Shown piece after piece: positions 1 through 64,000 of a stretch of 64,000 bases of DNA. The stretch spans positions 21,355-85,354 of the forward strand of contig JAJZXW010000041.1 in assembly GCA_021806225.1 (NCBI GenBank), written 5' to 3'. The DNA is from Nitrospirota bacterium. GTDB taxonomy: Bacteria > Nitrospirota > Leptospirillia > Leptospirillales > Leptospirillaceae. The notes beneath the pieces were generated by a model. It was given only the letters and a program-made list of their open reading frames with translations, was not told the origin of the DNA and did no database searches. Each line of letters begins with the position of its first letter. Position 1 is the stretch's first letter. The position numbers and the translations under genes were made by a program.

Positions 1-208
1 ATAAGCAATCATCATGCCAATTGTAAAATATAAATAAATCCATATCGAATAGCCCTCCTCTCTCCATGGTCGACATTCCCAACCATAAAGGCAAACAATT
101 TTGTCAGTTTGCGCACATAAAAGAAATACATGTTTCACTGATTGCGCAAGTGAATCGATATCCTTCATGGAGCTCCGCCGCTCCCGATTCTCTTTCTTCC
201 CGAGACAG

Positions 209-237
209 TTTCTTTCCGGATGCCGTTAAGCTATAAT
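209..237 (+). promoter_or_regulatory. Candidate sigma70-type promoter for tRNA-Glu
   Basis: Perfect TATAAT at 232-237, about 20 nt upstream of the tRNA 5' end. The -35 region (tttctt, 209-214, 17-nt spacer) is weak. Confidence 0.3.
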
Positions 238-256
238 GCTTCACTCGAGTACGTTG

Positions 257-332
257 GGTCCCATCGTCTAGTGGCCTAGGACGCTGGCCTCTCACGCCGG
301 AAACACGGGTTCGAACCCCGTTGGGACCACCA
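257..332 (+). tRNA. tRNA-Glu (anticodon CTC), CCA encoded
   Basis: Hand-folded cloverleaf. Acceptor GGTCCCA (257-263) pairs with TGGGACC (322-328), followed by discriminator A329 and CCA 330-332. Anticodon stem CTGGC/GCCGG has loop CTCTCAC (anticodon CTC). T-arm is ACGGG-TTCGAAC-CCCGT. Confidence 0.9.
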
Positions 333-354
333 ACCGACACGCCCCGGGAATTCC

Positions 355-1032
355 TTGACTTCGCTTTCTTCCTCCTCCATTGACACCATCCTGTTCGACC
401 TCGATGGAACTCTCGCGGATTCGTTTGCTCCCATCCGCTCCTCCTTCAACCAGATGCTTCGCCATTTCGGCCATGACAGGGAACTCACGGAGAGCGAAAC
501 ACTCGATCTCGTCGGGGGACCCCTCGACGACTCCGTGGCTCGCCTTCTGCCCGCCCCTCTCGTCTCTTCGGGAACATCCGTTTTCCGTAGACATTATGAA
601 AAAATCTACCTTGAGATGACCCATCCCATGGCAGGCGCTCCGGATCTCCTGTCCGAGATTTTCCAGAGAGGACAGGCCCAGGGTGTGGTCACAAACAAAC
701 TCGGTGCTTCGGCACGGGAGATAATCAGGCATTTCGGCTGGAGCTCTCTGCTTCCCCTTTGTCTGGGAGAAGGTGACGGACTCCCGCTCAAGCCAGATCC
801 AGACATGATTCTTTACGCAGCCGAGCTCCTGAAAACAAGCCCAGACAATCTGCTGTTTGTGGGAGACTCCCCGTACGATTACATGGCGGCACGGAAGGCT
901 GGATGCAGGATTTGCCTATTGACTACCGGAACCCATCGGCGGGATTCCCTTGCCCCTCTTGCTCCCGATCTTCTGTTCGACAGTCTTGGCGAGTTGGGGC
1001 GGTGGCTCAGGGAACTTGGTAGGGACCAGTGA
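355..1032 (+). CDS. HAD-superfamily hydrolase (phosphoglycolate phosphatase-like)
   Basis: 225-aa ORF with TTG start. HAD motifs are present: FDLDGTLADS (motif I), VVTNK (motif II) and K...VGDSPYD (motifs III/IV). Confidence 0.75.
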   Translation: MTSLSSSSIDTILFDLDGTLADSFAPIRSSFNQMLRHFGHDRELTESETLDLVGGPLDDSVARLLPAPLVSSGTSVFRRHYEKIYLEMTHPMAGAPDLLSEIFQRGQAQGVVTNKLGASAREIIRHFGWSSLLPLCLGEGDGLPLKPDPDMILYAAELLKTSPDNLLFVGDSPYDYMAARKAGCRICLLTTGTHRRDSLAPLAPDLLFDSLGELGRWLRELGRDQ

Positions 1033-1570
1033 ATCCTGGGGTCATGACGGGATAGGGAGAGCCTCCCATGATGGCGGTCTCCGGTACCCAGGTGTGCAGG
1101 GAGCGGACATCGAGTGTCACAAGGCGCAGGGTCTGGCCACTATCGGTCAGGGCGGGATGCTTCATGCGACGGACCGTCGCGATGACGGTTATCCGCTGGC
1201 CATCTCTCAGGGCGGAGGGGTCGACGGGATAGGGAAAAACAAGAAGCAGCAATCCGGAGGTGGCATCGGGTGTCCCCGGCCTGAAGTCATGGTCAAGGGG
1301 TGACGGGTCGAGCTCCACATAAGCCCGCGTTGTCCGGTTGTCGAGATGGACCGTGCGTCCGCCGACGACCACCTTTTGCCCCTCGAGCTCACGGTAATTG
1401 TGTATTATCGCACTGTAGGAAAGCGTCGTGTCGACCCCGGAAAGCTGCCTGGCGGTGAATGTTGGCGGATTGAAAATGGCACAGCCACCAGTGGTCAGAA
1501 CAACGGGAAGAAGGGTGAACAGGACCCGAATGATTCTTCCAGGCCTGGACACGATCACTTTTTCCACCAA
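1007..1570 (-). CDS. Slp-family outer-membrane lipoprotein
   Basis: 187-aa ORF with signal peptide and lipobox LTTGGC. The core (GQKVVVGGRTV...YVELDPSPLD...VDPSALRDGQRITVIATV) follows the Slp/YeaY pattern. Confidence 0.6.
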   Translation of the reverse strand: MVEKVIVSRPGRIIRVLFTLLPVVLTTGGCAIFNPPTFTARQLSGVDTTLSYSAIIHNYRELEGQKVVVGGRTVHLDNRTTRAYVELDPSPLDHDFRPGTPDATSGLLLLVFPYPVDPSALRDGQRITVIATVRRMKHPALTDSGQTLRLVTLDVRSLHTWVPETAIMGGSPYPVMTPGFTGPYQVP

Positions 1571-1758
1571 TCCAGGTTTCCGGTAATGATGTACTTTCTA
1601 AACAGATCGAAAATGATGAACCCCAGAAAGCCAAACTCGAGGATCGTGAAAATCCGGAAGAAAATCCCGAGCAGCTTAGCCCTCCTCGGCGTAAAGTCCA
1701 GGGGATCCGGCTCCCCTGGAACGGATTCAGGCTTTTTCCCCTCGCTGTCAGTCTCCAA
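1555..1758 (-). CDS. Small hypothetical membrane protein
   Basis: 67-aa ORF with one strongly hydrophobic segment (LLGIFFRIFTILEFGFLGFIIF). Its end overlaps the start of the Slp gene by 16 nt on the same strand. Confidence 0.35.
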   Translation of the reverse strand: METDSEGKKPESVPGEPDPLDFTPRRAKLLGIFFRIFTILEFGFLGFIIFDLFRKYIITGNLDWWKK

Positions 1759-1776
1759 GTTCCACCTCCAAATGGA

Positions 1777-2991
1777 TCATGTCGGATCCGCCATTCCCAA
1801 TAGATTCTGGTTCAAAGCCCCCAGCCAGTATACCCTGCGGTTGGCATCCGGCAACATGACAAGATCGACCCGGCGATGGTTGAAGGAAAAAGAGAAATCC
1901 ACCTCTCCAGGAAGGCCAAAACGGGTGGCATCTCCGCTCCTGTAGGGAACCTGGACCTGATAGTCCGAGACAACCGCCCCCGCTTCATTGATCCTTCCTG
2001 AGAGGGAGACCGTCTGGCCCTCCCTGTCGAAGTCAAGACGTCCTTCGAGAGCGAAGGGACCATCCACCAGAAGGCTCCCAGCAAGAGCCACTCGGTACCT
2101 TCTCGCTGGAAAACGGTAGAAAGGTTTCGGAAAGGGAAGAAAAACTCCGACTCCCCTCGTGTGATCCGACCTGAGCTCGAAGAGCCCCGAATTCCCACTT
2201 CCTATTATCCTAAGTTCCTGGTCCTTCCCTTTCAACCAAAGCGTGGCCTTCAAACGACCAGAAAAATCGGGGGGAGTCACTCCCCGAAGAAGGTCTTTCC
2301 TCTGGACCACCCCGTTCACAAGAGAGACGGGGTGATAAAATTGTCTGGGAGTTCGGAAGGGAACAGGTCCCACCACCGAAATGGTTTCATTCAGAAGGGA
2401 TCGGTAGGCATTTAGAAGAACAAGACGTGGCCTCCAGAATTCCCGTGGAGGAGGAGCGACATCCAAGATCCAGAGCGGTGGCTCCAGAACGGAGGAATCC
2501 TCCGACGGAACGAAGGCCGCCCTTCGGATGCGGCAGGCCGAAAGATCCCGGAATTCGACAAACCCTTTGACTGTTCGCCTCGACCAATGGCCCTTCTCGC
2601 GTTTTTCGATGACGGCCGAAATAGGCAGAACCGCACGTTTGCGCGAAAGGTCGAAGCCAGGTCCCCAGTTCTTCTCGATTCTGACGCGCACAATAGGTCC
2701 GACATCGGCTTTTTTCCCATCCACAACTCCCTGCACATTCAGATAGCGTCGCGTGCACTCGATCGGGGAAACGCGAAAGCGGGTATAAACGGCAGCGTCC
2801 ATCATCGAGGTCCGATACAGGGTTCCCGACTCGGACACAGCTGGAACGCTTTGGGAGAGCGCGGCACATGAAGTCAGGAGAACGAGTGTCCCGAAGGCAA
2901 GGAACCCTTTGAGAAGAAAGAAGGGATATCCCTTTCCGGAGCAGTTGAAAAAAGTCTTTCGAGCCCGGGTTTCCGGCCTTTTTTTCTCCAC
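1777..2991 (-). CDS. Hypothetical lipoprotein (about 404 aa)
   Basis: The ORF track gives 1777..3096. An internal in-frame GTG at 2991 gives a typical lipoprotein signal (VEKKRPETRARK...FGTLVLLTSC). No family was recognised. Confidence 0.55.
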   Translation of the reverse strand: MEKKRPETRARKTFFNCSGKGYPFFLLKGFLAFGTLVLLTSCAALSQSVPAVSESGTLYRTSMMDAAVYTRFRVSPIECTRRYLNVQGVVDGKKADVGPIVRVRIEKNWGPGFDLSRKRAVLPISAVIEKREKGHWSRRTVKGFVEFRDLSACRIRRAAFVPSEDSSVLEPPLWILDVAPPPREFWRPRLVLLNAYRSLLNETISVVGPVPFRTPRQFYHPVSLVNGVVQRKDLLRGVTPPDFSGRLKATLWLKGKDQELRIIGSGNSGLFELRSDHTRGVGVFLPFPKPFYRFPARRYRVALAGSLLVDGPFALEGRLDFDREGQTVSLSGRINEAGAVVSDYQVQVPYRSGDATRFGLPGEVDFSFSFNHRRVDLVMLPDANRRVYWLGALNQNLLGMADPT

Positions 2992-3088
2992 TTGTGTTGA
3001 ACCCTGCCCTGTCGTTGTGATAAGACTATTTCCCGGTGCCTGAAGTAGTATTAAAGACTCATCCCCAAAAATCAGAAATGGAGGACCT

Positions 3089-3484
3089 ATGGCCACACTT
3101 TATGAGGTCGCTTCAGTAAAAGGTCGGTCACTGTGGATCCACGTCGGGCAAAGGTCCGTCTCTCTCCTTGGCCTCTCGTTCCTCGGGCTGAGTGCCTGCG
3201 CTCAAACCAATGCCTTGATCGGAAACCACCAGAATGCGGCCTACAACTACCGGGCTGCCGCCCAGGGCTCCGAAAAAGACGCCAGAAAACAGGCGGATCT
3301 TCAAAATCACATCGTCGCTGCAATGAAGTATATCGATGCGGCGAGGAGTCGTCTCTCCTCAGCCCAGGAATATCAGAAAATCGGAAATCCGGTCTGGGCA
3401 AAGAACATGTTTGACAAGAGCAGCGCAGACCTGACCACCGCTGCCAACGAAATCAAGGCCGCCCAGTCTCCCCTTTCAAACTAG
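3089..3484 (+). CDS. Small hypothetical lipoprotein
   Basis: 131-aa ORF with signal peptide and lipobox LGLSAC. The rest is a helical Ala/Lys/Gln-rich region. Divergent from the 1777..2991 gene. Confidence 0.5.
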   Translation: MATLYEVASVKGRSLWIHVGQRSVSLLGLSFLGLSACAQTNALIGNHQNAAYNYRAAAQGSEKDARKQADLQNHIVAAMKYIDAARSRLSSAQEYQKIGNPVWAKNMFDKSSADLTTAANEIKAAQSPLSN

Positions 3485-3506
3485 TCCGAAAGATTCCTCC
3501 CGGGGG

Positions 3507-5852
3507 TCACCGTCCCCGATGTCCGTACCGTCGCTTTTTGCTGGATCCCCGGGAATCCGAGAGATTTTCTGCCTCCTCTTCAAGAACGAAATCGCACCGA
3601 AGACGCTGGAAGTCGACCTTCGCGACCGTTACTCGCAGGGCATCTCCAACGGAGAAGGTTCGTCCCGTTCTCTCTCCACGAATCTGGTGGCGGTCTTCCC
3701 GGTATTCATAATAGTCTCTTCCAAGCTGGCTGATAGGAATTAATCCCTCCACAAAAAACGGGACCAGCTCTACAAAAACTCCGTAGGACGCTATCCCTGT
3801 GATCCGGCCGTCAAAGCTTTCCCCAAGGTGGCGCGACATGAATCGGACCTTCTTGAAATCGATCGCCATACGTTCGGCTTCGGTCGCCTTGCGCTCTTTT
3901 TCAGAGCAATGTTGAGCCACCCTGGAAAGAGGGGCCGGGATAAGAGCCTCTTTCCCCCCGGGGGATGCGAGGGAAAGAAGGCGATGGACGACCAGATCGG
4001 GGTAGCGGCGGATGGGGGAGGTGAAATGGGTATAGTCCGAAAAAGCCAGCCCAAAATGGCCCAGGGGACGCTCGTCATAACGGGCCTGCTTGAGGGAACG
4101 GAGAACTGCATAATGCACGGGGTGCTCGACGGGCGTTCCACGAGTCTTTTCGAGAATCAGGGACAAATCCCGAGGAGTCACCGGATCATGCCGGACGACA
4201 GTCACCCCAAGCGAATCGATAAAGGAATAGAGGTTTTCGATCCGTTCTGGAGACGGAGATTCGTGAGCCCGGAAAATCGCTGTTCCCAGCCGCTCTGACA
4301 GACGGAGAGCCACGAGTGTGTTGGCCAGCAGCATGAATTCTTCGATGAGTTGGTGGGACATGTAGCGGGGGGAGCGGAGAATGTCGACCGGTTCTCCCCT
4401 GAGGTCCAAAACGATTTCGGGCTCCGGCAGGTCGAAGTCAAGGCTCCCCTTTGCCATTCGACGCTTCCGGAGGAGCTGGGCCACACGCCACAGCTCATCC
4501 AGGAATGGGCCCCAAGAGCGGTATCCCTCCGAAGGATCCCCTGCGAGGCTCCGGTGGACCTCGGAGTATGTCATGCGCTTCCGGCTTCTGATGACCGAGG
4601 GGGTCACCGACCAGTCTACGACCGAGCCATCCTCACCGATTTTTGCAATAACAGAACGGGCCAGACGGTCCTCATCAGGGTTGAGGGAAAGGACGCCGTT
4701 TGACAGGACTTCCGGAAACATTGGAACAACCCGGTCCGGAAAATAAACGCTGGTAGCCCTCGCAAAAGCCTCCCGATCGAGAGGGGAGCCCGGAAGGACA
4801 TAGGTTGAGACATCCGCGATGTGAACACCAAGGGTCCAAGTTCCATCAGGATTTCCGACAAGGGAGATGGCGTCGTCGAAGTCTTTGGCCGAGTCCCCAT
4901 CGATGGTCACCACTTCGAGGGAACGCATGTCCGCGCGTTCTCCGTCCGGCACGATTCTCACAGAAGCGGCACGTTCATGGGCCGCCTCTTCTATCTCCGA
5001 AGGAAATGCTAGGGGAAGACCGAAGGAGGCGATCACCAGATCGGTGTCGATCGCAGGATCACCGTCGGCTCCCAAGACCGAAACGATACGACCGGAGGGA
5101 ACGGGGGAGGCGTCCGGATAGGAGGTGACCGTCAGGACGACAAGAGTCCCGTCTCCTTCGGGCAAAGGAGGAATGGGATCGTCAACTCGAAAAAGATGTC
5201 GGATCCTGGCATCCCTTGGCCGGACGAAAAGTCCTCCCTCCGTCCGAATAAGAAGTCCGGGGAAATCGGTCCGACTATGGGAGACGACATGTGACACGAC
5301 TCCCTCACGCCGCCCACGGGAATCCTCCCCCGTGACATGACAGACCACCGTATCACCGTCGATGGCGCCCGCGAGAAAATGGGCAGGAACAAAGACATCT
5401 TTTTTCCCCTCGGGGTCGATCACGAATCCGTATCCGTCCCGATTGGCGTCCAGCCGGCCCGACAAGGAAGGAAGACGCGAAGGAAGAGAAAGACGTCCGT
5501 CGGGAAGACGCAGCACCGTTCCGATTCGCGCAAGAGCCTCCAACTCGGCTTCGGCCTCAGTTCGCATATTTCTGTTTTTTCTGGGTATCAGACGCCGCAG
5601 GAGAAGATCGCGAGAGACGAGGTGTTCATCGGAAGACTGAAGCTCGGCAATAATACGGTCGGCCCAGGACGAGACTCCCTCAGGGGAAGGACTCTGTGAT
5701 TTTCCCCCACCCCCCGGAGGGCCGCCTACAGGCTTTCGTCGACGACGTCGTCTCTTTTTTTCAGGCAAATCCAAGCTGTTCTCCAAGCGCTTTGACAGGA
5801 TCTCTGTCCACGGAGAATTCCTGCCTCGGACAAAATTTCGTTCTGTCCTCAC
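3507..5852 (-). CDS. rnr: Ribonuclease R (RNB-family 3'-5' exoribonuclease with C-terminal S1 domain)
   Basis: 781-aa ORF. RNB catalytic region is present (TIDGDSAKDFDDAISL, SVYFPDRVVPMFP, HFGLAFSDYTHFTSPIRRYPDLVVHR). The C-terminus has an S1 domain (GRITGIASYGVFVEL) and a basic tail. Confidence 0.9.
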   Translation of the reverse strand: MRTERNFVRGRNSPWTEILSKRLENSLDLPEKKRRRRRRKPVGGPPGGGGKSQSPSPEGVSSWADRIIAELQSSDEHLVSRDLLLRRLIPRKNRNMRTEAEAELEALARIGTVLRLPDGRLSLPSRLPSLSGRLDANRDGYGFVIDPEGKKDVFVPAHFLAGAIDGDTVVCHVTGEDSRGRREGVVSHVVSHSRTDFPGLLIRTEGGLFVRPRDARIRHLFRVDDPIPPLPEGDGTLVVLTVTSYPDASPVPSGRIVSVLGADGDPAIDTDLVIASFGLPLAFPSEIEEAAHERAASVRIVPDGERADMRSLEVVTIDGDSAKDFDDAISLVGNPDGTWTLGVHIADVSTYVLPGSPLDREAFARATSVYFPDRVVPMFPEVLSNGVLSLNPDEDRLARSVIAKIGEDGSVVDWSVTPSVIRSRKRMTYSEVHRSLAGDPSEGYRSWGPFLDELWRVAQLLRKRRMAKGSLDFDLPEPEIVLDLRGEPVDILRSPRYMSHQLIEEFMLLANTLVALRLSERLGTAIFRAHESPSPERIENLYSFIDSLGVTVVRHDPVTPRDLSLILEKTRGTPVEHPVHYAVLRSLKQARYDERPLGHFGLAFSDYTHFTSPIRRYPDLVVHRLLSLASPGGKEALIPAPLSRVAQHCSEKERKATEAERMAIDFKKVRFMSRHLGESFDGRITGIASYGVFVELVPFFVEGLIPISQLGRDYYEYREDRHQIRGERTGRTFSVGDALRVTVAKVDFQRLRCDFVLEEEAENLSDSRGSSKKRRYGHRGR

Positions 5853-6173
5853 ATCCTATCACAAGGGAGCCTGCAGTTAAAAGTTTTTTAAGAGGGACTT
5901 GATATGCCAAAGAATTCTTAATACAATTTACCAGTTTGCTTGCAGATACGGTTTTGGATGTTTTTTGCCGCGGTCCCCAGATACAGTTTGTTGCTGATGA
6001 GCCGAGACCCGTCTGGCGCCGTCATCGATCAGTGCCAACAACAAGAGGGACCGCTGGCGCAGAAGCAGGTCAGGTTGTGAAGGAGGCGGAACCGGGGGAA
6101 GAGGACAGGCTATCGATTCAGAGGCATCGAACAATCATTCGCTGGAACTCTCAAATCAATTAAGGAGGATTGA

Positions 6174-6641
6174 ATGAAGGGGTTAAAAAAAGGCTTGCTG
6201 AGCCTCATGCTTCTTTCAGCCCTTGGCTGGACGATTGCACCATTTTCCATCGGATCCGCCCTGGCGGACAATGCGGCCACGACCACGCCGGCGGCCACAA
6301 CTGCCCCGGCAAAGGCGACGACCAAAAAGCCGGTCGCCAAGAAAGCTGTCAAGAAGAAGGCTGCCAAGAAGCATGTGCGTCACGCCCGCAAGGGAGCCCC
6401 TGTTTTTGTGGGTTCCATTACGCACATCGACATGAATGCCTCTCCCATGACCATCACCGTGGTCAAGAATGCAGGGAAGAAGTCTGAATTTGTTTTTGGA
6501 GGAGATCTCTCTTCGAAAACCGTTATTTTCAAAGGCCGAAAAAAAGTCGGCATGAGCGCTCTTCAGGAAGGGCAGAGGGTTGTCCTCCGCTACCACAGAA
6601 CGCATAGCTCCCTTGTCGTGACGGCCATTCACATTCGTTAA
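6174..6641 (+). CDS. Hypothetical secreted protein with Lys/Ala-rich linker
   Basis: 155-aa ORF preceded by AAGGAGG. It has a signal peptide (ending SALA-DN), a Thr/Pro/Ala then KKxxAKK low-complexity stretch, and a beta-rich C-terminal domain. Confidence 0.55.
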   Translation: MKGLKKGLLSLMLLSALGWTIAPFSIGSALADNAATTTPAATTAPAKATTKKPVAKKAVKKKAAKKHVRHARKGAPVFVGSITHIDMNASPMTITVVKNAGKKSEFVFGGDLSSKTVIFKGRKKVGMSALQEGQRVVLRYHRTHSSLVVTAIHIR

Positions 6642-6738
6642 AGAATTTCGGTCATTCGACTTCCCATATCTCACAAAAGGGATTTCGGATAATAAAAAAT
6701 TTCGCTGCGGCGAAAACTCGAGAAAGAAGGAGATTCTA

Positions 6739-7275
6739 ATGAAATTCGGTCAATCCAAGAGTTTGATGGCTTTGGTCGTTGCAGGCGTTTTGGGGCTGGC
6801 GGGTTGCGCCTCCTCCGGCGGCGCCAAATCCGGATCCTCCGAGAGCACCCAGGCGGCCCCTGCGGCCCAGGCTCCGGCCACCGAGAACAACAATTCCATG
6901 GCGTCCCAGTCGGTTTCAGAGATGGACCCCCTCAAAGAGGATGTCCGATTCGGCTTTGACAAGGCCATCCTGACCTCCGAAGACCGGTCCGTCCTCAAGA
7001 AGGATGCCGCCATCCTTAAAGCCCATTCAGGGGTTAAGGTTGTCATTGCCGGCCACGCAGACGAGCGCGGAACCGATGCCTACAACATCGTTCTCGGACA
7101 GAAGCGTGCCAAGGCCGCGAGGATCTATCTCGTCCGTCTCGGAGTCTCTCCCAAGCGGATCCGTATCGTGTCCTACGGCAAGCGGGAGATTCCTGACTAC
7201 TCCATCTGTTCAGACCACAACGAGTCCTGCTGGTCGAAGAACCGCGTAGCCCATTTCATGAAGATCACCATGTAA
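6739..7275 (+). CDS. pal: Peptidoglycan-associated lipoprotein (OmpA C-terminal domain)
   Basis: 178 aa with lipobox LGLAGC. OmpA-like domain is present (FGFDKAILTSED...VVIAGHADERGTDAYNIVLGQKRAKAARIYLVRLGV). RBS GAAGGAG lies upstream. Confidence 0.8.
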   Translation: MKFGQSKSLMALVVAGVLGLAGCASSGGAKSGSSESTQAAPAAQAPATENNNSMASQSVSEMDPLKEDVRFGFDKAILTSEDRSVLKKDAAILKAHSGVKVVIAGHADERGTDAYNIVLGQKRAKAARIYLVRLGVSPKRIRIVSYGKREIPDYSICSDHNESCWSKNRVAHFMKITM

Positions 7276-7308
7276 TCTGAACGCAAGGATTTCTTTCCCC
7301 CTTGAGAA

Positions 7309-7341
7309 AGACGGGAGCCCGAAAGGGCCCCGTCTTTTTTT
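7309..7341 (+). terminator. Rho-independent terminator after pal
   Basis: Stem AGACGGG(A)GCCC with loop GAAA and closing GGGC-CCCGTCT, followed by a T-run (7335-7341). Confidence 0.6.
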
Positions 7342-7424
7342 GTCTCTTTACTTTGATCATGCTATATTTCAAGATATTTTCAGTGAACAGAACTGAACAG
7401 TAAAAAAGTGACGAGGAGCCTGTA

Positions 7425-8102
7425 ATGACCTTTTTTCAAAAGGCGAAACGAATACGGACCGGTTTTTCAAGAGGGGGATCCTGGATCGTTCTACTGGGAA
7501 CGATTCTTTCCGCAACGGCAGGATGCGCCACCAGGCCACCCGCCGCTTCCATGGCCCCTGGACCGACTCCCGACCATGGCTTTCCGGGAGTATCCGTTTC
7601 TGAAGGTTCCTCCCAGTGGCCACGAACGAGGCTCCCAGAGGAAGAACCCAGCCACCGCATTTATACCGAAGCCCCCCCGCCCACACAGTCTCCTGGTACC
7701 CCGGCGGAGACTTCCGAGAAAAAAAAGGGCAAGACACCCACTCAGAGAACGGTCTACTTTTCATTCAATAGCGCCCGGTTGTCATTTTGGGACGAAGTGG
7801 TACTGGATACCATTGCGAAAGGGCTAAAGGGGTCGCAATATCGGGAAATTCGTCTCCATGGTTCAACCGATCCTCTGGGTTCGGAAGCCTACAACAAAAA
7901 GCTGGGGCTCAGGAGAAGTCTGGCCGTCAAGCGCTACCTCGTCTCCCGAGGACTTCCACCGAAGAAACTCCGAGCCCTTTCCTGGGGAGACAGCAAATCC
8001 AGACTCTTTTCCGCCTGTCGCCGGAAAAGTCCCCTTTGCCACTCCCAAAGCCGATCTGTCCGGATCGACATCAGGGAGGCGTCAGCCCCCTCTTCGCCTT
8101 GA
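7425..8102 (+). CDS. OmpA-domain lipoprotein
   Basis: 225 aa with lipobox LSATAGC and a Pro-rich linker. OmpA-like domain is present (VYFSFNSARL...LHGSTDPLGSEAYNKKLGLRRSLAVKRYLVSRGL). Confidence 0.75.
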   Translation: MTFFQKAKRIRTGFSRGGSWIVLLGTILSATAGCATRPPAASMAPGPTPDHGFPGVSVSEGSSQWPRTRLPEEEPSHRIYTEAPPPTQSPGTPAETSEKKKGKTPTQRTVYFSFNSARLSFWDEVVLDTIAKGLKGSQYREIRLHGSTDPLGSEAYNKKLGLRRSLAVKRYLVSRGLPPKKLRALSWGDSKSRLFSACRRKSPLCHSQSRSVRIDIREASAPSSP

Positions 8103-8595
8103 TCCAGCGAATCAGGACATAGGCCGCCGGAAAGGAGAGCGTGAAGGCACCCAGAGCGAAAACAGCCGATCCGACGGCGAAAGGGTAGAGGACACCGCGG
8201 ACCTGGGCCAGAATGGCATCTTTCGGCATATGGGAAAGAGCCCTGATATTGGGAACCCATACCTTCGTATCGAGAATCATGGCTCCGACCTTGATCTCCG
8301 CAAGATAGGCCGGCAGAAAGACAGGGACAAAAGTCCACGGATTGTTTGTCCAGGACCCAAGGAGGCCGATCGGAAGGGATAGGCGGAAGAGGTAGGCCAG
8401 GGAGGCCACCAGAATGCTATGGAATCCGAAGGGCGGCAGGAAGGCGGAGGCAAACCCCGTGGCGAATGAAAGAGCGTCGCGCAAAGGATCGTTCGACCCG
8501 AGAAAGAGTTGGAGAACCTTTTCCTTCCATCCCTCCCTTCCGGGCTGTTCCCCCGTCCCGGGCTTTTGACTTTTTTCAGGAGACGGTGTGGTCAA
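8071..8595 (-). CDS. DUF2062-like membrane protein
   Basis: 174 aa. The pattern ATGFASAFLPPFGFHSILVASLAYLFRLSLPIGLLGSWTNNPWTFVP matches the DUF2062 signature as I remember it. It overlaps the thiL 3' end by 20 nt. Confidence 0.55.
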   Translation of the reverse strand: MTTPSPEKSQKPGTGEQPGREGWKEKVLQLFLGSNDPLRDALSFATGFASAFLPPFGFHSILVASLAYLFRLSLPIGLLGSWTNNPWTFVPVFLPAYLAEIKVGAMILDTKVWVPNIRALSHMPKDAILAQVRGVLYPFAVGSAVFALGAFTLSFPAAYVLIRWIKAKRGLTPP

Positions 8596-9568
8596 AACCT
8601 CTTCCCTTGATTGATTTTAATGTGTCGATGAAATAGACGGAAGCCGGACCATCCCCCTTTACAGCCCGCCCCACATAGTGGATTTCCTCTCCCGAACCCG
8701 TCAGAAGGTCGGACCGGACCCATCGGAGGAAGGACTCCTCCTGACTGCCCCTGACACCGAGGACGATATCGTAATCTTCCCCACCCGTCCAGACCAGAGT
8801 ACCGGCATCCTCTCCAAGAAGGGCCGACCAGGTCCGGACTTCCTCCGAGACAGGAAGAGCTTCGACCCGAATGGATAACCCGGAGGCCTGGGAAAGCTCC
8901 GAAAGCGAGCGTTCCAGCCCGTCAGAGCTGTCGATGGTGGCGGAGACTTCCGGCCTGAGGGCAAGGGCCTGTCCGGCTGACAGAAGCGCTCTTGGACGAC
9001 GGAAGGCCCGTCGAGCGGGCTCAAGAAGCTCGGCTCCCAGTCCTCGCAAGAGAGACAGATACCCTGCCCTGGCCCTTCCGGGACGCCCCAGAAGATAGAT
9101 GGCGTCCCCCTCCGACAGAGACGCTCTCGCGGGGAAAATCCCTACGGGAATGGTGCCAAGGAGGGTCAGGACGAAGTTCCAGCGACCGGAGTCACGGGAC
9201 AGGTCTCCCCCCACCAGCGAACAGCCGTATTCACGGCAGGCCTCGGCGATCCCGCGGTACACCCCCCGCAATACCTCCGGATCGTAATTCTGCGGAAGTC
9301 CAACCGCTGCCACCCCTGACCAGGGAACCCCCCCTTTCGATGCGATGTCACTCACATTGACCGCTACGAGACGGTAGCCCAGCGACTCCGGATCGGTCCA
9401 GTCCCATCGAAAATGGACATTCTCCCGCTGGCTATCGGTCGTCACGAGGAGATTGCGATCCGGAGGAGCGGAGAGGAGCGCGGCATCGTCTCCGATCCCG
9501 GCCAGGACGCCGGGTGACGGAAGTCCGGAAAGGATTTGTGAGAGCTCCCTGATGAGATCAGCTTCCAT
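8576..9568 (-). CDS. thiL: Thiamine-monophosphate kinase
   Basis: 330 aa. It has an AIR-synthase-like N-terminus with GIGDDAALL and VAVNVSDIASKGG, the typical ThiL layout. Confidence 0.85.
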   Translation of the reverse strand: MEADLIRELSQILSGLPSPGVLAGIGDDAALLSAPPDRNLLVTTDSQRENVHFRWDWTDPESLGYRLVAVNVSDIASKGGVPWSGVAAVGLPQNYDPEVLRGVYRGIAEACREYGCSLVGGDLSRDSGRWNFVLTLLGTIPVGIFPARASLSEGDAIYLLGRPGRARAGYLSLLRGLGAELLEPARRAFRRPRALLSAGQALALRPEVSATIDSSDGLERSLSELSQASGLSIRVEALPVSEEVRTWSALLGEDAGTLVWTGGEDYDIVLGVRGSQEESFLRWVRSDLLTGSGEEIHYVGRAVKGDGPASVYFIDTLKSIKGRGFDHTVS

Positions 9569-9580
9569 CGTGCCCCTTGA

Positions 9581-10459
9581 TCACGCTTCCGGATGTTCGA
9601 GGAGGTCGAGCAGAAATTTCCGGAATTCTGGTCCAAGCTCGGGGTTCTTGAGTCCGAATCGAACGGTAGCTCTCAAAAATCCGCCCTTGTCTCCCGTATC
9701 GTATCTCCGCCCCTCAATCTTGACGGCATATACGGGGCGATGAGCAGCAAGCGTGACCAGAGCGTCGGTCAGCTGAATCTCCCCCCCCACTCCCGGAGTC
9801 TGATTTTCAAGAATCGAAAAGATGTCCGGCGTCAGCACATATCGCCCGATCACCGCCCAACGGCTCGGGGCCTCCTCCATCCGGGGCTTTTCCACAAGGG
9901 ATTCCACGCGAAAGAGCCCGTCCCGAATCTCTTGTCCACGAATGATCCCATAATGTGAGACTTCGGCGGGGGGCACCTCCTGAACGCCGATCACGGGAGC
10001 ATCGAATTCCCGGGCCACATCGAGAAGCTGGGCCAGGGCGGGCTCTTTGGCATCGATCACTTCGTCTGCCAAGGCCACGGCGAAGGGCTCATCTCCGACA
10101 AGATTTCTGGCACAAAGAACGGCGTGTCCAAGGCCCAGGGACTCCTTCTGCCGGGTATAGACGACCTCCGCCATGAAGGAGATCCGCCGAACATCCGCCA
10201 GCAGTTTCAGCTTTCCCTTTTCGCGCAGGACATCCTCAAGTTCGTAGGAGATGTCGAAATGGTCTTCGATCGCCCGTTTTCCCCGACCGGTGACCATGAT
10301 GATCTGCCCGACTCCCGAAGCCACTGCCTCCTCGACCGTATATTGGACAACCGGTTTGTCCACGAGGGGAAGCATTTCCTTGGGGGAAGCCTTGGTCATC
10401 GGCAGAAAGCGGGTGCCGTGGCCTGCGAGGGGGAACACTGCCTTTCTGAGCTCTTTCAT
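9581..10459 (-). CDS. galU: UTP--glucose-1-phosphate uridylyltransferase
   Basis: 292 aa. The N-terminal KAVFPLAGHGTRFLPMTKASPKEMLPLVDKP motif and VEKP motif are present. Confidence 0.9.
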   Translation of the reverse strand: MKELRKAVFPLAGHGTRFLPMTKASPKEMLPLVDKPVVQYTVEEAVASGVGQIIMVTGRGKRAIEDHFDISYELEDVLREKGKLKLLADVRRISFMAEVVYTRQKESLGLGHAVLCARNLVGDEPFAVALADEVIDAKEPALAQLLDVAREFDAPVIGVQEVPPAEVSHYGIIRGQEIRDGLFRVESLVEKPRMEEAPSRWAVIGRYVLTPDIFSILENQTPGVGGEIQLTDALVTLAAHRPVYAVKIEGRRYDTGDKGGFLRATVRFGLKNPELGPEFRKFLLDLLEHPEA

Positions 10460-11067
10460 TCATCGTCCCCTTTCTTCTTTTTCAATTCCTTCAATATCTT
10501 TGGAAGAATATCGCCGAGAGCCTGCTCCGTCTCCTCTTCGGTCAATAGTCCTGAAATAATGAAGTCGGCCCGGGACAATCTCTCGACCCGGCTCATCTGA
10601 GAGTTGATCCGTTGGTTCGCCTCTTCCACGCTAAGCCCGGAACGACGCAAAAGCCTTTCCTCCTGAATCTCTGGGGGGACGTCAACGACGATCACCGCAT
10701 CCATCTCCGATTCCAGCCCCTTCTCGAACAGAAGAGGAACCTCGTAGACGAGCAGGGGAGCCTCCGCGTTAAGCGCTTTTTGTCGGAGAAATTCGGCGCG
10801 GACCCTCGGATGGATGATTCCTTCAAGCTTGCGCCGCTTGACAGGATCCGAATAGATTATCCGGGCCAGAGCGGGGCGATCTATTTCCCCGCGAAGCAGG
10901 ACCTCCGGAAAAGCGCGAATCACCGCATCAAATCCCTCCGTCCCTCTACGGACCACATCCCTGGCGAGCTGATCAGCATCGACCACGGGAACCCCGCGTT
11001 GTCTCAGCAAGGCGCCGATAAAGGACTTTCCCGAGGCAATCCCCCCCGTGAGACCGACGACGATCAC
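10456..11067 (-). CDS. coaE: Dephospho-CoA kinase
   Basis: 203 aa with P-loop GLTGGIASGKS. Its stop overlaps the galU start by 4 nt. Confidence 0.9.
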   Translation of the reverse strand: MIVVGLTGGIASGKSFIGALLRQRGVPVVDADQLARDVVRRGTEGFDAVIRAFPEVLLRGEIDRPALARIIYSDPVKRRKLEGIIHPRVRAEFLRQKALNAEAPLLVYEVPLLFEKGLESEMDAVIVVDVPPEIQEERLLRRSGLSVEEANQRINSQMSRVERLSRADFIISGLLTEEETEQALGDILPKILKELKKKKGDDE

Positions 11068-11498
11068 GCGGGAGACTCCCTTTCCTCATCCCGTGATTTC
11101 CGGACCTTATCGAAATAGCGACGAGCCGCCTGCCCTTCGATTCCGATCATCATCGCGGCAAAGACCAGTCCCCCTACCTCGAAAAGGTGAGGTTTAAGAA
11201 GAGGGTCCCCCGTCGGATCCATGAGAACGAGCAGTAAGCGCAAAGCCCCCCCTCCTCCCATCAGGACGGCCGCGGTAAAGAGAAATCCCGCCGACCGGGA
11301 TGAGAGCCTGCGAGCGGTAAAGCTCCACATGACGAGGACAAGAAGGAGCAACAGCATCGCCCCTTCGACGGAGACGAGAATGGGTCGGCGCAATGAGGCC
11401 GGGAGGTCAAGGAACCTGTTGCCGAGCCAGTATTCGTCGAGCAGGCCCGGTATGGCGAAGATCAGAATCGTCAATCTTGTCCGAAAGGGCATCGTCAC
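11064..11498 (-). CDS. Hypothetical integral membrane protein
   Basis: 144 aa with about 4 hydrophobic helices. It overlaps both neighbours by 4 nt on the same strand. Confidence 0.5.
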   Translation of the reverse strand: MTMPFRTRLTILIFAIPGLLDEYWLGNRFLDLPASLRRPILVSVEGAMLLLLLVLVMWSFTARRLSSRSAGFLFTAAVLMGGGGALRLLLVLMDPTGDPLLKPHLFEVGGLVFAAMMIGIEGQAARRYFDKVRKSRDEERESPA

Positions 11499-12196
11499 GG
11501 GGTCTTGGCTCCAGGAGTAGGGGTGGACGAAGACGGAGTTGAGGGCATAGCCGTTGACAGATGGGGACGTCCGGATGTTCCTGGCTTGATGAGTCCGGCC
11601 TTCTCCTTTTTCGCCCTGTCGATGATCTGCTGGAAGAAGGGACGCTGGGGGGTCTTCGGATCGAGCGTGAGCCCCTTTTCGAAGTAGGGCATGGCGTCCA
11701 TGGCCGTTCCCCGCGTCCAGAGAATAGACCCCAGGGCAAAGTATGCCGGGGCGAGATTCGGGTCGAGGGCGATCGCCTTTTTAAGCTCCGCAACCGAACC
11801 GTCCACTTGCTTCACCACCCTATAGAGCATGCCCAGCTTGTAGTGTGCCAACCCGAAGTTCGGATAGCGGGCTACGACAGCCTTGTAGTCATCCAGGGCC
11901 TCCTTGTAGTGGCCGGTTGCCAAAGCATTGTCTCCGGCGGTGAAGGGATAGGCGATGACGACAGGTTCTGCCTTCTTGTAAAAGTAGGTCATGTAGGCGA
12001 CGGCATACACGGCAAACACACCCCAACCGATCTTCGCCCAGAATCGAATCTTCGGCTCCTGGATCGTTCCCCGGGATCTCCGGAGAACATAGGACGTTCC
12101 CACGGCGGCAAAGGCGAAGGCCACAAGAATCGCCGCGAGCGACATTCCAAGAAGAGGAAGATTCATGTTGTCGAGAATCGGTCGGGTATTCATCAA
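11495..12196 (-). CDS. Membrane-anchored TPR-repeat protein
   Basis: 233 aa with two N-terminal TM helices. TPR-like repeats follow (ALATGHYKEALDDYKAVVARYPNFGLAHYKLGMLY...AIALDPNLAPAYFALG). Confidence 0.65.
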   Translation of the reverse strand: MMNTRPILDNMNLPLLGMSLAAILVAFAFAAVGTSYVLRRSRGTIQEPKIRFWAKIGWGVFAVYAVAYMTYFYKKAEPVVIAYPFTAGDNALATGHYKEALDDYKAVVARYPNFGLAHYKLGMLYRVVKQVDGSVAELKKAIALDPNLAPAYFALGSILWTRGTAMDAMPYFEKGLTLDPKTPQRPFFQQIIDRAKKEKAGLIKPGTSGRPHLSTAMPSTPSSSTPTPGAKTP

Positions 12197-12214
12197 CTCA
12201 CTCCTTTGAAGAAA

Positions 12215-14716
12215 TCAGACGGGATGGGCTTCCACCCAATCCCGGCCCGTCCCGAGACGGACTGTAAGGGGAACAGAGAGAGCCACCGCTCCCTCCATGC
12301 ATTCCCGGACTGCCGCTGAAACCGCCTCGATCTCCCCGACAGGGAGCTCGAGCAGAAGCTCATCGTGGACCTGGATCAACAAACGGGACCTGGCCCCCAT
12401 TTTCGCCAGACGACGGTCAAGATCGACCATGGCCTTCTTGATGAGATCGGCAGCCGATCCCTGGAGCACAGAGTTTACCGCCATCCTCTCCCCGTACTCC
12501 CGAATCCTGCGATTATCGGACAGGATTTCGGGAATGGGGCGTATCCGTCCCAGGATGGTCGAAATCCGGCCCGTTTTTTCGGCCTCCTTCCGGATCTTTT
12601 CGAAATAGGGTCCCACTTCGGAAAAAACACTGAAATATCGATCGATGATTTCCTGGGCTTCGGCGGGTTCGATACCGAGGTCCTGAGAAAGACTGTACGA
12701 GGACATGCCGTAGAGAATCCCGAAGTTGAAAGTTTTGGCCCGTCTCCGCGTTTCGGGCGTTACCGGCTCTCCAAACAGGAGAAGCGCTGTTCGGGAATGA
12801 ATATCCTGTTGTTCCGCAAATGCCTGCAGCAGAAAAGGGTCCTGACTCAAATGGGCCAGAAGCCGGAGCTCGATTTGGGAGTAGTCGGCCGAGAGGAGCA
12901 CGGAACCCTCCGGAGAGACGAAACACCTCCGGATCAGAAGGCCCAGATCGGTCTTTGCAGGAATGTTCTGGAGGTTCGGTCCGGAAGAAGATAGGCGCCC
13001 TGTCGCCGCGACTGTCTGGTTGAACTGTCCGTGAAGGCGATGGTCGGGGCCGGTTCCTTCCTCCATGGGCGTGAGATAGGTCGACAGGAATTTTCTTAGT
13101 TGCCGGTATTCCAGAATGAGTCCGGGGAGCGGGTGAAGCGGGACAAGTGTCTGCAGGGTCTCCTCGTCGGTGGAAGGAGCGCCGCCCTTCTTCCCGGTCT
13201 TGCGGGGGGCCGGAAGACCCAACTTTCCGAACAGGACCTCTCCCACCTGTTTTGGAGACAGAATGGCGAAGGGACCACCCGCCGCCTGGTAGATCTCGTT
13301 CTCGAGCCCCCCGATCCGCCCTTCGATGGTGCGCCGGACCTCATCGATCCGGCCGCGACTCACCATGATGCCCGCCTGTTCCATCCTGACAAGGACTCGG
13401 GCCACCGGAATTTCAATGTTTGTCAGAAGAGAGCCAAGGGCGAATGCATCAATTTCACGTTCAAGCTTCCCAAGAACGGCGAAGACGAGGGAGGCTCTCC
13501 CTTCTGGACTCTCTGGGTTTCCAGCGACGAAAAGCTGGTCCCTGAGCGCAGTCAGGCTATAATCGCGGCGTCCGGGGTCCAACAGATAGCCCGCAAGCTC
13601 CATATCGAATGTCGGGAGGGGGTCGTCACACAAATGGGGGCATTTCCGGAGAAGCCCTGTCAGACTCGATGTCCAGATGGAACCACCGGACCTGAAGACA
13701 TCCTTCCCGGTCCGGCAGAGTTCCTCCGAGGATTCGTTCCAACTCCAGATCCGCCCGTTCCATATCCCGTTCCCCCACTCCGGGTCGTGAAGGACACCTT
13801 GAGAAGAAGGAGGGGGAACCGGGTCGGAGGTCGATGGAAGGTCAGCGACTTTCCCCATTTTCAAGGCCTGTTTGCCCTTCCATTCGAGGATCCGTGCAAG
13901 TAGAGTCGCTGTTTCGAGCGATTCGGCCAGATCGCGGAGATCGCTTTCATGAGGCGAACCGATCGCCATTGCCTCCGGAGAGGCGTCCGCCTCAAGACCT
14001 TCATGAAGAATGGTCACGCTCTTGTTCCTGAGGATCAGATCCCGATATTCGATGATTTTAGGTCTGAGTCGCTCGGGAAAGACTGTCTCGGGACGCGTCA
14101 CCAGGTCTTCGACATGGAGTCCTCCGGAAAGAAGGGCCGCCGCCGTTTTCGGTCCGATCCCGGGAACGCCTCCGATATTGTCAACAGTGTCGCCGGTCAA
14201 CGCCAAAAGATCGGAAATCTGATTTGGCTCCACTCCCCATTTTTCCCTGACCTCGCGGGGGCCAAAGAGCTTCTGGAGCATGGGATCATAAACCTGTAGA
14301 CGATCGGACACGAGTGCCAGCAGATCCTTGTCGGTGGAAAGAACGAGGACGCGGGAATCCGGCTGCTCGAGAAGCCAGCGTCTGGCCAGGGCCGCAATGG
14401 TGTCGTCGGCCTCGTATCCGTCGACCCAGATGAGCGGAATCCCGAGTCCCCGGATCAGGGATTCAATGAAAGGAATCTGGCGGACAAGGTCGTCTGGAGG
14501 CGGTGTCCGGTTGGCCTTTATCTCCGGAAGAATTTCCGTACGGACATTTCCGGCCCGGCTCTCGAATACAATGGCGAGGTATCGGGGCCCGAACTGATTG
14601 AGGAGGGACAGAAGCATGTTTCCGAAAACCGTGAAGGCTCCCGTAGGAACCCCGGATCGGGAGACAAAGTTGACCCGACTGTAATAGGCCCTGAAAATGT
14701 AGCCGAATCCGTCCAA
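12215..14716 (-). CDS. polA: DNA polymerase I (start uncertain, see findings)
   Basis: 833-aa ORF with a 5'-nuclease N-terminus (LILLDGFGYIFRAYY). Family A polymerase motifs are present (DYSQIELRLLAH, RRAKTFNFGILYG, QVHDELLLE). The listed TTG start lies inside the conserved LLDG motif. Confidence 0.9.
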   Translation of the reverse strand: MDGFGYIFRAYYSRVNFVSRSGVPTGAFTVFGNMLLSLLNQFGPRYLAIVFESRAGNVRTEILPEIKANRTPPPDDLVRQIPFIESLIRGLGIPLIWVDGYEADDTIAALARRWLLEQPDSRVLVLSTDKDLLALVSDRLQVYDPMLQKLFGPREVREKWGVEPNQISDLLALTGDTVDNIGGVPGIGPKTAAALLSGGLHVEDLVTRPETVFPERLRPKIIEYRDLILRNKSVTILHEGLEADASPEAMAIGSPHESDLRDLAESLETATLLARILEWKGKQALKMGKVADLPSTSDPVPPPSSQGVLHDPEWGNGIWNGRIWSWNESSEELCRTGKDVFRSGGSIWTSSLTGLLRKCPHLCDDPLPTFDMELAGYLLDPGRRDYSLTALRDQLFVAGNPESPEGRASLVFAVLGKLEREIDAFALGSLLTNIEIPVARVLVRMEQAGIMVSRGRIDEVRRTIEGRIGGLENEIYQAAGGPFAILSPKQVGEVLFGKLGLPAPRKTGKKGGAPSTDEETLQTLVPLHPLPGLILEYRQLRKFLSTYLTPMEEGTGPDHRLHGQFNQTVAATGRLSSSGPNLQNIPAKTDLGLLIRRCFVSPEGSVLLSADYSQIELRLLAHLSQDPFLLQAFAEQQDIHSRTALLLFGEPVTPETRRRAKTFNFGILYGMSSYSLSQDLGIEPAEAQEIIDRYFSVFSEVGPYFEKIRKEAEKTGRISTILGRIRPIPEILSDNRRIREYGERMAVNSVLQGSAADLIKKAMVDLDRRLAKMGARSRLLIQVHDELLLELPVGEIEAVSAAVRECMEGAVALSVPLTVRLGTGRDWVEAHPV

Positions 14717-14875
14717 AAGAATGAGTGTGCGCTCGGGAAGAGAGCGCGCCCATTCGGGGGGGGCCGGCTTGCCTTTGGTCTTTTGAAGGGCAGCCGTGGC
14801 GACAATCCTTTCATTTAAAGATCCGGCGGAGGCGGATGGAACGTGGAGAGCCCCTTCCGGTGAAAGGGGCCCCCT

Positions 14876-15808
14876 TCAGGGAACCAGCTTAGGAGAGACG
14901 GTTGTCCGCCACTCCGGATGGCGTGGAGTATTGCCTCGTGCGATATCGAAGAACAGGGACTGAAGACGCTGGGTCAATGGTCCCGGTTTGCCGGCCCCGA
15001 TCGGTCTGTCGTCGATTTCCCGGATCGGAGTCAGTTCGGCGGCCGTTCCCGTGAAGAAAGCCTCGTCCGCAAGGTAGAGGTCGTCTCTGGTCAGGGACTC
15101 TTCGGCCACGGGGATCCCCTCCTCCCTAGCCAGGGTCATCACGGAGTGGCGCGTTATTCCATCCAGGACTGACCGGAGGGGTGGGGTCTTTAGGACTCCT
15201 TTTTTGACGATGAAGATGTTTTCACCCGGCCCTTCGGCCACCATTCCGTCGCTATCGAGGAGGATCGCCTCGTCGTAACCGGCTCCCTTGACCTCCCATT
15301 TGGCCAGTTGGGAGTTCACGTAATGGGCGGACACTTTTGCGCGCGCAAGAAAATTGTTCACCCCAAACCGAGCGTAGGAGCTCACCTTGGCCCGAATCCC
15401 CCGGGAAAGCCCCTCCTCTCCGAGGTAGGTCCCCCACTCCCATGCCGCAATGGAAAGACGCACGGGGTTCTTGCGGGCGTAAATTCCCATGTCCCCGTAT
15501 CCGATAAAAATGATCGGACGGATATAGCAGGACTCGAGCCCGTTTTCCGATACAACCCGGCAGGTCGCGTCCATCACCTCCTTTAGTGACAAGGAAGAGG
15601 ACATCTGCATCACCCTCGCCGAGTTCAGCAGCCGCTCAGTGTGTTCCTCAAGGCGAAAAATATATGTCCCCCCCTCCCCCTTGTAGGCCCGAACCCCTTC
15701 AAAAACCGCCATTCCGTAATGAAGAGAGTGTGTCAGCACATGGACATTGGCTTCCTGCCAGGGAACCATTTTGTCGTCCATCCAGATCCAGCGGCTTTCC
15801 TTCAGCAT
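14876..15808 (-). CDS. ilvE: Branched-chain amino acid aminotransferase
   Basis: 310 aa with the class IV aminotransferase pattern (HSLHYGMAVFEGVRAY, GYDEAILLD, DEAFFTGTAAELTPI). Confidence 0.9.
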   Translation of the reverse strand: MLKESRWIWMDDKMVPWQEANVHVLTHSLHYGMAVFEGVRAYKGEGGTYIFRLEEHTERLLNSARVMQMSSSLSLKEVMDATCRVVSENGLESCYIRPIIFIGYGDMGIYARKNPVRLSIAAWEWGTYLGEEGLSRGIRAKVSSYARFGVNNFLARAKVSAHYVNSQLAKWEVKGAGYDEAILLDSDGMVAEGPGENIFIVKKGVLKTPPLRSVLDGITRHSVMTLAREEGIPVAEESLTRDDLYLADEAFFTGTAAELTPIREIDDRPIGAGKPGPLTQRLQSLFFDIARGNTPRHPEWRTTVSPKLVP

Positions 15809-15844
15809 GCGGACTCCTCGGGGTTAAAAACAAGGGGGCGATGA

Positions 15845-16576
15845 TCATTCCTCGCCCCGAAAGATCTCCAGGAGTCTCAGAAGACTCACAAAGAGATTGA
15901 AAACATCCAGATAGAGGGAGACCACCGCCATGACGGGAGTCAATTCCTCCTCGGTTGACTCGAGGATACGGCTTGTATCGAAGAGAATCAGTCCCGAAAA
16001 GAGAAGGGAGGCAAGACCCGAAACCACCGCCTGAAAAAGGGGCGGGTGGAAAAAGATCTGCACGACGGAGAGGATGACCACGATGATCAGTCCCGTGAAG
16101 AGGAAGCTCCCCATGAAGGAAAAGCTTTTCCCGGAAACGATGGCGTAAAGGGTCAGGGCGAAAAAGATCGCCATCGTGAGGAAAAGGGCGTCCGAAACGA
16201 TCGCGGCCCCTCCCGGCGAGCGAAGAATGGCAAAAAGAAGGGGGCCCAGCGAGGCGCCCATCAGAGCGGCGAAGAAAGCGGTCACAACCAGGTTGACCCC
16301 GGGCACCTTCTGGACGGCCATTAGCAGGAAAAGAGTTCCGAACATGGCGATCGCCAGGATGATGGGATGGGGTCCGACCAGCCGGAGACCGTTCCCCATT
16401 CCCCATAGAGCCCCTGCACCGGAGGCCAGAAACATGAAGGCCAGCAGGCCGTACACCTTCATCATGAAGCGGTTGAGCGAGGCGGCCGTTCGTCTTCCCT
16501 CGACAACGGGGCCAGTAAACATGACGGGTTCCATGAAAACTCCTTTCATATGGTCTCCCGGACCGGGAGACGCCAA
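15845..16576 (-). CDS. Bax-inhibitor-1/YccA family membrane protein
   Basis: 243 aa with about 7 TM helices. The N-terminus (LNRFMMKVYGLLAFMF) and C-terminus (AVVSLYLDVFNLFVSLLRLL) are typical of the BI-1 family. Confidence 0.8.
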   Translation of the reverse strand: MASPGPGDHMKGVFMEPVMFTGPVVEGRRTAASLNRFMMKVYGLLAFMFLASGAGALWGMGNGLRLVGPHPIILAIAMFGTLFLLMAVQKVPGVNLVVTAFFAALMGASLGPLLFAILRSPGGAAIVSDALFLTMAIFFALTLYAIVSGKSFSFMGSFLFTGLIIVVILSVVQIFFHPPLFQAVVSGLASLLFSGLILFDTSRILESTEEELTPVMAVVSLYLDVFNLFVSLLRLLEIFRGEE

Positions 16577-16834
16577 CGCGGCAGATCCGAAGACTCGAAA
16601 CCGGGCAAGATCCCTCCTTTCGAGAAATCCCTACCCGGCACTCTTGTCTCACAAATTATACTTCCATCTTAAAGCCGGCGACCTCCAAAATCAAGAAAGC
16701 GCCTCGCCGCATACATTTTTGAGAAGCTTGCCGGTCCGTTGGACAACTCATCCCCACCATGATAATATTTAAGTCATTATAATCAAATAATAATTAAACA
16801 TTTTTTCCATTTTAGGAGATGTTTTATAAGGTTT

Positions 16835-17170
16835 ATGGCCGGATCAAACCCAATGCACTCTGGAGAGCCCATGGCCCTGACAAAGAGATTACGGATCCCA
16901 GCCGGAAGATTCGCCCTAGCAATGATCATTCTCTCTCTCGGCGCATGTGGGGGGGGCGCCATGCCGGGCTATGGACCTGCCTATGTTCCGGAGTGCACCT
17001 GTTGCTGCGGAGGAGGATTCACTCCCTATGCCTACAAGCAGAGCAACCACTCTTCGATCGCAGGTCCACCTGTGGCCACTACCATGCTCCATGATACGAA
17101 AGGTCCGATGGCCGACATCTCGGCCAACGGAAGGACTCAGAAAAAGCAGGGGAAGAGCTCCCGACATTGA
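16835..17170 (+). CDS. Small Cys-rich lipoprotein (hypothetical)
   Basis: 111-aa ORF. The likely start is the internal Met of MALTKRLR..., with lipobox LSLGAC. The mature part carries ECTCCCGGG. GGAG lies upstream. Confidence 0.45.
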   Translation: MAGSNPMHSGEPMALTKRLRIPAGRFALAMIILSLGACGGGAMPGYGPAYVPECTCCCGGGFTPYAYKQSNHSSIAGPPVATTMLHDTKGPMADISANGRTQKKQGKSSRH

Positions 17171-17257
17171 CAGCCCTTTCCTCTTTCTTCCCGATGCGAA
17201 AGAGGAAAGGGTCTGTCTCCCGATGACGGCGCACAGCGCTTCGATGAAAAAACACAC

Positions 17258-17728
17258 TTGACCCGGGAGGTTCCCGTGAACAAACGCAAGATGGCACGTT
17301 TCCTCATGACAGCAACAATCCCGCTGGCCCTTTTCCTCACGACCGCAGGATGCACATCGACAGGGGCAATCGGTCTTCTCTCGAGCAGTGAAACGGAGGC
17401 CGACCTGGGCCCCCACGATTCCCATAAATTCCACAGGGTCGGAAGCCAGATCGAAGGAACGGCCTGCCGTCATTTCATTCTCGGGCTGATTCCCTGGGGA
17501 GACTCGGATGTCGAAACAGCATTGAAACACGCCTTCAATAAAAATCCGTCTCTCCAGGCCGACGGGCTGATCCATGTCACCACAGCGACTTCTCTTTACA
17601 ACTTTTTTCCACTGTACAATGTCTACACCCTGACCTGCACAACGGTTCGGGGAATCCCCGTCCGCTTTGACCATTCGCCCGAAGGAAAAAAGGGAACAGC
17701 CAAGCTGAAGCCTCTCCCCCCCTCCTGA
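17258..17728 (+). CDS. TRL-like family lipoprotein
   Basis: 156 aa with lipobox LTTAGC. The pattern G.A..HFILGLIPWGDSDVETA...VTTATSLYNFFPLYNVYT..V.G resembles the TRL-like lipoprotein family. Confidence 0.5.
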   Translation: MTREVPVNKRKMARFLMTATIPLALFLTTAGCTSTGAIGLLSSSETEADLGPHDSHKFHRVGSQIEGTACRHFILGLIPWGDSDVETALKHAFNKNPSLQADGLIHVTTATSLYNFFPLYNVYTLTCTTVRGIPVRFDHSPEGKKGTAKLKPLPPS

Positions 17729-17829
17729 GGGATGACCCTCGTCCCATATCCGGCTTCAGAAAGTCATTGTCCCATGCTAGAATTTTCCGTGAATCGGAGA
17801 ATGGGTCTGTATTCGGGGGATACTTTGAC

Positions 17830-18738
17830 GTGACAAATGACCAACTGAGGATCTTTCTCAAGGTCGCTGAGAATCAGAGCTTCACGCAGGCCGGCGAGGT
17901 CCTTTTTCTGACACAGCCCGCCATCAGCCTCCAGATCAAGACCCTGGAAAAGGATCTGGGGGTGTCCCTCTTCGAGCGGACCGGTAAGAAGGTTCTCCTG
18001 ACAGAGGCAGGCCGGCGGCTTCTCCCGCTCGCCCTCTCCATCACAAGACAGATGGACGAGGCCAGGGCCACAGTGCTTCCTTGCGCGGGAGGGACACAGG
18101 GCCATCTCAGGCTGGGCGCCTCGATGACGATAGGAACCTATCTCCTTCCCCCGATCCTGGCAGATTATCGCCGCTCCCACCCCCGGATCACGGGAAGCCT
18201 CGCGGTGAGAAACACCCATCAGATTCTCCACGACCTCAAGACCTCGGAGATCGACCTCGGGCTGATCGAAGGAGAACCGACCAAGACGCAGGGGTTGTCC
18301 CTTGAACGATCCTTTCTCCAGCACGACCGTCTGGTACTCATTGATTCGGTCTCATTCCCCAGAATCGAAAAAACGGAAACCATCCCCCTCGTCGACCTCG
18401 AAAATCTTCCGGCTATAGGTCGCGAACCTGGATCCGGAACCCGGCAGATCATCGAAAAAGAATTGATCGAAAAAGGGTTCTCTCCGGATTTTTTCCAAGT
18501 GGTCATGACCGTCGACAACCCCGAAGCCATCAAGGATCTGGTCGCTCTCGGAACCGGCATCGCCTTCATCTCCGCCCTGTCGATCCGACCGGAGGACTCT
18601 GGCAGGATCCGGACCGTCCCGGTGGAGGATTTTCAGCCGGTGAGAGATCTTTGGGTTTTTATCCCCCGGAGAAAACTTTCTTCGGCAGCCGACTCTTTTC
18701 TGGAAACACTCTACAGGACAGCGAGGAATCAGTCGTAA
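17830..18738 (+). CDS. LysR-family transcriptional regulator
   Basis: The ORF track starts at TTG 17767. The in-frame GTG at 17830 gives the canonical LysR N-terminus (VTNDQLRIFLKVAENQSFTQAGEVLFLTQPAISLQIKTLEKDLG). A substrate-binding domain follows. Confidence 0.8.
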   Translation: MTNDQLRIFLKVAENQSFTQAGEVLFLTQPAISLQIKTLEKDLGVSLFERTGKKVLLTEAGRRLLPLALSITRQMDEARATVLPCAGGTQGHLRLGASMTIGTYLLPPILADYRRSHPRITGSLAVRNTHQILHDLKTSEIDLGLIEGEPTKTQGLSLERSFLQHDRLVLIDSVSFPRIEKTETIPLVDLENLPAIGREPGSGTRQIIEKELIEKGFSPDFFQVVMTVDNPEAIKDLVALGTGIAFISALSIRPEDSGRIRTVPVEDFQPVRDLWVFIPRRKLSSAADSFLETLYRTARNQS

Positions 18739-19084
18739 ATCCGGCTCCGCAGGAAAATGTGTAGGCCAAACCGGGGATAGGAAAGGCTCCGTATGATTGA
18801 TACAAAGCCATTTCCTTAACTTTGAAGATCCGAAATCCTTAGGCTTTTCTCGCGGTCAATTTCGCTTTCGTATATCCGCTACCCAATTTTTCGGAAAGAG
18901 GGGCACATAGAATACTTAAGAAAATGTCGATCCTTGCTCTTGTCGCATCGAGCTGAACTAAGGTTTGCCAAGGGTGGACCCTTATGTTCGGAAGGCTCCA
19001 CTCCCTCTTGCCAGAAACTGGAAGAAGGCGCTTGTCTTAATGGAAAAACCTGGGGTTCTGTACCGTTGGTCCTGGAAGGAAATA

Positions 19085-19267
19085 ATGTCGAGTCAACAGG
19101 GCAAGAAGAACGACGGCAAAAACGACACCCGCAAGAAAAAGGAAAAAACAGATCCGCCCAAACATCAATCTAAAGCCGAGAGGATTTTCCCCTTCCATCG
19201 AGGCATCCCCTTTCCCGACCCATCCTTCATTCCTGATCCGGAATTAAATACAGGACAGCCTTTCTGA
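19085..19267 (+). CDS. Possible small basic protein (60 aa), very uncertain
   Basis: ATG at 19085 is preceded by GGAAGGA at good spacing. The product (MSSQQGKKNDGKNDTRKKKEK...) is low-complexity, and a competing antisense small ORF exists (see findings). Confidence 0.2.
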   Translation: MSSQQGKKNDGKNDTRKKKEKTDPPKHQSKAERIFPFHRGIPFPDPSFIPDPELNTGQPF

Positions 19268-19344
19268 AACCTCTATCTTCACATTACCACTGCCATGAGG
19301 AAAGTAAAGAATGAGGAATGATCAGGAGACCTTGCCCGGGGAAG

Positions 19345-20007
19345 TCAGGACGATTCCTCCCGGAAGAGAAGCGCCAGGTGGAGCATGACTCCGATCCCAT
19401 CCCGGGCCAGAATATTGTCGATGGATCGCAGTGTCCATCCCGTAACCATCAGATCGTCGACGAGAACGACCCCGTCTCTCGGCCAATCGACACTGACCCC
19501 GCGCACCAGCTGAAAGTTGGGGGAAAAGATGGACTCTCTCCGTTCAGATCGACTCCGGGCCTTTTGGGGAGAATCACTGGTCCGCACAATTCCGGAAAAG
19601 GAAACGGGTACGGACCGGAGACGGTGTACCCGGAAGGCGAATGCGTCGGGAATGGAAAGGTCCCGACGAATGAGTCGGCTCTTGGATGGGGGGACAGGAA
19701 GCAGAAGTTTGGCACCTTCCGGAAGAAGGCTCGTCAGTCGTCCACGATCGAAAAGAATCTCCATCGCCTTCCGGTTCCCCTGGTTTTTTGCCAGACGGAA
19801 GAGTCGGGCCACCGGACCGGCATCGCGGTAAACAATCCGGACATTCCGCCCTCCCCGAACCATCTCCCGGCCAGGGTGGCTCCATACCGGATCGTTTTCA
19901 CAAACCGGACAAAGGTCCCGCTGGCGGGATTTCGCACCACATGACAGGCAGATCCGGGAAAAAAGGTGCGAGAGAAGGGAAGGCCCCTCGCCTCCCCCCG
20001 GACTCAT
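19345..20007 (-). CDS. comF: ComF-family phosphoribosyltransferase-domain protein
   Basis: It has an N-terminal zinc-finger-like C..C...C..C (CLSCGAKSRQRDLCPVC) and a PRTase motif (VVLVDDLMVTGWT). The start was reset to ATG 20007, which overlaps the upstream stop as ATGA. The ORF-track start at 20202 would overlap the lapB-like gene. Confidence 0.75.
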   Translation of the reverse strand: MSPGGGEGPSLLSHLFSRICLSCGAKSRQRDLCPVCENDPVWSHPGREMVRGGRNVRIVYRDAGPVARLFRLAKNQGNRKAMEILFDRGRLTSLLPEGAKLLLPVPPSKSRLIRRDLSIPDAFAFRVHRLRSVPVSFSGIVRTSDSPQKARSRSERRESIFSPNFQLVRGVSVDWPRDGVVLVDDLMVTGWTLRSIDNILARDGIGVMLHLALLFREESS

Positions 20008-21410
20008 GTTGGCGTTGGACCTGAAAAATATTCCTGATATGCCGTCCTGAAGGCGGGAGCCGAGGAGTGGAGCGGAGGACCAGCATCCTGGGATGCTGCC
20101 TCTGAAAAGAGAAGTCCGTCGGTACGGATCACCGTGTTCCATTGATGGCAGGCGGGACACCGGCCGGACCATCCAGGGTAAAAAGTCCGACAGGACTTGC
20201 AAACATAGGGTTGGTCGCTGGAAGGATCCAGGGTCAGAATTCGTTTGTAGGAATCGATTGCCGCCTCAATCTGTCGTCTCCTTTCGTAAATCTCACCCGC
20301 CAGCCTGTAGAATTCTCCTCCCCAGGAAGCATCCCCTTCCATGGCTTCGAGGAGGGAGAGGGCCTCCTCTTCCATACCGAGAAGATTCTGGATGCGTGCC
20401 TGATGAAAACGCAGGCCGGGACTCCCCGATTTTTTTCCGAGAGCCTTTTCGTAGAGAGAGAGAACAGCATCCGGGTTTCCTTTCTCCAGGTAGAACTCCT
20501 CCAGTCTGACGAGATGTAATGTCTGGCCAGTACGTTCCCATCCTTCCCAGAGATTTTCGATCCCTTCCTTCTCCCGCCCCTCGACGATCTGCGCCTCCGC
20601 CAGCCCGATTCGCGCCGGGGTGAAGGATGGATCAATCTTGAGGGCCCCCCGAAAGGCCCTTCTGGCCCCTTCCGTCTGTCCCTGGTGGTGGAGGAGCGAA
20701 CCGACCTCGAATCGGATTCCCACAAGGACCGACACTTCCCTGTCCCGCCTCTCGCCCTTTTCGAAGGAGCGCGCAAGAACGGTCTGGACCGAAAGCGCCT
20801 CCTCCCAACGGTCGTTCTTGACAAGAAGTCTGCGAAAGAATTCCAGGACCTCCCGGTTGCGGCCCTCCTTCTTGAAGTATTCACGTAAAAGGGCCATAGA
20901 ATCCTCGACCCGACCCGCCCCTTCATAGTCATTCGCCAGTGCCAATACCAGCCGAACATCCTCCTCGTCGAAAACCCTTGCCCGACGGTGAATCCGTATC
21001 GCTCCGACATAGTCGCCTGACGATCGTTTAAGATCCCCGTAAAGAAGAAGTGCTTCCTTGTGGTCCGGGAAGAGCGTTACAAGACGTTCCAGAATCGAAA
21101 TCGCCTGGGGAAGGTGGGAGCGGTTGATCTCGGTCCAGGCCCTCTTCCAAAGGGCCATGGCTTTTTCGGACCTTTTTTCCTCTCGACCCTCCCGTAAATT
21201 TTCTACCCAGGAGGCGAGATCCGAAAGGCCATGGATCATAAAAACGAGGCCTGCGCCAAAAGCAAATGCGAGAACAAGAAGGGTGATCTGGGGAAGAACG
21301 AGGACCTTATGGGGAAGCAGCTGAAAGGATACCTTCTGGTCGTTCCATTCGGCCAGCTTGACGAGCCCGACCGCCAGAAGGAGCATGACCAGAAGGAGAA
21401 GACGCGTCAT
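20004..21410 (-). CDS. lapB: LapA-like (two TM helices) fused to LapB/YciM-like TPR plus rubredoxin-type zinc-ribbon protein
   Basis: 468 aa. The N-terminus (LAEWNDQKVSFQLL...LLVLAFAFGAGLVFMIHGL) resembles LapA/DUF1049. Multiple TPRs follow, then CKSCRTFYPGWSGRCPACHQWNT, the LapB-type C-terminal metal site. Confidence 0.7.
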   Translation of the reverse strand: MTRLLLLVMLLLAVGLVKLAEWNDQKVSFQLLPHKVLVLPQITLLVLAFAFGAGLVFMIHGLSDLASWVENLREGREEKRSEKAMALWKRAWTEINRSHLPQAISILERLVTLFPDHKEALLLYGDLKRSSGDYVGAIRIHRRARVFDEEDVRLVLALANDYEGAGRVEDSMALLREYFKKEGRNREVLEFFRRLLVKNDRWEEALSVQTVLARSFEKGERRDREVSVLVGIRFEVGSLLHHQGQTEGARRAFRGALKIDPSFTPARIGLAEAQIVEGREKEGIENLWEGWERTGQTLHLVRLEEFYLEKGNPDAVLSLYEKALGKKSGSPGLRFHQARIQNLLGMEEEALSLLEAMEGDASWGGEFYRLAGEIYERRRQIEAAIDSYKRILTLDPSSDQPYVCKSCRTFYPGWSGRCPACHQWNTVIRTDGLLFSEAASQDAGPPLHSSAPAFRTAYQEYFSGPTPT

Positions 21411-21898
21411 GGAGAATGAAGCTCCCTGCCAGCGAAATTTGTTGGCTCCCCGGAAGAGGAGTACAGGGTCAGCCTTTCGACCGGCAGGACCCTGCGTTCC
21501 TTTCCGGCCTCGTCAAAGGCGAAGATGGCCGCGTCGGCGTAAAGGTCTTCAAGCCGATAGATTCCACGAACCCCCGGCAAAAAAAGGTCCACGACGATGT
21601 CTCCCAAGTCGAGAAGTGTCCACCGCGCTCCCCGCTCAGGGGACAATCCAAAGCCGGGTCGCGACAGTTCCTCGTCCAGGGCTTCGAGCGCCGCCTGCAT
21701 ATGTCGTTCATTCTCGGCATCTCCGAGAATCAGGCAGTCTGCATAGGAACACATTCCTCTGACGTCAATTACCCAGACATCTCTAATTTTCTTGTCGACG
21801 ATAACTTTCGCCAATTTTCTGGCCTTATCGAGAATTTCAACTTCCTTGATATCAATTTTTCGTTCATTCGACAAACTCACGAAGGCTCCTTGCCCCAT
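21407..21898 (-). CDS. rsfS: Ribosome silencing factor RsfS (Iojap family)
   Basis: 163 aa. The core (DVWVIDVRGMCSYADCLILGDAENERHMQA...WTLLDLGDIVVDLFLPGVRGIYRLEDLY) matches RsfS. It overlaps the next gene by 4 nt. Confidence 0.85.
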   Translation of the reverse strand: MGQGAFVSLSNERKIDIKEVEILDKARKLAKVIVDKKIRDVWVIDVRGMCSYADCLILGDAENERHMQAALEALDEELSRPGFGLSPERGARWTLLDLGDIVVDLFLPGVRGIYRLEDLYADAAIFAFDEAGKERRVLPVERLTLYSSSGEPTNFAGRELHSP

Positions 21899-21978
21899 CA
21901 GAAAAAAAACGTTTTAAAAAATATAGCGAAAGATTTCGCGACCGGGATATGATCCGGCTCCGAAAACATTATGAAAAA

Positions 21979-22734
21979 TCAGGATATTTCCCCTTGCTTC
22001 TTCGAAAATCCCTTATATATCCTTCTTTTCACAATATAGGATTTCACGGAATCAGGCAAGAGATTGGTCCAATACTCCCGGTTCTCGCCAGACAGACCTT
22101 TCCTCAGATCCGTCGACGAAATATCCACAGCGTTAATCCGAAGAAACCTCAGCGTAGTTCCAAAATTCGGAAGCGGCCAGACTGCCTCTTCCAACTCCCC
22201 TCTCCGAACACGGGTGACGACCGCTTCTGCGGAAACGGAATCAAAGGGACCCGCGGCACGCAGAGTCGTGAAAAAGGCCTCCACGGTCCTCTCTTCCTCC
22301 GCTCCCGGCCGGGTGACGATGACAAGGTGGGCCCCCGCCACAATCACCTCGGGTTGCCCCCAGCTCCAGAAATCGGAGAAAGCGTCTTCTCCCATGAGGA
22401 AAAAGGGGGGAGGATCGATGGCAAGCGCAGAAATGGTCCGCGCGGTGTATGAAGGTCCTTTCATTCGGCACTCGATGTCGGAGCTTCGCCAGCCGGGGTG
22501 ATCCCCGATGGCGAGATCAAGCATGATCTTTCTTTCCTCGCAGGAAATTTCTGGAAAATCCTTGTGCGGGGGATGTCCCGTCGGAATGAAAAGGATTTCC
22601 TGAAGGTCCAGACGCGCCTCGATCTCTGCGGCCAGGGCCATATGCCCTCTGTGAACCGGGTTGAAGGCCCCCCCGAAAAGCGCAAGGGTCGGGCGTTTTT
22701 TTTTATCAGCGGCCCCGTAGGTGTCCATGGCCAT
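21979..22734 (-). CDS. nadD: Nicotinate-nucleotide adenylyltransferase
   Basis: 251 aa with the GGAFNPVHRGH nucleotidyltransferase motif and an ISSTDLR-type motif near the C-terminus. Confidence 0.85.
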   Translation of the reverse strand: MAMDTYGAADKKKRPTLALFGGAFNPVHRGHMALAAEIEARLDLQEILFIPTGHPPHKDFPEISCEERKIMLDLAIGDHPGWRSSDIECRMKGPSYTARTISALAIDPPPFFLMGEDAFSDFWSWGQPEVIVAGAHLVIVTRPGAEEERTVEAFFTTLRAAGPFDSVSAEAVVTRVRRGELEEAVWPLPNFGTTLRFLRINAVDISSTDLRKGLSGENREYWTNLLPDSVKSYIVKRRIYKGFSKKQGEIS

Positions 22735-23968
22735 GAACCAGATACTTGGTCGTGGTCAGTTCCGACAGCCCCATCGTTCCCCGTGCATGGATCCGGGTGG
22801 TGCTGATTCCCACTTCGGCACCCAGTCCGAATACTCCCCCATCGTGAAGACGAGTGGAGGCGTTGACCATCACGCAGGAGGCGTCCACCTCCCGCAGGAA
22901 GCGTTCGGCATCAAAGACGTCGGATGTCACGATGGCTTCGGTGTGCCCCGACCCGTAGCGGGCAATATGGTCCAAGGCCTCGTCGAGATTCGCCACGATG
23001 CGAAGGTTCATCGAAAGGGAGAGAAATTCTGTGGCGTAGGTCTCGGGAGTGGCGGGTGGAATGGAGGGATCGAGATGTCGGGTACGCGGACATCCGAAAA
23101 CCGTCACTTCCTTTTCCCTGAGGATATTGAGGAGGGGATGGACAAAGCTGTCGGACAGCCCTTCGTGCACCAAAAGGGTTTCCATCGAATTGCAGGTCGA
23201 GGGGCGGTCGACCTTGGCATTGAGCGCGATGTCCCGGGCCATGGTGAAGGGAGCGCTGGCCGAGACGTAAACGTGACATATTCCCTGATCATGGCGCAAA
23301 ACCGGTACGCGGGCGTGAGTGACCACCGCCTCCATCAAAGAGGCGCCTCCCCGGGGAATCACCACATCGAGGGTGGTGTTGGAGACAAGATCCTGGACCA
23401 CCTTCCGGTCGGTCCAGGGAAGAAAGGCGATTCCGTCAGGATTGACATTGGCCTCGGCCAACCCCTCCCAGATAGCCTGTGATAGGAGCGTGTTGCTACG
23501 GACCGCCTCCGATCCTCCCTTGAGAACCACGCCGTTTCCGGACTTGAAACAGAGAGATGCAACCTCCACCGTCACGTTGGGTCGCGATTCGTAGACCACC
23601 CCCACCAGACCGATCGGAACACGCACCTTTTCGATGACAAGGCCGTCGGAATTTTCCCAGCGGGAGAGAGAAGTTCCCACCGGATCGGCCAGTATGGCAA
23701 TATCCCGCACCCCCCTGACCATTCCTTCGAATCGGGACTCGGTGAGAAGCAGCCTGTCGCACATTGCGGGAGACAATCCCTTCGAGAGGGCCTCATCATA
23801 ATCCTGACGGTTCGCCTTCAGAATTTCAGGCTGAATCGCCTCGAGCTGTCGTGCGATCTTTTCCAGGGCTTCGTTTTTCTTCCCCGAGGTCAATATCGCA
23901 TAGGAGCGCGAAGCCGCCTTTGTTTTTCTGAGAATAGGATCCAGCTCCGCTTCATGATAGGACATCAT
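22706..23968 (-). CDS. proA: Gamma-glutamyl phosphate reductase
   Basis: 420 aa of the aldehyde dehydrogenase-like ProA type (VYESRPNVTVEVASLCFKSGNGVVLKGGSEA; GSGHTEAIVT; NASTRLHDGG). Confidence 0.92.
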   Translation of the reverse strand: MMSYHEAELDPILRKTKAASRSYAILTSGKKNEALEKIARQLEAIQPEILKANRQDYDEALSKGLSPAMCDRLLLTESRFEGMVRGVRDIAILADPVGTSLSRWENSDGLVIEKVRVPIGLVGVVYESRPNVTVEVASLCFKSGNGVVLKGGSEAVRSNTLLSQAIWEGLAEANVNPDGIAFLPWTDRKVVQDLVSNTTLDVVIPRGGASLMEAVVTHARVPVLRHDQGICHVYVSASAPFTMARDIALNAKVDRPSTCNSMETLLVHEGLSDSFVHPLLNILREKEVTVFGCPRTRHLDPSIPPATPETYATEFLSLSMNLRIVANLDEALDHIARYGSGHTEAIVTSDVFDAERFLREVDASCVMVNASTRLHDGGVFGLGAEVGISTTRIHARGTMGLSELTTTKYLVHGHGHLRGR

Positions 23969-25143
23969 CGCTCCCCCTTCCTTCCTTGGTGGTACTGACC
24001 GGTCAGTACGAGATCATTTCGATGAACGAGGATTCCTTGCATTCCATCCATCCACTCGGCCGATCCCGTGCGGGCGATTCCCCTGGCAACTTCTCTCCCC
24101 TGGGGATCGATAAGATAGACCGGATCCCTCGGCAAAAATTGTCCTTCGACTCCGACGACTCCGGCCCCCAAAAGACTTCTTTTTCCTTCCGAGAGGGCTT
24201 TTGCAGCCCCCATATCGAGCCGGAATCCCCCCATGGGGCGGGAAAAATGACCGATCCATATCTTCCGGTTGGAAGGTAGCTTCTCATGGGTCTCGAAGAG
24301 GGTTCCAGTCCTTCCTTCGAAGAATCGGAAAATCCCGGAAGGAATGTCCCCCTTCAGGACACCGACCGGAAGTCCCCACCCATTGGCCCAAAGGGCAGTG
24401 CTGACCTTCGAGGCCATCCCGCCCGTACCGAGACCGCTCCGGGAGACTCCGGCCATCCGTTCGATTTCGGGACTGATTCCATGGATGCAGGCAATTTTCT
24501 TCGCATCCCTAACGACCCGGGGATCAGCCGTGTACAGGTGAGAGACATCCGAGAGCAGCAACAGACAATCCGCCCTTATGAGACCGGCGACATAGGCAGA
24601 CAGACGGTCGTTGTCCCCAAAGCGTATTTCGAAGGTCGCCACGGCATCGTTTTCGTTCACGACGGGAACGATGCCCAGAGAAAGGAGCGTTTCCGTTGTC
24701 CGCTCTAGATTTGTAAACCGCTCCCTGTCAACGATGTCGGAAGGAGTCAGTAGGATCTGGGCCGTATGAATTCCATGGCGACCCAGGGCACGTTCCCACT
24801 GGATCATGAGGGAGGACTGCCCGGCAGAGGCTGCCGCCTGCTTGAGCGCAAGGGAAAGCGGCTTTTTCCCGAGGCCGATTTTTTCCCGCCCTGCGGCGAT
24901 CGCTCCGGAAGAAACGAGAACGACCCGGATCCCTTCGGTCCGGAGGAGCGCGACTTGGCGGGCTATTCGTCCAAAGGCGCGAGGCGAGAGAGCGCCCGAT
25001 TCATCGGTCAGGATCTGGCTGCCGACCTTGAGAACCAGGATCCGAAGGCTCTTTCTGATTCGAAGACGCTCTTCCAGGCAACCTTTGACGATCGATTTCT
25101 CAGCCTTGGGAAGGGAGGGTTCCGGCAAGGGATTTTCCTTCAA
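23965..25143 (-). CDS. proB: Glutamate 5-kinase with C-terminal PUA domain
   Basis: Kinase core (LVLKVGSQILTDESG, VLVSSGAIAAG) plus a PUA-like C-terminus. The ORF-track start (25272) lies deep inside obg. In-frame TTG codons at 25143 and 25128 are more plausible starts. Confidence 0.88.
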   Translation of the reverse strand: MKENPLPEPSLPKAEKSIVKGCLEERLRIRKSLRILVLKVGSQILTDESGALSPRAFGRIARQVALLRTEGIRVVLVSSGAIAAGREKIGLGKKPLSLALKQAAASAGQSSLMIQWERALGRHGIHTAQILLTPSDIVDRERFTNLERTTETLLSLGIVPVVNENDAVATFEIRFGDNDRLSAYVAGLIRADCLLLLSDVSHLYTADPRVVRDAKKIACIHGISPEIERMAGVSRSGLGTGGMASKVSTALWANGWGLPVGVLKGDIPSGIFRFFEGRTGTLFETHEKLPSNRKIWIGHFSRPMGGFRLDMGAAKALSEGKRSLLGAGVVGVEGQFLPRDPVYLIDPQGREVARGIARTGSAEWMDGMQGILVHRNDLVLTGQYHQGRKGER

Positions 25144-26140
25144 GAAGAAGATCGAGGGCCGACAAAAGCGACGGGATTCCCTCTCCCGTCTGAGACGAGA
25201 GAAAAAATGGAGTCCGGCCTGTCTTCTGGCAGAACATCCTGAAAGCCTCCACCCTCTGGGGGTCTCCAGCATCGATCTTGGTGGCCGCTAGCTCCTCTGG
25301 TTTCTCAAGGAGAGCGGGATCGTAGAGCTCAAGCTCCTTCCGTATCACCCGGTAGGCCTCCTCCGGATTTTCGGGGCCTTCGAAGCTGACATCAATAAAA
25401 TGAAGAAGAATTTCTGTCCGCTCCACATGGCGAAGGAAACGATCCCCCAGCCCTCGTCCTTCGTGCGCTCCCTCAATCAGTCCGGGAAGATCGGCGATAA
25501 CGTATTCCCGGTTTCTGGGGGGCTGACCACGCGAAACGACCCCAAGATGGGGGTAAAGGGTTGTGAAGGGGTAGGATCCGATGCGGGGATGGGCCCGAGT
25601 GACGCGACCAAGAAAGGTGGATTTCCCGGCATTTGGAAATCCCAGGAGACCCACCTTTGCCATGACTTTGAGCTCGAACTTCAGGAAAACATCCTGGGCT
25701 GGCTTTCCAGGCTCCGCAAACTCGGGAGCCTGCCGTGTCGGAGTGGCGAAGTGAACATTTCCACGTCCGCCGCGTCCCCCCTGGGCCGCAACGAAAGTCT
25801 GCCCTTCGGAGACCAGATCGGCCAGTAGCTCACCTGTATCGGCATTGAAAACCTGGGTCCCCAGAGGCAATTGGAGCGTCAGGTCCTGTCCGGTCCTCCC
25901 GTGCTGTTTTTTTCCTCGACCATTCTCCCCTGAAGAGGCAACGACACGAGGTCTGTGCTTGAAATCCAGCAGAGTCGATTTCGCGGAGGTTCCCTGGAGA
26001 ATAATGGATCCGCCGTTCCCTCCGTCTCCTCCGTCGGGCCCCCCACGGGGAACAAATTTCTCCCTCCGAAAGGAAGCCGACCCATCGCCCCCTTTGCCGG
26101 AGGAGACCCAAAGAGTGACCTCATCGACAAACTGAGACAT
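25100..26140 (-). CDS. obg: GTPase Obg/CgtA
   Basis: 346 aa with the Gly-rich Obg fold (GGDGGNGG) and G1 motif GFPNAGKST. It has the conserved position after rpmA. Confidence 0.92.
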   Translation of the reverse strand: MSQFVDEVTLWVSSGKGGDGSASFRREKFVPRGGPDGGDGGNGGSIILQGTSAKSTLLDFKHRPRVVASSGENGRGKKQHGRTGQDLTLQLPLGTQVFNADTGELLADLVSEGQTFVAAQGGRGGRGNVHFATPTRQAPEFAEPGKPAQDVFLKFELKVMAKVGLLGFPNAGKSTFLGRVTRAHPRIGSYPFTTLYPHLGVVSRGQPPRNREYVIADLPGLIEGAHEGRGLGDRFLRHVERTEILLHFIDVSFEGPENPEEAYRVIRKELELYDPALLEKPEELAATKIDAGDPQRVEAFRMFCQKTGRTPFFLSSQTGEGIPSLLSALDLLLEGKSLAGTLPSQG

Positions 26141-26191
26141 GGACCCTCCGGAGGGAGAAAAGCAGAAACTGCCCGAGTACCGGACGCAGGG

Positions 26192-26476
26192 TCAGGCCTC
26201 GACAGTCCCTGGAACGAGGATGGTGTGAGGGACGATGCTGATCTTTTTCGCGTCGCGACCGTACCGGGAAAACCGGACGGTTCCTGTCTGCATAGCAAAA
26301 AGGGTATGATCTCGCCCCATTCCTACATTGTCTCCGGGGTAGAACTGGGTCCCTCGCTGCCGGACCAGGATGTTTCCGGCCAGAACGAACTGGCCATCGT
26401 GGCGCTTGACGCCCAGACGTTTCGACTCGGAATCGCGACCGTTACGGGTCGAACCGACCCCTTTCTTATGAGCCAT
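26192..26476 (-). CDS. rpmA: 50S ribosomal protein L27
   Basis: 94 aa beginning [24 protein letters not shown]. Confidence 0.95.
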
Positions 26477-26490
26477 GAGATGTTCCTCTC

Positions 26491-26814
26491 TTAAGCAGTC
26501 TTGATGATGGATTCAATCTTCACACGGGACACTAGCTGGCGGTGTCCCTTCTTGCGCCGGTAATTTTTTCGGCGCTTCTTCTTGAAAACAATGATTTTGG
26601 GATCCTTTTCCTGGCGAAGGATGCGTCCATGAACCTCGACGGAAAGAGGCTTCTCCTCCGTCGCGTATGAAATGACTCCTTCTTCAGACACCATCAACAC
26701 CTGGTCGAAGATAACAGCCCCTTCTTCCTCTAGGCGTTCCACGACAAGAATCTGTCCGGGGGCGACGCGATACATCTTGCCCCCTGTCCGTATCACGGCA
26801 AAATTTTCTGCCAT
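26491..26814 (-). CDS. rplU: 50S ribosomal protein L21
   Basis: The internal Met ([17 protein letters not shown]...) is preceded by AGAGGGGG. The ORF-track extension to 27027 has no L21 homology. Confidence 0.9.
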
Positions 26815-26913
26815 GAGGTCCCCCTCTTTCTGATAGCCTGACGATTGATCCGGCAGAGAACTCTGCCGACATTCCAAGGGACCATCGGGTCCCGCCCAAA
26901 GTCGCAAAGTTGA

Positions 26914-26943
26914 AATATAACACAAGGACCTGAAAGGATGCAA
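26914..26943 (-). promoter_or_regulatory. Candidate sigma70 promoter for rplU-rpmA-obg
   Basis: On the minus strand: TTGCAT (26943-26938), an 18-nt spacer, then extended -10 TGTTATATT (-10 at 26919-26914). A 7-bp hairpin lies in the resulting leader (26851-26868). Confidence 0.3.
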
Positions 26944-27131
26944 AACAATTCGGTGAAGGCAGCGGTCGATATCGATTGAAACTGGTCGCCAACTGTGAGA
27001 ATATCTCAGAATACATTCCCCGATCATAATAGAATCGAAGAAAAATCGGAAAAATGGATCCCGAGGGGATCCTTAGGTTTTCGAATGAGCGGCAGTTTTT
27101 TTTCCAAAAACGCATTAATAGAGACTAGAGA

Positions 27132-27638
27132 ATGCCAGACCCTATCGTTCCAAGAAAGAAGTCCACAGGAATCGCGGGATCACTCAAAAACAGGCCCGCT
27201 GCAGCGGGAGTGGATCTTTCCGAGCATCTTCGCTCTCACGGAATTCATCCGACCCAGCAAAGGCTCAGGGTCCTGAAGGTTCTTGTGGAATCGAAAGCTC
27301 ACTTGAGCGCCGAAGAAATTCACGGATTGGTCCGGGCCCAGACTCCACGAATCGGCCTTGCGACCATTTACCGAACCCTTCACGCCCTCAAGGAAAAGGG
27401 GCTTGTGGAAGAACACCGGTTCAATGACGAATTCAGCCGCTACGAGGCCATGCCGGCCAATCACCATGACCACCTGATCTGCATCGAGTGCGGAAAGGTC
27501 GTCGAGTTCGATCAACCTCTGATTGAACAACTCCAGCTCGCTGCAGCCAAGGAAAACCATTTCTCGATTGTTTTTCATCGGCTTGAAATATATGGGATCT
27601 GCGAAAGCTGCGCAGAACTCCATAAGAAAAATCCCTGA
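27132..27638 (+). CDS. fur: Fur-family metalloregulator
   Basis: 168 aa with a winged-helix region (TQQRLRVLKVLVES...LSAEEIH...IGLATIYRTLHAL). Metal sites are HHDHLICIECGKVVEF and CESC. Confidence 0.85.
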   Translation: MPDPIVPRKKSTGIAGSLKNRPAAAGVDLSEHLRSHGIHPTQQRLRVLKVLVESKAHLSAEEIHGLVRAQTPRIGLATIYRTLHALKEKGLVEEHRFNDEFSRYEAMPANHHDHLICIECGKVVEFDQPLIEQLQLAAAKENHFSIVFHRLEIYGICESCAELHKKNP

Positions 27639-27641
27639 CGG

Positions 27642-29612
27642 TCAAGCCGGAGAAGACTCCTCTCGGACCGGGGGATTTGGATCGATATGGGGCAAGGGTG
27701 AGATGATCGGCTCTTCCCCGCTCAGTCTCGGACGAGGCGTGCGAGATAAACCGGCCCCTGAATAGATCTGAAAGGTCCAGATCAGGACAGTGTTCGAAGA
27801 CCGCCGGATCGCCCCCAGAACCGCGGCTGCGAGAGAGCTCCCTGTATCGTTTATGACCACCGTGTCCGCTCCCAGCCGCCTGATCTGCATGTTGAGAACC
27901 GGACCGATTGCCCTTCCCCGAGCCAATATCGTATCGACAAGGACATCCTCTTCCAGACCGATGGCCTGACAAAGGTCAAGCGTGTAGCGGGCCACGGCCT
28001 CCTCTTTTGGGAGAGCGGCCGTCAAGGGAATGGCCAAGGGGATTTCGAGAACAGTGATTACCGTCACCTTCGCCCCATCGGCTTTCGCCACCTTGAGGAC
28101 ATCGCGCAACATCTCGGATGGACGGGTGGGAGAAGTCGCAACAAGGATATGCCTGTGGGGCTTGGCCTCAGGATACTCCTCCTTGATCTCCGTAATTTTG
28201 ACCCGCTCCATGACCGGAAGCGATTCCTTCCGCCGAAACCACAAATAATAGGCGATTCCTCCCGCCATCCAGACCGTCCCAAAAATACGACCATATTTGT
28301 GAAAGAGAAGAACCATGATATAGACACCGAAGGTCCCCATAAATCCGAATACCGTCGGGAGGGGGATCTCCCAGCCGGCGACCCGGATTGCCAGGGGGAC
28401 TCGAAAGGGTCTCTTGAGATCCGGTTCTTTTTTACGAAGTTTGATCAGGGCCAGATGGGTCATGGAAAATGACAGCATGGCGCCATAGTTGTACAGATCG
28501 GCAAGGATGTCGAGGTAGGGGAAAAACGCCACAATCAAGGCGGCCAGGGTCCCAAAGATCCCGATCGACACCATTGGGGTCTTGTATCGGACGCTCGTTT
28601 TGTGAAAGAGGGGGGATATCAGAAGATTGTTTGACATGGAATAGGCCAGCCGGGAGACCCCGATCAGTCCGGCATTGGCTGCAACGGTCAAGATCGTTGC
28701 CCCCAGAACCGAGACCCATGGCGCCATGAATGCCCCGACATGGGGCATCGCGTGAGCAATCCCCGCGATCGGGTCATTCACCCAGGTCGTGGACAGGATC
28801 TCCGGCTTCATCGCGGAGAGGGCCACGAGAGAGATCCCCGAATAGAGAAGAATGGTCGTGCCCATTGTCAGAAACATCGCCCGCGGAACAAGCTTTTCTG
28901 CGTTTCTAGCCTCACCGGCCATCTGGCTGATGGCCTCTATTCCGGTATAGGCGACCATGGCGATCGAAATACCGTATAGAAAGTTGTGCCAGGTAGGGGC
29001 CGTCCCCAGAGTGAACTGGTGCCAGATAGTGTTGAAGTTGAGCAGAAGAAAGGCCCCCATCGTCATGAGGGAGATCTGCGTGATCACATCGAAGCCGGCC
29101 AGCATCAGACTGAACCAGGACGACTCCTTAAGCCCGACAATATTGAGAATGACAAGAACCAGGATCAAAAGGCCGGTAAAGGTGACATTGACCTGGGGGT
29201 TCGTCTTGAAGATCGGGAAAAAGTATCCCAGGTAGGGCCCCACGGAAAAGGCGCTGATTGAAAGGGTCAGAATATAATCCAGAAGAAGGGCCCATCCGGT
29301 AAAAAAGGCCCACCCATCCCCGAAGGCGCGCTGGGCAAAGAGGGACGACCCTCCCCCTTCCGGAATGGCACTCGAAAGCTCGGCGTAGCTCAGGACGGTG
29401 GCGATGAAGAACAGGCCTGCCGCCCCGATTGCCAGAAAAGAAGCTCCTCCTGCATAAATCGTGGTGATTCCCAAAGCATAGTAAATGGAGGATCCGACAT
29501 CCCCATAACCCGTCGAGTAAAGGGCTCCGAGACCGACCACCTTCCTGAGGACGGTCGTGTTAAATCGGGCGATGCCGGTACGGGTGTGGTGATAAATCTT
29601 GAAAAGGGCCAC
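27642..29612 (-). CDS. APC-superfamily amino acid/polyamine permease with C-terminal universal stress protein domain
   Basis: 656 aa with about 12 TM helices (GALYSTGYGDVGSSIYYALG...). A cytoplasmic Usp-like domain follows (HRHILVATSPTRPSEMLRDVLKVAKADGAKVTVITVLE). Confidence 0.8.
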   Translation of the reverse strand: MALFKIYHHTRTGIARFNTTVLRKVVGLGALYSTGYGDVGSSIYYALGITTIYAGGASFLAIGAAGLFFIATVLSYAELSSAIPEGGGSSLFAQRAFGDGWAFFTGWALLLDYILTLSISAFSVGPYLGYFFPIFKTNPQVNVTFTGLLILVLVILNIVGLKESSWFSLMLAGFDVITQISLMTMGAFLLLNFNTIWHQFTLGTAPTWHNFLYGISIAMVAYTGIEAISQMAGEARNAEKLVPRAMFLTMGTTILLYSGISLVALSAMKPEILSTTWVNDPIAGIAHAMPHVGAFMAPWVSVLGATILTVAANAGLIGVSRLAYSMSNNLLISPLFHKTSVRYKTPMVSIGIFGTLAALIVAFFPYLDILADLYNYGAMLSFSMTHLALIKLRKKEPDLKRPFRVPLAIRVAGWEIPLPTVFGFMGTFGVYIMVLLFHKYGRIFGTVWMAGGIAYYLWFRRKESLPVMERVKITEIKEEYPEAKPHRHILVATSPTRPSEMLRDVLKVAKADGAKVTVITVLEIPLAIPLTAALPKEEAVARYTLDLCQAIGLEEDVLVDTILARGRAIGPVLNMQIRRLGADTVVINDTGSSLAAAVLGAIRRSSNTVLIWTFQIYSGAGLSRTPRPRLSGEEPIISPLPHIDPNPPVREESSPA

Positions 29613-29653
29613 TGTCTCCCCTCAGGCCAGAGATGTCCGGCCAGGAATCTTTC

Positions 29654-30727
29654 TCATTTCTTGGCCCCGGAGGGAACAAGGACGACGTCATTCGAACCCG
29701 AGACACGCACGTGGGACGTCCCGCAAGATACCCCGAGAAAATCGGACCCGTGAAAGGTCCCTAGGAGCGACTCGCTCCTCTCTTCCCCCGACGGGCTGCG
29801 TGTGATCAAAACCACAGTTCCTTGTTCTCCGACCACAGCCACCGTCCCTCCTCCTGTCCGGCATGCACCGTAAAGATCATGCAACGTCCCGGTCTGGATC
29901 TGAAAAAAATTCCTTCCCCCGTCAGAGGAAGAAAAAAGAAGCCCATGGTCTCCGGCCAAAAGGACCTGTTCCTTAGACGACCACAGGCTGTTGAAGGAGG
30001 GCTTCTGGCGTGTGACCTTCTGCACGGCTATGTCGATGGCGGTGAAGCGGGTCCCTCCATCTTCCGTCCTGAAAAGCCTCTTGTGCCAGCCGGCGACCAA
30101 TCCGTGCGACTCGTCCGTAAAGGTGACGGCATAAAGGTTCTTTTTGGTCGGAGAGTTCAGACGCACCCAATGGTCTCCACCATCGATCGTCCTGAGAATG
30201 ACCCCATTTTCTCCCACAGCGTACCCGACGCGGTCGGTCGGAAAGCTGATGGCATTAAGGAAGAGCCGGCCCACCCCCGTTCGGACATGTTCCCATGAAC
30301 GCCCCCCGTCCTTGGAACGGAGAAGGACGCCCCGGTCCCCGACTACCCACAGGACACCAGAAGGGAGCCGGCTGATCCCGTAGAAATCCACATGGACCGG
30401 AGGAACCGGACGACTCCATTGTCCTGTCCTGGAAGACAGGCGGAGAAGTGTTCCCTGATATCCGACCACGACGAGATTTCCCGAGTCCTCCACAATTCCG
30501 GAGAGAACCCCGATGAAGTCAGACGTCTTCTTGTTGGTTTGGGAAACGGGAGAAGCGGGTGGACGAAGGAGCGAAAAAGACGTCCCCGCCGGAAGCTTGA
30601 CGGAGGGAAGCGTGACCGTTTGAGGCTTCTGGCAGGCCACCAACAAAAGGGAGGCCGCGGCTACCATGACGAGCCTCCCTAGGTGATTCAACCCTTGAGC
30701 CATGAATCGATTCATTCTTTCAATCAT
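29654..30727 (-). CDS. Ycf48-like / BNR (Asp-box) repeat beta-propeller lipoprotein
   Basis: 357 aa with lipobox LLLVAC. It has repeated Asp-box motifs: SKDGGRSW, TIDGGDHW, TEDGGTRF and SSDGGRNF. Confidence 0.7.
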   Translation of the reverse strand: MIERMNRFMAQGLNHLGRLVMVAAASLLLVACQKPQTVTLPSVKLPAGTSFSLLRPPASPVSQTNKKTSDFIGVLSGIVEDSGNLVVVGYQGTLLRLSSRTGQWSRPVPPVHVDFYGISRLPSGVLWVVGDRGVLLRSKDGGRSWEHVRTGVGRLFLNAISFPTDRVGYAVGENGVILRTIDGGDHWVRLNSPTKKNLYAVTFTDESHGLVAGWHKRLFRTEDGGTRFTAIDIAVQKVTRQKPSFNSLWSSKEQVLLAGDHGLLFSSSDGGRNFFQIQTGTLHDLYGACRTGGGTVAVVGEQGTVVLITRSPSGEERSESLLGTFHGSDFLGVSCGTSHVRVSGSNDVVLVPSGAKK

Positions 30728-30785
30728 GAGGTCAGAATAACTGATCCTGCACCGCTCCGCAAGCGAGATGCAGGAAATCCGGGGC

Positions 30786-31688
30786 TCAGTGAATATTTTG
30801 CTCCTCTTCGTAGCGTTTTCCTTCCTTCTCCTCGAAATCGAAGGGCTTGAAGTGGTATTCGAAGATAGTTTTGATCGCGAAGGGAGCGCTGACAGGCGTC
30901 AGACCGGTTCCCACGCCAATATTCCAGTCGACATGCTCCCCAATGGCGAAATTCCAGCTCTGAAAGACGAACTGCTGCTGCATTTCTGCATATAGGGACG
31001 CCGGCCCCCCCAGCGGCCCCATGTTGCTGATCACCCCGTTATCCCCAAAAAACTCGATCCCCGCATTGACATTCTCCGCCAGGAGATAATATACACCGGC
31101 AGAGTAGGCGAACTCGGGAGGAATCCCTGGCTCTGAGCCATCGGTCGCGAAAAAGAAGGACGGGTTCAGGTCAATGATGAACCGTCCGATCTTCTTTTCC
31201 GCTATCAGGATAATATTGAGGAAAGATTGCATCCCGGTTCCGCCACCCGGAGCCCAGTATTCGATCTGGACAGCGGGATCGAAGAAGTCGGGAATTCTCG
31301 GGAAACGAAGCCGGGTGGTGATGGCTCGGGTCTGGAGATAGGAATAGGTCTGCCCCGCACCGGCGGCAAAATCGATATAGGCGCCGAGGGTCCACCAGTC
31401 GGTCACGCCGAACTCCACGACATAAGTGGAAAAGAGCATATTGGCATTGCGGAGATTGTTTCCGTAAATCGATTCCGCCTGTTTGTCCGGCAACAGCAAT
31501 GTCTGCCAGGTGCCGACACTGACCTCCCCTTGTTCCGGTGTTTCATAGGGATAGATGATGAAGTCCCGGAAAGGATCGGCATGCGCCGAAAAGGGAAAAA
31601 GGAAAGTCGTGAGAAAAATGAGGAAAACAGGGACCAGCAGCGACAGGCACTGGAAGGTGTGGAAGTTTCCGGAGCGTAAAGGTCTCAA
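30786..31688 (-). CDS. Hypothetical secreted, probably outer-membrane beta-barrel protein
   Basis: 300 aa with a signal peptide ending FSAHA-DP. It has alternating aromatic/hydrophobic beta-strand-like segments. It is co-directional with the Ycf48-like gene. Confidence 0.5.
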   Translation of the reverse strand: MRPLRSGNFHTFQCLSLLVPVFLIFLTTFLFPFSAHADPFRDFIIYPYETPEQGEVSVGTWQTLLLPDKQAESIYGNNLRNANMLFSTYVVEFGVTDWWTLGAYIDFAAGAGQTYSYLQTRAITTRLRFPRIPDFFDPAVQIEYWAPGGGTGMQSFLNIILIAEKKIGRFIIDLNPSFFFATDGSEPGIPPEFAYSAGVYYLLAENVNAGIEFFGDNGVISNMGPLGGPASLYAEMQQQFVFQSWNFAIGEHVDWNIGVGTGLTPVSAPFAIKTIFEYHFKPFDFEEKEGKRYEEEQNIH

Positions 31689-31717
31689 GTCGGTCCTTTC
31701 TCGCGTTCGCGCAGGAT

Positions 31718-32026
31718 CTACTCCTGAATCCAGGCAAAGAATAATCCCGGATCAGACTGCAGAAAAAGTCGCTTGCCAAGAGTCCGGTCATCCCCGGAGA
31801 GGAGACGGCAGCAGACAAGGGCCATTTCAAAGGGCGCCTGTCCTTTGTCCGAAGCGAAAACCGGCCCATCCTGAAAGATATGGAAGATTTCATGGGAAAC
31901 GGAGATATTTATAGAATCTTCCAGGACAAATGTAAAGTCTTTTTGAAAAATTTTTCCAGAGCCCCTCCGTCTCATTCTCAAAAACCGGAAGAAGAAACCT
32001 TGGGACCATTGTCTTGTAGACCCCAT
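31718..32026 (-). CDS. Hypothetical small protein
   Basis: 102-aa ORF ending 30 nt upstream of the 30786..31688 gene start. No family was recognised and the start is uncertain. Confidence 0.35.
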   Translation of the reverse strand: MGSTRQWSQGFFFRFLRMRRRGSGKIFQKDFTFVLEDSINISVSHEIFHIFQDGPVFASDKGQAPFEMALVCCRLLSGDDRTLGKRLFLQSDPGLFFAWIQE

Positions 32027-32100
32027 CTCCTATAATATGAAAACAATAATTCTTTTTCGCCCGAAACGGATTCTTCCCAGACTACTGCTGAAAGGACAAG

Positions 32101-33876
32101 TTGAATCAGACGACCCATGAACCGGACATCTCTTTAAGGGCCCTCCGGCATAGTGCCGCCCATGTTCTGGCCCAAGCGGTGAAACGCCTCTTCCCTTCGG
32201 CCCAGGTGGGGATCGGACCCGCAACTGAGGAAGGCTTTTACTACGATTTTCACTTTGAACGTCCTTTCTCCCCCGAAGATCTTCAGAAGATCGAAGCCGA
32301 AATGAAGGCCATCATAGCCGATCGCTCTCCCATCGTCCGCCGGGCCCTTTCGCGGGAGGAAGCCGGAGACTTTTTTTCCGAAAAAGGTGAAAACTTCAAG
32401 CTGGAAATCCTTCACGGAATTCCGGAAGAGGCCGAGATCACGGTCTACGAACAAGGTGATTTCACTGATCTTTGCCGGGGACCGCACATGCCGGACACGG
32501 GAAAGATCGGGGCCGTCAAGCTTCTTTCCTCTTCCGGGGCCTACTGGAAGGGAACCGAGGGCAATCCATCCCTTCAAAGAATCTACGGAACCGCCTTCCC
32601 GACCCAGAAAGAGCTTGACGACTACCTCGAACGGCTTGAGGAAATCCGTCAGCGAGACCACCGAAAGCTGGGGAAGGAGCTGGGATTCTTCCGGACTCTG
32701 GATGAGAATGGCCCGGGGATGGTTCTCTGGCTTCCCCGCGGTGCCCGCATTCGCCGGGTGATTGAGGACATCTGGAAGATCCGTCACGACCGCCACGGAT
32801 ACCAGTATGTTTACACCCCTCACATCGCCCGCCTCGATCTCTGGAAAAAATCGGGCCACTGGAACTTCTATCGGGACAGCATGTTTTCACCCATGGAAAT
32901 CGAAGGGGCCGAATTTGAACTCAAGCCGATGAACTGTCCTTTCCATATCCTTATCTTCAAGGAATCCATCCAGAGCTACCGGGACCTGCCCGTACGATTC
33001 GCGGAACTGGGAACAGTCTATCGGTACGAGCGCTCCGGCACCCTGCACGGTCTGCTCCGGGTTCGCGGCTTCACCCAGGACGACGCACATATCTTCTGCC
33101 GTCCGGAGGACATAGCCACCGAAATCGGTAAAGTCCTGAAACTCGTGGACGAGATGCTTCTCCCCTTCGGGTTCACAAACCGTTCGGTCTACCTATCTAC
33201 CCGCCCCGAAGGCTCCGTCGGCTCCGACGAGAACTGGGAGATCGCGACCCGTGCCCTCGAGGAGGCACTCCGGACCTCCGGAATTCCCTACGAAATCGAT
33301 CCGGGAGAAGGCGTCTTCTATGGCCCAAAGATCGACATGAAATTCCATGATGTTCTCGGACGGACATGGCAACTCTCGACAATTCAGGTTGATTTCAACC
33401 TTCCCGAAAAATTCGACCTGACCTATCGGGACGTCTCCGGAAAGGATGTCCGCCCCATCATGATTCACAGGGCCCTTCTGGGATCGGTCGAGCGCTTTTT
33501 CGGAATTCTGGTGGAGCATTTCAAGGGAGCGTTTCCCCTCTGGCTCGCTCCCGAACAGGTGACGATCCTCACTATCGCCGACCGCCACATTCCCTATGCG
33601 GAAAAGATTGCCCGCGCACTCGAAGCCTCCGGACTTAGGGTGGCGACGGATTTCAGAAACGAAAAAATCGGCCTCAAGATCCGGGAGGCCCAACTTCTCA
33701 AGGTTCCCCAGATGTGGATCATCGGTGACCGCGAGATGGAGGAAGGAACGGTTTCGCTCAGACATCGTGACGGAGGCCCGGGAGGAGCCGTTCCATGGGA
33801 ATCCGCAAAGATGTCCGTCGAGAAAGAAAACCGTTCCGGACTGGCCCTCGATGGACAAATTGAGGTACCGGAATGA
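32101..33876 (+). CDS. thrS: Threonine--tRNA ligase (no N-terminal TGS domain)
   Basis: 591 aa with TTG start. It begins at the editing-domain motif (LRHSAAHVLAQAVKRLFP). It has a class II catalytic core (RVRGFTQDDAHIF, GPKID) and an anticodon-binding domain. Confidence 0.92.
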   Translation: MNQTTHEPDISLRALRHSAAHVLAQAVKRLFPSAQVGIGPATEEGFYYDFHFERPFSPEDLQKIEAEMKAIIADRSPIVRRALSREEAGDFFSEKGENFKLEILHGIPEEAEITVYEQGDFTDLCRGPHMPDTGKIGAVKLLSSSGAYWKGTEGNPSLQRIYGTAFPTQKELDDYLERLEEIRQRDHRKLGKELGFFRTLDENGPGMVLWLPRGARIRRVIEDIWKIRHDRHGYQYVYTPHIARLDLWKKSGHWNFYRDSMFSPMEIEGAEFELKPMNCPFHILIFKESIQSYRDLPVRFAELGTVYRYERSGTLHGLLRVRGFTQDDAHIFCRPEDIATEIGKVLKLVDEMLLPFGFTNRSVYLSTRPEGSVGSDENWEIATRALEEALRTSGIPYEIDPGEGVFYGPKIDMKFHDVLGRTWQLSTIQVDFNLPEKFDLTYRDVSGKDVRPIMIHRALLGSVERFFGILVEHFKGAFPLWLAPEQVTILTIADRHIPYAEKIARALEASGLRVATDFRNEKIGLKIREAQLLKVPQMWIIGDREMEEGTVSLRHRDGGPGGAVPWESAKMSVEKENRSGLALDGQIEVPE

Positions 33877-33900
33877 CAACCATTACGAAGGGGGTTCCTG

Positions 33901-34473
33901 ATTAATTCCAAAACACGGATCAACTATGAGATCAAGACAAAGGAAGTCCGGCTGATCGGCGCAGATGGCGAGCAGCTTGGCATCGTCCCCACAATCGTTG
34001 CGGTCAAGAAAGCCGAAGAAGCGGGCTTCGACCTTGTCGAAGTTTCTCCCAACGCCAAGCCTCCCGTCTGCAAGCTCATGGATTACGGGAAATTCCAGTA
34101 CGAGCAGAGCAAGAAGATCCACTCCATGAAACAGCACCAGCGTACAGGGCAGGTCAAGGAGCTCAAGTTCCGTCCCCATATCAATGACCACGATCTCGGA
34201 ATCAAGATCCATTACGTGGAGCGCTTCCTTGAAGAAGGCAACAAGGCCAAGGTCGCGCTGGTCTTCCGGGGAAGGGAAATGATCCGGTCTGAAATCGGAA
34301 CGGAACTGATGCAGAAGATGATCACGGCTCTCGGCTCCAAGGCCATCGTGGAGTCGCCACCGAAATTCGAAGGCACCAGCATGACCATGGTCCTGGCCCC
34401 TGCCGCGCCGCCCAAAAGTACGTCAAAGGAATCGAAAGGAATGGAAGACGATCCATCCTCGCCAAAGGATTGA
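33901..34473 (+). CDS. infC: Translation initiation factor IF-3, ATT start codon
   Basis: The ORF track shows only the C-terminal 131 aa from ATG 34078. The same frame is open back to the thrS stop and encodes the IF-3 N-domain (INSKTRINYEIKTKEVRLIGADGEQLGIV...DLVEVSPNAKPPVCKLMDYGK). ATT at 33901 sits 6 nt after GAAGGGGG. Confidence 0.88.
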   Translation: MNSKTRINYEIKTKEVRLIGADGEQLGIVPTIVAVKKAEEAGFDLVEVSPNAKPPVCKLMDYGKFQYEQSKKIHSMKQHQRTGQVKELKFRPHINDHDLGIKIHYVERFLEEGNKAKVALVFRGREMIRSEIGTELMQKMITALGSKAIVESPPKFEGTSMTMVLAPAAPPKSTSKESKGMEDDPSSPKD

Positions 34474-34548
34474 TCCCTTCGACCATATGTGCTAGCATTT
34501 TGAAATTGTGATTTTTTAGGTTTAATTTTCGAGGAAAGGACGTGCAAC

Positions 34549-34749
34549 GTGGCAACAGGACGTGTTCTTAAAACCAAGCGTGCCGCAAAGAAAAGATTTT
34601 CCCTGACCGGAACGGGCAAGGTCAAGTTTCATCAGTCCGGAAAACGTCACCTTATGACGGGGAAGTCCTCGAAACGGACTCGGTCCCTCTCGACAGGCAT
34701 CCTCAAAAAAGGCCAGGCAAAAAAGGTGATCGTAAATCTGAATATCTGA
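34549..34749 (+). CDS. rpmI: 50S ribosomal protein L35
   Basis: 66 aa with GTG start (KTKRAAKKRFSLTGTGKVKFHQSGKRH). GAGGAAAGGA lies upstream. Confidence 0.9.
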   Translation: MATGRVLKTKRAAKKRFSLTGTGKVKFHQSGKRHLMTGKSSKRTRSLSTGILKKGQAKKVIVNLNI

Positions 34750-34823
34750 CCTGAAGACCTCCGAATGGCCGTAGATCAGTCTACGGGGGTCTTTGTCATG
34801 TTGTCCCTTCAAGGAGGAAGTCG

Positions 34824-35174
34824 ATGCCACGCGTAAAAGGCGGCCCGCAGACTCGGGCCCGCCGAAAAAAGATTCTCGATATGGCCAAAGGATACTGGGG
34901 GGGCCGCTCCCGACTCTATCGTTCGGCCCGTCATACCGTCGAAAAAGGGTTGACTTACGCCTATCGTGACCGTAAAGCCAAGAAAAGGGAATTCAGAAGG
35001 CTGTGGATCCAGCGGATCAATTCGGCGTGCCGGCCCCAGGGACTGACTTACAGCCGTCTGATCGCCGGTCTCAAGAAAATGGGTATCGGACTCGATCGAA
35101 AGATCCTGGCCGACCTGGCCTTGAATCAGCCCGACGCATTCACCGATCTTCTGAACAAGGTCAAGGCCGGATAG
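34824..35174 (+). CDS. rplT: 50S ribosomal protein L20
   Basis: 116 aa beginning [37 protein letters not shown] lies upstream. Confidence 0.95.
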
Positions 35175-35200
35175 TATCTCCGATACCTTTTCCATGATCA

Positions 35201-35227
35201 AAAAGGCGCCTGAAGGCGCCTTTTTTG
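35201..35227 (+). terminator. Rho-independent terminator after rplT (A-run/T-run flanked, potentially bidirectional)
   Basis: AAAAGGCGCC-TGAA-GGCGCCTTTTTT forms a GC-rich stem followed by T6. Confidence 0.7.
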
Positions 35228-35383
35228 TTGTTCCCTCTTCCACTACAGTTCATTTTCTCGATGTGGGAACAACGATGCTCCGTCCCTCCTTACAGAGGCT
35301 TTGACTTCAGGGTCTTGAAAGATGAAAATAGAAAAAATGGAAAGAGATTTCCTTTTTCTTATCAATCCGACAGGGGCGTCAGA

Positions 35384-36433
35384 ATGGTCGTCCGCTATGC
35401 GGAAAGCAAGGATGAAAGCGCAGAAATCCTTCGTCTCGTCCTCCAGAAAATGGGTGAATGGCGTCTTTCCTTCACCCCCGTTCATTACACCGTCGTTTAT
35501 GAATATGTCACCAACATCAATCCGGGACTTCGAAAAACCATCGACGACCTTGTCGCAGCGGGGATGCTGACCGACAAGCGGATCGAGGAGGCCTATTACG
35601 GATTCATCGTTCCGGAACAGACCCTCCCCGTTCTCGAGCAACGAGGACTCCTGACGCAGGAAACGCTCGAGATCCTCAACCGCATGGCCGAATCGGCCAA
35701 CGCAACCATGCAGTCGACCCAGAAGGCCCGATTCGGAATCCTTTCCCAGCACAATGCCCTTCGGACAGCCGAGGTCGTTGACTCCTCCCTACTCCAGTCA
35801 GTCATTACCCGGCTTGCGGGAGAGACAAAAAAGCTTATCGAGACGAGCGAAACCCTTGAAAATCAGTTGCGGGACAGCCGAAAGGAAATCGAGTCCCTTC
35901 GATCCGAACTTCAGGCAGTAGCCCAGGCATCGGCCATCGATCCCCTTACCGGCATCATCAACCGGAGAGGGTTTGAAAAACAGATTGAATCCTGTCTTCA
36001 TATCCATGAAAAGAAGGCGGGAGACTGCTCCTTCCTCTTCCTCGATATCGACCATTTCAAGCAGATCAACGACGAATACGGCCATGTCGTGGGGGACCGG
36101 GTCCTTCAGGCCGTCGCGCAGGTTTTCAGGGCAAAAACGCGGGGCGAGGACATCGTGGCCCGATACGGAGGGGAGGAGTTCATTATCATTCTCCCGGCGA
36201 CGCCCATCGACAAGGCCCATATCGTAGCCGAGAACATTCGCCAGAACGTCGAGCGCATCGCACTCCTGAACGCCAAGGACAGCAAAGCAATCGGCGTTGT
36301 AACCATTTCGATCGGCATCGACGTACACAAGCCTGGCCAGAACTGGCGTCAGACAATTGAGAGGGCCGACAAGGCTATGTACCAGTCAAAACAGAACGGA
36401 AGGAATCGCACGACAACCTATTTTCAGATCTGA
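35384..36433 (+). CDS. Diguanylate cyclase (GGDEF with RxxD I-site) with uncharacterised N-terminal domain
   Basis: Start reset to the Met of MVVRYAESKD... The C-terminal domain reads DPLTGIINRRGF...LDIDHFKQINDEYGH...RGEDIVARYGGEEFIIIL, with GGEEF and RGED five residues upstream. Confidence 0.85.
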   Translation: MVVRYAESKDESAEILRLVLQKMGEWRLSFTPVHYTVVYEYVTNINPGLRKTIDDLVAAGMLTDKRIEEAYYGFIVPEQTLPVLEQRGLLTQETLEILNRMAESANATMQSTQKARFGILSQHNALRTAEVVDSSLLQSVITRLAGETKKLIETSETLENQLRDSRKEIESLRSELQAVAQASAIDPLTGIINRRGFEKQIESCLHIHEKKAGDCSFLFLDIDHFKQINDEYGHVVGDRVLQAVAQVFRAKTRGEDIVARYGGEEFIIILPATPIDKAHIVAENIRQNVERIALLNAKDSKAIGVVTISIGIDVHKPGQNWRQTIERADKAMYQSKQNGRNRTTTYFQI

Positions 36434-36444
36434 GTCTGCCCTCC

Positions 36445-39400
36445 TCAATTCTTCCTTTCTCCCTCACGCCTTCTCCGCTCCTCCTCCAGAATGGCCTCTG
36501 CCAACTGATCAGAAACTTTTTTCAAGGGAGCGAGGTCTGATTCCAGCGGACTCAGCCCATTCCCCCGAATTCTCCGAACTCCTGCCGCCAAAGTTTTGTG
36601 ATAGCGGGAGTGAAGCCGGGCGATCTTCCCTTCGGGAGCCAGCCCAAAATTTTGCATGATTTCCCGGACAGGACAATTCACAACGTCATCCAGTGTCGTC
36701 GGATCAAAAACGGCCAGGTTCTGAAGCAGATATTCCAATTGCAACCCATGAGTCCGGACCAGCAGGGCATAGAGGCCGAGAAGGGATTTCGGCATAAAGC
36801 TCCTTTCGGGGGGAAACTCCCGAAGAAAGAGGACGAGATCGGGAAGACGAATGGGCTTGGAGATCTCATAGCCCTGGAGAAAATCGACTCCCAGCATGCG
36901 CATGGCATCCAGGATCGGGCCGGTTTCCACCCCTTCCACCACAAGGGAAAGCCCCATCCGGTGGGAGAGTTCCATGATTGCCTCGACGAAATGGAGATCC
37001 TTGGGTCGCGCTTCGAGGGTCCGGACGAATGCCTGATCGAGCTTCACCTTGTCGACGGGGAGATCTTTCAGGCGAAGGAGAGACGAATAGGCGCTTCCCA
37101 CATCGTCCATGGCCAACCTGACCCCCAACCCCTTAAGCCGTTTCAGGAGATCGAGAGCCACAACTGTTTCGCCGAACTCCTGTCCCTCGAGAATCTCGAG
37201 CGTGAGGCGGGACGGGTCGATCCGGGAAGCCCCGAGCATCCTCCCGAGGCATTCGAGGCATCCTTCGCTGATGGATCGGGGATCCACATTCACAGAGACC
37301 CAGAGGGACGGGTCCGTCTCGAAAAGCTCCCCAAGATCCGAGAGGGCCCGTTCCAGCACCTGCCGGGAAAGCTCGAAGAGATCGTCGCCCCCATAGTCCT
37401 GAAGAAAGGCGGTCGGGGAGAGGATCGTCCCATCAGAGTTCCGGAGGCGTGCAAGGGCTTCGATCCCCGCGATCCGGCCTGTCCTGCCGTCGAGGATTGG
37501 CTGATAATGGACCTCCACCTTCCGCTCGTAGAGCAGTCTCTGCGCCAGTGTGCGCGCCAGCGGAACCGTCTCTCCATAAATCATCCAGCAGCGGGAACGG
37601 TCATTCTTGTGGGACTTGCTTTCATAGAGAGCCTGATCCGCAAGCCGCATGAGATTTTCCGGATTTTCGGGCGATCCCGTGCCGGGAGAGGACAAGGCCA
37701 CACCGATCGACACTCCCACCGTCACCCCTTCCCCCTTCTCCAGCCTCACGGGAATCCTTGCGGTCCGGTCGATCCTGTCGAGGAGATCCCCAAGCTCCTC
37801 CCGACCCGTGACATTCTCAAGAAGCAAAACAAATTCATCTCCTCCGAGACGCGCCAGGAAGTCTGTCTTTCGAAGAACTCCCAGGATCCTCTCCCCCGTC
37901 AGACGAAGAAGTCGGTCTCCGGCTTCGTGGCCATAGCGGTCGTTGACCGGCTTGAAGCCGTCAAGGTCGAGCATCGCGACGGCGAAGGACCACCCGTACC
38001 GGGCGGAGCGGGCAAGGAGCCTGTCGAACTCAAGATCGAGCCCTCGCCTGTTCGGAAGGCCGGTCAGCCGGTCGTGGCGCGAGTCGAACTCGAGCCGTTG
38101 GGTCAGCTCGATCAGGGAAGTGATGTCCCGCTGGTTTCCGACAAATTCGACGATCCGGCCGGAGGAATTCCGGAGCGGGCTGATGGAAAGGAGATTCCAG
38201 AAGGGTGTCTTGTCCTTCCTGTAGTTCAGGATTTGACCGTGAAAAGGGCGTTCCTCCCGAAGAGCCGTGCGGATTTCCTCGACCGTCGCGGGGTCGCTCC
38301 CCTCCCCCTGAAGGATCCGGCAATTCTGCCCCATCATCTCGTCTGCCGTGTACCCCGTGATCGATGCAAACCCGTCGTTTGCAAAGATCACACGTCCATC
38401 TGGCCCTGTGATCACCACTCCTTCTCCGACGGCTCCTACCGCGCTCGAGAGAAGATTTTGCCGGGAGAGAAGGTCCAGGCGGTCGAGGCCAAGAGAGATA
38501 TTTCGGGCAAGTTCGGTCAGAAGCCCTTCGAGGACGGGGTCGCTGAAGGCTCCCTCCTTCGCATGGCCGACGAAAAGGAGTCCCCAGGGCTTCCCCTTCC
38601 GAAGGATGGGAAGGGCAGCACTCGCGTTGAGGCCGAACTCCCTGAGCCTTCCCGCCCAGAGCGCCCGGGTTCCTGCCGCATCCGGATCGAAGACGGGAGC
38701 GCGTCCCGCAAGGGCCAGAACGAGATGATCCGATATTTCGCGCGCTCCTTGCGGGGTAGAAGAGTGCCCTTCCTCAAGGAAGTCGGCCCGTCCCGAAGAC
38801 GCGATCACATCAATCCCTCCCCGGCCACCCGGACAGAGGATGGCGGCCACCGTTATCTCTCCGTGGGTGACAGCCAGGTCGCAAAGTTTCGAGAGAAGGG
38901 TGGACTCGTCGGATCCTGCCGAAAGCGCCTCTGAGGCATGGGCGAGAAGGGTGTTGTAGGAAGAGAGGAGTCGGAGTCGCTCCGTCTGGGCATGACGGTC
39001 GCCCACGTCATGGACGGTTCCCACGACCACAGAGGGTTCGTCCGGAATCCGGGCCAGGGAGATGTCCACCATGACCGGATGCCCGTTCTTGTCGACCATT
39101 CTCACATCCGGGATCTCGACGCTCTCCCGTCCGGGAAGGAGTCCGTAGGCAAAGCCCACCCGCTCGAATTCCTCCGGGTCTCCATAGAGCATCCGGGTCG
39201 TATGACCGACCATCTCCCCGACCTGGTCGTAGCCCAGCATCTGCCGCATACGGTCGTTGACATAGCGGATCCGGCGCTTTTCGAGAAGCATGATCCCCGC
39301 CCGGGTGTTTTCAAGAAGAACCTTCTCGAGGGTCGCCAACTCCCTTTCCCGTCGAAGGGACTCGAGACGGTCGAGTCCCCGGGAGACGTCCCGTGCCAGC

Positions 39401-42081
39401 TCCGAAAGGACCTCCTGAAGAGCGGGGTCGAAACTGGCGGGCTCTTCGTGATACAGCGCCAGGAGCCCCCAGATCCCACCCTCCCGCACCACCGGAAGGA
39501 CTGCCGCGGTCCGAAGCTTGTGGTGGAGGGCCCTTTCTTTCGACGTCGTTCCAGCAAGCCTTTCGAGAATGTCGACATTGAAAAGAGGGCGACCCGTTCG
39601 CCAGACCTCTCCCACCATCCCATCCCCTGCGGATTGATCCGGATTGACCGAAATCGTCAGATTCTCGAGGAATGCTGTTTCTCCGGCGCTTGCCTCCACC
39701 TTGACGGCACTTCCTTCCACCGGACGCCCGATCCAGGCCAGTCGGAGCTTCCCGAATCGGACCGCCAGGTCACAGATTCCCTGGAGGAGGGACTCCTCCA
39801 TCGTCGCTTCGGCGATCGCCTGATTGACCTGGGCCAGGAGGCTGTTGAAGTCGGCAAGCCGGGAAAGTTCCTGGGCCAGACGATGACGCTCGGAGACGTC
39901 GACGATTGTCCAGACGACTGTATCTGGACCCTCCCCGACGATTTTCTGTCCGGAGAGATCCACATATCCTTCAGAGCCGTTTGCCCGACGGAGGCGCAGG
40001 TCACGGAGACGGGCGCTCCCGGTCGCGAGGGCCTCCTCCGACGCCTCTCCCATTCTCGCAAAGCTGTCGTCTCCCACGAAATAAAGGTCACGGACGCTGT
40101 GCCCCACGATTTCTTCCGGAGACCCGTAACCCAGGATCTCGAGGAAGCCGCGGTTCACCTCGACCACGACCCGGTCGGGATAGCGGACGAGATCGATTCC
40201 GGCCGTGGTGTTGGCGAGAAGGGTCTCCTTGAGGGCCGTGGCCTTCCTTTCTCTTCCAGAGAGGTCAAAACGGTCGAGGGCCAGGGAGAGGTTGTCCGCG
40301 ATCGCCTCGATCAAATGCCGAAGCTCGGGCTCGAAGCTTTCCTCCCTGTCGAGATAGACGGTCAGCACCGCCCAGATCGTTCCGCCGCGATGGACAGGAA
40401 TGGAGGCGCTGGACTGGAAACCGAATCGTCGGGCCTCCGCAACCCAGGGCCCCATGGAAAGATTTTGCGTAAAGGAGGAATTGTAGACCGGAAGGTCCGC
40501 TCTCCAAGCCTGCTCCATCGGACTGAGGCCCTCAGGATGGTCGGGGAGGCTTGAGGCGGCGGCGTGCTCGAGGTATCCATTCTCCCCGGAGGACGCCAAA
40601 ACCTGAAAGATCCCGGCCTCGTCTGGGCGACCGACCCAGGCCAGCCGGATTTCGGGAACATCGATCGAGAGGCGACAGAAGTCCGGAAGAATCTCCTCTT
40701 CCCGGATCTCTCTCGACACCGCCTCCGCAACCCGACCCCGCAGAACGTCGAAGGCGAGAAGGCGCTCGAGCCTCTCGTTTTTTTCCTCGAGTCTTCCTTC
40801 GAGCTCCCGGCGCTCCGTCACATCGAGGCCCAGAAAAACCCGGTAAAGAGGGCGTCCCTCCGCATCCCTAAGGACGGAGAGGCTCCATTCGAAGATCCGG
40901 CGCTTACCGGTCATTCCGGTCCAGCCACATTCGGAGGGAACGGGGGCCTCCCCCCGCGTCAGGGCTTCAAAGAGGCTCCGGACGCCTGAACGGTCCTCTG
41001 CCGGCAAGGAGCGCATCCACTCCCAGGGCTTTCCCCTGACCACCTCCGCCGTCACTCCCAAAAATATTCGCGCTGTCCGGTTGATGCGGAGGGCCTCGCC
41101 ATTCGGATCGAGGACCAGCCCGAGAGCTCCGGCTCCATCGAAGATTGCCTCGTCGAGCTCCGACAGTTCGGCAAGCTGTCTCCCCTGACGTTCCTGACGG
41201 CGAACCAGGGTCCGAATCCCGAAAACGATCAGGACCAGCAGAAACAGTCCCCCCTCCTCGACCATCCAGCGGCGTGACGACGAGCTCATCCACTCGTCCC
41301 TGACCAGGGAGGTCGGCCAATAAGCGGTGACCTCGAAGGGATACCCGGGAACCGGGATCCGAACGATGTTTTTGTCTCCGGGAACGAGAGGGGAGTCGGA
41401 ACGATTCCCCCGGACCAGGAAAAGAATGTCGCCATTCCGGAGATCCCTCAGGGAAAAGCTGAAAGTGCGATGGGCCCTCGGAGGAACCAGATCTGTCACC
41501 CGAAGGAAGGTACGGACTCCGAGGGGGGATTTCCCGGCCGGCGCGGGAAGAAGAATCGCAAGGGGGAGAATTCGCGTTCCGAGACGGGCAGATAGCCGGC
41601 TGCGTCCCACGAGAAACGAGGGGTTTTCTCGAAGGGGAGTGGCGTAGCCGGTTGCGGGAAAGGTGGCCGCGGGGGGAGTCTCGGGGGGGGAGATCCGGGT
41701 TGACCAGAGGATCCGGCCGGTCCGGGGGTTATAGAGCTCGAAGTCGACCAGGGACGGGTGAAGGGCCAGAAAAATCCGGAGTGTCCGCTCCGTAGCCGGC
41801 CCGGGAGGTCGAAGCGGCAGGCGGACTTCCGGGAGGGTGGAAGCCACAAACCCAAGATCGAGAAAGCGCGACGAGATGCGCCGGGAGACCGCTGAGGCGC
41901 GGGTAAGGGCAGCTCTGGCCGCTCGCGCTTCCACCGCATTCCGGTAATCGCTGTACTCCGCCGATTCGAAAAAGGCGATTCCAAGGAGGGCCAGGACGAG
42001 GGTTCCTGCAACCAGAAGGCCAACCGACTTCCCGATCAGAAGATGTTCCAGCAGAAGGCGTGGCTTCAACGTAGTCTTCAT
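36445..42081 (-). CDS. Multidomain c-di-GMP signalling protein: TM, periplasmic domain, TM, 3x(PAS-GAF), LOV-PAS, GGDEF, EAL, C-terminal extension
   Basis: 1878-aa ORF with TM helices at about residues 18-38 and 276-290. GGDEF (LGGDEF with RKTD I-site) spans about residues 1335-1495. EAL (EVHYQPI, GIEALARL, LEILE, DDVGSAYSSL, VVEGVET, QGY) spans about residues 1515-1745. Confidence 0.9.
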   Translation of the reverse strand: MKTTLKPRLLLEHLLIGKSVGLLVAGTLVLALLGIAFFESAEYSDYRNAVEARAARAALTRASAVSRRISSRFLDLGFVASTLPEVRLPLRPPGPATERTLRIFLALHPSLVDFELYNPRTGRILWSTRISPPETPPAATFPATGYATPLRENPSFLVGRSRLSARLGTRILPLAILLPAPAGKSPLGVRTFLRVTDLVPPRAHRTFSFSLRDLRNGDILFLVRGNRSDSPLVPGDKNIVRIPVPGYPFEVTAYWPTSLVRDEWMSSSSRRWMVEEGGLFLLVLIVFGIRTLVRRQERQGRQLAELSELDEAIFDGAGALGLVLDPNGEALRINRTARIFLGVTAEVVRGKPWEWMRSLPAEDRSGVRSLFEALTRGEAPVPSECGWTGMTGKRRIFEWSLSVLRDAEGRPLYRVFLGLDVTERRELEGRLEEKNERLERLLAFDVLRGRVAEAVSREIREEEILPDFCRLSIDVPEIRLAWVGRPDEAGIFQVLASSGENGYLEHAAASSLPDHPEGLSPMEQAWRADLPVYNSSFTQNLSMGPWVAEARRFGFQSSASIPVHRGGTIWAVLTVYLDREESFEPELRHLIEAIADNLSLALDRFDLSGRERKATALKETLLANTTAGIDLVRYPDRVVVEVNRGFLEILGYGSPEEIVGHSVRDLYFVGDDSFARMGEASEEALATGSARLRDLRLRRANGSEGYVDLSGQKIVGEGPDTVVWTIVDVSERHRLAQELSRLADFNSLLAQVNQAIAEATMEESLLQGICDLAVRFGKLRLAWIGRPVEGSAVKVEASAGETAFLENLTISVNPDQSAGDGMVGEVWRTGRPLFNVDILERLAGTTSKERALHHKLRTAAVLPVVREGGIWGLLALYHEEPASFDPALQEVLSELARDVSRGLDRLESLRRERELATLEKVLLENTRAGIMLLEKRRIRYVNDRMRQMLGYDQVGEMVGHTTRMLYGDPEEFERVGFAYGLLPGRESVEIPDVRMVDKNGHPVMVDISLARIPDEPSVVVGTVHDVGDRHAQTERLRLLSSYNTLLAHASEALSAGSDESTLLSKLCDLAVTHGEITVAAILCPGGRGGIDVIASSGRADFLEEGHSSTPQGAREISDHLVLALAGRAPVFDPDAAGTRALWAGRLREFGLNASAALPILRKGKPWGLLFVGHAKEGAFSDPVLEGLLTELARNISLGLDRLDLLSRQNLLSSAVGAVGEGVVITGPDGRVIFANDGFASITGYTADEMMGQNCRILQGEGSDPATVEEIRTALREERPFHGQILNYRKDKTPFWNLLSISPLRNSSGRIVEFVGNQRDITSLIELTQRLEFDSRHDRLTGLPNRRGLDLEFDRLLARSARYGWSFAVAMLDLDGFKPVNDRYGHEAGDRLLRLTGERILGVLRKTDFLARLGGDEFVLLLENVTGREELGDLLDRIDRTARIPVRLEKGEGVTVGVSIGVALSSPGTGSPENPENLMRLADQALYESKSHKNDRSRCWMIYGETVPLARTLAQRLLYERKVEVHYQPILDGRTGRIAGIEALARLRNSDGTILSPTAFLQDYGGDDLFELSRQVLERALSDLGELFETDPSLWVSVNVDPRSISEGCLECLGRMLGASRIDPSRLTLEILEGQEFGETVVALDLLKRLKGLGVRLAMDDVGSAYSSLLRLKDLPVDKVKLDQAFVRTLEARPKDLHFVEAIMELSHRMGLSLVVEGVETGPILDAMRMLGVDFLQGYEISKPIRLPDLVLFLREFPPERSFMPKSLLGLYALLVRTHGLQLEYLLQNLAVFDPTTLDDVVNCPVREIMQNFGLAPEGKIARLHSRYHKTLAAGVRRIRGNGLSPLESDLAPLKKVSDQLAEAILEEERRRREGERKN
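38116..38442 (-). other. LOV-type (flavin-binding) PAS domain within the 1878-aa sensor
   Basis: Residues 1214-1322 carry LOV hallmarks: GQNCRILQGEGSDP (Cys1254, codon 38320-38322), NYRKDKTPFWNLLSISP and FVGNQRDIT. Confidence 0.75.
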
Positions 42082-42103
42082 GGTCTCCCCTCCCGGCCGA
42101 AAC

Positions 42104-43819
42104 TCAGGAGGCCAGCAACGCCTCCAGGTCGATCTCGAAACAGACCGTGGGCATCCGGATACCCCACCTGTCTAGGAATTCCGGATGGATCTCTCCCACC
42201 GTCGCGACCGTCTCGCCGGAATTGTTCACATAGGCCCCGCATCGTCCCGGCAGATAGGGAGCGAGGTCGGCGGCCCGGATGACCAGTGTCCGATCCATCC
42301 GCTCGAACACCATTTCGAGGACCCCCTGGAGCTCGGAAACGCTGGCCTGGGGATGCGAGAGAAGGGAAGCCATGAGCCACAGATCCTTGGTCGGCCGATC
42401 ACCTTCGCCCCCCGATGCGGTCCCAAGCCGCATCGCCTCCCCCACCTCGAAAATCCTGTGGGGATAGGGTGCCCGGCCAGACCTGGCCTCGGCGGCAAGA
42501 AGGCCGGCCAGAAGGGATGGGCGAACGACGGCGAACTGAAGGCTGGCCGGGTTGTCGATCCGGACCACAGCCCCCGCCTCCCGTCCGAGGCGCTCGGTCA
42601 CGAGCGGCTCGCCGGTCAGGATGTTCGAGAGGAGTTCCTGGTATCCCATCGCCATCACCGCCTGTCTGAGGCGGGATTCGATCTTCTGCCGGGGGGCGGG
42701 CCGCCCGCGCGTGAACTCCTTGGGTAGGACCGGCTCGAAGGAGTCGTACCCCTTGGCCACAAGGTAGTCCTCCACCACATCCACAGCCCCGAGAAGATCG
42801 TCGCGCGTGAAGGGCGAGAGGACCTCCCATCCCGATTTCCCGTCCCCGGTCGGGCGGGAGATCTGGGGATAGCCGAAATCCAGGAGTGTCTCCACAAAAT
42901 CGGAAGGATCCTTGTCGGCCCCCAGAACCCGGGCCGGAAGACCGGACGGAACATGAACGACGGTTCCCGGAGAGGCGGGCGCCACCAGGGGAGGAATCCC
43001 CCCTGCCATGAGGGGCTCGACCTCGTACCCCCGGTCGGTCAGATTGGCCGCCAGGATGTTCAGGACCAGGAGGATCCGTCCGGGATCAAAGCCGGTGGCC
43101 TCGACGAAAAGACCATCGTCCTCCGGGGTGACCTCCCCCGAGGACAGGGCGTTGATCACGGGAGGAAAGGACAGGATCGTCTCCCGGGCGTCGAAAAGGA
43201 CCGGCCAGGCCGGGTGCCCCTTTAAAAGCCCCCCGTATGCCCGCCCCTTGGGGTGGGTTTCCACGATCTCCGCCAGGGTCATCGCACGGTCCGCGCCCAG
43301 AGGAACAAACCGGGTTGTCCCGGGATCGCAGGCCCGGTAGGTCAGTGGAAAGACGATCCGGTCCAGAGGGTAGACCCCTATCGCCAAATCGGCGCGCTTT
43401 CTCCCGAAGAGTTCGGACAGGCGCTCCTGAGTTCCGATGATCTGGACGAGCCCTTCAGCTCCGAGACGGCCTCCCCGTGCACAGAATCCCCCCATTAAGG
43501 GACGGACCGTGCCGGTCGAGGGATCGATCCGAATCTCCGGTCCCCCCCCCTTCCTCTTGCGGAGGTCGGCCTTCTCGAGAAATCCATAGGGATGGCCGGG
43601 GCGTGGACGGCCTCCCCGCAGCTGGCGCGCAATTCCTTCCACGCTCCAGAGGTCGGGCCGGTTTGTGTCGTTAAGCTCGATTTTGAAGCGGCCGGTTCCA
43701 GGGTCGAACTGTTTCCACTCCCCTTTCACCGCATCGAGGGTCCGGTCCATCTCGTCCGGGGAAAGCCTCCCGGCCAGAAGCTCCTGAAGATCGTCAAAAT
43801 GTCCTTCCAGTGTCGGCAC
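42104..43819 (-). CDS. pheT: Phenylalanine--tRNA ligase beta subunit, archaeal/eukaryal-type
   Basis: 571 aa, against about 800 aa for the bacterial type. The N-terminus (MPTLEGHFDDLQELL...IELNDTNRPDLWSVEGIARQLRG) matches the archaeal B1/B3-4 layout. No N-terminal tRNA-binding OB domain is present. Confidence 0.85.
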   Translation of the reverse strand: MPTLEGHFDDLQELLAGRLSPDEMDRTLDAVKGEWKQFDPGTGRFKIELNDTNRPDLWSVEGIARQLRGGRPRPGHPYGFLEKADLRKRKGGGPEIRIDPSTGTVRPLMGGFCARGGRLGAEGLVQIIGTQERLSELFGRKRADLAIGVYPLDRIVFPLTYRACDPGTTRFVPLGADRAMTLAEIVETHPKGRAYGGLLKGHPAWPVLFDARETILSFPPVINALSSGEVTPEDDGLFVEATGFDPGRILLVLNILAANLTDRGYEVEPLMAGGIPPLVAPASPGTVVHVPSGLPARVLGADKDPSDFVETLLDFGYPQISRPTGDGKSGWEVLSPFTRDDLLGAVDVVEDYLVAKGYDSFEPVLPKEFTRGRPAPRQKIESRLRQAVMAMGYQELLSNILTGEPLVTERLGREAGAVVRIDNPASLQFAVVRPSLLAGLLAAEARSGRAPYPHRIFEVGEAMRLGTASGGEGDRPTKDLWLMASLLSHPQASVSELQGVLEMVFERMDRTLVIRAADLAPYLPGRCGAYVNNSGETVATVGEIHPEFLDRWGIRMPTVCFEIDLEALLAS

Positions 43820-43860
43820 AATAACCTCTTGTCTTTAGGGTCCCTGGCGCGGATCTCCGC

Positions 43861-45429
43861 TCAGGACGGGCTCCATGCGCGTGAATGCTCCTCCGAGCGG
43901 GCCATGGCTGCGAGGGTCGACAGATCGCCAGTGAACAAGTCCCGGATGTCAGACAGTCCTAGCCGGAACATCGCCATTCGATCGATTCCCATCCCCCAGG
44001 CGATCACCGGAACCGTGACCCCCAGGGGACGCGTCACCTCCGGGCGGAAGAGCCCGGCGCCTCCCAGTTCCATCCAGCCCAGGACCGGATGGTGGGCATG
44101 CAGTTCGACGGAAGGCTCGGTAAACGGAAAGTAGGCCGGCTTGTAGTGCACCCGGTCCACCCCGGCGATTTCCTTCGCCAGAAGTGCCAGCAGTCCCAGC
44201 AGCGTCCTGAAGCTCGCCCCTTCTTCGAGCACGATCCCTTCAGCCTGGAAGAAGTCCACCGCATGGGTTGCGTCGACCTGGTCGTGGCGGAAGCACCGGG
44301 CGATGGCGAAGTACTTCCCGGGAATCTCGGGGAGTCCCGCCAGAGTCCGGGCAGAGAGGGCCGTTCCCTGGCTCCGCATGAGGAGGCGTCTGGACTGGTC
44401 CGGATCGAAGCTCTGCCTCCAGCCCCGAGTCTCTGTCGGCGCCTCCCGGCCTTCATGGGTGCGCGCGACGGCATCGAGAGGCCATCCATCAATGTCGGAG
44501 GTGGTCCGGGGCTCGGACAGAAGGTAGATGTCGTGAATGTTCCGGGCGGGATGGGTCTGGGGAATGAAAAGGGCGTCCATGTTCCAGAATTCCGGCTCGA
44601 CCAGGCTTCCGGTCATTTCGGCGAAGCCGAGCCGAACCAGATGGGAGCGGACTTCGTCGAGGAACTCGCGGTAGGGATGGAGACGTCCGGTCGAGGGACG
44701 CGGGGGAGGCGTCTCGAGGGAGTAGGGCCTGAAGGAGCGCCCCTCCCAGCTTCGGTGCATGAGCATCTCGGGAGTCACCGCCCCCAGAAGGCCCTCGGCG
44801 GAGGCGATTTCCTCCTCCGTGATCCGGCAGCCGGGGTCGAGACGACAGGACTTCGTTGTCCGCTCGTCGAAGCGCAAAAGCCCCTTGCCCTTGCCTCTGC
44901 GTCGCTGGTACAGCTCGAGGAGCTCCTGATCCTCCTTGGAAAGTGCCTCCAAAAGGATGGGAGAGGCCGATCCGGCGATCTCTTCGAGAAGCCTCCGGAG
45001 CCGCCCGATCCCTTCGGGAAGATCCCCCGAGCGGTGGACGAGCCCCCCTTCTCCGATGCGGATCGCCCCGCTTTCCTTGAGGGCGCCGATCGCCTTCGAG
45101 GCGATCGACGGATCAGGGAAAAGCTCCCTCAGATCCTTCATGTCCCGGGGGCCACCGGAAAGGGCCTCCATGATCACCTCTTCGGGAAGTCCCCGGACCC
45201 GGGCCTCCTCCCCTCCTTCGGTGAGGGAGAGAACCGTCTCCAGACGGTCGACCCTTTCATGGAGGATGGACTTGGCCTTGAGCCACTCGACCCCCATCTG
45301 GACCTGGGAGGCTTCGAGACCGGAAAGCCGGGCGATTTCCGGGAGCGAGAGGTAGGCATCAGCTTCCGGAGAGGTGAGGAAGGGACGAAGGATGGCCCTC
45401 TCGAGCGGATGAAGGGCGACGGAAGACAT
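43861..45429 (-). CDS. pheS: Phenylalanine--tRNA ligase alpha subunit, archaeal/eukaryal-type
   Basis: Start reset to the Met of MSSVALHPLERAIL..., 1 nt after the upstream stop, giving 522 aa against about 340 aa for the bacterial type. It has long N-terminal winged-helix repeats and a class II core (FRHDQVDATHAVDFFQAEG, AWGMGIDRMAM). Confidence 0.85.
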   Translation of the reverse strand: MSSVALHPLERAILRPFLTSPEADAYLSLPEIARLSGLEASQVQMGVEWLKAKSILHERVDRLETVLSLTEGGEEARVRGLPEEVIMEALSGGPRDMKDLRELFPDPSIASKAIGALKESGAIRIGEGGLVHRSGDLPEGIGRLRRLLEEIAGSASPILLEALSKEDQELLELYQRRRGKGKGLLRFDERTTKSCRLDPGCRITEEEIASAEGLLGAVTPEMLMHRSWEGRSFRPYSLETPPPRPSTGRLHPYREFLDEVRSHLVRLGFAEMTGSLVEPEFWNMDALFIPQTHPARNIHDIYLLSEPRTTSDIDGWPLDAVARTHEGREAPTETRGWRQSFDPDQSRRLLMRSQGTALSARTLAGLPEIPGKYFAIARCFRHDQVDATHAVDFFQAEGIVLEEGASFRTLLGLLALLAKEIAGVDRVHYKPAYFPFTEPSVELHAHHPVLGWMELGGAGLFRPEVTRPLGVTVPVIAWGMGIDRMAMFRLGLSDIRDLFTGDLSTLAAMARSEEHSRAWSPS

Positions 45430-45430
45430 G

Positions 45431-46438
45431 TCAGGCGATTCCTTGGATGGAGGGTGAAGAGGAAGAGGGCATCCATGAATCCTGGCTCGCGGCCAGATGG
45501 CAGACGACCTCGCGTCCGCCTCCGGCATTCCCGAAGCGGTCCGGAGCGGCCTCCCGGCAAACAGGAAGCGCGTCCGGACATCGGGACAGGAAGGGACAGA
45601 GCCCGGGGGTTTCGGATTCACCGTTCAGGAGTTCGGCCGGAATCCCCGGATCCTGACCGACCAGAAGCCGGGTGTAGGGATGGGCCGGAGCCGTCAGAAC
45701 TTCAGGGGTAGGCCCGGATTCGATCGCCCACCCCCGGTAGAGGACCACGACGCGGTCGGAGAGGTAGCGGACGACGGACAGATCGTGAGAGATGAAGAGG
45801 AGGCTCATCCGCTCGGTCTGGTTCAGCGAGGCGAAGAGATTGATAATCTGCGCCCCGATGGAAAGGTCCAGCGAGGCGATCGGCTCGTCGGCCACCAGAA
45901 GATCCGGGGAGCAGGCGATCGCTCGGGCGATCCCGACGCGCTGGCGCCCTCCCCCTGAGAACTCCCGGGGATATCGGTCCAGATCGTGTGAGGACAGGCC
46001 CACCCGATCGAAGAGTCGGACCACCCTTTCCCTCCTTTCGGACGGGGAATTGACCAGATCGTGAATGAGGAGGGGCTCCCCCACGATCTCTCCCACGCTC
46101 ATCCGCGGATTGAGCGAAGCGTAGGGGTCCTGGAAAACCATCTGGAATCGGCGCCGCTGTTGCCGGAGCTTCCGTCCTTTCAGTGACGTCAGGTCGAGTC
46201 CGTCGAAGAACACCTCTCCCCTGGTCGGATCGAGGAGGCGCATGACCATGCGGCCGATGGTCGTCTTTCCCGAGCCCGACTCGCCGACCAGTCCCAGGAT
46301 CTCACCCCGTCGGATGGCGAAGGAGACGTCGGAGACGGCTGTCAGGAATCTTCGGGGTCCGAAGAGGCCGCGACCGGGAAGGTCGAACTCCCGGACGAGA
46401 CCCCGAACCTCGAGAAGGGAAGGGGCCTCAGGCGACAT
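45431..46438 (-). CDS. Oligopeptide/dipeptide-type ABC transporter ATP-binding protein (OppF/DppF-like)
   Basis: 335 aa with Walker A GESGSGKT, signature FSGGGRQRV and Walker B LLVADEP. It has the Opp-type C-terminal Cys-containing extension. Confidence 0.88.
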   Translation of the reverse strand: MSPEAPSLLEVRGLVREFDLPGRGLFGPRRFLTAVSDVSFAIRRGEILGLVGESGSGKTTIGRMVMRLLDPTRGEVFFDGLDLTSLKGRKLRQQRRRFQMVFQDPYASLNPRMSVGEIVGEPLLIHDLVNSPSERRERVVRLFDRVGLSSHDLDRYPREFSGGGRQRVGIARAIACSPDLLVADEPIASLDLSIGAQIINLFASLNQTERMSLLFISHDLSVVRYLSDRVVVLYRGWAIESGPTPEVLTAPAHPYTRLLVGQDPGIPAELLNGESETPGLCPFLSRCPDALPVCREAAPDRFGNAGGGREVVCHLAASQDSWMPSSSSPSIQGIA

Positions 46439-47447
46439 GGAACGGCGCTCCCAGAGGGGTCATGTCGGGATAAAAGCAAAGAGCGCCTGCCTCCCCCTCT
46501 GATTGCCAGGGAGGGGATTCGTTCCGGCAGCGCTCGTCGGCGCGGCCACACCGGGGCGCAAAGGCACACCCTGCCGGCAGGTTCCACAAGGGAGGAACCT
46601 GTCCGGGGATGGCCGGAAGCGGCGCATCCTTTCTGGTCCGCCCCGTCCCTTCGGGACGAGAGGCAAGAAGGGCCCGACTGTAGGGGTGAAGCGGGCCAGT
46701 CCCGAAAAAGCGCCGGGAGGGTGACTCCTCGACGATCCGTCCGGCATACATCACCAGGACCCGGTCCGAAATCCGACGCACGTGGGAGAGATCGTGGGAG
46801 ATGAAGAGAAGTCCCTTCGTCCGGCTCTCCCTGATCGAGGAGAGCAGGTTCAGGATCTGGAGGGCCACCGTGGGGTCGAGGGCGGTGGTCGGCTCGTCGG
46901 CGATCACCAGATGGGGGTCGAGAGCGATGGCCATGGCGATCATCACCCGCTGCCGCATTCCTCCGGAAAGCTGGTGGGGGTAGGATCGGGAGACACGCTC
47001 GGGGTCCGGGAGACCGGCAGAGCGGAGACGGTCGGCCACACACTCCCGCACCCTGCTGGCGGAGAGATCGGTATGGCTCTTGAAAAGTTCGCGCATCTGG
47101 GTTCCGACGGTCAGAACAGGATTGAGCGCGCTCTGGGGCTCCTGAAAAATCATGGAGATGCGTTGGCCACGTATCTTCCGGAGAACGGAGTCTTCCTGCG
47201 CGAGCAGGTCCATCCCCTCGAAAAGAATGTGGCCGGAAAGAACTTTTGCTCCGGGAGGGAAGAGGGCGAGGAGAGAGAGCCCCGTCAGGCTCTTGCCCGA
47301 TCCCGACTCTCCCACGAGCCCCACCACCTCGCCTTTTCCGATGGTGAAGGAGACGTCCGAAACCGGGCGGATCTCACCCTCGCGTGTCCGGAGGGAGACC
47401 GTCAGGTGACAAACCTCGAGGAGGGACAATCCTTCTCCCTGAAGCAT
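46428..47447 (-). CDS. Oligopeptide/dipeptide-type ABC transporter ATP-binding protein (OppD/DppD-like)
   Basis: 339 aa with Walker A GESGSGKS, signature LSGGMRQRV and Walker B LVIADEP. Confidence 0.88.
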   Translation of the reverse strand: MLQGEGLSLLEVCHLTVSLRTREGEIRPVSDVSFTIGKGEVVGLVGESGSGKSLTGLSLLALFPPGAKVLSGHILFEGMDLLAQEDSVLRKIRGQRISMIFQEPQSALNPVLTVGTQMRELFKSHTDLSASRVRECVADRLRSAGLPDPERVSRSYPHQLSGGMRQRVMIAMAIALDPHLVIADEPTTALDPTVALQILNLLSSIRESRTKGLLFISHDLSHVRRISDRVLVMYAGRIVEESPSRRFFGTGPLHPYSRALLASRPEGTGRTRKDAPLPAIPGQVPPLWNLPAGCAFAPRCGRADERCRNESPPWQSEGEAGALCFYPDMTPLGAPFHVA

Positions 47448-47887
47448 CAGGTCTCCTCATACGTGGCCCGGTACCCTTCCATTTCCCAGACAGAGACCTG
47501 GCGGAGGGTCAGGCCCTCCTCCTGTCCCTGAGCGAGGGCGGTGGAAAGACCCCGATGGAAGAACAGGGCGATGTTCTCGGCCGTCGTGCTCTTGTCGGCA
47601 AAAAAGGGATGGTCGTTGAGATGGGTGTGATCCACCTCACGAAGAAGCGGATCCAGCCATCGCTCGATTTCGTGAAAATCCACCGCCATTCCGAGGCCAT
47701 TCAGACGTGTGGTCCCGAAGACCGCCTCGATGGTCCAGTTGTGGCCGTGAAGACGGGCGCAGAGCCCAGGATACCCTTCAATCCGGTGGGAAGCGGCGAA
47801 CGTCCTTTTGACCGATACGGAAAATCCCATGAAAAAACCTTTCCCGACAAATTCGATTCCGGAGGGTGAGAAACGGGCCTCCGTCAA
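47447..47887 (-). CDS. queD: 6-carboxy-5,6,7,8-tetrahydropterin synthase
   Basis: 146-aa ORF with PTPS-fold motifs (FAASHRIEGYPGLCARLHGHNW...). The start may be the internal Met at 47830. Confidence 0.8.
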   Translation of the reverse strand: MTEARFSPSGIEFVGKGFFMGFSVSVKRTFAASHRIEGYPGLCARLHGHNWTIEAVFGTTRLNGLGMAVDFHEIERWLDPLLREVDHTHLNDHPFFADKSTTAENIALFFHRGLSTALAQGQEEGLTLRQVSVWEMEGYRATYEET

Positions 47888-47953
47888 AAACTGGATCCGG
47901 CCATTATAACAGATGTGGCTGTGTCTTGCGGAAGGACGAGAGATTTCCCCCGA

Positions 47954-48778
47954 TCACGAGAGGGATGCGCCCCCGGAAGCATTCCGTCGGAGCCTCTCGG
48001 GCTCCAGGATCGCCCTTCCCGACGCTCCGATTCCCTCGAGAAGCGTCTGGTAAAGGGCCAGGGCCCTGGATACGTTTGCCTCCAGGGGAGCGCCCCCGGA
48101 GAAAAGTGCCAGAGCGGACACAAGACTCGACAGGGTGCATCCTCCGCCATGAATACCCGGGAGAGGCTTCGCCGGATGGTGATAGAACCTCTCTGAGAGT
48201 GGGGTCCAGAAAAGATCCACCTTCGGCCCGTCCCCGGCAAAATGCCCCCCCTTTACAAGAATCGCGGGAGCTCCATATTGATCGTGAATCCTGCGGGCCA
48301 TGAGGGAGAGATCTTCGGGATAGCGCTCCAGCGACCACCCGGCCAGCTCCTGCGCCTCCGGAAGGTTCGGCGTGATCAGGGTAACCCTGGGGAAGACCGT
48401 GCGGGCCATCATACGGTATTCCTCGGGGGAGAATATCCCTCCGCCCTTGCCGAATCGGTAGACCGGGTCCAGAACGACCGTGGTATCGGACGGAAGGGAG
48501 CCGAGAAATCCCTCGAGCACCCCACATAGCGAAATCGGAAGCAACCCGATCTTGAGGGCTCCCGGAAGGGATTCTTCGGCCAGCGTTTCGACCATGGACG
48601 AAAAGATTTTTTCCGGGACCGGCTCCACGCGGCGGACGCCATTCAGATTCTGGACGGTGAGGCAGGTCGGGACGCCTCTCCCCCGGAACCCCAGGCTCTG
48701 GAAAACCCGGAGATCCTGATAGAGGCCGGCCCCGCCGGAAGGGTCGATCCCCGCGAACGACCAGGGATCTGGACTCAT
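47954..48778 (-). CDS. thiD: Hydroxymethylpyrimidine/phosphomethylpyrimidine kinase
   Basis: 274 aa (AGIDPSGGAGLYQDLRVFQSLG...; ILVKGGH; GGGCTLSS). Confidence 0.85.
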   Translation of the reverse strand: MSPDPWSFAGIDPSGGAGLYQDLRVFQSLGFRGRGVPTCLTVQNLNGVRRVEPVPEKIFSSMVETLAEESLPGALKIGLLPISLCGVLEGFLGSLPSDTTVVLDPVYRFGKGGGIFSPEEYRMMARTVFPRVTLITPNLPEAQELAGWSLERYPEDLSLMARRIHDQYGAPAILVKGGHFAGDGPKVDLFWTPLSERFYHHPAKPLPGIHGGGCTLSSLVSALALFSGGAPLEANVSRALALYQTLLEGIGASGRAILEPERLRRNASGGASLS

Positions 48779-49689
48779 CTTCCCTCCTTGCCGAGCGGAA
48801 CGGCCCGGGCGAGAAGATTCGTCAGAAGCATCGGATTGACGTGGGCGCCGTGAAGGACTGCGCCGTAATGAAGGACCGGTCCAGTCACTCGCCCTGTGTG
48901 TCCGACATGGCCGATCACCTCTCCACGGCGGATGATCTGTCCCGGCCGGACCCGGATGTCCGCCATATGCAGGTATTCGGTCAGAAGCCCGCCCCCATGG
49001 TCGATAATCACCATGTTCCCGTCATAGTAGAAAGAGCCGGCAAGGCGCACTACTCCGGTGTTGGCCGCCCGCACCGGCGTTCCCTGGGGAACGTCGATAT
49101 CCTCCCCCGAGTGGCGGGCCATCGGATGTCCGTTCAGATATCGGTAGGCCCCAAAGTCGTGGGTCACCCTTCCCGCGAGAGGCAGGATAAAGGACCGATG
49201 GAACTTGAGGGGAGTGTCAGGAGCGGCCAGGGCTGCAAGAATAATTGTCCGCTCCCGCTTGAGGCGTCTCAGGAGCGAGACCGGCGGCGTCACGAAGGAG
49301 CGGGCCACATGGAGCCGGGAAACCTGAAAGGATCGCGGCGTCACGTGCAGAAGAAGCCGGGCCTTCCGACCGTCCCGGAAATGAATTTCCACCGGAAGCG
49401 GGCCAGGGGAGCGCGAGAAGTCGACCCCCACCAGGGCGGCCCTCGAGAGGCCTCCCCTCTCCGGATCCAGGTCCATCCAGGGCATGAGTGGTATCCTGCG
49501 GCCCTCAAAGGTCAGAAAACGCGCCGGGGACCCTTCATGGAGCAACAGGAGCAGGAGACCGCCCTGGGGAAGGGCCAGATCCCGGTCGCGCTGTCCGCTC
49601 CCCGTCTCCGCCCCTTCAGCAGAGGGAAAGAATGCGGTCAGGAGAAGGAGCAGGAGAAAGCCCGGAAGAGCCCGACAACGCCTACCCAC
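48775..49689 (-). CDS. M23-family metallopeptidase (secreted)
   Basis: LytM/M23 motifs are present: HSGEDIDVPQGTPVRAANTGVV and MVIIDHGGGLLTEYLHM...GHVGHTGRVTGPVLHYG. Start reset to GTG 49689, just before the signal peptide, which overlaps the thiE stop. Confidence 0.8.
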   Translation of the reverse strand: MGRRCRALPGFLLLLLLTAFFPSAEGAETGSGQRDRDLALPQGGLLLLLLHEGSPARFLTFEGRRIPLMPWMDLDPERGGLSRAALVGVDFSRSPGPLPVEIHFRDGRKARLLLHVTPRSFQVSRLHVARSFVTPPVSLLRRLKRERTIILAALAAPDTPLKFHRSFILPLAGRVTHDFGAYRYLNGHPMARHSGEDIDVPQGTPVRAANTGVVRLAGSFYYDGNMVIIDHGGGLLTEYLHMADIRVRPGQIIRRGEVIGHVGHTGRVTGPVLHYGAVLHGAHVNPMLLTNLLARAVPLGKEGR

Positions 49690-50320
49690 GGGTCCAGGCC
49701 CGTCGGAGGCTGAAGGCGGCTGCGACCGGATCGGGCGTGTAGGAAAGGGCGCCCATGACCGCCATGCCGAAGGCCCCCGCGTCGCGCACCCGGGGGGCCT
49801 CCTTTTCCCCGACACCCCCGATGGCCCAGACCGGGACAGGAACTTCCCGGACAATCTCCCGAAGGAGGGGCAGACCGAGGGGGGGGCCGAAGGGCCGTTT
49901 TGAAGGGGTGTCGAAGACCGGTCCCGCGATCAGGTAGTCGGCCCCTTCCGACACGGCCTCGAGAGCCGTGGGCAGAGAGTGCACCGACACCCCGACAAGC
50001 ATCGGACGGGCCATATGGTCCCGCATCCTCGGGATCGGAAGGTGGAGTGAGGGAAGGTGCAGACCCGCGGCGCGGCCCGCCAGGGCGAAGTCCAGCCTCC
50101 GGTTGACGAGAAAGGGAAATCCGGCCGGAACGTTGTCTCGAAAAAGGCGGACCAGTTCAGAAAACTCCCATCCGGAAGCCAGTTTTCTCCGCAACTGGAC
50201 AGAGGTTATTCCTCCCCGCATTCCTTCGATGGCCCGCAGGAGAAGATCCTTCAGGGGGAATTCCTCCGGCGTCACGTAGAGGAGCGGTCCAAGAATTTCT
50301 GCGGGACGGGAGCCTCCCAT
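49682..50320 (-). CDS. thiE: Thiamine-phosphate synthase
   Basis: 212 aa of the TMP-TENI fold (VQLRRK..., VGVSVHS, DYLIAGPVFDTPSK, AIGGV). Confidence 0.85.
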   Translation of the reverse strand: MGGSRPAEILGPLLYVTPEEFPLKDLLLRAIEGMRGGITSVQLRRKLASGWEFSELVRLFRDNVPAGFPFLVNRRLDFALAGRAAGLHLPSLHLPIPRMRDHMARPMLVGVSVHSLPTALEAVSEGADYLIAGPVFDTPSKRPFGPPLGLPLLREIVREVPVPVWAIGGVGEKEAPRVRDAGAFGMAVMGALSYTPDPVAAAFSLRRAWTRG

Positions 50321-51138
50321 CAGGAACCCAGCATTCCCGAGAATGGACTCGAAGCACTGGCGTGGAGCCTCCGGGGCATCCTGCCGGCCCGGAAGGAGTC
50401 GCGGCCAGCCTGGATCGCGTGTTTCATGGCCCGGGCCATCAGAACCGGATCCCGGGCTTCGGCCACCGCCGTGTTCATGAGGACCCCCTCTACGCCCATC
50501 TCCATGGCGATTGCGGCATCAGAGGCGCATCCCACCCCGGCGTCCACGATGACGGGGAGATCGACCGTCTCCTGGATGATCCGGAGATTGTAGGGGTTTC
50601 TGATTCCGAGACCGGAGCCGATGGGGGCGGCCAGGGGCATCACGGCGGCGCATCCCACGTCGGCCAGCTTTTTCGCGATGATCGGATCGTCGTTTGTGTA
50701 GGGAAAGACGACCGATCCCTCCCGGACCAGAATACGGGCCGCCTCCACCAAGCCCACGACATCCGGAAAGAGGGTTTTCGGATCGCCGATCACCTCGAGC
50801 TTGACCAGTGGCGAAATCCCCGACTCCCGGGCCAGACGCGCATACCGGAGAGCCTCCTCCACCGTGTAGCATCCGGCGGTGTTCGGGAGTATGTGAAACT
50901 CCGACGGGGGAAGGAAGTCCAGGAGGTTCGGCTCGTCCTTCCTGAGGATGTTGACCCGGCGGACCGCCACCGTCACGACGTCGGCTCCCGACTCGAGAAT
51001 GACTTTCCGTGTCTCCTCGAAGGAGCGATATTTGCCGGTTCCGATCCAGAGACGGGAGCGGAAGGTGATTCCGGCGATGGTCATGGGATCGTCGTCGACG
51101 ATCCGTCCTTCATTTTCTGCGACGGTACCTGTTGTCAT
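50320..51138 (-). CDS. thiG: Thiazole synthase
   Basis: 272 aa ([12 protein letters not shown]..., [36 protein letters not shown]). Confidence 0.92.
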
Positions 51139-51239
51139 GGATCCCCCTTTGCGAATATGGAGTGTCAGCTTGTTCTTTCATTTTAAGACGGACGGACCGG
51201 GGGGGCAACCGCAGGATTCAGGGAAGGCGGACCGGACAC

Positions 51240-51626
51240 CTATCCGACGTTCGTAAGGGAAGAAGAAGAGGAGGGGCGGCTGGCCCGGATCATCTCTTTC
51301 ATCTGGGAAAGATCCTTTCTCATCCTCAGAAAATCGGCCGTTCCCTTCGCGATGACGAGGAATGAAATACAGAAGGCCACCATGCCGACCCCGATATAGA
51401 CATCGTTCGGGTTCCGGCTAAAGAAACGGAACATCGCCAGACCCACCACGATGAGATTGAGGCCCGTCGTCACGTGAAGAAGAAAGTTGCGCTCGATGGC
51501 CAGAACAAACTGGTCGAACGCAATCTGATCGGAAAAGCTCAGGGGAGCGGTAATAAAGAATCGAGGAGGATGATGGGATGACTTCGAGTCGTTTTTCATG
51601 AGTGGACATCCGCCCCTTTCTACCAT
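51240..51626 (-). CDS. DUF202/YidH-like small membrane protein
   Basis: 128-aa ORF with the pattern LAIERNFLLHVTTGLNLIVVGLAMFRF followed by a second TM helix. The start may be the Met at 51599. Confidence 0.5.
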   Translation of the reverse strand: MVERGGCPLMKNDSKSSHHPPRFFITAPLSFSDQIAFDQFVLAIERNFLLHVTTGLNLIVVGLAMFRFFSRNPNDVYIGVGMVAFCISFLVIAKGTADFLRMRKDLSQMKEMIRASRPSSSSSLTNVG

Positions 51627-51777
51627 GTCTCAGACATTCGCACAATTCGTATTTTTCCGATTGTTTTTGATTCTTGAAAATTTTTCTCCAACTTTCAAGC
51701 GCCCTTTCCGACACTTATCAACCATTTTCCACAAGAAAAGCATTCTTCTGGGCCTCGTTTGTCCGATCATTTCGTGA

Positions 51778-51817
51778 TTGACAAATTTACAACAAAAAGA
51801 TATTGAGAATCATATTC
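51778..51817 (+). promoter_or_regulatory. Candidate promoter (TTGACA-17-TATTGA) overlapped by a Fur-box-like 19-mer
   Basis: TTGACA lies at 51778-51783 and TATTGA at 51801-51806. GATATTGAGAATCATATTC (51799-51817) matches GATAATGATAATCATTATC at 15 of 19 positions by my alignment. Confidence 0.4.
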
Positions 51818-51857
51818 AATACTGTGAACCAATATTGCATTTCCGGACCATCCTTTT

Positions 51858-51876
51858 TATGATATCTCCTATCATA
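51858..51876 (+). promoter_or_regulatory. Inverted repeat TATGATA-N5-TATCATA (second Fur-like operator candidate)
   Basis: A perfect 7-bp inverted repeat made of Fur-type ATGATA/TATCAT hexamers. It lies 50 nt upstream of the ATG at 51926. Confidence 0.3.
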
Positions 51877-51925
51877 TGGTACTTGGTATCACAATTCCGG
51901 CTATCTGTTGTACAAAGGAAGCTTC

Positions 51926-53008
51926 ATGGCCTTTCCCGCTCTCGTATCCAGACATTTCAGACGATTTTTTCTGACCATAGCCCTTTGGCTGACCCTTCTT
52001 GCCGGGATTTCTGCAACTCCCGCTCGAGCAGACGAGGCCACGGAAGGTCCCCAGGACGTAAACGGCGATCTCATCCCCGACCTGGCCGAAATGGCCCCCC
52101 ACTATCTCTCCTGGGGACCCAACACCAGCGGACCGATGTTCACCGGAACGGCCGAGGTCGAACCGGTCGGCTCCTTCTTCTACGAACCCTACTGGTTCGA
52201 CTACCTTCAGCCGGGCCTCGGATTTTCGTCGCTTTACATGCCGCAGAGGATCTCGATCGGCCTGATCAAAAACTGGGAGTTCGACGTCCTCGTTCCGTTC
52301 GTCGCCAACCAGGGGACCTCTCCGACAACGCCGTCAGGGATGACTATCAACGCCTTCGGAATGGGAGACTCGATCGTCTGGCTCAAGCAGCAACTCACCA
52401 ACGACGCAGACCCTTACCACTTCTGGGCGCGTCCCGCCCTCACCCTGGAGTACCAGTTCACCCTTCCCACCGGTCATTTCCTCAACCTGAATCCCCAGAT
52501 GCACACCGTCGACCAGACTGGGGACGGGAGCTTCGACGAGGGCCTGTACCTGGTCATGCGCAAGCACTTCAAGCCCTTCATGCTCTACCTGGAACTGGGG
52601 GACATCATCGAGAACCCGACCCAGGTCGGGGCCGGATTCACCTTCGACAACGCCCTCGTGACGACCCCCCAGGCCCAAACCGTCGTCAACGGCAACCTGC
52701 TCTGGTTTTCGGGGGCCTTCGAGCATGTCCTGAACGACAAGTGGGGCGCCGGCTATGTCCTCGAGTTCTTCGGAGAAAGCCAGACAGGCCAGAACCTTCT
52801 GTTCGGCCCCGCCAACGCCCCGGCCTGGAGCTTTCTCTGGGTGGATCCGGGAATCGAGATCACCTGGCCCGACACCGAACGGGTCTCGGTCACCTGGGGC
52901 CTTGCCATGGGCTTCCCCATCTACCAGTCTGACTACCCGGCCACCTACACTCCGATGGGAACGATCACTGTCTACTACAACGGTCCGTTCGGCTACCGGG
53001 GAGAATGA
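51926..53008 (+). CDS. Secreted outer-membrane-like protein (possibly the MetA-pathway/transporter beta-barrel family)
   Basis: ATG 51926 is preceded by AAGGAAG. The signal peptide ends PARA-DE and the protein is rich in aromatic beta-strand segments. The motif GMGDSIVWLK...LPTG resembles that family. Confidence 0.55.
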   Translation: MAFPALVSRHFRRFFLTIALWLTLLAGISATPARADEATEGPQDVNGDLIPDLAEMAPHYLSWGPNTSGPMFTGTAEVEPVGSFFYEPYWFDYLQPGLGFSSLYMPQRISIGLIKNWEFDVLVPFVANQGTSPTTPSGMTINAFGMGDSIVWLKQQLTNDADPYHFWARPALTLEYQFTLPTGHFLNLNPQMHTVDQTGDGSFDEGLYLVMRKHFKPFMLYLELGDIIENPTQVGAGFTFDNALVTTPQAQTVVNGNLLWFSGAFEHVLNDKWGAGYVLEFFGESQTGQNLLFGPANAPAWSFLWVDPGIEITWPDTERVSVTWGLAMGFPIYQSDYPATYTPMGTITVYYNGPFGYRGE

Positions 53009-53036
53009 AAAGAAACGATTCTCCAGGAGGTCCCCC

Positions 53037-53693
53037 ATGCGGGAACACCCCTTTTTCAGAAACATCCGGACGCGGCTTTCGTCAGGATTCCTTCTCCTTC
53101 TGAGCCTCTCCGCCTGCGCTACGCTCGACAGTCCGGCCGACAAGAGGATGGCCCTCGTGCACAGGAGCCGGATTCTTCTTGATGCGGGACAGGTCGCCTC
53201 CGCCAGGCGGCTCACGGAGGAGCTCATCGCCCGCTATGGACCATCCCCCTTTCTCCTGAACCAGATGGCCGTGATACGGGACCGGGAGGGAAGGCCCGAT
53301 ATGGCCCTCCGTATCCTGATCCATGCGCATCGCCTTTATCCGAACTCGACGGTCCTGACCCTCAATCTGGCCGATATGGAACTCGTCCGCCACGATCCAC
53401 AGGGGGCCCGGGAGACCCTCCGTCCGATTCTCGACCGGAAGGAATGGCCAAACGGCTTCCGGACCCTCATGAGCCGAATCGATCTCGACTCCGGCAACCT
53501 GGCGGAAGCCCATCTCTTCCTCCACGAAGCCCTCGTCCGCCATCCGGACAACCCCCTTCTTCTCGCTACCATGGGGCTGCTTCACAGCCGGATGGGACTC
53601 CGTAAAAAAGCTCGGGAGGACTTCCGGAAGGCCATGGCCCGAAGCGACAATCCCAGACTCAAGTCCCGGATCCTGACCCTCCTCGCCAACTGA
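53037..53693 (+). CDS. TPR-repeat lipoprotein
   Basis: Start at internal Met 53037 (MREHPFF...) with lipobox LSLSAC. TPR-like helices follow. The longer ORF-track N-terminus overlaps the preceding gene. Confidence 0.65.
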   Translation: MREHPFFRNIRTRLSSGFLLLLSLSACATLDSPADKRMALVHRSRILLDAGQVASARRLTEELIARYGPSPFLLNQMAVIRDREGRPDMALRILIHAHRLYPNSTVLTLNLADMELVRHDPQGARETLRPILDRKEWPNGFRTLMSRIDLDSGNLAEAHLFLHEALVRHPDNPLLLATMGLLHSRMGLRKKAREDFRKAMARSDNPRLKSRILTLLAN

Positions 53694-53817
53694 CCGGGGT
53701 CCGACGAAGGAGGTCCGGATCTCCATATTCTTTTCATCAGGCCCCCTCTGGTCTATACTGGTCGGGAACCCCGTTCCTCTCCCTGACCCTTCTTCCGAAG
53801 CCAGAAGGAGCCCTTCG

Positions 53818-55701
53818 ATGAATTCCTCTCCCAAACCTTCCCTCTTCGTTCCCGATCCGGAGACCATCCGCCGGAGCCGGATTCCAGACTATGACGGATT
53901 CTACGCTGCTTCGGTGGCCGACCCCGCCTCCTTCTGGGGAAACGTCCTGAAAGACCTTCATTTCACGAAGGCACCCACGAAGATCCTGGACTGGAATCCG
54001 AAATCCTTCGAGGCCCGGTGGCTGGTGGGAGCGGAAGGAAACATCTGCGAGAATGCCCTCGACCGGCATGTCCGGGACGGATTCGCGAACAAGGTCGCGC
54101 TCATCTGGGCGGGAGACCGGGGAGAGGAAGATATCTTCACCTACGGGCGCCTTCTCGACCAAACCGTACGCTTCGCCCGCATTCTCCAGAGACTCGGGGT
54201 GGGGAAGGGAGACCGGGTCACGCTCTTTCTCCCGCCGACTCCGGCGCAGGTCATCGCCATGCTGGCCTGCGCCCGGCTCGGGGCCATCCACTCGGTCGTC
54301 TTCTCGGGATTTTCCCAGGCCGCCCTCCGGAGCCGACTCGAGGATTTCGAACCCAAGGTCCTCGTAACCGCCGACTGCGGCTACCGGCGCGGCAAGCGCA
54401 TCCCTCTCCTCGAGACAGCCCGCGCCGCCCGGAAGGGACTGTCCTCGATCGCCGCGACCCTCGTCGTTCCAAGGGACGCGTCTCCTGAATCCCTGGAATC
54501 CGGAGAGCGCGCCCTTCCGGACCTCATGGAGGAGGTCCGCTTCGACGGACCCCTCTCCCCCGTCCCTGTCTCCTGCGACGATCCCCTCTTCGTTCTCTAC
54601 ACCTCGGGAACTACGGGAAAACCCAAGGGCGTGGTCCACGTGCAACTGGGGTACATGCTGGGAACCTACGCCACCACCCGCCACATCTTCGACCTTCGAG
54701 ATTCGGACGTTTACTTCTGCGTTGCCGACCCGGGCTGGATCACCGGCCACTCCTACATCGTCTACGGCCCCCTTCTGAACCGGGCCACCGTCCTCCTGTC
54801 GGAAGGGACTCCGGAGTATCCCGACGCGGGGCGCCACTGGTCCCTGATCGAACGCCACCGGGTCTCCATCTATTATTCGACCCCCACCACCATCCGGCTC
54901 CAGATGCGCTTCGGGGACTCCTGGCCCGCCAACCGCGACCTGTCGTCTCTCCGGATTCTCGGGTCGGTGGGGGAGCCCCTGAACCCCGAGGCCTGGCATT
55001 GGCTCCACCGCGTCACGGGCGGAAAACTTCCCATCATGGACACCTGGTGGCAGACGGAAACAGGCATGATCATGGTCAGCCCCCTCCCCTCGACCCCGGA
55101 AAAGCCGGGATCCGCGGGCCGCTCCTTTCCAGGAGTGGTGGCCGACGTTGTCGACGCCTCCGGAAAGAGCCTTCCTCCCGGAGAAACCGGCACAGTTGTC
55201 ATCCGGACCCCCTGGCCCTCCATGTTCCGGACCGTATTTCGCGATCCGGAGCGCTACCGGAAATACTGGACGGAGATTCCCGGAGCCTTTTTTTCAGGGG
55301 ATTCGGCCCGGCGCGACGAAGACGGGTTCTTCTTCTTCCTCGGCCGCGTGGACGATGTGATCAAGGTCGCCGGACATCGCCTTGGAACGGCCGAAATCGA
55401 AAGCGCCCTGATCACACACCCCAAGGTCGCCGAAGCGGCCGCCATCGGGAAGCCCGACGAACTCCGGGGAGAGATCATCAAGGTCTTCGTGGTTTTGCAT
55501 CCGCATGCCACCGATACCCCGCCCGCCCATGAGGAGATCAAGAAGCATGTCCGGACCGAACTGGGAGGAATTGCCGAACCCCATGAGGTGGACATCGTCA
55601 TCTCCCTTCCAAAGACCCGGAGCGGGAAGATCATGCGCCGGGTCCTGAAGGCCCGGGAGATGGGCTTGCCCGAAGGCGACCTCTCGACCCTGGAGGATTA
55701 G
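53818..55701 (+). CDS. acs: Acetyl-CoA synthetase (AMP-forming acetate--CoA ligase)
   Basis: 627 aa with motifs YTSGTTGKPKGV, WWQTETG, GRVDDVIKVAGHRLGTAEIE and PKTRSGKIMRR. Confidence 0.92.
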   Translation: MNSSPKPSLFVPDPETIRRSRIPDYDGFYAASVADPASFWGNVLKDLHFTKAPTKILDWNPKSFEARWLVGAEGNICENALDRHVRDGFANKVALIWAGDRGEEDIFTYGRLLDQTVRFARILQRLGVGKGDRVTLFLPPTPAQVIAMLACARLGAIHSVVFSGFSQAALRSRLEDFEPKVLVTADCGYRRGKRIPLLETARAARKGLSSIAATLVVPRDASPESLESGERALPDLMEEVRFDGPLSPVPVSCDDPLFVLYTSGTTGKPKGVVHVQLGYMLGTYATTRHIFDLRDSDVYFCVADPGWITGHSYIVYGPLLNRATVLLSEGTPEYPDAGRHWSLIERHRVSIYYSTPTTIRLQMRFGDSWPANRDLSSLRILGSVGEPLNPEAWHWLHRVTGGKLPIMDTWWQTETGMIMVSPLPSTPEKPGSAGRSFPGVVADVVDASGKSLPPGETGTVVIRTPWPSMFRTVFRDPERYRKYWTEIPGAFFSGDSARRDEDGFFFFLGRVDDVIKVAGHRLGTAEIESALITHPKVAEAAAIGKPDELRGEIIKVFVVLHPHATDTPPAHEEIKKHVRTELGGIAEPHEVDIVISLPKTRSGKIMRRVLKAREMGLPEGDLSTLED

Positions 55702-56109
55702 ATGGGAACCCCCTCTCCGCTTGTCGGCCGCCTCTTGCATGTTCGCATGCGCGTCAACGACCTCGAACGCACCGTGGCCTTTTACCGGGACATCCTGGGA
55801 CTTACGGAAACACGCCGCATCGTTTCCCCCCGGGGATCGAAAATCGCCTACCTGAAGGTCTCCGGATCCGAGACGGAACTTGAAGTTACGGAATACAAGG
55901 CATCGGGAACGGTTGTCGTACCTCCGGATCTCGTCCATCTGGCCTTTCGCGTGGAGAACATGGATCGGACCCTTGAGCGGCTCCGGGATCTCTCCGTGCC
56001 GGTAACCGACGGCCCGACGGAGACCGAAAGCAGTGTCTTTGCTTTCATCGACGCGCCGGAAGGCTATGAAATCGAACTGATCGCCCCACGATCGCCCGCT
56101 GGGCGCTGA
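55702..56109 (+). CDS. VOC-superfamily protein (glyoxalase I / methylmalonyl-CoA epimerase-like)
   Basis: 135 aa (LLHVRMRVNDLERTVAFYRDILGL...HLAFRVENMD...GYEIELI). Its ATG directly abuts the acs stop. Confidence 0.75.
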   Translation: MGTPSPLVGRLLHVRMRVNDLERTVAFYRDILGLTETRRIVSPRGSKIAYLKVSGSETELEVTEYKASGTVVVPPDLVHLAFRVENMDRTLERLRDLSVPVTDGPTETESSVFAFIDAPEGYEIELIAPRSPAGR

Positions 56110-56317
56110 CGCTCCTCCCGCCTCTTGGTCCGGTATGGCCGGAATCAGGATCGAATCCGTCCCGCTCTTTTAAGCTGCCAAGGGTCCGGGAACGGAAGCC
56201 CCCCCGCGAGGACGACCCGGAAAATAAAGGATTCCTCCCGAACTCTCCCGGGAGTCCTGACGGCTCCGGGGCCGTCCGATGCCCTCACGCATCCTACCGG
56301 GAAGACTCGCTTTTCCT

Positions 56318-58033
56318 TCAGGGTTCGGGAACCATCCGGATATGGCCCGAAGGACATTCCCGGGCGCAGAGTCCGCATCCCTTGCAATAGTCGTAGTCAA
56401 ACACATAGGGAACGGGAAGGTCGGACCTTCCTCCGGTCTTGAGCACAGCCCCATCCGGACACAGGGTCCAGCAATTGTCGCATTCAAGACAGTGGCCGCA
56501 AGAAAAACACCGGTCCGCCTCCTGCCGGAGAAGGGGGAGGGGTCCGGTTGTCTCGATTTCGGAAAATCCGTCGCGGGCCTCCGGGGGGGCTTCCTGGAGG
56601 GCAAAGGCGGGACGCCGCTCGAAATAGACCCTGTTGAGGGAGGAATAAGGAATGGGGGTCGGAGGCGTCTTCGGGGAAAGCTCCTTCTTCCGGAGCAGGG
56701 CATCGATCATTCGCGCCCCATGATGGCCGCTCCCCACGGCGTGCGAGACGATTCCCCCGCCCGGACAGGCATCTCCTCCGGCAAAGATCCGGGTTTCCCC
56801 CTCGACCTGACCGGTCGCCAGAACAGGAAGAACGGTCCGGTTTCGCAGGAGGCGGGCGATCCCGGCGGGATCGACCTCCTGGCCCACCGCCGGAATGACA
56901 GCGTCGGCCTCGAGAACTGTCTCCGTTCCCTCAAAAGCCCGGTGCACGGGAGTTTGCCCCTCAATCTCCTTGAGAGCATGCACCAGTTCGACCCCGACGA
57001 CCCGTTCCTCCCGGAGAATCAGCCTCCCGATGCGCCGCCCGGGATGAATCCGGACCCCCTCCTCGAGGGCCATCCCCACCTCCCGGGAAATGGCCGGCAT
57101 GACTCCCCGCCCGGGTTGGGAAGGAGCTCCGGGAAGCTCCTCGTCTGTCACCACGTGAACCTCGCGGGTACCGGTCCGAAGGAGGGAGCGGGCCAGATCG
57201 ATGGCGGTGTTCCCGCCTCCCACCACGATGGCCCGCTCCCACCGGGGAAGGGTTCCGACGTTTCTCCATTCCCACAGGAGATCGAGCCCGTGGTGAAGAT
57301 CCCCCGGAAGGGCGTGGTCGACGGAATAGCTCCGGTTCTTCTGGCGGCCCGGAGCCAGAAACACCGCCGAGAATCCCTCCTCCAGGTCCTCGAGGGAGAG
57401 ATCCCGCCCCAGCTTCGTTCCTGGCCGGAAATCGATCCCCACCGCCAGAACCCGTTCGACCTCCCGGGAAAGGACCTCGCCGGGAAGACGGTAGTCGGGT
57501 ATGACCCGGCAGTTCCCCCCCGCCTCGGGCAGGGCATCGAACAGGGTGACCCGGTACCCGAACCGCCGCAGGTGGTAGGCGCAGGAGAGGCCGGCAGGAC
57601 CGGCTCCGACCACCGCCACGGCTTCGTCCCTTTTTTCGCCGTCGAACCCCGGGTATGACCATCCCTCCCGAAGGGCCATGTCCCCCAGGAAGCGCTCGAC
57701 CGAATGGATCGAGACCGCCGCGTCAAAGGCGCCCCGATGGCAGGAGGATTCGCAGGGATGCGGACAGACCCGGCCTGTCACCGCCGGGATCGGGTTCGCG
57801 GCCACCAGGGACTCCCAGGCTTCCCGGGGACGGTCCATGGCAAGATGGTCGAGGTAGACGGGAATCTCTTCGTGGGCCGGGCAAGCCCCATGGCAGGGAG
57901 AGGCGGAGGTCTCGTACAGGGGACGCTCCAGCCTCCAGCTTCCCGTGTGATTCGACCGCGTGGTCCCGGGAAAGGCAAAGCCTCCCGGCGTAACCCGGGG
58001 AGGGGAGGGTGGACCGTCTCGCTCTATCCCCAT
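56318..58033 (-). CDS. GltD-like NAD(P)H/FAD oxidoreductase fused to a C-terminal 2x[4Fe-4S] ferredoxin (PorD-like) module
   Basis: Start reset to Met 58033 (MGIERDG...). The N-terminal Fe-S region reads GACPAHEEIP...GRVCPHPCESSCHRG. The dinucleotide fold includes VAVVGAGPAGLSCAY and VVGGGNTAIDLA. The C-terminus carries CFSCGHCLECDNCWTLCP and CKGCGLCARECP. Confidence 0.8.
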   Translation of the reverse strand: MGIERDGPPSPPRVTPGGFAFPGTTRSNHTGSWRLERPLYETSASPCHGACPAHEEIPVYLDHLAMDRPREAWESLVAANPIPAVTGRVCPHPCESSCHRGAFDAAVSIHSVERFLGDMALREGWSYPGFDGEKRDEAVAVVGAGPAGLSCAYHLRRFGYRVTLFDALPEAGGNCRVIPDYRLPGEVLSREVERVLAVGIDFRPGTKLGRDLSLEDLEEGFSAVFLAPGRQKNRSYSVDHALPGDLHHGLDLLWEWRNVGTLPRWERAIVVGGGNTAIDLARSLLRTGTREVHVVTDEELPGAPSQPGRGVMPAISREVGMALEEGVRIHPGRRIGRLILREERVVGVELVHALKEIEGQTPVHRAFEGTETVLEADAVIPAVGQEVDPAGIARLLRNRTVLPVLATGQVEGETRIFAGGDACPGGGIVSHAVGSGHHGARMIDALLRKKELSPKTPPTPIPYSSLNRVYFERRPAFALQEAPPEARDGFSEIETTGPLPLLRQEADRCFSCGHCLECDNCWTLCPDGAVLKTGGRSDLPVPYVFDYDYCKGCGLCARECPSGHIRMVPEP

Positions 58034-59028
58034 CGGGATCCCCCACGGCGGACGGTGTCGGCCCCCTCGGAGTCGCGGGGTCCGGGAGCCTCGGCCCGCA
58101 GGCCGTAGCGTTCGATGTTGGCGTCGGCCAGGGCCTGAAGGTGCTCGCGCTCCTCCCGGGCCTCCGGACTGTCCCCCAGGAGGTGCTGGAACCGGATCTG
58201 GAGCTCGAGGTATTCCCGGACCGGGCGGGGGTTCCGGATCTTCATGGTTTCGACGACATGTCCCCGCTCCATCTCGAGGACGGGAAAAAGTCCGGTCTCC
58301 ACCGCCAGCCGGTCCACCGCGACCGTGAGCGCGCTGTCGTGGCCCCACCCCAGAGGGCAAGGAGAGTGGACCAGGAGAAAGGAGGGACCTTCGATGTCTA
58401 GCCCCCGGCGGACCTTGGTCCTGAGATCGGACGGGTAGGCCACCGAGGCGGTGGCTGCGTAGGGAATGCCGTGGGCCGCGATGATGGCCAGGAGATCCTT
58501 CTTGAAATGACGTTTTCCCTGACGGACCTTTCCGGCGGGAGAGGTGTTGGTCCAGGCGCCGTGAGGGGTCGATCCCGAGCGCTGGATCCCGGTGTTCATG
58601 TAGGCCTCGTTGTCGAAGCAGACGAACAGGACATCGTGATTCCGCTCGAGCATCCCGGAGAGGGCCTGGAAGCCGATATCAAATGTCCCTCCATCACCTG
58701 CAAAGGCCAGGACGCGCGTTTTACGACCCTGGGCCCGAAGGGCCACCTCGATTCCGGCGGCGACCGCGGCGGCATTTTCGAACAGCGAGTGGATCCAGGG
58801 CACAGTCCAGGCCGACTGGGGCCAGGGCGTCGTAAAGATCTCGAGGCATCCGGTGGCATTGGCCACGATGACGTCGGGTCCGGCAGCCTCGAGGACAAGT
58901 CGCGTGGCGAGGGCCTGGCCGCATCCCTGGCAGGCCCCGTGGCCGGATTCCATCCCTGAGAATCGCGGCTGGCTGTTGCGAAGCGCCGCCCAGTCGACGG
59001 AGGGAGAAGGAGGCTCGGAAGAGGTCAT
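58024..59028 (-). CDS. porB: 2-oxoacid:ferredoxin oxidoreductase beta (TPP-binding) subunit
   Basis: Start reset to Met 59028 after GAGGAG. Motifs are CQGCG, ATGCLEIFTT, and GDGGTFDIGFQAL...NEAYMNTG (TPP/Mg site). Confidence 0.88.
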   Translation of the reverse strand: MTSSEPPSPSVDWAALRNSQPRFSGMESGHGACQGCGQALATRLVLEAAGPDVIVANATGCLEIFTTPWPQSAWTVPWIHSLFENAAAVAAGIEVALRAQGRKTRVLAFAGDGGTFDIGFQALSGMLERNHDVLFVCFDNEAYMNTGIQRSGSTPHGAWTNTSPAGKVRQGKRHFKKDLLAIIAAHGIPYAATASVAYPSDLRTKVRRGLDIEGPSFLLVHSPCPLGWGHDSALTVAVDRLAVETGLFPVLEMERGHVVETMKIRNPRPVREYLELQIRFQHLLGDSPEAREEREHLQALADANIERYGLRAEAPGPRDSEGADTVRRGGSRWG

Positions 59029-59038
59029 GCATGACTCC

Positions 59039-60247
59039 TCAACGTGGTGAAAAAAGGGATCCGGACGGAGCCGACGCATCGGGCCCGGGGTCGGGAAGCT
59101 TCCGGGGATCGAGATCAAAGAAGGAAAAGGCCGGAGGATTTTTCTCGAGCGAGTCCAGCATCTCCCGGAAGATCCCGTCCGGAACATTTCGGCCTCCGAG
59201 CCCCACCACGACGTTCGCGACCCGTGGCGCTCCCGGCACGCCGTAAAGGGCCGAGCGGATCTCGTGGGCCACGATTCCCCCCGATCCCGGAGACAGGGCC
59301 CGGTCGAGGACGAGCAGGTCGGCAAGCCCCGTGCAGGCCCTCCGAATCGCCTCGGCCGGGAAGGGCCGGAAGGAGCGGAGGCGGAGAAGGCGGACATGCC
59401 GCCCCAGCAGTCCGGCCTGATGGGCATCCTTGAGGGTCCCGTAAACGGATCCCATGGCGAGGATCCCGACCGGTGCCTCCCGGTCTCCTTCCACATGAAG
59501 AAGCCCCCCGCATTCGCGTCCCACGAGGTGACCCCAGTCCCGGTCGGTCTCCAGAATTTCCCGCTCCGCGGCATCGAAGGCCCGATGCTGGAGATAGCGC
59601 ATCTCCGTGAAAAATTCGGGGGAGACCAGGGTCCCCTGGGAGAGGGGGGCCACGGACGAAAGGGTGCGGGAGAAGTGGAACGGAGGGAGAAAGGCGTCGA
59701 CCTGGGCCGCCTCCGGAAGATCGATCGGTTCAAGGGTGTGGGTGAGGGTGAAACCGTCCATGCAAACCATCACGGGCAGTTCGGTGCGCTCCGAGATCCG
59801 GAAGGCCTGGATCGTGGTATCCACCGCCTCCTGGTTGTCGGCGCAGTATAACTGGATCCACCCCGAATCCCGGACCGCCATGGAGTCCTGGTGGTCGTTC
59901 CAGATGGAGACCGGGGAAGACACCGCGCGATTTGCGCAGGTCAGGACGACAGGAATCCGGAGCCCTGAAATGTTGTAGAGAACCTCGCTCATGAGAAGAA
60001 TGCCCTGGGAAGCGCTGGCGGTGTAGGAGCGGGACCCGGCGGCCGCGGCCCCCAGAACGACCGAAGCGGCCGAAAACTCGCTTTCGACGCTCACGAGTTC
60101 CGCCGCAAGGAGGCCGTCCGCGATCAGGCGGGCCAGTCCTTCCACAATGTGGGTCTGGGGTGTGATCGGGTAGGCCGCCACGACCTGGGGACGGCAGAGT
60201 GCGACCGCCCGGGCGATTGCCTGGGAGCCCTCGAGGGCCTCACGCAT
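59039..60247 (-). CDS. porA: 2-oxoacid:ferredoxin oxidoreductase alpha subunit
   Basis: 402 aa (MREALEGSQAIARAVALCRPQVVAAYPITPQTHIVE...SASQGILLMSE). Confidence 0.88.
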   Translation of the reverse strand: MREALEGSQAIARAVALCRPQVVAAYPITPQTHIVEGLARLIADGLLAAELVSVESEFSAASVVLGAAAAGSRSYTASASQGILLMSEVLYNISGLRIPVVLTCANRAVSSPVSIWNDHQDSMAVRDSGWIQLYCADNQEAVDTTIQAFRISERTELPVMVCMDGFTLTHTLEPIDLPEAAQVDAFLPPFHFSRTLSSVAPLSQGTLVSPEFFTEMRYLQHRAFDAAEREILETDRDWGHLVGRECGGLLHVEGDREAPVGILAMGSVYGTLKDAHQAGLLGRHVRLLRLRSFRPFPAEAIRRACTGLADLLVLDRALSPGSGGIVAHEIRSALYGVPGAPRVANVVVGLGGRNVPDGIFREMLDSLEKNPPAFSFFDLDPRKLPDPGPDASAPSGSLFSPR

Positions 60248-60833
60248 TGACTGTCTCCTTCCAGAGCCCCGCCTCGACCAAGGAGCCTCCGGCCTTCACC
60301 AGAGAGAGATTTTTCTGGAGAACATCTCCGGAAAAGCGTCCCGAAAGGGCCTGAACGAGGCTGTCTGCAGAGAGGATTCCGGTGAGGGAAAGAAAGGCCG
60401 ACAAGAGGGGAGCGTTGGGAATCGGACGGCCCATGAGCTCCATCGCCAGGCGCGTGGCGGGGATGGAGGCGATCCGGACGGACGGATCGATCGAAAACCC
60501 TTCTTCACCCAGCCGGCTTCTGATCGTGTCTGCCGAGTCGGGAGAGTTGACGAGAATGGCTCCCTCCCGGACGAGACCTGTCACGGTCTCCGCAATCCGG
60601 AGCAACCCATGATCCTGAAGGATGAGATACCGGGGTGCGGTCACCTGCGAGCGCCGGAGGATCGGAGTGGACTCGATGCGGACGAAGGCCGCGATCGGGG
60701 CTCCCCGCCTTTCGGCCCCGAAGCTCGGGAAGGCCTGGGAATACTTCCCTTCTAAGAAGGCGGCCGTCGCCAGAAGATAGGCTGCAAGAACGTTTCCCTG
60801 TCCGCCCCGTCCATGGATCCGGATTTCGACCAT
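60240..60833 (-). CDS. porG: 2-oxoacid:ferredoxin oxidoreductase gamma subunit
   Basis: Start reset to Met 60833 (MVEIRIHGRGGQGNVLAAYLLA...FPSFGAERRGAP). It overlaps porA by 8 nt. Confidence 0.85.
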   Translation of the reverse strand: MVEIRIHGRGGQGNVLAAYLLATAAFLEGKYSQAFPSFGAERRGAPIAAFVRIESTPILRRSQVTAPRYLILQDHGLLRIAETVTGLVREGAILVNSPDSADTIRSRLGEEGFSIDPSVRIASIPATRLAMELMGRPIPNAPLLSAFLSLTGILSADSLVQALSGRFSGDVLQKNLSLVKAGGSLVEAGLWKETVNA

Positions 60834-60914
60834 CGTTCCCCTCTTTCCTTCCCGGAAATCCGAAAACCGTCGAGTCCGGCCCAGATACGAGAGACGGCAT
60901 CGCATTCCTTTTTC

Positions 60915-60942
60915 AAAATATCACTCGCAATACTGTTTGCAA
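60915..60942 (-). promoter_or_regulatory. Candidate promoter for the porGAB operon in the divergent intergenic region
   Basis: On the minus strand: TTGCAA (60942-60937, part of palindrome TTTGCAAA), a 16-nt spacer, then TATTTT (60920-60915). This is a sequence pattern only. Confidence 0.25.
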
Positions 60943-61000
60943 AGGAGGGTGTGGTATTCTTTGGGGGCTGGGAAGACCACCCAGGGACGGGAGCAGGCCC

Positions 61001-62116
61001 ATGACGGACGAATCCGGGAGATTTCTTGAAAGGGAGCGCTTTTCCGTTCTCTTCGACCTGCTGCGGGAGCGGGGGTACCATCTCGTCGGCCCCCGGATCC
61101 GGGACGGGGCGATCGTTTATGGAGAGCTCCCGGGCCCGGAGGATCTCCCGGTGGGAGTCCGTGACCTCCAGGGCCCGGGCTCCTACCGGCTCGCTCCAGG
61201 AGATTCCGGCCGCCATTTCGCATGGGCCAACGGACCTCAGGCCTTGAAGCCCCTCCTGTTCTCTCCGCGTGAGACCCTCTGGGACTCCCGACGCGAGGCT
61301 GACGGATCCCTCTCCTTTTCCACTCCCGACACCCCATCGCGCCCCCTGGCAGTCATCGGAGTCCGGGCCTGCGATCTCTCGGCCCTGGAACTGCAGGACC
61401 GGCATTTCGGCAAGGCTCCCTTCCCCGATCCGTTCTATGCCGCCCGGAGGCGGGATCTTTTTCTGGTCGCCGTCGACTGTTCCCACCCGGCCGAAACCTG
61501 CTTCTGCGCCTCGACAGGAGACGGGCCCGACGCTCGCTCGGGATTCGACCTGGCCCTGGGGGAGATTGACGAAGGATTCCTTGTCCGGCCCGGCTCGGTA
61601 AAGGGACGGGACCTGCTCCGGGATCTTCCCCTGTCATCATCCGACCCCGTCATGGAGGAGACCCTCAGCAATCAGACCGAACGGGCAAGAATCTTCCAGC
61701 AGCGCACCCTTCCCTCGCAAAACCTCCGGGGCGCCCTGGCTGGCCGCCCGGATCACCCCCACTGGAACAGCCTGGCCACCCGCTGCCTCTCCTGCGGGAA
61801 CTGCACCTCCGTCTGTCCGACCTGCTTCTGCTTTTCGGAGCATGAAGACCCGTCCCTCGACGGGCTTTCGAGCCAGCACGTCCGACAATGGGATTCCTGT
61901 TTCACCCCCGGCCACAGCTATATTCATCCGGCCCCCCTCAGGGGGGAGACACGGTTCCGGTACCGCCAATGGCTGACCCACAAACTCGACTATTGGCACG
62001 ATCAGTACGGACGCTCCGGATGCGTCGGATGCGGACGCTGCGTCAGCTGGTGCCCCGTCGGAATCGACTTCACGGCCGACCTCCCCATTCTTCTCGAGGA
62101 GCCCGATGGACGGTAA
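61001..62116 (+). CDS. Sulfhydrogenase beta-like (AsrA/HydB-type) 4Fe-4S subunit
   Basis: Start reset to Met 61001 (MTDESGRF...). Motifs are CLSCGNCTSVCPTCFC and CVGCGRCVSWCPVGI. It has the same layout as the anaerobic sulfite reductase A / hydrogenase beta subunit. Confidence 0.78.
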   Translation: MTDESGRFLERERFSVLFDLLRERGYHLVGPRIRDGAIVYGELPGPEDLPVGVRDLQGPGSYRLAPGDSGRHFAWANGPQALKPLLFSPRETLWDSRREADGSLSFSTPDTPSRPLAVIGVRACDLSALELQDRHFGKAPFPDPFYAARRRDLFLVAVDCSHPAETCFCASTGDGPDARSGFDLALGEIDEGFLVRPGSVKGRDLLRDLPLSSSDPVMEETLSNQTERARIFQQRTLPSQNLRGALAGRPDHPHWNSLATRCLSCGNCTSVCPTCFCFSEHEDPSLDGLSSQHVRQWDSCFTPGHSYIHPAPLRGETRFRYRQWLTHKLDYWHDQYGRSGCVGCGRCVSWCPVGIDFTADLPILLEEPDGR

Positions 62117-62936
62117 CCCGCATCTCCCCCGGCCGGCCGTCGTCCGAGACCGGATCGAGGAAACTCCGACGGTCATCACCTTGCGTCTCGAGCCCGAGGG
62201 TGGTCCCCCCATCCCCTTCCCCTTCAGGCCGGGACAGTTCAACATGGTAGGGGTCTTCGGCGTGGGAGAGGTTCCCCTGTCCATCGTCTCCGACCCTTCC
62301 GACACGGACTTCTTCGACCATACGGTCCGGATCGTCGGACGCGTCACCGAGGCGATGGCACGGCTGGTGCCGGGAGATCGCCTGACCATTCGGGGTCCCT
62401 TCGGAAACGGCTGGCCCATGGAGGAGGCGCGCGGACGCGACATTGTCCTGGTGTCGGGGGGCCTCGGATGCGCCCCGCTCGTCTCGGTGGTGAACTATGT
62501 GGCCCGGCGCCGGGAGGACTTCGGTTCCCTCACCGTTCTCCACGGGGTGAAGAATCCGGGGGACCTCTTCTGGAAGGAGCGACTTTCCCGGCTGAACGCG
62601 CTCGAAGGAACCCGCGTCTTCCTGTCGAGCGATGCGGGGGGTCCGGGATGGGAGGGAGCGGTCGGACCGGTGACCGACCTGATCGGGAACATTCCGCTCA
62701 CTCCCCGGACCACGGCCAAGATCTGCGGACCTGAGCCCATGATGCTGGCCACCGTGAAAAAACTTCTGGCCCAGGGCATTCCCGAAAGCGAGCTCTGGAT
62801 CAGCCTCGAGCGGAACATGCAGTGCGCCGCAGGATTCTGCGGCCACTGCCAATTGGGAGAGATGTTCGTCTGCCGCAGTGGACCGGTCTTCCGGTATGCC
62901 AAAATCAAGAACCGTCTGGGAATCCAGGGGCTCTGA
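62106..62936 (+). CDS. Sulfhydrogenase gamma-like FAD/NAD(P)-binding subunit with C-terminal 2Fe-2S site (AsrB/PyrK-like)
   Basis: 276 aa with motifs RPGQFNMV and LVSGGLGCAPL. The C-terminal cluster reads CAAGFCGHCQLGEMFVC. Confidence 0.82.
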   Translation: MDGNPHLPRPAVVRDRIEETPTVITLRLEPEGGPPIPFPFRPGQFNMVGVFGVGEVPLSIVSDPSDTDFFDHTVRIVGRVTEAMARLVPGDRLTIRGPFGNGWPMEEARGRDIVLVSGGLGCAPLVSVVNYVARRREDFGSLTVLHGVKNPGDLFWKERLSRLNALEGTRVFLSSDAGGPGWEGAVGPVTDLIGNIPLTPRTTAKICGPEPMMLATVKKLLAQGIPESELWISLERNMQCAAGFCGHCQLGEMFVCRSGPVFRYAKIKNRLGIQGL

Positions 62937-62938
62937 CG

Positions 62939-63766
62939 ATGACGCCATCCACCCTACCCGTCCAGAAGGACCCTTTTTCTTCCCGGAAACCCCGGGTAGC
63001 AGTCCTGAAGCTGGCTTCCTGCGACGGATGCCAATTGGCCTTTCTGGGTCTCGGGGAACGCCTGCTCGAGCTCGCCGCCGCGGTCGAGTTCGTCCATTTC
63101 GCCGAAATGGGCCCCCTCGGCCCTCTGACCGATCTCGACATCACCTTCATCGAGGGCAGTCTTTCGACCCGGGAGGACCTCGAAACGGTCCGCTCTGTCC
63201 GCAAGGAAAGCCGGTACCTGGTGACGATCGGGGCCTGCGCCACTTCCGGCGGGATCCAGGCGCTCCGCAACCTGACCTCCGGAGAGTCCCTCTCCGGGAT
63301 CTATCCTTCCCCCGGGTTCATCGATTTTCTTGACCGTTCGACCCCAGTGGCATCGGAGATTCCGGTCGACCTCGAACTCTGGGGATGTCCTGTGACCGGG
63401 GAGCAGATCCTTGGAGCCCTCCGGTCGCTTCTCTTTGGGACAACTCCCCCGGTCGAGCATGACAAGGTCTGCCTCGAATGCAAGCGCCGCGCGATTGCCT
63501 GCGTGACGGTCACGATGGGGGTTCCCTGCCTGGGACCGGTCACCCTCACGGGATGCGGGGCCCTCTGTCCCTCATTCAACCGGGGGTGCTACGGATGCTT
63601 CGGTCCATCCGAAAATCCCGAAACGTCCTCCCTCGCCCGGAAGTTTGCCGGACTTGGGCTCCCTCCGGACGAGATCGCCCGGCGCTTTCTCTTCATCAAC
63701 AGCAACGCCGGTCCTTTCCGGGAGGAAGGGGAACGATGGCGGGGAGATCACTCCCATGAACGATGA
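62939..63766 (+). CDS. [NiFe]-hydrogenase small (delta) subunit, cytoplasmic group 3 type
   Basis: ATG 62939 lies 2 nt after the previous stop. Motifs are LASCDGCQLAFL, GACATSGGIQAL and C-terminal CxxC clusters. No Tat signal peptide is present. Confidence 0.85.
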   Translation: MTPSTLPVQKDPFSSRKPRVAVLKLASCDGCQLAFLGLGERLLELAAAVEFVHFAEMGPLGPLTDLDITFIEGSLSTREDLETVRSVRKESRYLVTIGACATSGGIQALRNLTSGESLSGIYPSPGFIDFLDRSTPVASEIPVDLELWGCPVTGEQILGALRSLLFGTTPPVEHDKVCLECKRRAIACVTVTMGVPCLGPVTLTGCGALCPSFNRGCYGCFGPSENPETSSLARKFAGLGLPPDEIARRFLFINSNAGPFREEGERWRGDHSHER

Positions 63767-64000
63767 TCGCCTTCTTCGCATTCCGGTCATGGCCCGGGTC
63801 GAGGGAAAGGGAGCGCTCGAGGTGACCGTGAGCCACGGGCGGATCGGGGCGCTCCGCCTCCGCATCTTCGAGCCTCCTCGCCTTTTCGAAAAAATCCTTG
63901 AAGGCCGCGATTTCCGGGAGGTTCCGGACATCGTGGCCCGGATCTGCGGAATCTGCCCGGCCGCCTATCAGCTGACGGCCGTCTCGGCCATCGAAGCGGG
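63756..64000 (+). CDS. [NiFe]-hydrogenase large (alpha) subunit, 5' partial (runs off window)
   Basis: ATG 63756 overlaps the small-subunit stop. The translation is MNDDRLLRIPVMARVEGKGALEV...ARICGICPAAYQL, which includes the N-terminal RxCGxC Ni-binding motif. Confidence 0.8.
   Translation, partial: MNDDRLLRIPVMARVEGKGALEVTVSHGRIGALRLRIFEPPRLFEKILEGRDFREVPDIVARICGICPAAYQLTAVSAIEA

What the first reader, a model, noticed from the sequence alone, without database searches (positions are those of the whole stretch)
38116..38442. LOV-type flavin photosensor domain placed directly in front of GGDEF-EAL in a 1878-aa membrane sensor
Residues 1214-1322 read VVITGPDGRVIFANDGFASITGYTADEMMGQNCRILQGEGSDPATVEEIRTALREERPFHGQILNYRKDKTPFWNLLSISPLRNSSGRIVEFVGNQRDIT. 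This carries the LOV hallmarks. They are the GxNCR(F/I)LQG motif with the adduct-forming Cys (Cys1254, codon 38320-38322), the NY.K.G..FWN strand pair, and the conserved Gln in GNQRDIT. The domain sits immediately N-terminal to intact GGDEF and EAL domains, so blue light or flavin redox state would gate c-di-GMP turnover. The rest of the window (OFOR, NiFe hydrogenase, acs) looks like a chemotrophic, non-phototrophic lifestyle. A light input there is unexpected.
Basis: partly seen in the sequence, partly recalled or inferred. Interest (0 to 1): 0.7.

Follow-up and report, generated by a model that had tools for sequence, protein, structure and literature searches.

The report
Ordinary LOV blue-light sensor on GGDEF-EAL
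A large membrane signalling protein of a Leptospirillum-type acid-mine iron oxidiser carries a textbook LOV flavin blue-light sensor just ahead of its c-di-GMP-making and c-di-GMP-breaking domains; this domain layout is common in bacteria, and the matching Leptospirillum protein was already listed as a LOV protein in 2014.

Summary
Residues 1214-1322 map to 38116-38442, and Cys1254 is codon 38320-38322.

The segment is a canonical LOV domain.
- Its best PDB sequence matches are all LOV domains (E 2e-31 to Chlamydomonas phototropin LOV1). NCRILQG aligns on NCRFLQG without gaps.
- All seven flavin-contact residues are present.
- An AlphaFold model matches LOV crystal structures at 0.6-0.7 A. Its best full-length match is the LOV-activated diguanylate cyclase LadC (8c05).

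The LOV-to-GGDEF linker is 21 residues, the known short-linker class. The GGDEF, I-site and EAL motifs are intact.

The "unexpected" part does not hold. About 18% of bacterial LOV proteins carry GGDEF or GGDEF+EAL, and chemotrophic examples are already known. A 2014 census lists LOV proteins in every Leptospirillum group, including what is almost certainly the Group IV 'UBA BS' ortholog of this gene.

One modestly interesting side result emerged. The syntenic ortholog in L. ferrodiazotrophum has Leu in place of the adduct Cys but keeps every other flavin residue. That hints at flavin redox or semiquinone signalling in that lineage.

Verdict: a new member of a known kind, of low interest.

The parts
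36445..42081 (-). Whole gene: 1878-aa multi-sensor GGDEF-EAL protein. It starts 22 nt after the pheT stop codon and has a GGGAGGGGAG ribosome-binding site.
41968..42024 (-). Predicted transmembrane segment 1 (residues 20-38)
   Evidence: Kyte-Doolittle hydropathy scan
41263..41967 (-). Putative periplasmic segment (residues 39-273) with no recognisable family
41206..41262 (-). Predicted transmembrane segment 2 (residues 274-292)
38452..41184 (-). Three tandem, paralogous PAS-GAF modules (residues 300-612, 613-910 and 911-1210). Modules 2 and 3 are 37% identical over 300 aa.
38116..38442 (-). LOV domain (residues 1214-1322). Flavin-contact residues are N1253, C1254, R1255, Q1258, R1271, N1286, N1296 and Q1317.
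38320..38322 (-). Codon TGC for Cys1254, the adduct-forming cysteine position
38065..38127 (-). 21-residue helical linker, DITSLIELTQRLEFDSRHDRL. It runs from the D of the LOV DIT motif to the L of the GGDEF DxLT motif (residues 1319-1339).
37600..38079 (-). GGDEF domain (residues 1335-1494), with GGDEF at 1413 and the RKTD I-site at 1404
36853..37542 (-). EAL domain (residues 1514-1743): EAL at 1541, DDVGSAYSS at 1659, EGVE at 1716
36448..36849 (-). C-terminal 134-residue extension of unknown family
35384..36433 (+). Convergent neighbouring gene for a 349-aa GGDEF protein, kept at this position in all orthologous loci. It may be a partner, but that was not shown.

Best explanation
Residues 1214-1322 form a canonical LOV domain. 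It is the last of several sensor modules in a membrane-anchored c-di-GMP enzyme of a Leptospirillum-clade (Nitrospirota) bacterium.

Inferred mechanism, by analogy with characterised LOV proteins:
- The domain binds FMN non-covalently.
- Blue light drives a covalent bond between Cys1254 and flavin C4a.
- The resulting N5 protonation is read by Gln1317 on the last beta strand.
- The change travels through the 21-residue helical linker into the dimeric GGDEF-EAL output and shifts the balance between c-di-GMP synthesis and hydrolysis.

By analogy with SL2 of Synechococcus elongatus, the most likely effect is light-stimulated phosphodiesterase activity. The protein would combine this with signals from the periplasmic segment and the three PAS-GAF modules.

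Shown here: LOV identity, conserved contact residues, predicted fold, linker class, intact catalytic motifs, and conservation of the Cys across the clade. Inferred only: flavin binding, the photocycle, and the sign and target of regulation.
For: - Sequence. The top 60 PDB matches are LOV domains (E 2e-31 to 3e-23). The alignment to Chlamydomonas phototropin LOV1 has no gaps, and C57, R58, Q61, R74, N89, N99 and Q120 are all matched.
- Family. PAS_9 has its best stretch at 1220-1321.
- Structure. The AF2 model has pLDDT 87.7. The Foldseek top hit is 8c05, the LOV-activated diguanylate cyclase. The LOV core fits CagFbFP at 0.6-0.7 A rmsd with TM 0.95.
- Linker. It is 21 residues, the short-linker LadC class.
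- Output domains. GGDEF-EAL aligns end to end with RbdA- and MorA-type enzymes, and the GGDEF, RxxD, EAL, DD, K, EGVE and QG motifs are kept.
- Conservation. Cys is fixed in 31 distinct orthologous sequences at 63-100% identity. LOV is the best-conserved sensor module, 64-87% identical against 35-57% for the N-terminal region.
- Precedent. SL2 is a LOV-GGDEF-EAL protein with blue-light-induced phosphodiesterase activity (PMC8846402).
Against: - No experiment exists on this protein or on any Leptospirillum LOV protein.
- The A-beta/B-beta hairpin is 2-3 residues shorter than in several reference LOV domains.
- Lys replaces the usual Gly/Asp in the NYxxxG turn.
- EAL loop 6 reads DDVGSAYSS rather than DDFGTGYSS, and ExTE reads EILE, so full phosphodiesterase activity is not assured.
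- Truncated short-linker LOV-GGDEF constructs from LOV-GGDEF-EAL proteins showed no light-regulated cyclase activity (PMC10396304).
- The L. ferrodiazotrophum ortholog does without the Cys.
Confidence: 0.8

Rival explanations
1. The domain binds flavin, but its physiological signal is the flavin redox state (cellular redox, oxygen or electron-transport status of an iron oxidiser), not light. The Cys would be incidental, or would add only a secondary light response.
For: The positional ortholog in L. ferrodiazotrophum shares the pheS-pheT / GGDEF / rplT-rpmI-infC-thrS synteny. It has Leu (CTC) at the Cys position in 8 independent sequences and keeps R, Q, R, N, N and Q. Cys-less LOV-like domains do signal by chemical reduction or photoreduction (PMC4682037). 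RmcA PASd of P. aeruginosa is implicated in both light and phenazine redox responses (PMC8846402).
Against: In this clade the Cys is invariant across 31 sequences down to 63% overall identity. That is hard to explain unless adduct chemistry is under selection. All canonical LOV domains tested so far with this residue set show a photocycle (my own knowledge of the field, not tested here).
Confidence: 0.12
2. The LOV domain is photoactive but the output domains are catalytically weak or inactive. The protein would then act mainly as a light-dependent c-di-GMP-binding or scaffold protein, possibly with the neighbouring GGDEF protein.
For: EAL loop 6 is a variant (DDVGSAYSS) and ExTE reads EILE. 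An intact RxxD I-site could bind c-di-GMP. A GGDEF gene is always adjacent.
Against: All metal- and substrate-binding residues that I could check are present in both domains. GGDEF and EAL are among the best-conserved parts of the protein.
Confidence: 0.06
3. The segment is an ordinary PAS domain that does not bind flavin and only resembles LOV motifs by chance.
For: PAS_9 also contains non-LOV members (PMC8846402). Relatives with Pro at the Cys position (TPRILQG) exist.
Against: E 2e-31 and 47-55% identity to solved LOV domains, all seven contact residues present, and 0.6 A structural fit.
Confidence: 0.02

Closest known systems
Leptospirillum sp. [quoted passage not shown]
   Same: It matches my hit P0006 (EQD25469.1) in organism, length and domain architecture. 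P0006 is 67% identical to the window protein over 86% of its length and has GENCRILQGE and GNQRDIT. It is the direct ortholog.
   Different: The window protein is full length (1878 aa) and comes from a different species-level lineage. The closest genome records are unnamed 'Nitrospirae bacterium' MAGs at 86%, 79% and 67% identity. I inferred that the two accessions are the same protein from organism, length and architecture, not from a sequence comparison with the WP record.
SL2 of Synechococcus elongatus (LOV-GGDEF-EAL; Cao et al. 2010, as described in PMC8846402 and PMC10396304)
   Same: A LOV domain directly before GGDEF-EAL, a canonical Cys adduct, and a 21-residue short linker class. Blue light induces its phosphodiesterase activity.
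   Different: SL2 is a cyanobacterial protein. It has no membrane anchor and no three PAS-GAF modules. I could not compare sequences directly.
LadC, LOV-activated diguanylate cyclases (MsLadC, PDB 8c05; Vide et al. 2023, PMC10396304)
   Same: It is the best structural match to the LOV-linker-GGDEF model. It shares the motif set and the coiled-coil linker logic, and the window protein has the short-linker length.
   Different: LadC proteins are stand-alone LOV-GGDEF without EAL. The tightly switched family members have a 35-residue linker, which this protein lacks.
RmcA PASd of Pseudomonas aeruginosa and other Cys-less LOV-like domains (PMC8846402; Yee et al. 2015, PMC4682037)
   Same: A flavin-type PAS domain in front of GGDEF-EAL in a chemotroph. 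This is relevant to the Leu-bearing L. ferrodiazotrophum ortholog.
   Different: The window protein keeps the adduct Cys.

Membership tests
LOV domain (flavin-binding PAS subfamily) | PAS fold with closest sequence similarity to solved LOV domains | tested here: met
   The Pfam PAS_9 best stretch is 1220-1321. The top 60 PDB matches are LOV domains, best E 2e-31. The AF2 model fits LOV crystal structures at 0.6-0.7 A rmsd.
LOV domain (flavin-binding PAS subfamily) | Adduct-forming Cys in Gx(N/D)C(R/H)(F/I)L(Q/A), aligned to the photoactive Cys | tested here: met
   GQNCRILQ lies at 1251-1258. Cys1254 aligns without gaps to Cys57 of Chlamydomonas phototropin LOV1.
LOV domain (flavin-binding PAS subfamily) | Flavin-contact residues equivalent to R58, Q61, R74, N89, N99 and Q120 of Cr-phot LOV1 | tested here: met
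   R1255, Q1258, R1271, N1286, N1296 and Q1317 are all present in register. The reference residue numbers come from my own knowledge of Fedorov et al. 2003 and agree with the alignment offsets.
LOV domain (flavin-binding PAS subfamily) | Motifs FxxxT(G/E)Y and N(Y/F)xxx(G/D)xx(F/L)xN, as used by Vide et al. 2023 | tested here: inconclusive
   FASITGY is met. NYRKDKTPFWN has Lys at the G/D turn position, so the strict third pattern fails by one residue that does not contact the flavin.
LOV domain (flavin-binding PAS subfamily) | Binds FMN/FAD and shows the 450 nm to 390 nm photocycle | not testable with these tools
   This needs protein expression and spectroscopy.
LOV-GGDEF(-EAL) photoreceptors (LadC / SL2 type) | LOV directly N-terminal to GGDEF through a helical linker of conserved length (21 or 35 residues, from D of DIT to L of DxLT) | tested here: met
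   The linker spans 1319-1339 and is 21 residues, predicted helical.
LOV-GGDEF(-EAL) photoreceptors (LadC / SL2 type) | Catalytically competent GGDEF (GG(D/E)EF, DxLT) and EAL motifs | tested here: met
   GGDEF 1413, DRLT 1337, I-site RKTD 1404, EAL 1541, DD 1659, EGVE 1716. The region aligns full length to 5m3c, 5xgb and 4rnh. Loop 6 is a variant.
LOV-GGDEF(-EAL) photoreceptors (LadC / SL2 type) | Light-dependent change of cyclase or phosphodiesterase activity | not testable with these tools
   This needs enzyme assays in dark and blue light.

The most novel reading that the evidence does not exclude
Two syntenic orthologs exist within the iron-oxidising Leptospirillum clade. One has the adduct Cys (Group IV-like lineages, including this window). 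The other has Leu (L. ferrodiazotrophum). Together they may represent a natural switch between a light sensor and a flavin redox or semiquinone sensor controlling c-di-GMP. In that reading, light is a meaningful cue for these chemolithotrophs, for example because sunlight photoreduces Fe(III) to their substrate Fe(II) and generates oxidative stress in acid waters. That ecological link is my own inference and was not tested.
Probability: 0.15. Interest if true: 0.45.

Novelty: new member of a known kind. Interest (0 to 1): 0.18.

Why it matters
It matters little beyond annotation. The gene should be labelled as a LOV-GGDEF-EAL photoreceptor candidate rather than a generic "PAS/GAF diguanylate cyclase/phosphodiesterase".

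It does add to a point that remains experimentally unexplored. Acidophilic iron oxidisers used in bioleaching carry conserved blue-light sensors wired to c-di-GMP, the messenger that controls attachment and biofilm formation on mineral surfaces. No light response of Leptospirillum appears in the literature I could search.

The Cys/Leu ortholog pair offers a ready-made natural comparison for anyone studying how LOV domains move between photosensing and redox sensing.

Tried and rejected
- I translated the given coordinates on the + strand. The result was nonsense; the gene is on the minus strand.
- I searched the window in six frames for further LOV-type NCR(F/I)LQ motifs. Only this one is real. 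The other match lies inside ThiG and is unrelated.
- A homolog search with the isolated LOV-linker fragment returned only 7 short proteins. It did not help place the domain among other LOV lineages.
- I looked for papers containing both Leptospirillum and "LOV domain" and found none. Papers containing Leptospirillum and photoreceptor held nothing relevant.
- I tried to read Goltsman et al. 2013 on Group IV UBA BS, but it is not held.
- I scanned the periplasmic segment and the C-terminal extension against Pfam at E <= 1 and got no hits.
- I considered that the motif might be chance similarity in a generic PAS domain. I rejected this on E-values, the contact residues and the structural fit.
- I considered horizontal acquisition on a mobile element. 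I rejected this because the gene sits in a conserved housekeeping context (pheST / rplT-rpmI-infC-thrS) in all related genomes.
- I did not run the 1.84-billion-protein representative search. The answer did not depend on it.

Full report
**Observation**

The 1878-aa ORF is real and lies at window 36445-42081, but on the minus strand. The finding did not state the strand, and the + strand translation of its coordinates is meaningless. On the minus strand, 38116-38442 encodes residues 1214-1322: AVGAVGEGVVITGPDGRVIFANDGFASITGYTADEMMGQNCRILQGEGSDPATVEEIRTALREERPFHGQILNYRKDKTPFWNLLSISPLRNSSGRIVEFVGNQRDITS. Cys1254 is the TGC codon at 38320-38322.

There are two small inaccuracies. The pattern "NY.K.G..FWN" is not literally met, because the sequence has Lys where Gly is usual (NYRKDKTPFWN).

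**What the segment is**

Pfam places PAS_9, the family that contains LOV, at 1220-1321. GGDEF follows at 1335-1494 and EAL at 1514-1743.

A sequence search of the PDB with residues about 1206-1330 returns 159 matches. The top 60 are all LOV domains: Chlamydomonas phototropin LOV1 at E 2e-31, then bacterial LOV histidine kinases, Brucella LOV-HK, YtvA, phototropin-2 and aureochrome.

The alignment to Chlamydomonas LOV1 has no gaps over 101 residues and places NCRILQG on NCRFLQG. The seven flavin-contact residues of that domain are C57, R58, Q61, R74, N89, N99 and Q120. That numbering comes from my own knowledge of the 1N9L work and is consistent with the alignment offsets. They correspond to C1254, R1255, Q1258, R1271, N1286, N1296 and Q1317, and all are present.

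I built an AlphaFold2 model of residues 1205-1500 from an alignment of orthologs. It has mean pLDDT 87.7. Its best Foldseek match in the PDB is 8c05, the dark-state LOV-activated diguanylate cyclase LadC. The LOV core superposes on Chloroflexus CagFbFP structures at 0.6-0.7 A rmsd with TM 0.95. The segment is therefore a canonical LOV domain by every test available short of spectroscopy.

**Anatomy of the whole protein**

- A hydropathy scan gives two hydrophobic segments, at 20-38 and 274-292. They flank about 235 residues with no recognisable family.
- Three tandem PAS-GAF modules follow. They are paralogs of each other; modules 2 and 3 are 37% identical over 300 residues, E 9e-44.
- Then come LOV, a linker, GGDEF, EAL and a 134-residue tail of unknown family.
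- Measured as Vide et al. define it (D of DIT to L of DxLT), the LOV-GGDEF linker is DITSLIELTQRLEFDSRHDRL. At 21 residues it has exactly the length of the "short-linker" LOV-GGDEF class, which also includes the LOV-GGDEF-EAL proteins studied earlier.
- GGDEF-EAL aligns end to end with RbdA- and MorA-type enzymes (5m3c at E 2e-56, 5xgb, 4rnh). GGDEF, an RxxD I-site five residues upstream of it, EAL, the DD pair, the catalytic Lys, EGVE and QG are all kept.
- The only deviations are loop 6 (DDVGSAYSS for DDFGTGYSS) and EILE for ExTE.

**Organism and context**

The exact protein occurs on ENA metagenome contigs. The closest genome records are unnamed "Nitrospirae bacterium" MAGs at 86%, 79% and 67% identity. 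The next relatives are Leptospirillum sp. Group IV 'UBA BS' (67%) and L. ferrodiazotrophum (45%).

The gene starts 22 nt after pheT and has a good ribosome-binding site. It lies between pheS-pheT and a convergent GGDEF gene followed by rplT-rpmI-infC-thrS. This arrangement is identical in a 63% ortholog locus and in L. ferrodiazotrophum. It is thus a vertically inherited chromosomal gene, not an island.

The window also encodes OFOR subunits, acetyl-CoA synthetase and an Oxidored_q6 protein.

**Conservation**

All orthologs down to 63% identity keep G.NCRILQGE and GNQRDIT, across 31 distinct sequences. LOV is the best-conserved sensor module. It is 64-87% identical among orthologs, against 35-57% for the N-terminal region and 39-66% for the second GAF domain.

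The positional ortholog in L. ferrodiazotrophum reads GKNLRILQGEG, with Leu (CTC) in place of Cys. This holds in 8 sequences from separate assemblies. R, Q, R, N, N and Q all remain. That ortholog also lacks the third PAS-GAF module.

**How it most likely works**

The mechanism is inferred by analogy with characterised LOV proteins.
- FMN is bound non-covalently in the dark.
- Blue light forms the Cys1254-C4a adduct.
- Gln1317 reads the N5 protonation.
- The signal passes through the 21-residue helical linker to the dimeric GGDEF-EAL output.

The closest characterised system with this layout is SL2 of Synechococcus elongatus, in which blue light induces phosphodiesterase activity (PMC8846402; PMC10396304). 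For short-linker LOV-GGDEF proteins, Vide et al. propose moderate modulation through coiled-coil register rather than the tight caging seen with 35-residue linkers. I therefore expect a modest, light-dependent shift towards c-di-GMP hydrolysis, combined with the other sensor inputs. The sign and the target of the regulation are inference.

The main rival is flavin redox sensing. The Leu-bearing ortholog supports it, as do the precedents of RmcA PASd and Cys-less LOV-like proteins. However, the strict conservation of Cys in this clade argues that adduct chemistry is under selection here.

**Comparison with what is known, and novelty**

LOV-GGDEF(-EAL) is one of the commonest bacterial LOV architectures. 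It accounts for about 18% of 1390 bacterial LOV proteins in the 2014 census (PMC4844311). LOV-type sensing has also been described in the chemotroph P. aeruginosa.

The supplement of that census lists LOV proteins in the following organisms:
- L. ferriphilum ML-04 (GAF+LOV+PAS+GGDEF+EAL)
- L. ferrodiazotrophum (three proteins)
- L. ferrooxidans C2-3 (LOV+GGDEF)
- several Group II strains

The last entry has the same organism, length and architecture as my hit P0006, the 67% ortholog of the window protein.

What remains open is experimental. I found no paper reporting any light response or any LOV biochemistry in Leptospirillum.

**Verdict**

It is a new member of a known kind, and its ortholog has already been catalogued. 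Interest is low at 0.18.

The most novel reading still open is that the Cys/Leu ortholog pair marks a natural transition between photosensing and redox sensing in iron oxidisers. I give that about 0.15 probability and moderate interest if true.

Noticed in passing
L017 6001-10785 (L. ferrodiazotrophum ortholog, P0007); the equivalent of window codon 38320-38322: The syntenic ortholog has Leu (CTC) at the adduct-Cys position in 8 sequences from separate assemblies. It keeps all other flavin-contact residues. It is a natural Cys-less LOV-like domain in front of GGDEF-EAL.
   Followed up: partly
window 38452-39351 (-), residues 911-1210: The third PAS-GAF module is missing from the L. ferrodiazotrophum ortholog (1594 aa against 1878 aa). 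Modules 2 and 3 are 37% identical, so the sensor array grows and shrinks by whole modules.
   Followed up: partly
P0008 (1307 aa) and P0150 (303 aa), both on one 74470-bp contig: In one L. ferrodiazotrophum-type assembly the gene appears split by a frameshift inside the GGDEF domain. The reading frame diverges after 'LLPGG'. This could be a pseudogene or an assembly error.
   Followed up: no
window 36448-36849 (-), residues 1745-1878: A 134-residue C-terminal extension follows the EAL domain. It has no Pfam match at E <= 1 and is only 29-69% conserved among orthologs. Its function is unknown.
   Followed up: partly
window 41263-41967 (-), residues 39-273: The putative periplasmic sensor segment between the two hydrophobic helices has no Pfam match.
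   Followed up: partly
window 35384-36433 (+): A convergent 349-aa GGDEF protein lies next to the gene. Its N-terminal half gives only weak coiled-coil-type hits. It is kept next to the LOV gene in every orthologous locus examined.
   Followed up: partly
window 1-36000 versus 36000-64000: GC content steps from about 0.54-0.59 to about 0.60-0.65 near the LOV gene. This is unexplained.
   Followed up: no
window 29654-30727 (-): A BNR-repeat protein matches the Pfam family named for photosystem II assembly factor Ycf48 (PSII_BNR, E 6.5e-21), although the organism is not a phototroph. It is probably a generic BNR/sortilin-type beta-propeller.
   Followed up: no
P0172 and P0173 (metagenome proteins, alignment A1): These LOV-like PAS domains read TPRILQG, with Pro at the Cys position, and otherwise keep LOV-like NYRKDG and QRD motifs.
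   Followed up: no
A three-subunit 2-oxoacid:ferredoxin oxidoreductase is also present. I did not look for the hydrogenase large subunit.
   Followed up: partly

Follow-up and report, generated by a model that had tools for sequence, protein, structure and literature searches.

A pyruvate-type 2-oxoacid oxidoreductase operon whose PorD subunit is split by a GltD/NfnB-like flavoprotein module

The window (the whole 64-kb stretch of DNA analyzed here) carries a genuine four-gene operon for a pyruvate-type 2-oxoacid oxidoreductase (OFOR). Its last gene encodes a 571-amino-acid (aa) protein that is a PorD delta subunit interrupted by a GltD/NfnB-like FAD module, itself circularly permuted. Judging from its sequence, the enzyme probably exchanges electrons directly with NAD(P) in place of free ferredoxin. 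On balance, we favor an NAD-linked, pyruvate-oxidizing complex with a built-in delta flavoprotein; its physical assembly, electron path, pyruvate substrate, NAD(H) preference, and direction are all features that we infer.

The por operon and its neighbors

The operon comprises the following genes.

60240..60833, minus strand: porG, first in the operon, encoding the 197-aa gamma subunit (Pfam POR, 1.7e-33)
59039..60247, minus strand: porA, alpha subunit, 402 aa (POR_N, 3.6e-69; PFOR_II, 2.9e-18)
58024..59028, minus strand: porB, beta subunit, 334 aa, carrying TPP and a single [4Fe-4S] cluster (TPP_enzyme_C, 1.7e-23)
56318..58033, minus strand: gene for the split-delta flavoprotein, 571 aa and a stop codon (matches NF009410/PRK12771)

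Domain matches and coordinates agree with the gene order given in the original prediction (porG, porA, porB, and the 571-aa protein on the minus strand), and its junctions were all reproduced: an 8-nt overlap between porG and porA, a 10-nt gap between porA and porB, and a 10-nt overlap between porB and the fusion gene. An independent gene call on a public contig yielded identical 334-aa and 571-aa products. Shine-Dalgarno-like sequences accompany the gene calls, including GGAAAGAGGGG upstream of the porG ATG. PorG scored 175.1 bits against TIGR02175 (PorC_KorC; cutoff, 81.1). The porA translation contains a YPITP motif, and its closest solved structure is the alpha subunit of Methanosarcina acetivorans PFOR (9bt4_B, 4.1e-95). 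Residues 26 to 311 of PorB align to 9bt4_C (3.8e-104), as do its GDG...DNEAYMNTG TPP motif and cluster cysteines. A phmmer search with the por proteins and the C-terminal domain against six-frame open reading frames (ORFs) detected neither a second OFOR subunit nor a free PorD in the 64-kb window, which upholds, over that range, the earlier claim that a free-standing delta gene is absent.

The operon is flanked on both sides by genes on the plus strand.

53818-55701, plus strand: acsA, acetate-CoA ligase, convergent (TIGR02188 AcsA, 745 bits versus a cutoff of 724.95)
55702-56109, plus strand: glyoxalase-fold gene, convergent (weak matches to glyoxalase I models)
61001..64000, plus strand: group 3b-type [NiFe] hydrogenase, divergent (NCBIfam sulfhydrogenase models), with the four genes below
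61001-62116, plus strand: hydB (sulfhydrogenase beta/gamma/delta model set)
62106-62936, plus strand: hydG (same model set)
62939-63766, plus strand: hydD (same model set)
From 63756, plus strand, interrupted by the window end: hydA (the last ORF has an N-terminal RICGICP motif)

The sulfhydrogenase beta, gamma, and delta models gave E values of 1e-42 to 1e-54, every match falling under its equivalog cutoff. The divergently transcribed group 3b hydrogenase suggests coupling via the NAD(P)H pool. No dsr genes were found in the window. The adjacent AMP-forming acetyl-CoA synthetase and a hydrogenase capable of H2 oxidation are also compatible with the reverse, pyruvate-synthesizing direction.

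Architecture of the 571-aa protein

All motifs quoted in the original prediction (GRVCPHPCESSCHRG, VVGAGPAGL, VVGGGNTAID, CFSCGHCLECDNCWTLCP, and CKGCGLCARECP) were found in the 571-aa protein. Profile searches, proposed there as a means of weighing GltD/NfnB against PorD, matched both, the former through the flavoprotein module and the latter through an N-terminal arm and a C-terminal core. Domain matches were to Fer4_20 (residues 44 to 124, 5.7e-17), Pyr_redox_2 (residues 139 to 436, 3.4e-21), and a 4Fe-4S dicluster (residues 514 to 567), and NF009410/PRK12771 was matched over model positions 27 to 565 of 566 at 470.9 bits, below its cutoff of 516. An AlphaFold2 model (pLDDT, 90.4; pTM, 0.89) was confident in the linker and the ferredoxin core. 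The protein is built as follows.

57902..57994, minus strand: PorD N-terminal arm (PGT..TGSWR..RP), residues 14 to 44 (chimera alignment with free PorD)
57659..57901, minus strand: GltD/NfnB-type cluster-binding region, residues 45 to 125 (Fer4_20, Thermotoga maritima NfnB alignment)
56684..57628, minus strand: FAD domain (GAGPAG, 143 to 148) with embedded NAD(P) domain (GGGNTA, 272 to 277), residues 136 to 450 (Pyr_redox_2)
56498..56650, minus strand: relocated (permuted) GltD/NfnB N-terminal segment, residues 462 to 512 (segment profile search)
56321..56497, minus strand: PorD 2x[4Fe-4S] ferredoxin core, residues 513 to 571 (PorD_Arch, 9.3e-21; TIGR02179)

The C-terminus clears the curated cutoff of the PorD/KorD delta model TIGR02179 (65.5 versus 60.05 bits) and by itself matches free PorD of M. 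acetivorans (9bt4_G, 6.6e-11, 44.9 bits). When residues 1 to 44 and 514 to 571 were joined, the chimera aligned with residues 3 to 83 of the 85 in 9bt4_G (70 bits, E = 1.8e-18), and its TIGR02179 score was 87.6 bits, versus 63 to 65 for the C-terminus, spanning model positions 4 to 77 of 78. Because the two PorD halves flank the flavoprotein module, the fusion gene replaces delta in a way that goes beyond a simple C-terminal fusion. The earlier description of a delta module fused to a GltD-like protein was thus right about the replacement of delta, but PorD is interrupted by an insertion rather than appended to GltD.

The GltD-like module proved by profile and fold searches to be circularly permuted, as in the NfnABC/Stn large subunits. 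A profile of residues 462 to 512 matches the N-termini of the classical NfnB and GltD chains 5vj7_A (6 to 45, 2.5e-8), 5jca_L (7 to 45), 4ylf_B (5 to 42), and 6s6s_G (11 to 52) and the post-FAD positions of 9n5u_A, 9bov_A, and 8oh5_C. The best matches in sequence and fold were the NfnABC/StnC large subunits (1.5e-69; TMq, 0.74 to 0.76 over 530 to 618 columns). Predicted ligands of the proximal [4Fe-4S] cluster are C51, C90, C94, and E113. Half of the distal cluster would be supplied by C47 and C98, and the other half by the R508-C509-x-x-C512 sequence in which segment 462 to 512 terminates. The ligands within residues 45 to 125 align to C47/C51/C90/C96/C100/E117 of T. maritima NfnB, and the ferredoxin core contributes C515/518/521/525 and C550/553/556/560.

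Distribution and relation to known systems

The design is not unusual but widespread and previously modeled (NF009410/PRK12771): the split-delta arrangement occurs at more than 589 genome loci in many phyla, a large family already represented in NCBIfam and the literature. Synteny was counted in the best 80 of these loci and residue conservation in 201 relatives. All 16 predicted cluster ligands are retained in at least 200 of the 201 relatives (C509 and C512 in 200). Among the best 80 loci, 73 are por linked and 7 unlinked; the order G-A-B-F, where F is the fusion gene, occurs in 58, B-F with the contig ending upstream in 7, G-F-A-B, in which the fusion occupies delta's canonical slot, in 7, and another por-linked arrangement in 1. 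Since 73 of the best 80 related loci place the same gene beside por genes, the linkage is far beyond chance, and the suggested survey of porGAB plus fusion synteny found it conserved across phyla. The PorD arm motif TGxW[RKQ] and the PorD motif CKGCG(I/L)C were each present in all 73 por-linked relatives and each missing from 6 of the 7 unlinked ones. The DsrL literature explicitly sets such genes aside, and we found no biochemical study of any family member in the literature.

Like PorABDG enzymes (M. acetivorans PFOR 9bt4; Pyrococcus/Thermotoga type), the system has homologous alpha, beta, and gamma subunits (alpha, 4e-95; beta, 4e-104), keeps both delta halves collinear with the 85-aa PorD, and at 7 related loci retains the gamma-delta-alpha-beta gene order. 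In contrast to PorABDG, its delta is interrupted by an ~470-residue FAD/NAD(P)/2x[4Fe-4S] module, the fusion gene has shifted to the last (3′) position in the operon in most lineages, including that of the window, and a pyridine nucleotide, rather than free ferredoxin, is predicted as the redox partner.

The permuted topology, with an "...EAxRCxxCG" segment after the FAD domain, is shared with the NfnABC/StnABC large subunits (9bov, 9n5u, 8oh5), and Cys3Glu ligation of the proximal cluster is shared with NfnB/GltD (4ylf, 5jca, 6s6s). Unlike NfnABC/StnABC, the system has no [2Fe-2S] domain, NuoE/F-like or NfnA partner, or formate-dehydrogenase-like domain. It departs from NfnB in having TDE for YRR and Ile at the Arg333 equivalent, and from classical NfnB/GltD in the relocation of the N-terminal 40 residues.

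Azoarcus evansii has a phenylglyoxylate:NAD+ oxidoreductase, PadEFGHI, and a 2-oxoglutarate:NADP+ oxidoreductase, KorABC, whose flavoprotein is of a different type and forms a subunit of its own. These enzymes offer a parallel to the proposed complex, a TPP/Fe-S OFOR core reducing NAD(P)+ via a bound FAD protein with no release of reduced ferredoxin, but here the flavoprotein is inserted into delta as a GltD-like module. The gamma subunit, delta core, alpha subunit, and beta subunit encoded in the window are matched by the Pad E, F, G, and I models, respectively, with scores far under their cutoffs (130 to 265 versus 300 to 700 bits). PNO (Euglena, Cryptosporidium) is a single-chain PFOR fused to a cytochrome-P450-reductase-type FMN/FAD domain, whereas Helicobacter PFOR is served by a diffusible flavodoxin and a separate reductase, FqrB. 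The net reaction of both (pyruvate + CoA + NADP+ -> acetyl-CoA + CO2 + NADPH) resembles the one proposed here, but neither is known to involve a GltD/NfnB-type module or a split ferredoxin domain.

DsrL (PMC7596348) resembles the 571-aa protein in its cluster-binding region, FAD domain with embedded NAD(P) domain, ~100-aa linker, and C-terminal 2x[4Fe-4S] ferredoxin, in occurring as YRR (NADP) and non-YRR (NAD) types, and in passing electrons straight to a partner Fe-S enzyme. The por-linked proteins differ from their unlinked, probably DsrL-like relatives by the PorD arm TGxWR together with CKGCG(I/L)C. The same type of evolutionary step, in which a larger redox enzyme gains an NfnB-like NAD(P)H module within or next to its 2x[4Fe-4S] ferredoxin domain, has also been predicted in two other cases, as an ~500-aa insertion within ANME-1 HdrA's ferredoxin domain (PMC9012536) and as an NfnB-like gene, bearing an extra ferredoxin site, that is cotranscribed with Propionibacterium PFOR (PMC7650540). 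The hosts there, however, are a heterodisulfide reductase and a single-chain NifJ-type PFOR.

Proposed electron path and alternative readings

With delta replaced and both the por linkage and the cluster ligands conserved, the natural reading is that the TPP/Fe-S chain is wired to a pyridine nucleotide. PorG, PorA, PorB, and the 571-aa protein would assemble into a single pyruvate-type 2-oxoacid oxidoreductase, a heterotetramer (probably a dimer of tetramers) whose delta subunit brings its own NAD(P)-reducing flavoprotein. Electrons would pass from TPP in PorB to the PorB [4Fe-4S] cluster, the two PorD-core clusters (C515 to C560), the distal GltD cluster (C47, C98, C509, C512), the proximal cluster (C51, C90, C94, E113), FAD, and finally nicotinamide, each protomer holding five [4Fe-4S] clusters, one FAD, and one TPP. 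The complex would catalyze pyruvate + CoA + NAD+ -> acetyl-CoA + CO2 + NADH, serving under low-oxygen or anoxic conditions as an oxygen-sensitive equivalent of pyruvate dehydrogenase that does not depend on ferredoxin, and the neighboring group 3b hydrogenase could vent NAD(P)H as H2. For the rTCA cycle, Leptospirillum is already equipped with a five-subunit POR (PMC2607301), and a similar third POR cluster increases under low O2 in Nitrospira marina (PMC8115632).

The choice of nucleotide is predicted from the alignment to 4ylf_B, in which T296-D297-E298 align with the NADPH-specifying Y310-R311-R312 of NfnB; 70 of the 201 family members have the NADPH-type YRR motif. DsrL proteins use NAD(H) without YRR and NADP(H) with it (PMC7596348). 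Because T-D-E stands where NADPH-specific relatives have Y-R-R, NAD(H) is predicted to be preferred over NADP(H), as judged from these three residues only. GltD of the Bacillus subtilis type also lacks YRR, yet it is reported as an NADPH user.

Among the three modes that had been suggested for the complex, NAD(P)+-linked oxidation appears most likely, whereas NAD(P)H-driven carboxylation would be thermodynamically unfavorable for the predicted NAD(H) enzyme. We consider it unlikely, if worth keeping in view, that the complex runs in reverse as an NAD(P)H-driven pyruvate synthase, carboxylating acetyl-CoA from the adjacent AcsA while the group 3b hydrogenase and H2 keep the pool of NAD(P)H strongly reduced; if so, H2 would drive assimilation of acetate and CO2 without free ferredoxin. 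The convergent acsA and divergent hydrogenase genes fit such a role, as do hyd genes again beside the operon in 5 actinobacterial loci, PEP synthase/PPDK-like genes nearby in 7 loci, and the 70 YRR-bearing family members. Pyruvate synthesis nears equilibrium when pyruvate is low, CO2 is high, and the NADPH pool is very reduced, and the PFOR-flavodoxin-FqrB chain of Helicobacter is reported to form pyruvate at the expense of NADPH. However, the acidic T-D-E in place of YRR predicts NAD(H), and cellular NADH/NAD+ is much too oxidized for synthesis, which is uphill at standard potentials; the E0′ gap of ~180 mV favors oxidation. Leptospirillum-type organisms, moreover, have their dedicated five-subunit rTCA POR (PMC2607301). 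Bifurcation or confurcation, the third mode, found no support. An OFOR whose NfnB-like FAD couples pyruvate, NAD(P), and a second partner (ferredoxin, hydrogenase, or another acceptor) is very improbable, even though the flavoprotein module has its nearest matches, by sequence as well as fold, in the NfnB-like modules of bifurcating NfnABC and StnABC and a PyrK/NfnA-like HydG is encoded 1.3 kb away and recurs near the operon at several loci. HydG belongs within a complete hydB-G-D-A hydrogenase operon, and no fifth gene, NfnA-like or other, is conserved among the best 80 loci. The PorD arm stands where NfnABC/Stn large subunits have an N-terminal [2Fe-2S] domain (matches begin at residue 102), and a single exit path from FAD is visible. 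Arg333 of Pyrococcus furiosus NfnI has been put forward as a signature of NfnB proteins that bifurcate (PMC12221290); its equivalent is Ile315 here and is Arg in 0 of 201 relatives. The lack of an NfnA-type partner and of arginine at this position makes bifurcation unlikely.

The preferred NAD-linked complex could also act on a different 2-oxoacid, since all three equivalog cutoffs, which are pyruvate specific, were missed (PorA, 391 versus 550 bits; PorB, 372 versus 405; PorC, 183 versus 270). We judge an NAD(P)-linked enzyme for 2-oxoisovalerate/branched-chain substrates, aryl-pyruvates, glyoxylate, or oxalate to be improbable. Models for VOR, oxalate oxidoreductase, and phenylglyoxylate dehydrogenase score strongly (PRK11864 VorB, 326 bits; OxalOxredbeta, 292 bits), and phenylglyoxylate is the substrate of PadEFGHI, the sole biochemically established NAD-linked bacterial OFOR named in NCBIfam. 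In contrast, the three subunits find their top NCBIfam matches in the PorA, PorB, and PorC models, respectively, and M. acetivorans PFOR is far nearer than oxalate oxidoreductase (alpha, 322 versus 212 bits; beta, 352 versus 264 bits). The neighboring genes are likewise related to pyruvate and acetyl-CoA, with AcsA in the window and PpsA/PPDK-like proteins at other loci.

Operon structure and subunit identity

The 2-oxoacid oxidoreductase (OFOR) operon comprises four open reading frames (ORFs) in series on the minus strand, with Shine-Dalgarno-like leaders, in the predicted order porG, porA, porB, and a gene encoding a 571-aa protein. The junctions between successive gene pairs (8-nt overlap, 10-nt gap, and 10-nt overlap) were likewise as predicted.

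60240-60833, minus strand: porG, 197 aa
59039-60247, minus strand: porA, 402 aa
58024-59028, minus strand: porB, 334 aa
56318-58033, minus strand: fusion gene, 571 aa, overlapping porB by 10 nt

Gene prediction carried out independently on a public contig that encodes the identical protein gave the same 334-aa and 571-aa products. Long ORFs of up to 459 aa that lie antisense to the fusion gene or in another frame, for example at 56279-57658 (plus strand) and 56961-57726 (minus strand), are artefacts of the 65% G+C content. A promoter and terminator scan of 55.9 to 61.3 kb was uninformative (no promoter-like site; 2 terminator-like sites versus 4.6 expected).

The alpha subunit matched POR_N (3.6e-69) and PFOR_II (2.9e-18) in Pfam and chain B of the Methanosarcina acetivorans PFOR structure (9bt4_B, 4.1e-95), and its translation contains AAYPITPQT (YPITP motif). 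The beta subunit matched TPP_enzyme_C (1.7e-23) and, when aligned to 9bt4_C, keeps GDGg..DNEAYMNTG, gC.gC, tgCle, and pCp.GWG, with both the TPP motif GDG...N and the cysteines of one [4Fe-4S] cluster present. The gamma subunit, a POR domain, scored 175.1 bits with TIGR02175 (cut-off, 81.1). In a profile search of the 571-aa protein, proposed as a check in the original prediction, the PorD/KorD delta model TIGR02179 was passed by the native chain (65.5 bits; cut-off, 60.05), the delta signature of arm and 2x[4Fe-4S] core being present though split by an insertion, and GltD models fell far under cut-off. With all four subunit signatures present, the core enzyme is, as judged from sequence, a member of the four-subunit pyruvate/2-ketoisovalerate OFOR family. 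A free-standing delta gene had been predicted to be absent, and none was found by phmmer or by a CxxCxxCxxxCP scan across all six-frame ORFs of the 64-kb window; phmmer also detected no second OFOR subunit among these ORFs. The sole other dicluster protein in the window is HydB of the adjoining hydrogenase operon.

Anatomy and cofactor site of the fusion protein

Pfam and NCBIfam place Fer4_20 at residues 44-124, Pyr_redox_2 at 139-436, and a 4Fe-4S dicluster domain at 514-567 of the 571-aa protein. When residues 1-44 were spliced to 514-571, the resulting 102 aa matched the 85-aa delta subunit 9bt4_G end to end (residues 3-83; 70 bits, E = 1.8e-18), compared with 44.9 bits for the C terminus alone. 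The TIGR02179 score was 87.6 bits for the spliced arm and core versus 63-65 unspliced, with model positions 4-77 of 78 covered. Because the spliced arm and core match free PorD, the N terminus (PGT..TGSWR..RP) is the PorD arm. The protein goes beyond a GltD carrying a ferredoxin tail: it is a PorD in which an insertion separates the arm from the cluster core.

A profile of the linker that precedes the PorD core (residues 462-514) matched the N termini of classical NfnB and GltD structures in the PDB (5vj7_A 6-45, E = 2.5e-8; 5jca_L 7-45; 4ylf_B 5-42; 6s6s_G 11-52; 7mfm_I 7-51). The same profile matched post-FAD positions of NfnABC/StnABC large subunits (9n5u_A 552-594, 4.5e-11; 9bov_A 525-567; 8oh5_C 525-566). 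These profile matches show the inserted module to be a GltD/NfnB unit that has undergone circular permutation. In NfnB, C39 and C42 ligate the distal cluster (PMC7596348). The end of the linker, R-C509-x-x-C512, is the counterpart of this pair, and the true N-terminal region of the 571-aa protein has no cysteine at the corresponding positions; for these two reasons, we infer that the distal cluster, for which C47 and C98 supply two ligands, receives its other two from C509 and C512. The NfnB-type ligands for two [4Fe-4S] clusters (Cys4 and Cys3Glu) are present, with C47, C51, C90, C94, C98, and E113 aligned and C509 and C512 coming from the relocated N-segment. The PorD motif C515xxC518xxC521xxxC525P starts two residues past C512. 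All 16 predicted ligands, namely these eight together with C515, C518, C521, C525, C550, C553, C556, and C560, are kept in at least 200 of the 201 aligned relatives.

An AlphaFold2 model built from 116 sequences (pLDDT 90.4, pTM 0.89) was confident in the linker and the ferredoxin core, and the whole chain is predicted to form one rigid body. Foldseek ranked NfnABC/StnC large subunits at the top (TMq 0.74-0.76 over 530-618 columns), followed by classical NfnB, GltD, and DPD (TMq 0.60-0.64).

NfnB binds the 2′-phosphate of NADPH through Y310-R311-R312; DsrL proteins with this YRR motif use NADP(H), and those lacking it use NAD(H) (PMC7596348). The canonical VVYRRTRxxMPA occurs in 70 of the 201 relatives, which constitute a 33-42%-identity clade of Beta-, Alpha-, and Deltaproteobacteria, Actinomycetota, and others and include all loci with the order porG-fusion-porA-porB. 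The clade of the window protein, only about 37-39% identical to the YRR clades, lacks YRR and carries an insertion of about 9 residues. At the YRR site, the window protein reads V-T296-D297-E298-E, placing two acidic residues where NADPH enzymes have Arg-Arg, and these three residues lead us to predict that it uses NAD(H).

Distribution and relation to known systems

The protein search returned thousands of relatives. Nitrospirota MAGs were closest (77-85%), including a cluster with a Leptospirillum group IV 'UBA BS' fragment among its members, and matches of about 50-55% were found in Leptospirillum ferrooxidans, Thiobacillus, Chromatiales, Thioploca, Ectothiorhodospira, and Magnetospirillum. 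Relatives are encoded at more than 589 loci on one-genome-per-species contigs. The synteny survey of porGAB plus the fusion that had been suggested along with the profile search covered the best 80 of these loci, 73 of which were por-linked.

Arrangement of por genes and the fusion gene at the best 80 of more than 589 loci
porG-porA-porB-fusion: 58 of 80
porB-fusion, contig ends upstream: 7 of 80
porG-fusion-porA-porB (fusion in the canonical delta slot): 7 of 80
por-linked in another arrangement: 1 of 80
no por gene within 6 kb: 7 of 80

The PorD signatures TGxW[RKQ] (arm) and C[KR]GCG[ILV]C (core) were present in all 73 por-linked proteins and missing in 6 of the 7 unlinked ones. ORF clustering over the best 80 of more than 589 loci revealed no conserved fifth gene near the operon; apparent ORF families in 34 and 27 loci were discarded as out-of-frame ORFs overlapping porG or the fusion in GC-rich DNA. 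NF009410/PRK12771 ('NAD(P)-binding protein'), the NCBIfam full-length model of the fusion architecture, matched end to end (27-565 of 566; E = 5.6e-141; 470.9 bits, under the cut-off of 516), and relatives carry the JGI labels '2-oxoacid:acceptor oxidoreductase delta subunit' or 'glutamate synthase beta subunit-like/Pyruvate:ferredoxin oxidoreductase delta subunit.' The fusion architecture is not rare, and the sequence family as such is not new. Passing mentions exist in the literature, in which we found no biochemical characterization, purification, or assay of a por-linked member. What is new is the split-PorD and permuted-NfnB anatomy, the proposed distal-cluster ligands, the split into NAD-type and NADP-type proteins, and the recurrent neighborhood with group 3b hydrogenase. 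The anatomy also allows por-linked and DsrL-like proteins to be told apart cleanly by sequence (TGxWR arm, RCxxCG, and CKGCG(I/L)C).

Several known proteins were weighed as identities for the fusion or the other subunits. GltD was rejected, the module scoring 173 versus a cut-off of 448 bits with TIGR01317 and 194 versus 483 with TIGR01318 and having no gltB-like neighbor. DsrL has the same domain order as the fusion, namely Fe-S region, FAD/NAD(P), linker, and C-terminal 2x[4Fe-4S] (PMC7596348), but this identity was rejected by the definers' own rule: the fusion gene overlaps porB by 10 nt, and the 64-kb window holds no dsr genes. The NADH-dependent phenylglyoxylate dehydrogenase PadEFGHI was represented by models whose cut-offs the window subunits did not reach (PadE, 130 versus 300; PadF, 34-53 versus 150; PadG, 265 versus 700; PadI, 223 versus 700). 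As functional analogues, we take phenylglyoxylate:NAD+ oxidoreductase (PadEFGHI) and the 2-oxoglutarate:NADP+ oxidoreductase of Azoarcus, each with a separate flavoprotein subunit, as well as the eukaryotic PFOR-CPR fusion PNO and the PFOR-flavodoxin-FqrB chain of Helicobacter. ANME-1 HdrA is predicted to carry an NfnB-like insertion within its ferredoxin domain (PMC9012536), and an NfnB-like gene with an extra ferredoxin site adjoins a Propionibacterium PFOR (PMC7650540).

In six unlinked relatives (loci L054, L057, L072, L075, L078, and L080), neither the PorD arm nor the CKGCG motif is present, but a post-FAD '...EAxRCxSCG' segment is retained. Hosts of the unlinked proteins are Lambdaproteobacteria, SAR324, Ignavibacteria, Myxococcales, and unclassified bacteria, and Lambdaproteobacteria and Ignavibacteria are among the taxa given for DsrL-2. 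No dsrAB was found near L054, the neighbors of which are a rhodanese, a sensor kinase, and an efflux pump. Should these relatives prove to be DsrL, the distal cluster of DsrL may be ligated by this relocated CxxC pair instead of by the Ser/Thr and Cys/Arg near the N terminus that were proposed in PMC7596348.

Electron acceptor, direction, and genomic neighborhood

Both PorA (322 versus 212 bits) and PorB (352 versus 264 bits) are much nearer to M. acetivorans PFOR than to oxalate oxidoreductase, and PorA, PorB, and PorC models are the top NCBIfam matches of the three subunits, each under its equivalog cut-off (PorA_Arch, 391 versus 550; PorB, 372 versus 405; PorC, 183 versus 270). Pyruvate is therefore the best guess for the substrate, not a certainty. 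In the proposed mechanism, a flavoprotein fusion would supply the delta function and wire the OFOR to a pyridine nucleotide. The original prediction had made the same connection between the TPP/Fe-S chain and the nucleotide; its placement of the delta function in the fusion is well supported by the comparisons, and the coupling itself is something the chain should provide. The architecture predicts an acceptor other than free ferredoxin or flavodoxin. Relative to NAD(P)H, the acetyl-CoA plus CO2/pyruvate couple is more negative by about 180 mV, so the hard-wired enzyme should run toward acetyl-CoA, CO2, and NAD(P)H, most clearly for the NAD-type. NAD+-reducing pyruvate oxidation without free ferredoxin is the best mechanistic reading, and we hold it to be reasonably probable.

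An electron-bifurcating or -confurcating mode had also been raised. Huang et al. 2025 (PMC12221290) distinguished bifurcating NfnB from non-bifurcating NfnB-like Fnor by three marks of the former: nfnA lies upstream, Arg333 (P. furiosus numbering) is conserved, and the N terminus is extended. No NfnA-like gene is conserved near the operon among the best 80 of more than 589 loci, porB sitting upstream of the fusion. Arg333 of P. furiosus NfnI-L maps to the residue after M-(P/T)-A, which is Ile315 in the window protein and Arg in 0 of the 201 relatives, and the PorD arm takes the place of the [2Fe-2S] domain found ahead of the module in NfnABC/Stn large subunits. The module was not accepted as NfnB, lacking NfnA, Arg333, and YRR. 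As evidence against bifurcation the lack of Arg333 is weak, because alignments show that the NfnABC/Stn large subunits, members of bifurcating complexes, also lack Arg at this position. Bifurcation or confurcation is unlikely because a single path out of the FAD is visible. We give little credence to a further proposal, in which the split-delta OFOR would be an energy-coupled (bifurcating or H2-poised) pyruvate synthase converting CO2 to pyruvate with NAD(P)H or H2, without free low-potential ferredoxin, in aerobic or microaerophilic autotrophs and in organisms that assimilate acetate, among them Leptospirillum, Nitrospira, sulfur-oxidizing Gammaproteobacteria, and Gallionella. If true, it would answer the long-standing question of the −500-mV electron source in such organisms. 

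As physiological context, Leptospirillum has a five-subunit POR already serving the rTCA cycle (PMC2607301). A protein of the third POR cluster of Nitrospira marina, which may differ from this fusion, is among the most induced at low O2 (PMC8115632).

If NAD+-reducing oxidation holds, a large set of bacteria, broad in phylogeny, would oxidize pyruvate to acetyl-CoA with direct formation of NAD(P)H by an Fe-S/TPP enzyme, including iron and sulfur oxidizers, Azospirillum, Rhodoferax, Gallionella, soil Actinomycetota, and the human-associated Gleimia, Varibaculum, and Sutterella. In genome-scale models and KEGG-style annotation, such operons are currently scored as a 'PFOR lacking delta' or are given an additional, unrelated 'glutamate synthase small subunit'; either way the electrons are assigned to ferredoxin, which would mispredict redox balance, H2 production, and oxygen sensitivity. 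The predicted chain, a natural hard-wired five-cluster path from TPP to flavin, is also of interest for engineering ferredoxin-free pyruvate/CO2 chemistry.

A hydrogenase operon diverges from the por operon across a 167-bp spacer, and acsA converges on the por 3′ end.

61001-64000, plus strand: group 3b-type (sulfhydrogenase-like) [NiFe] hydrogenase operon hydB-hydG-hydD-hydA
61001-62116, plus strand: hydB
62106-62936, plus strand: hydG
62939-63766, plus strand: hydD
from 63756, plus strand: hydA, with RICGICP in the N terminus
53818-56109, plus strand: acsA and a glyoxalase-fold gene

Hydrogenase homologues also occur within 6 kb of the por-fusion operon at five actinobacterial MAG loci (L050, L053, L055, L071, and L074). 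This adjacency, here and at those loci, suggests that the por-fusion and the hydrogenase are functionally linked via the NAD(P)H pool. Electrons might pass from pyruvate to NAD(P)H to H2; the alternative, from H2 to NAD(P)H to pyruvate, would require very reduced nucleotide pools together with high CO2. The divergent porG/hydB intergenic region (60834-61000) is locally AT-rich. It contains a perfect palindrome, TTTGCAAA (60936-60943), which lies just upstream of a GGAGG and is a candidate regulatory site shared by the two operons.

The fusion gene is flanked by porB on one side and by the convergent glyoxalase-fold gene and acsA on the other. AcsA (acetate-CoA ligase; 745 bits, over the equivalog cut-off) is translationally coupled to the 135-aa glyoxalase/VOC-fold gene. 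Its location near por could reflect acetate activation feeding acetyl-CoA to the enzyme or a chance neighborhood.

Base composition steps from 52-60% G+C in the first 36 kb to 61-65% from 38 kb, falling back to 56% at 50-52 kb; housekeeping genes (PheS/PheT) lie in the high-GC part, which is therefore not obviously an island. A 366-aa ORF at 51908-53008 (plus strand), with a signal-peptide-like N terminus and no NCBIfam match, lies upstream of a TPR-repeat protein (53037-53693). At 36445-42081 (minus strand), a very large, 1878-aa signaling protein, a c-di-GMP turnover sensor, has multiple PAS and GAF domains and, after them, GGDEF and EAL domains.
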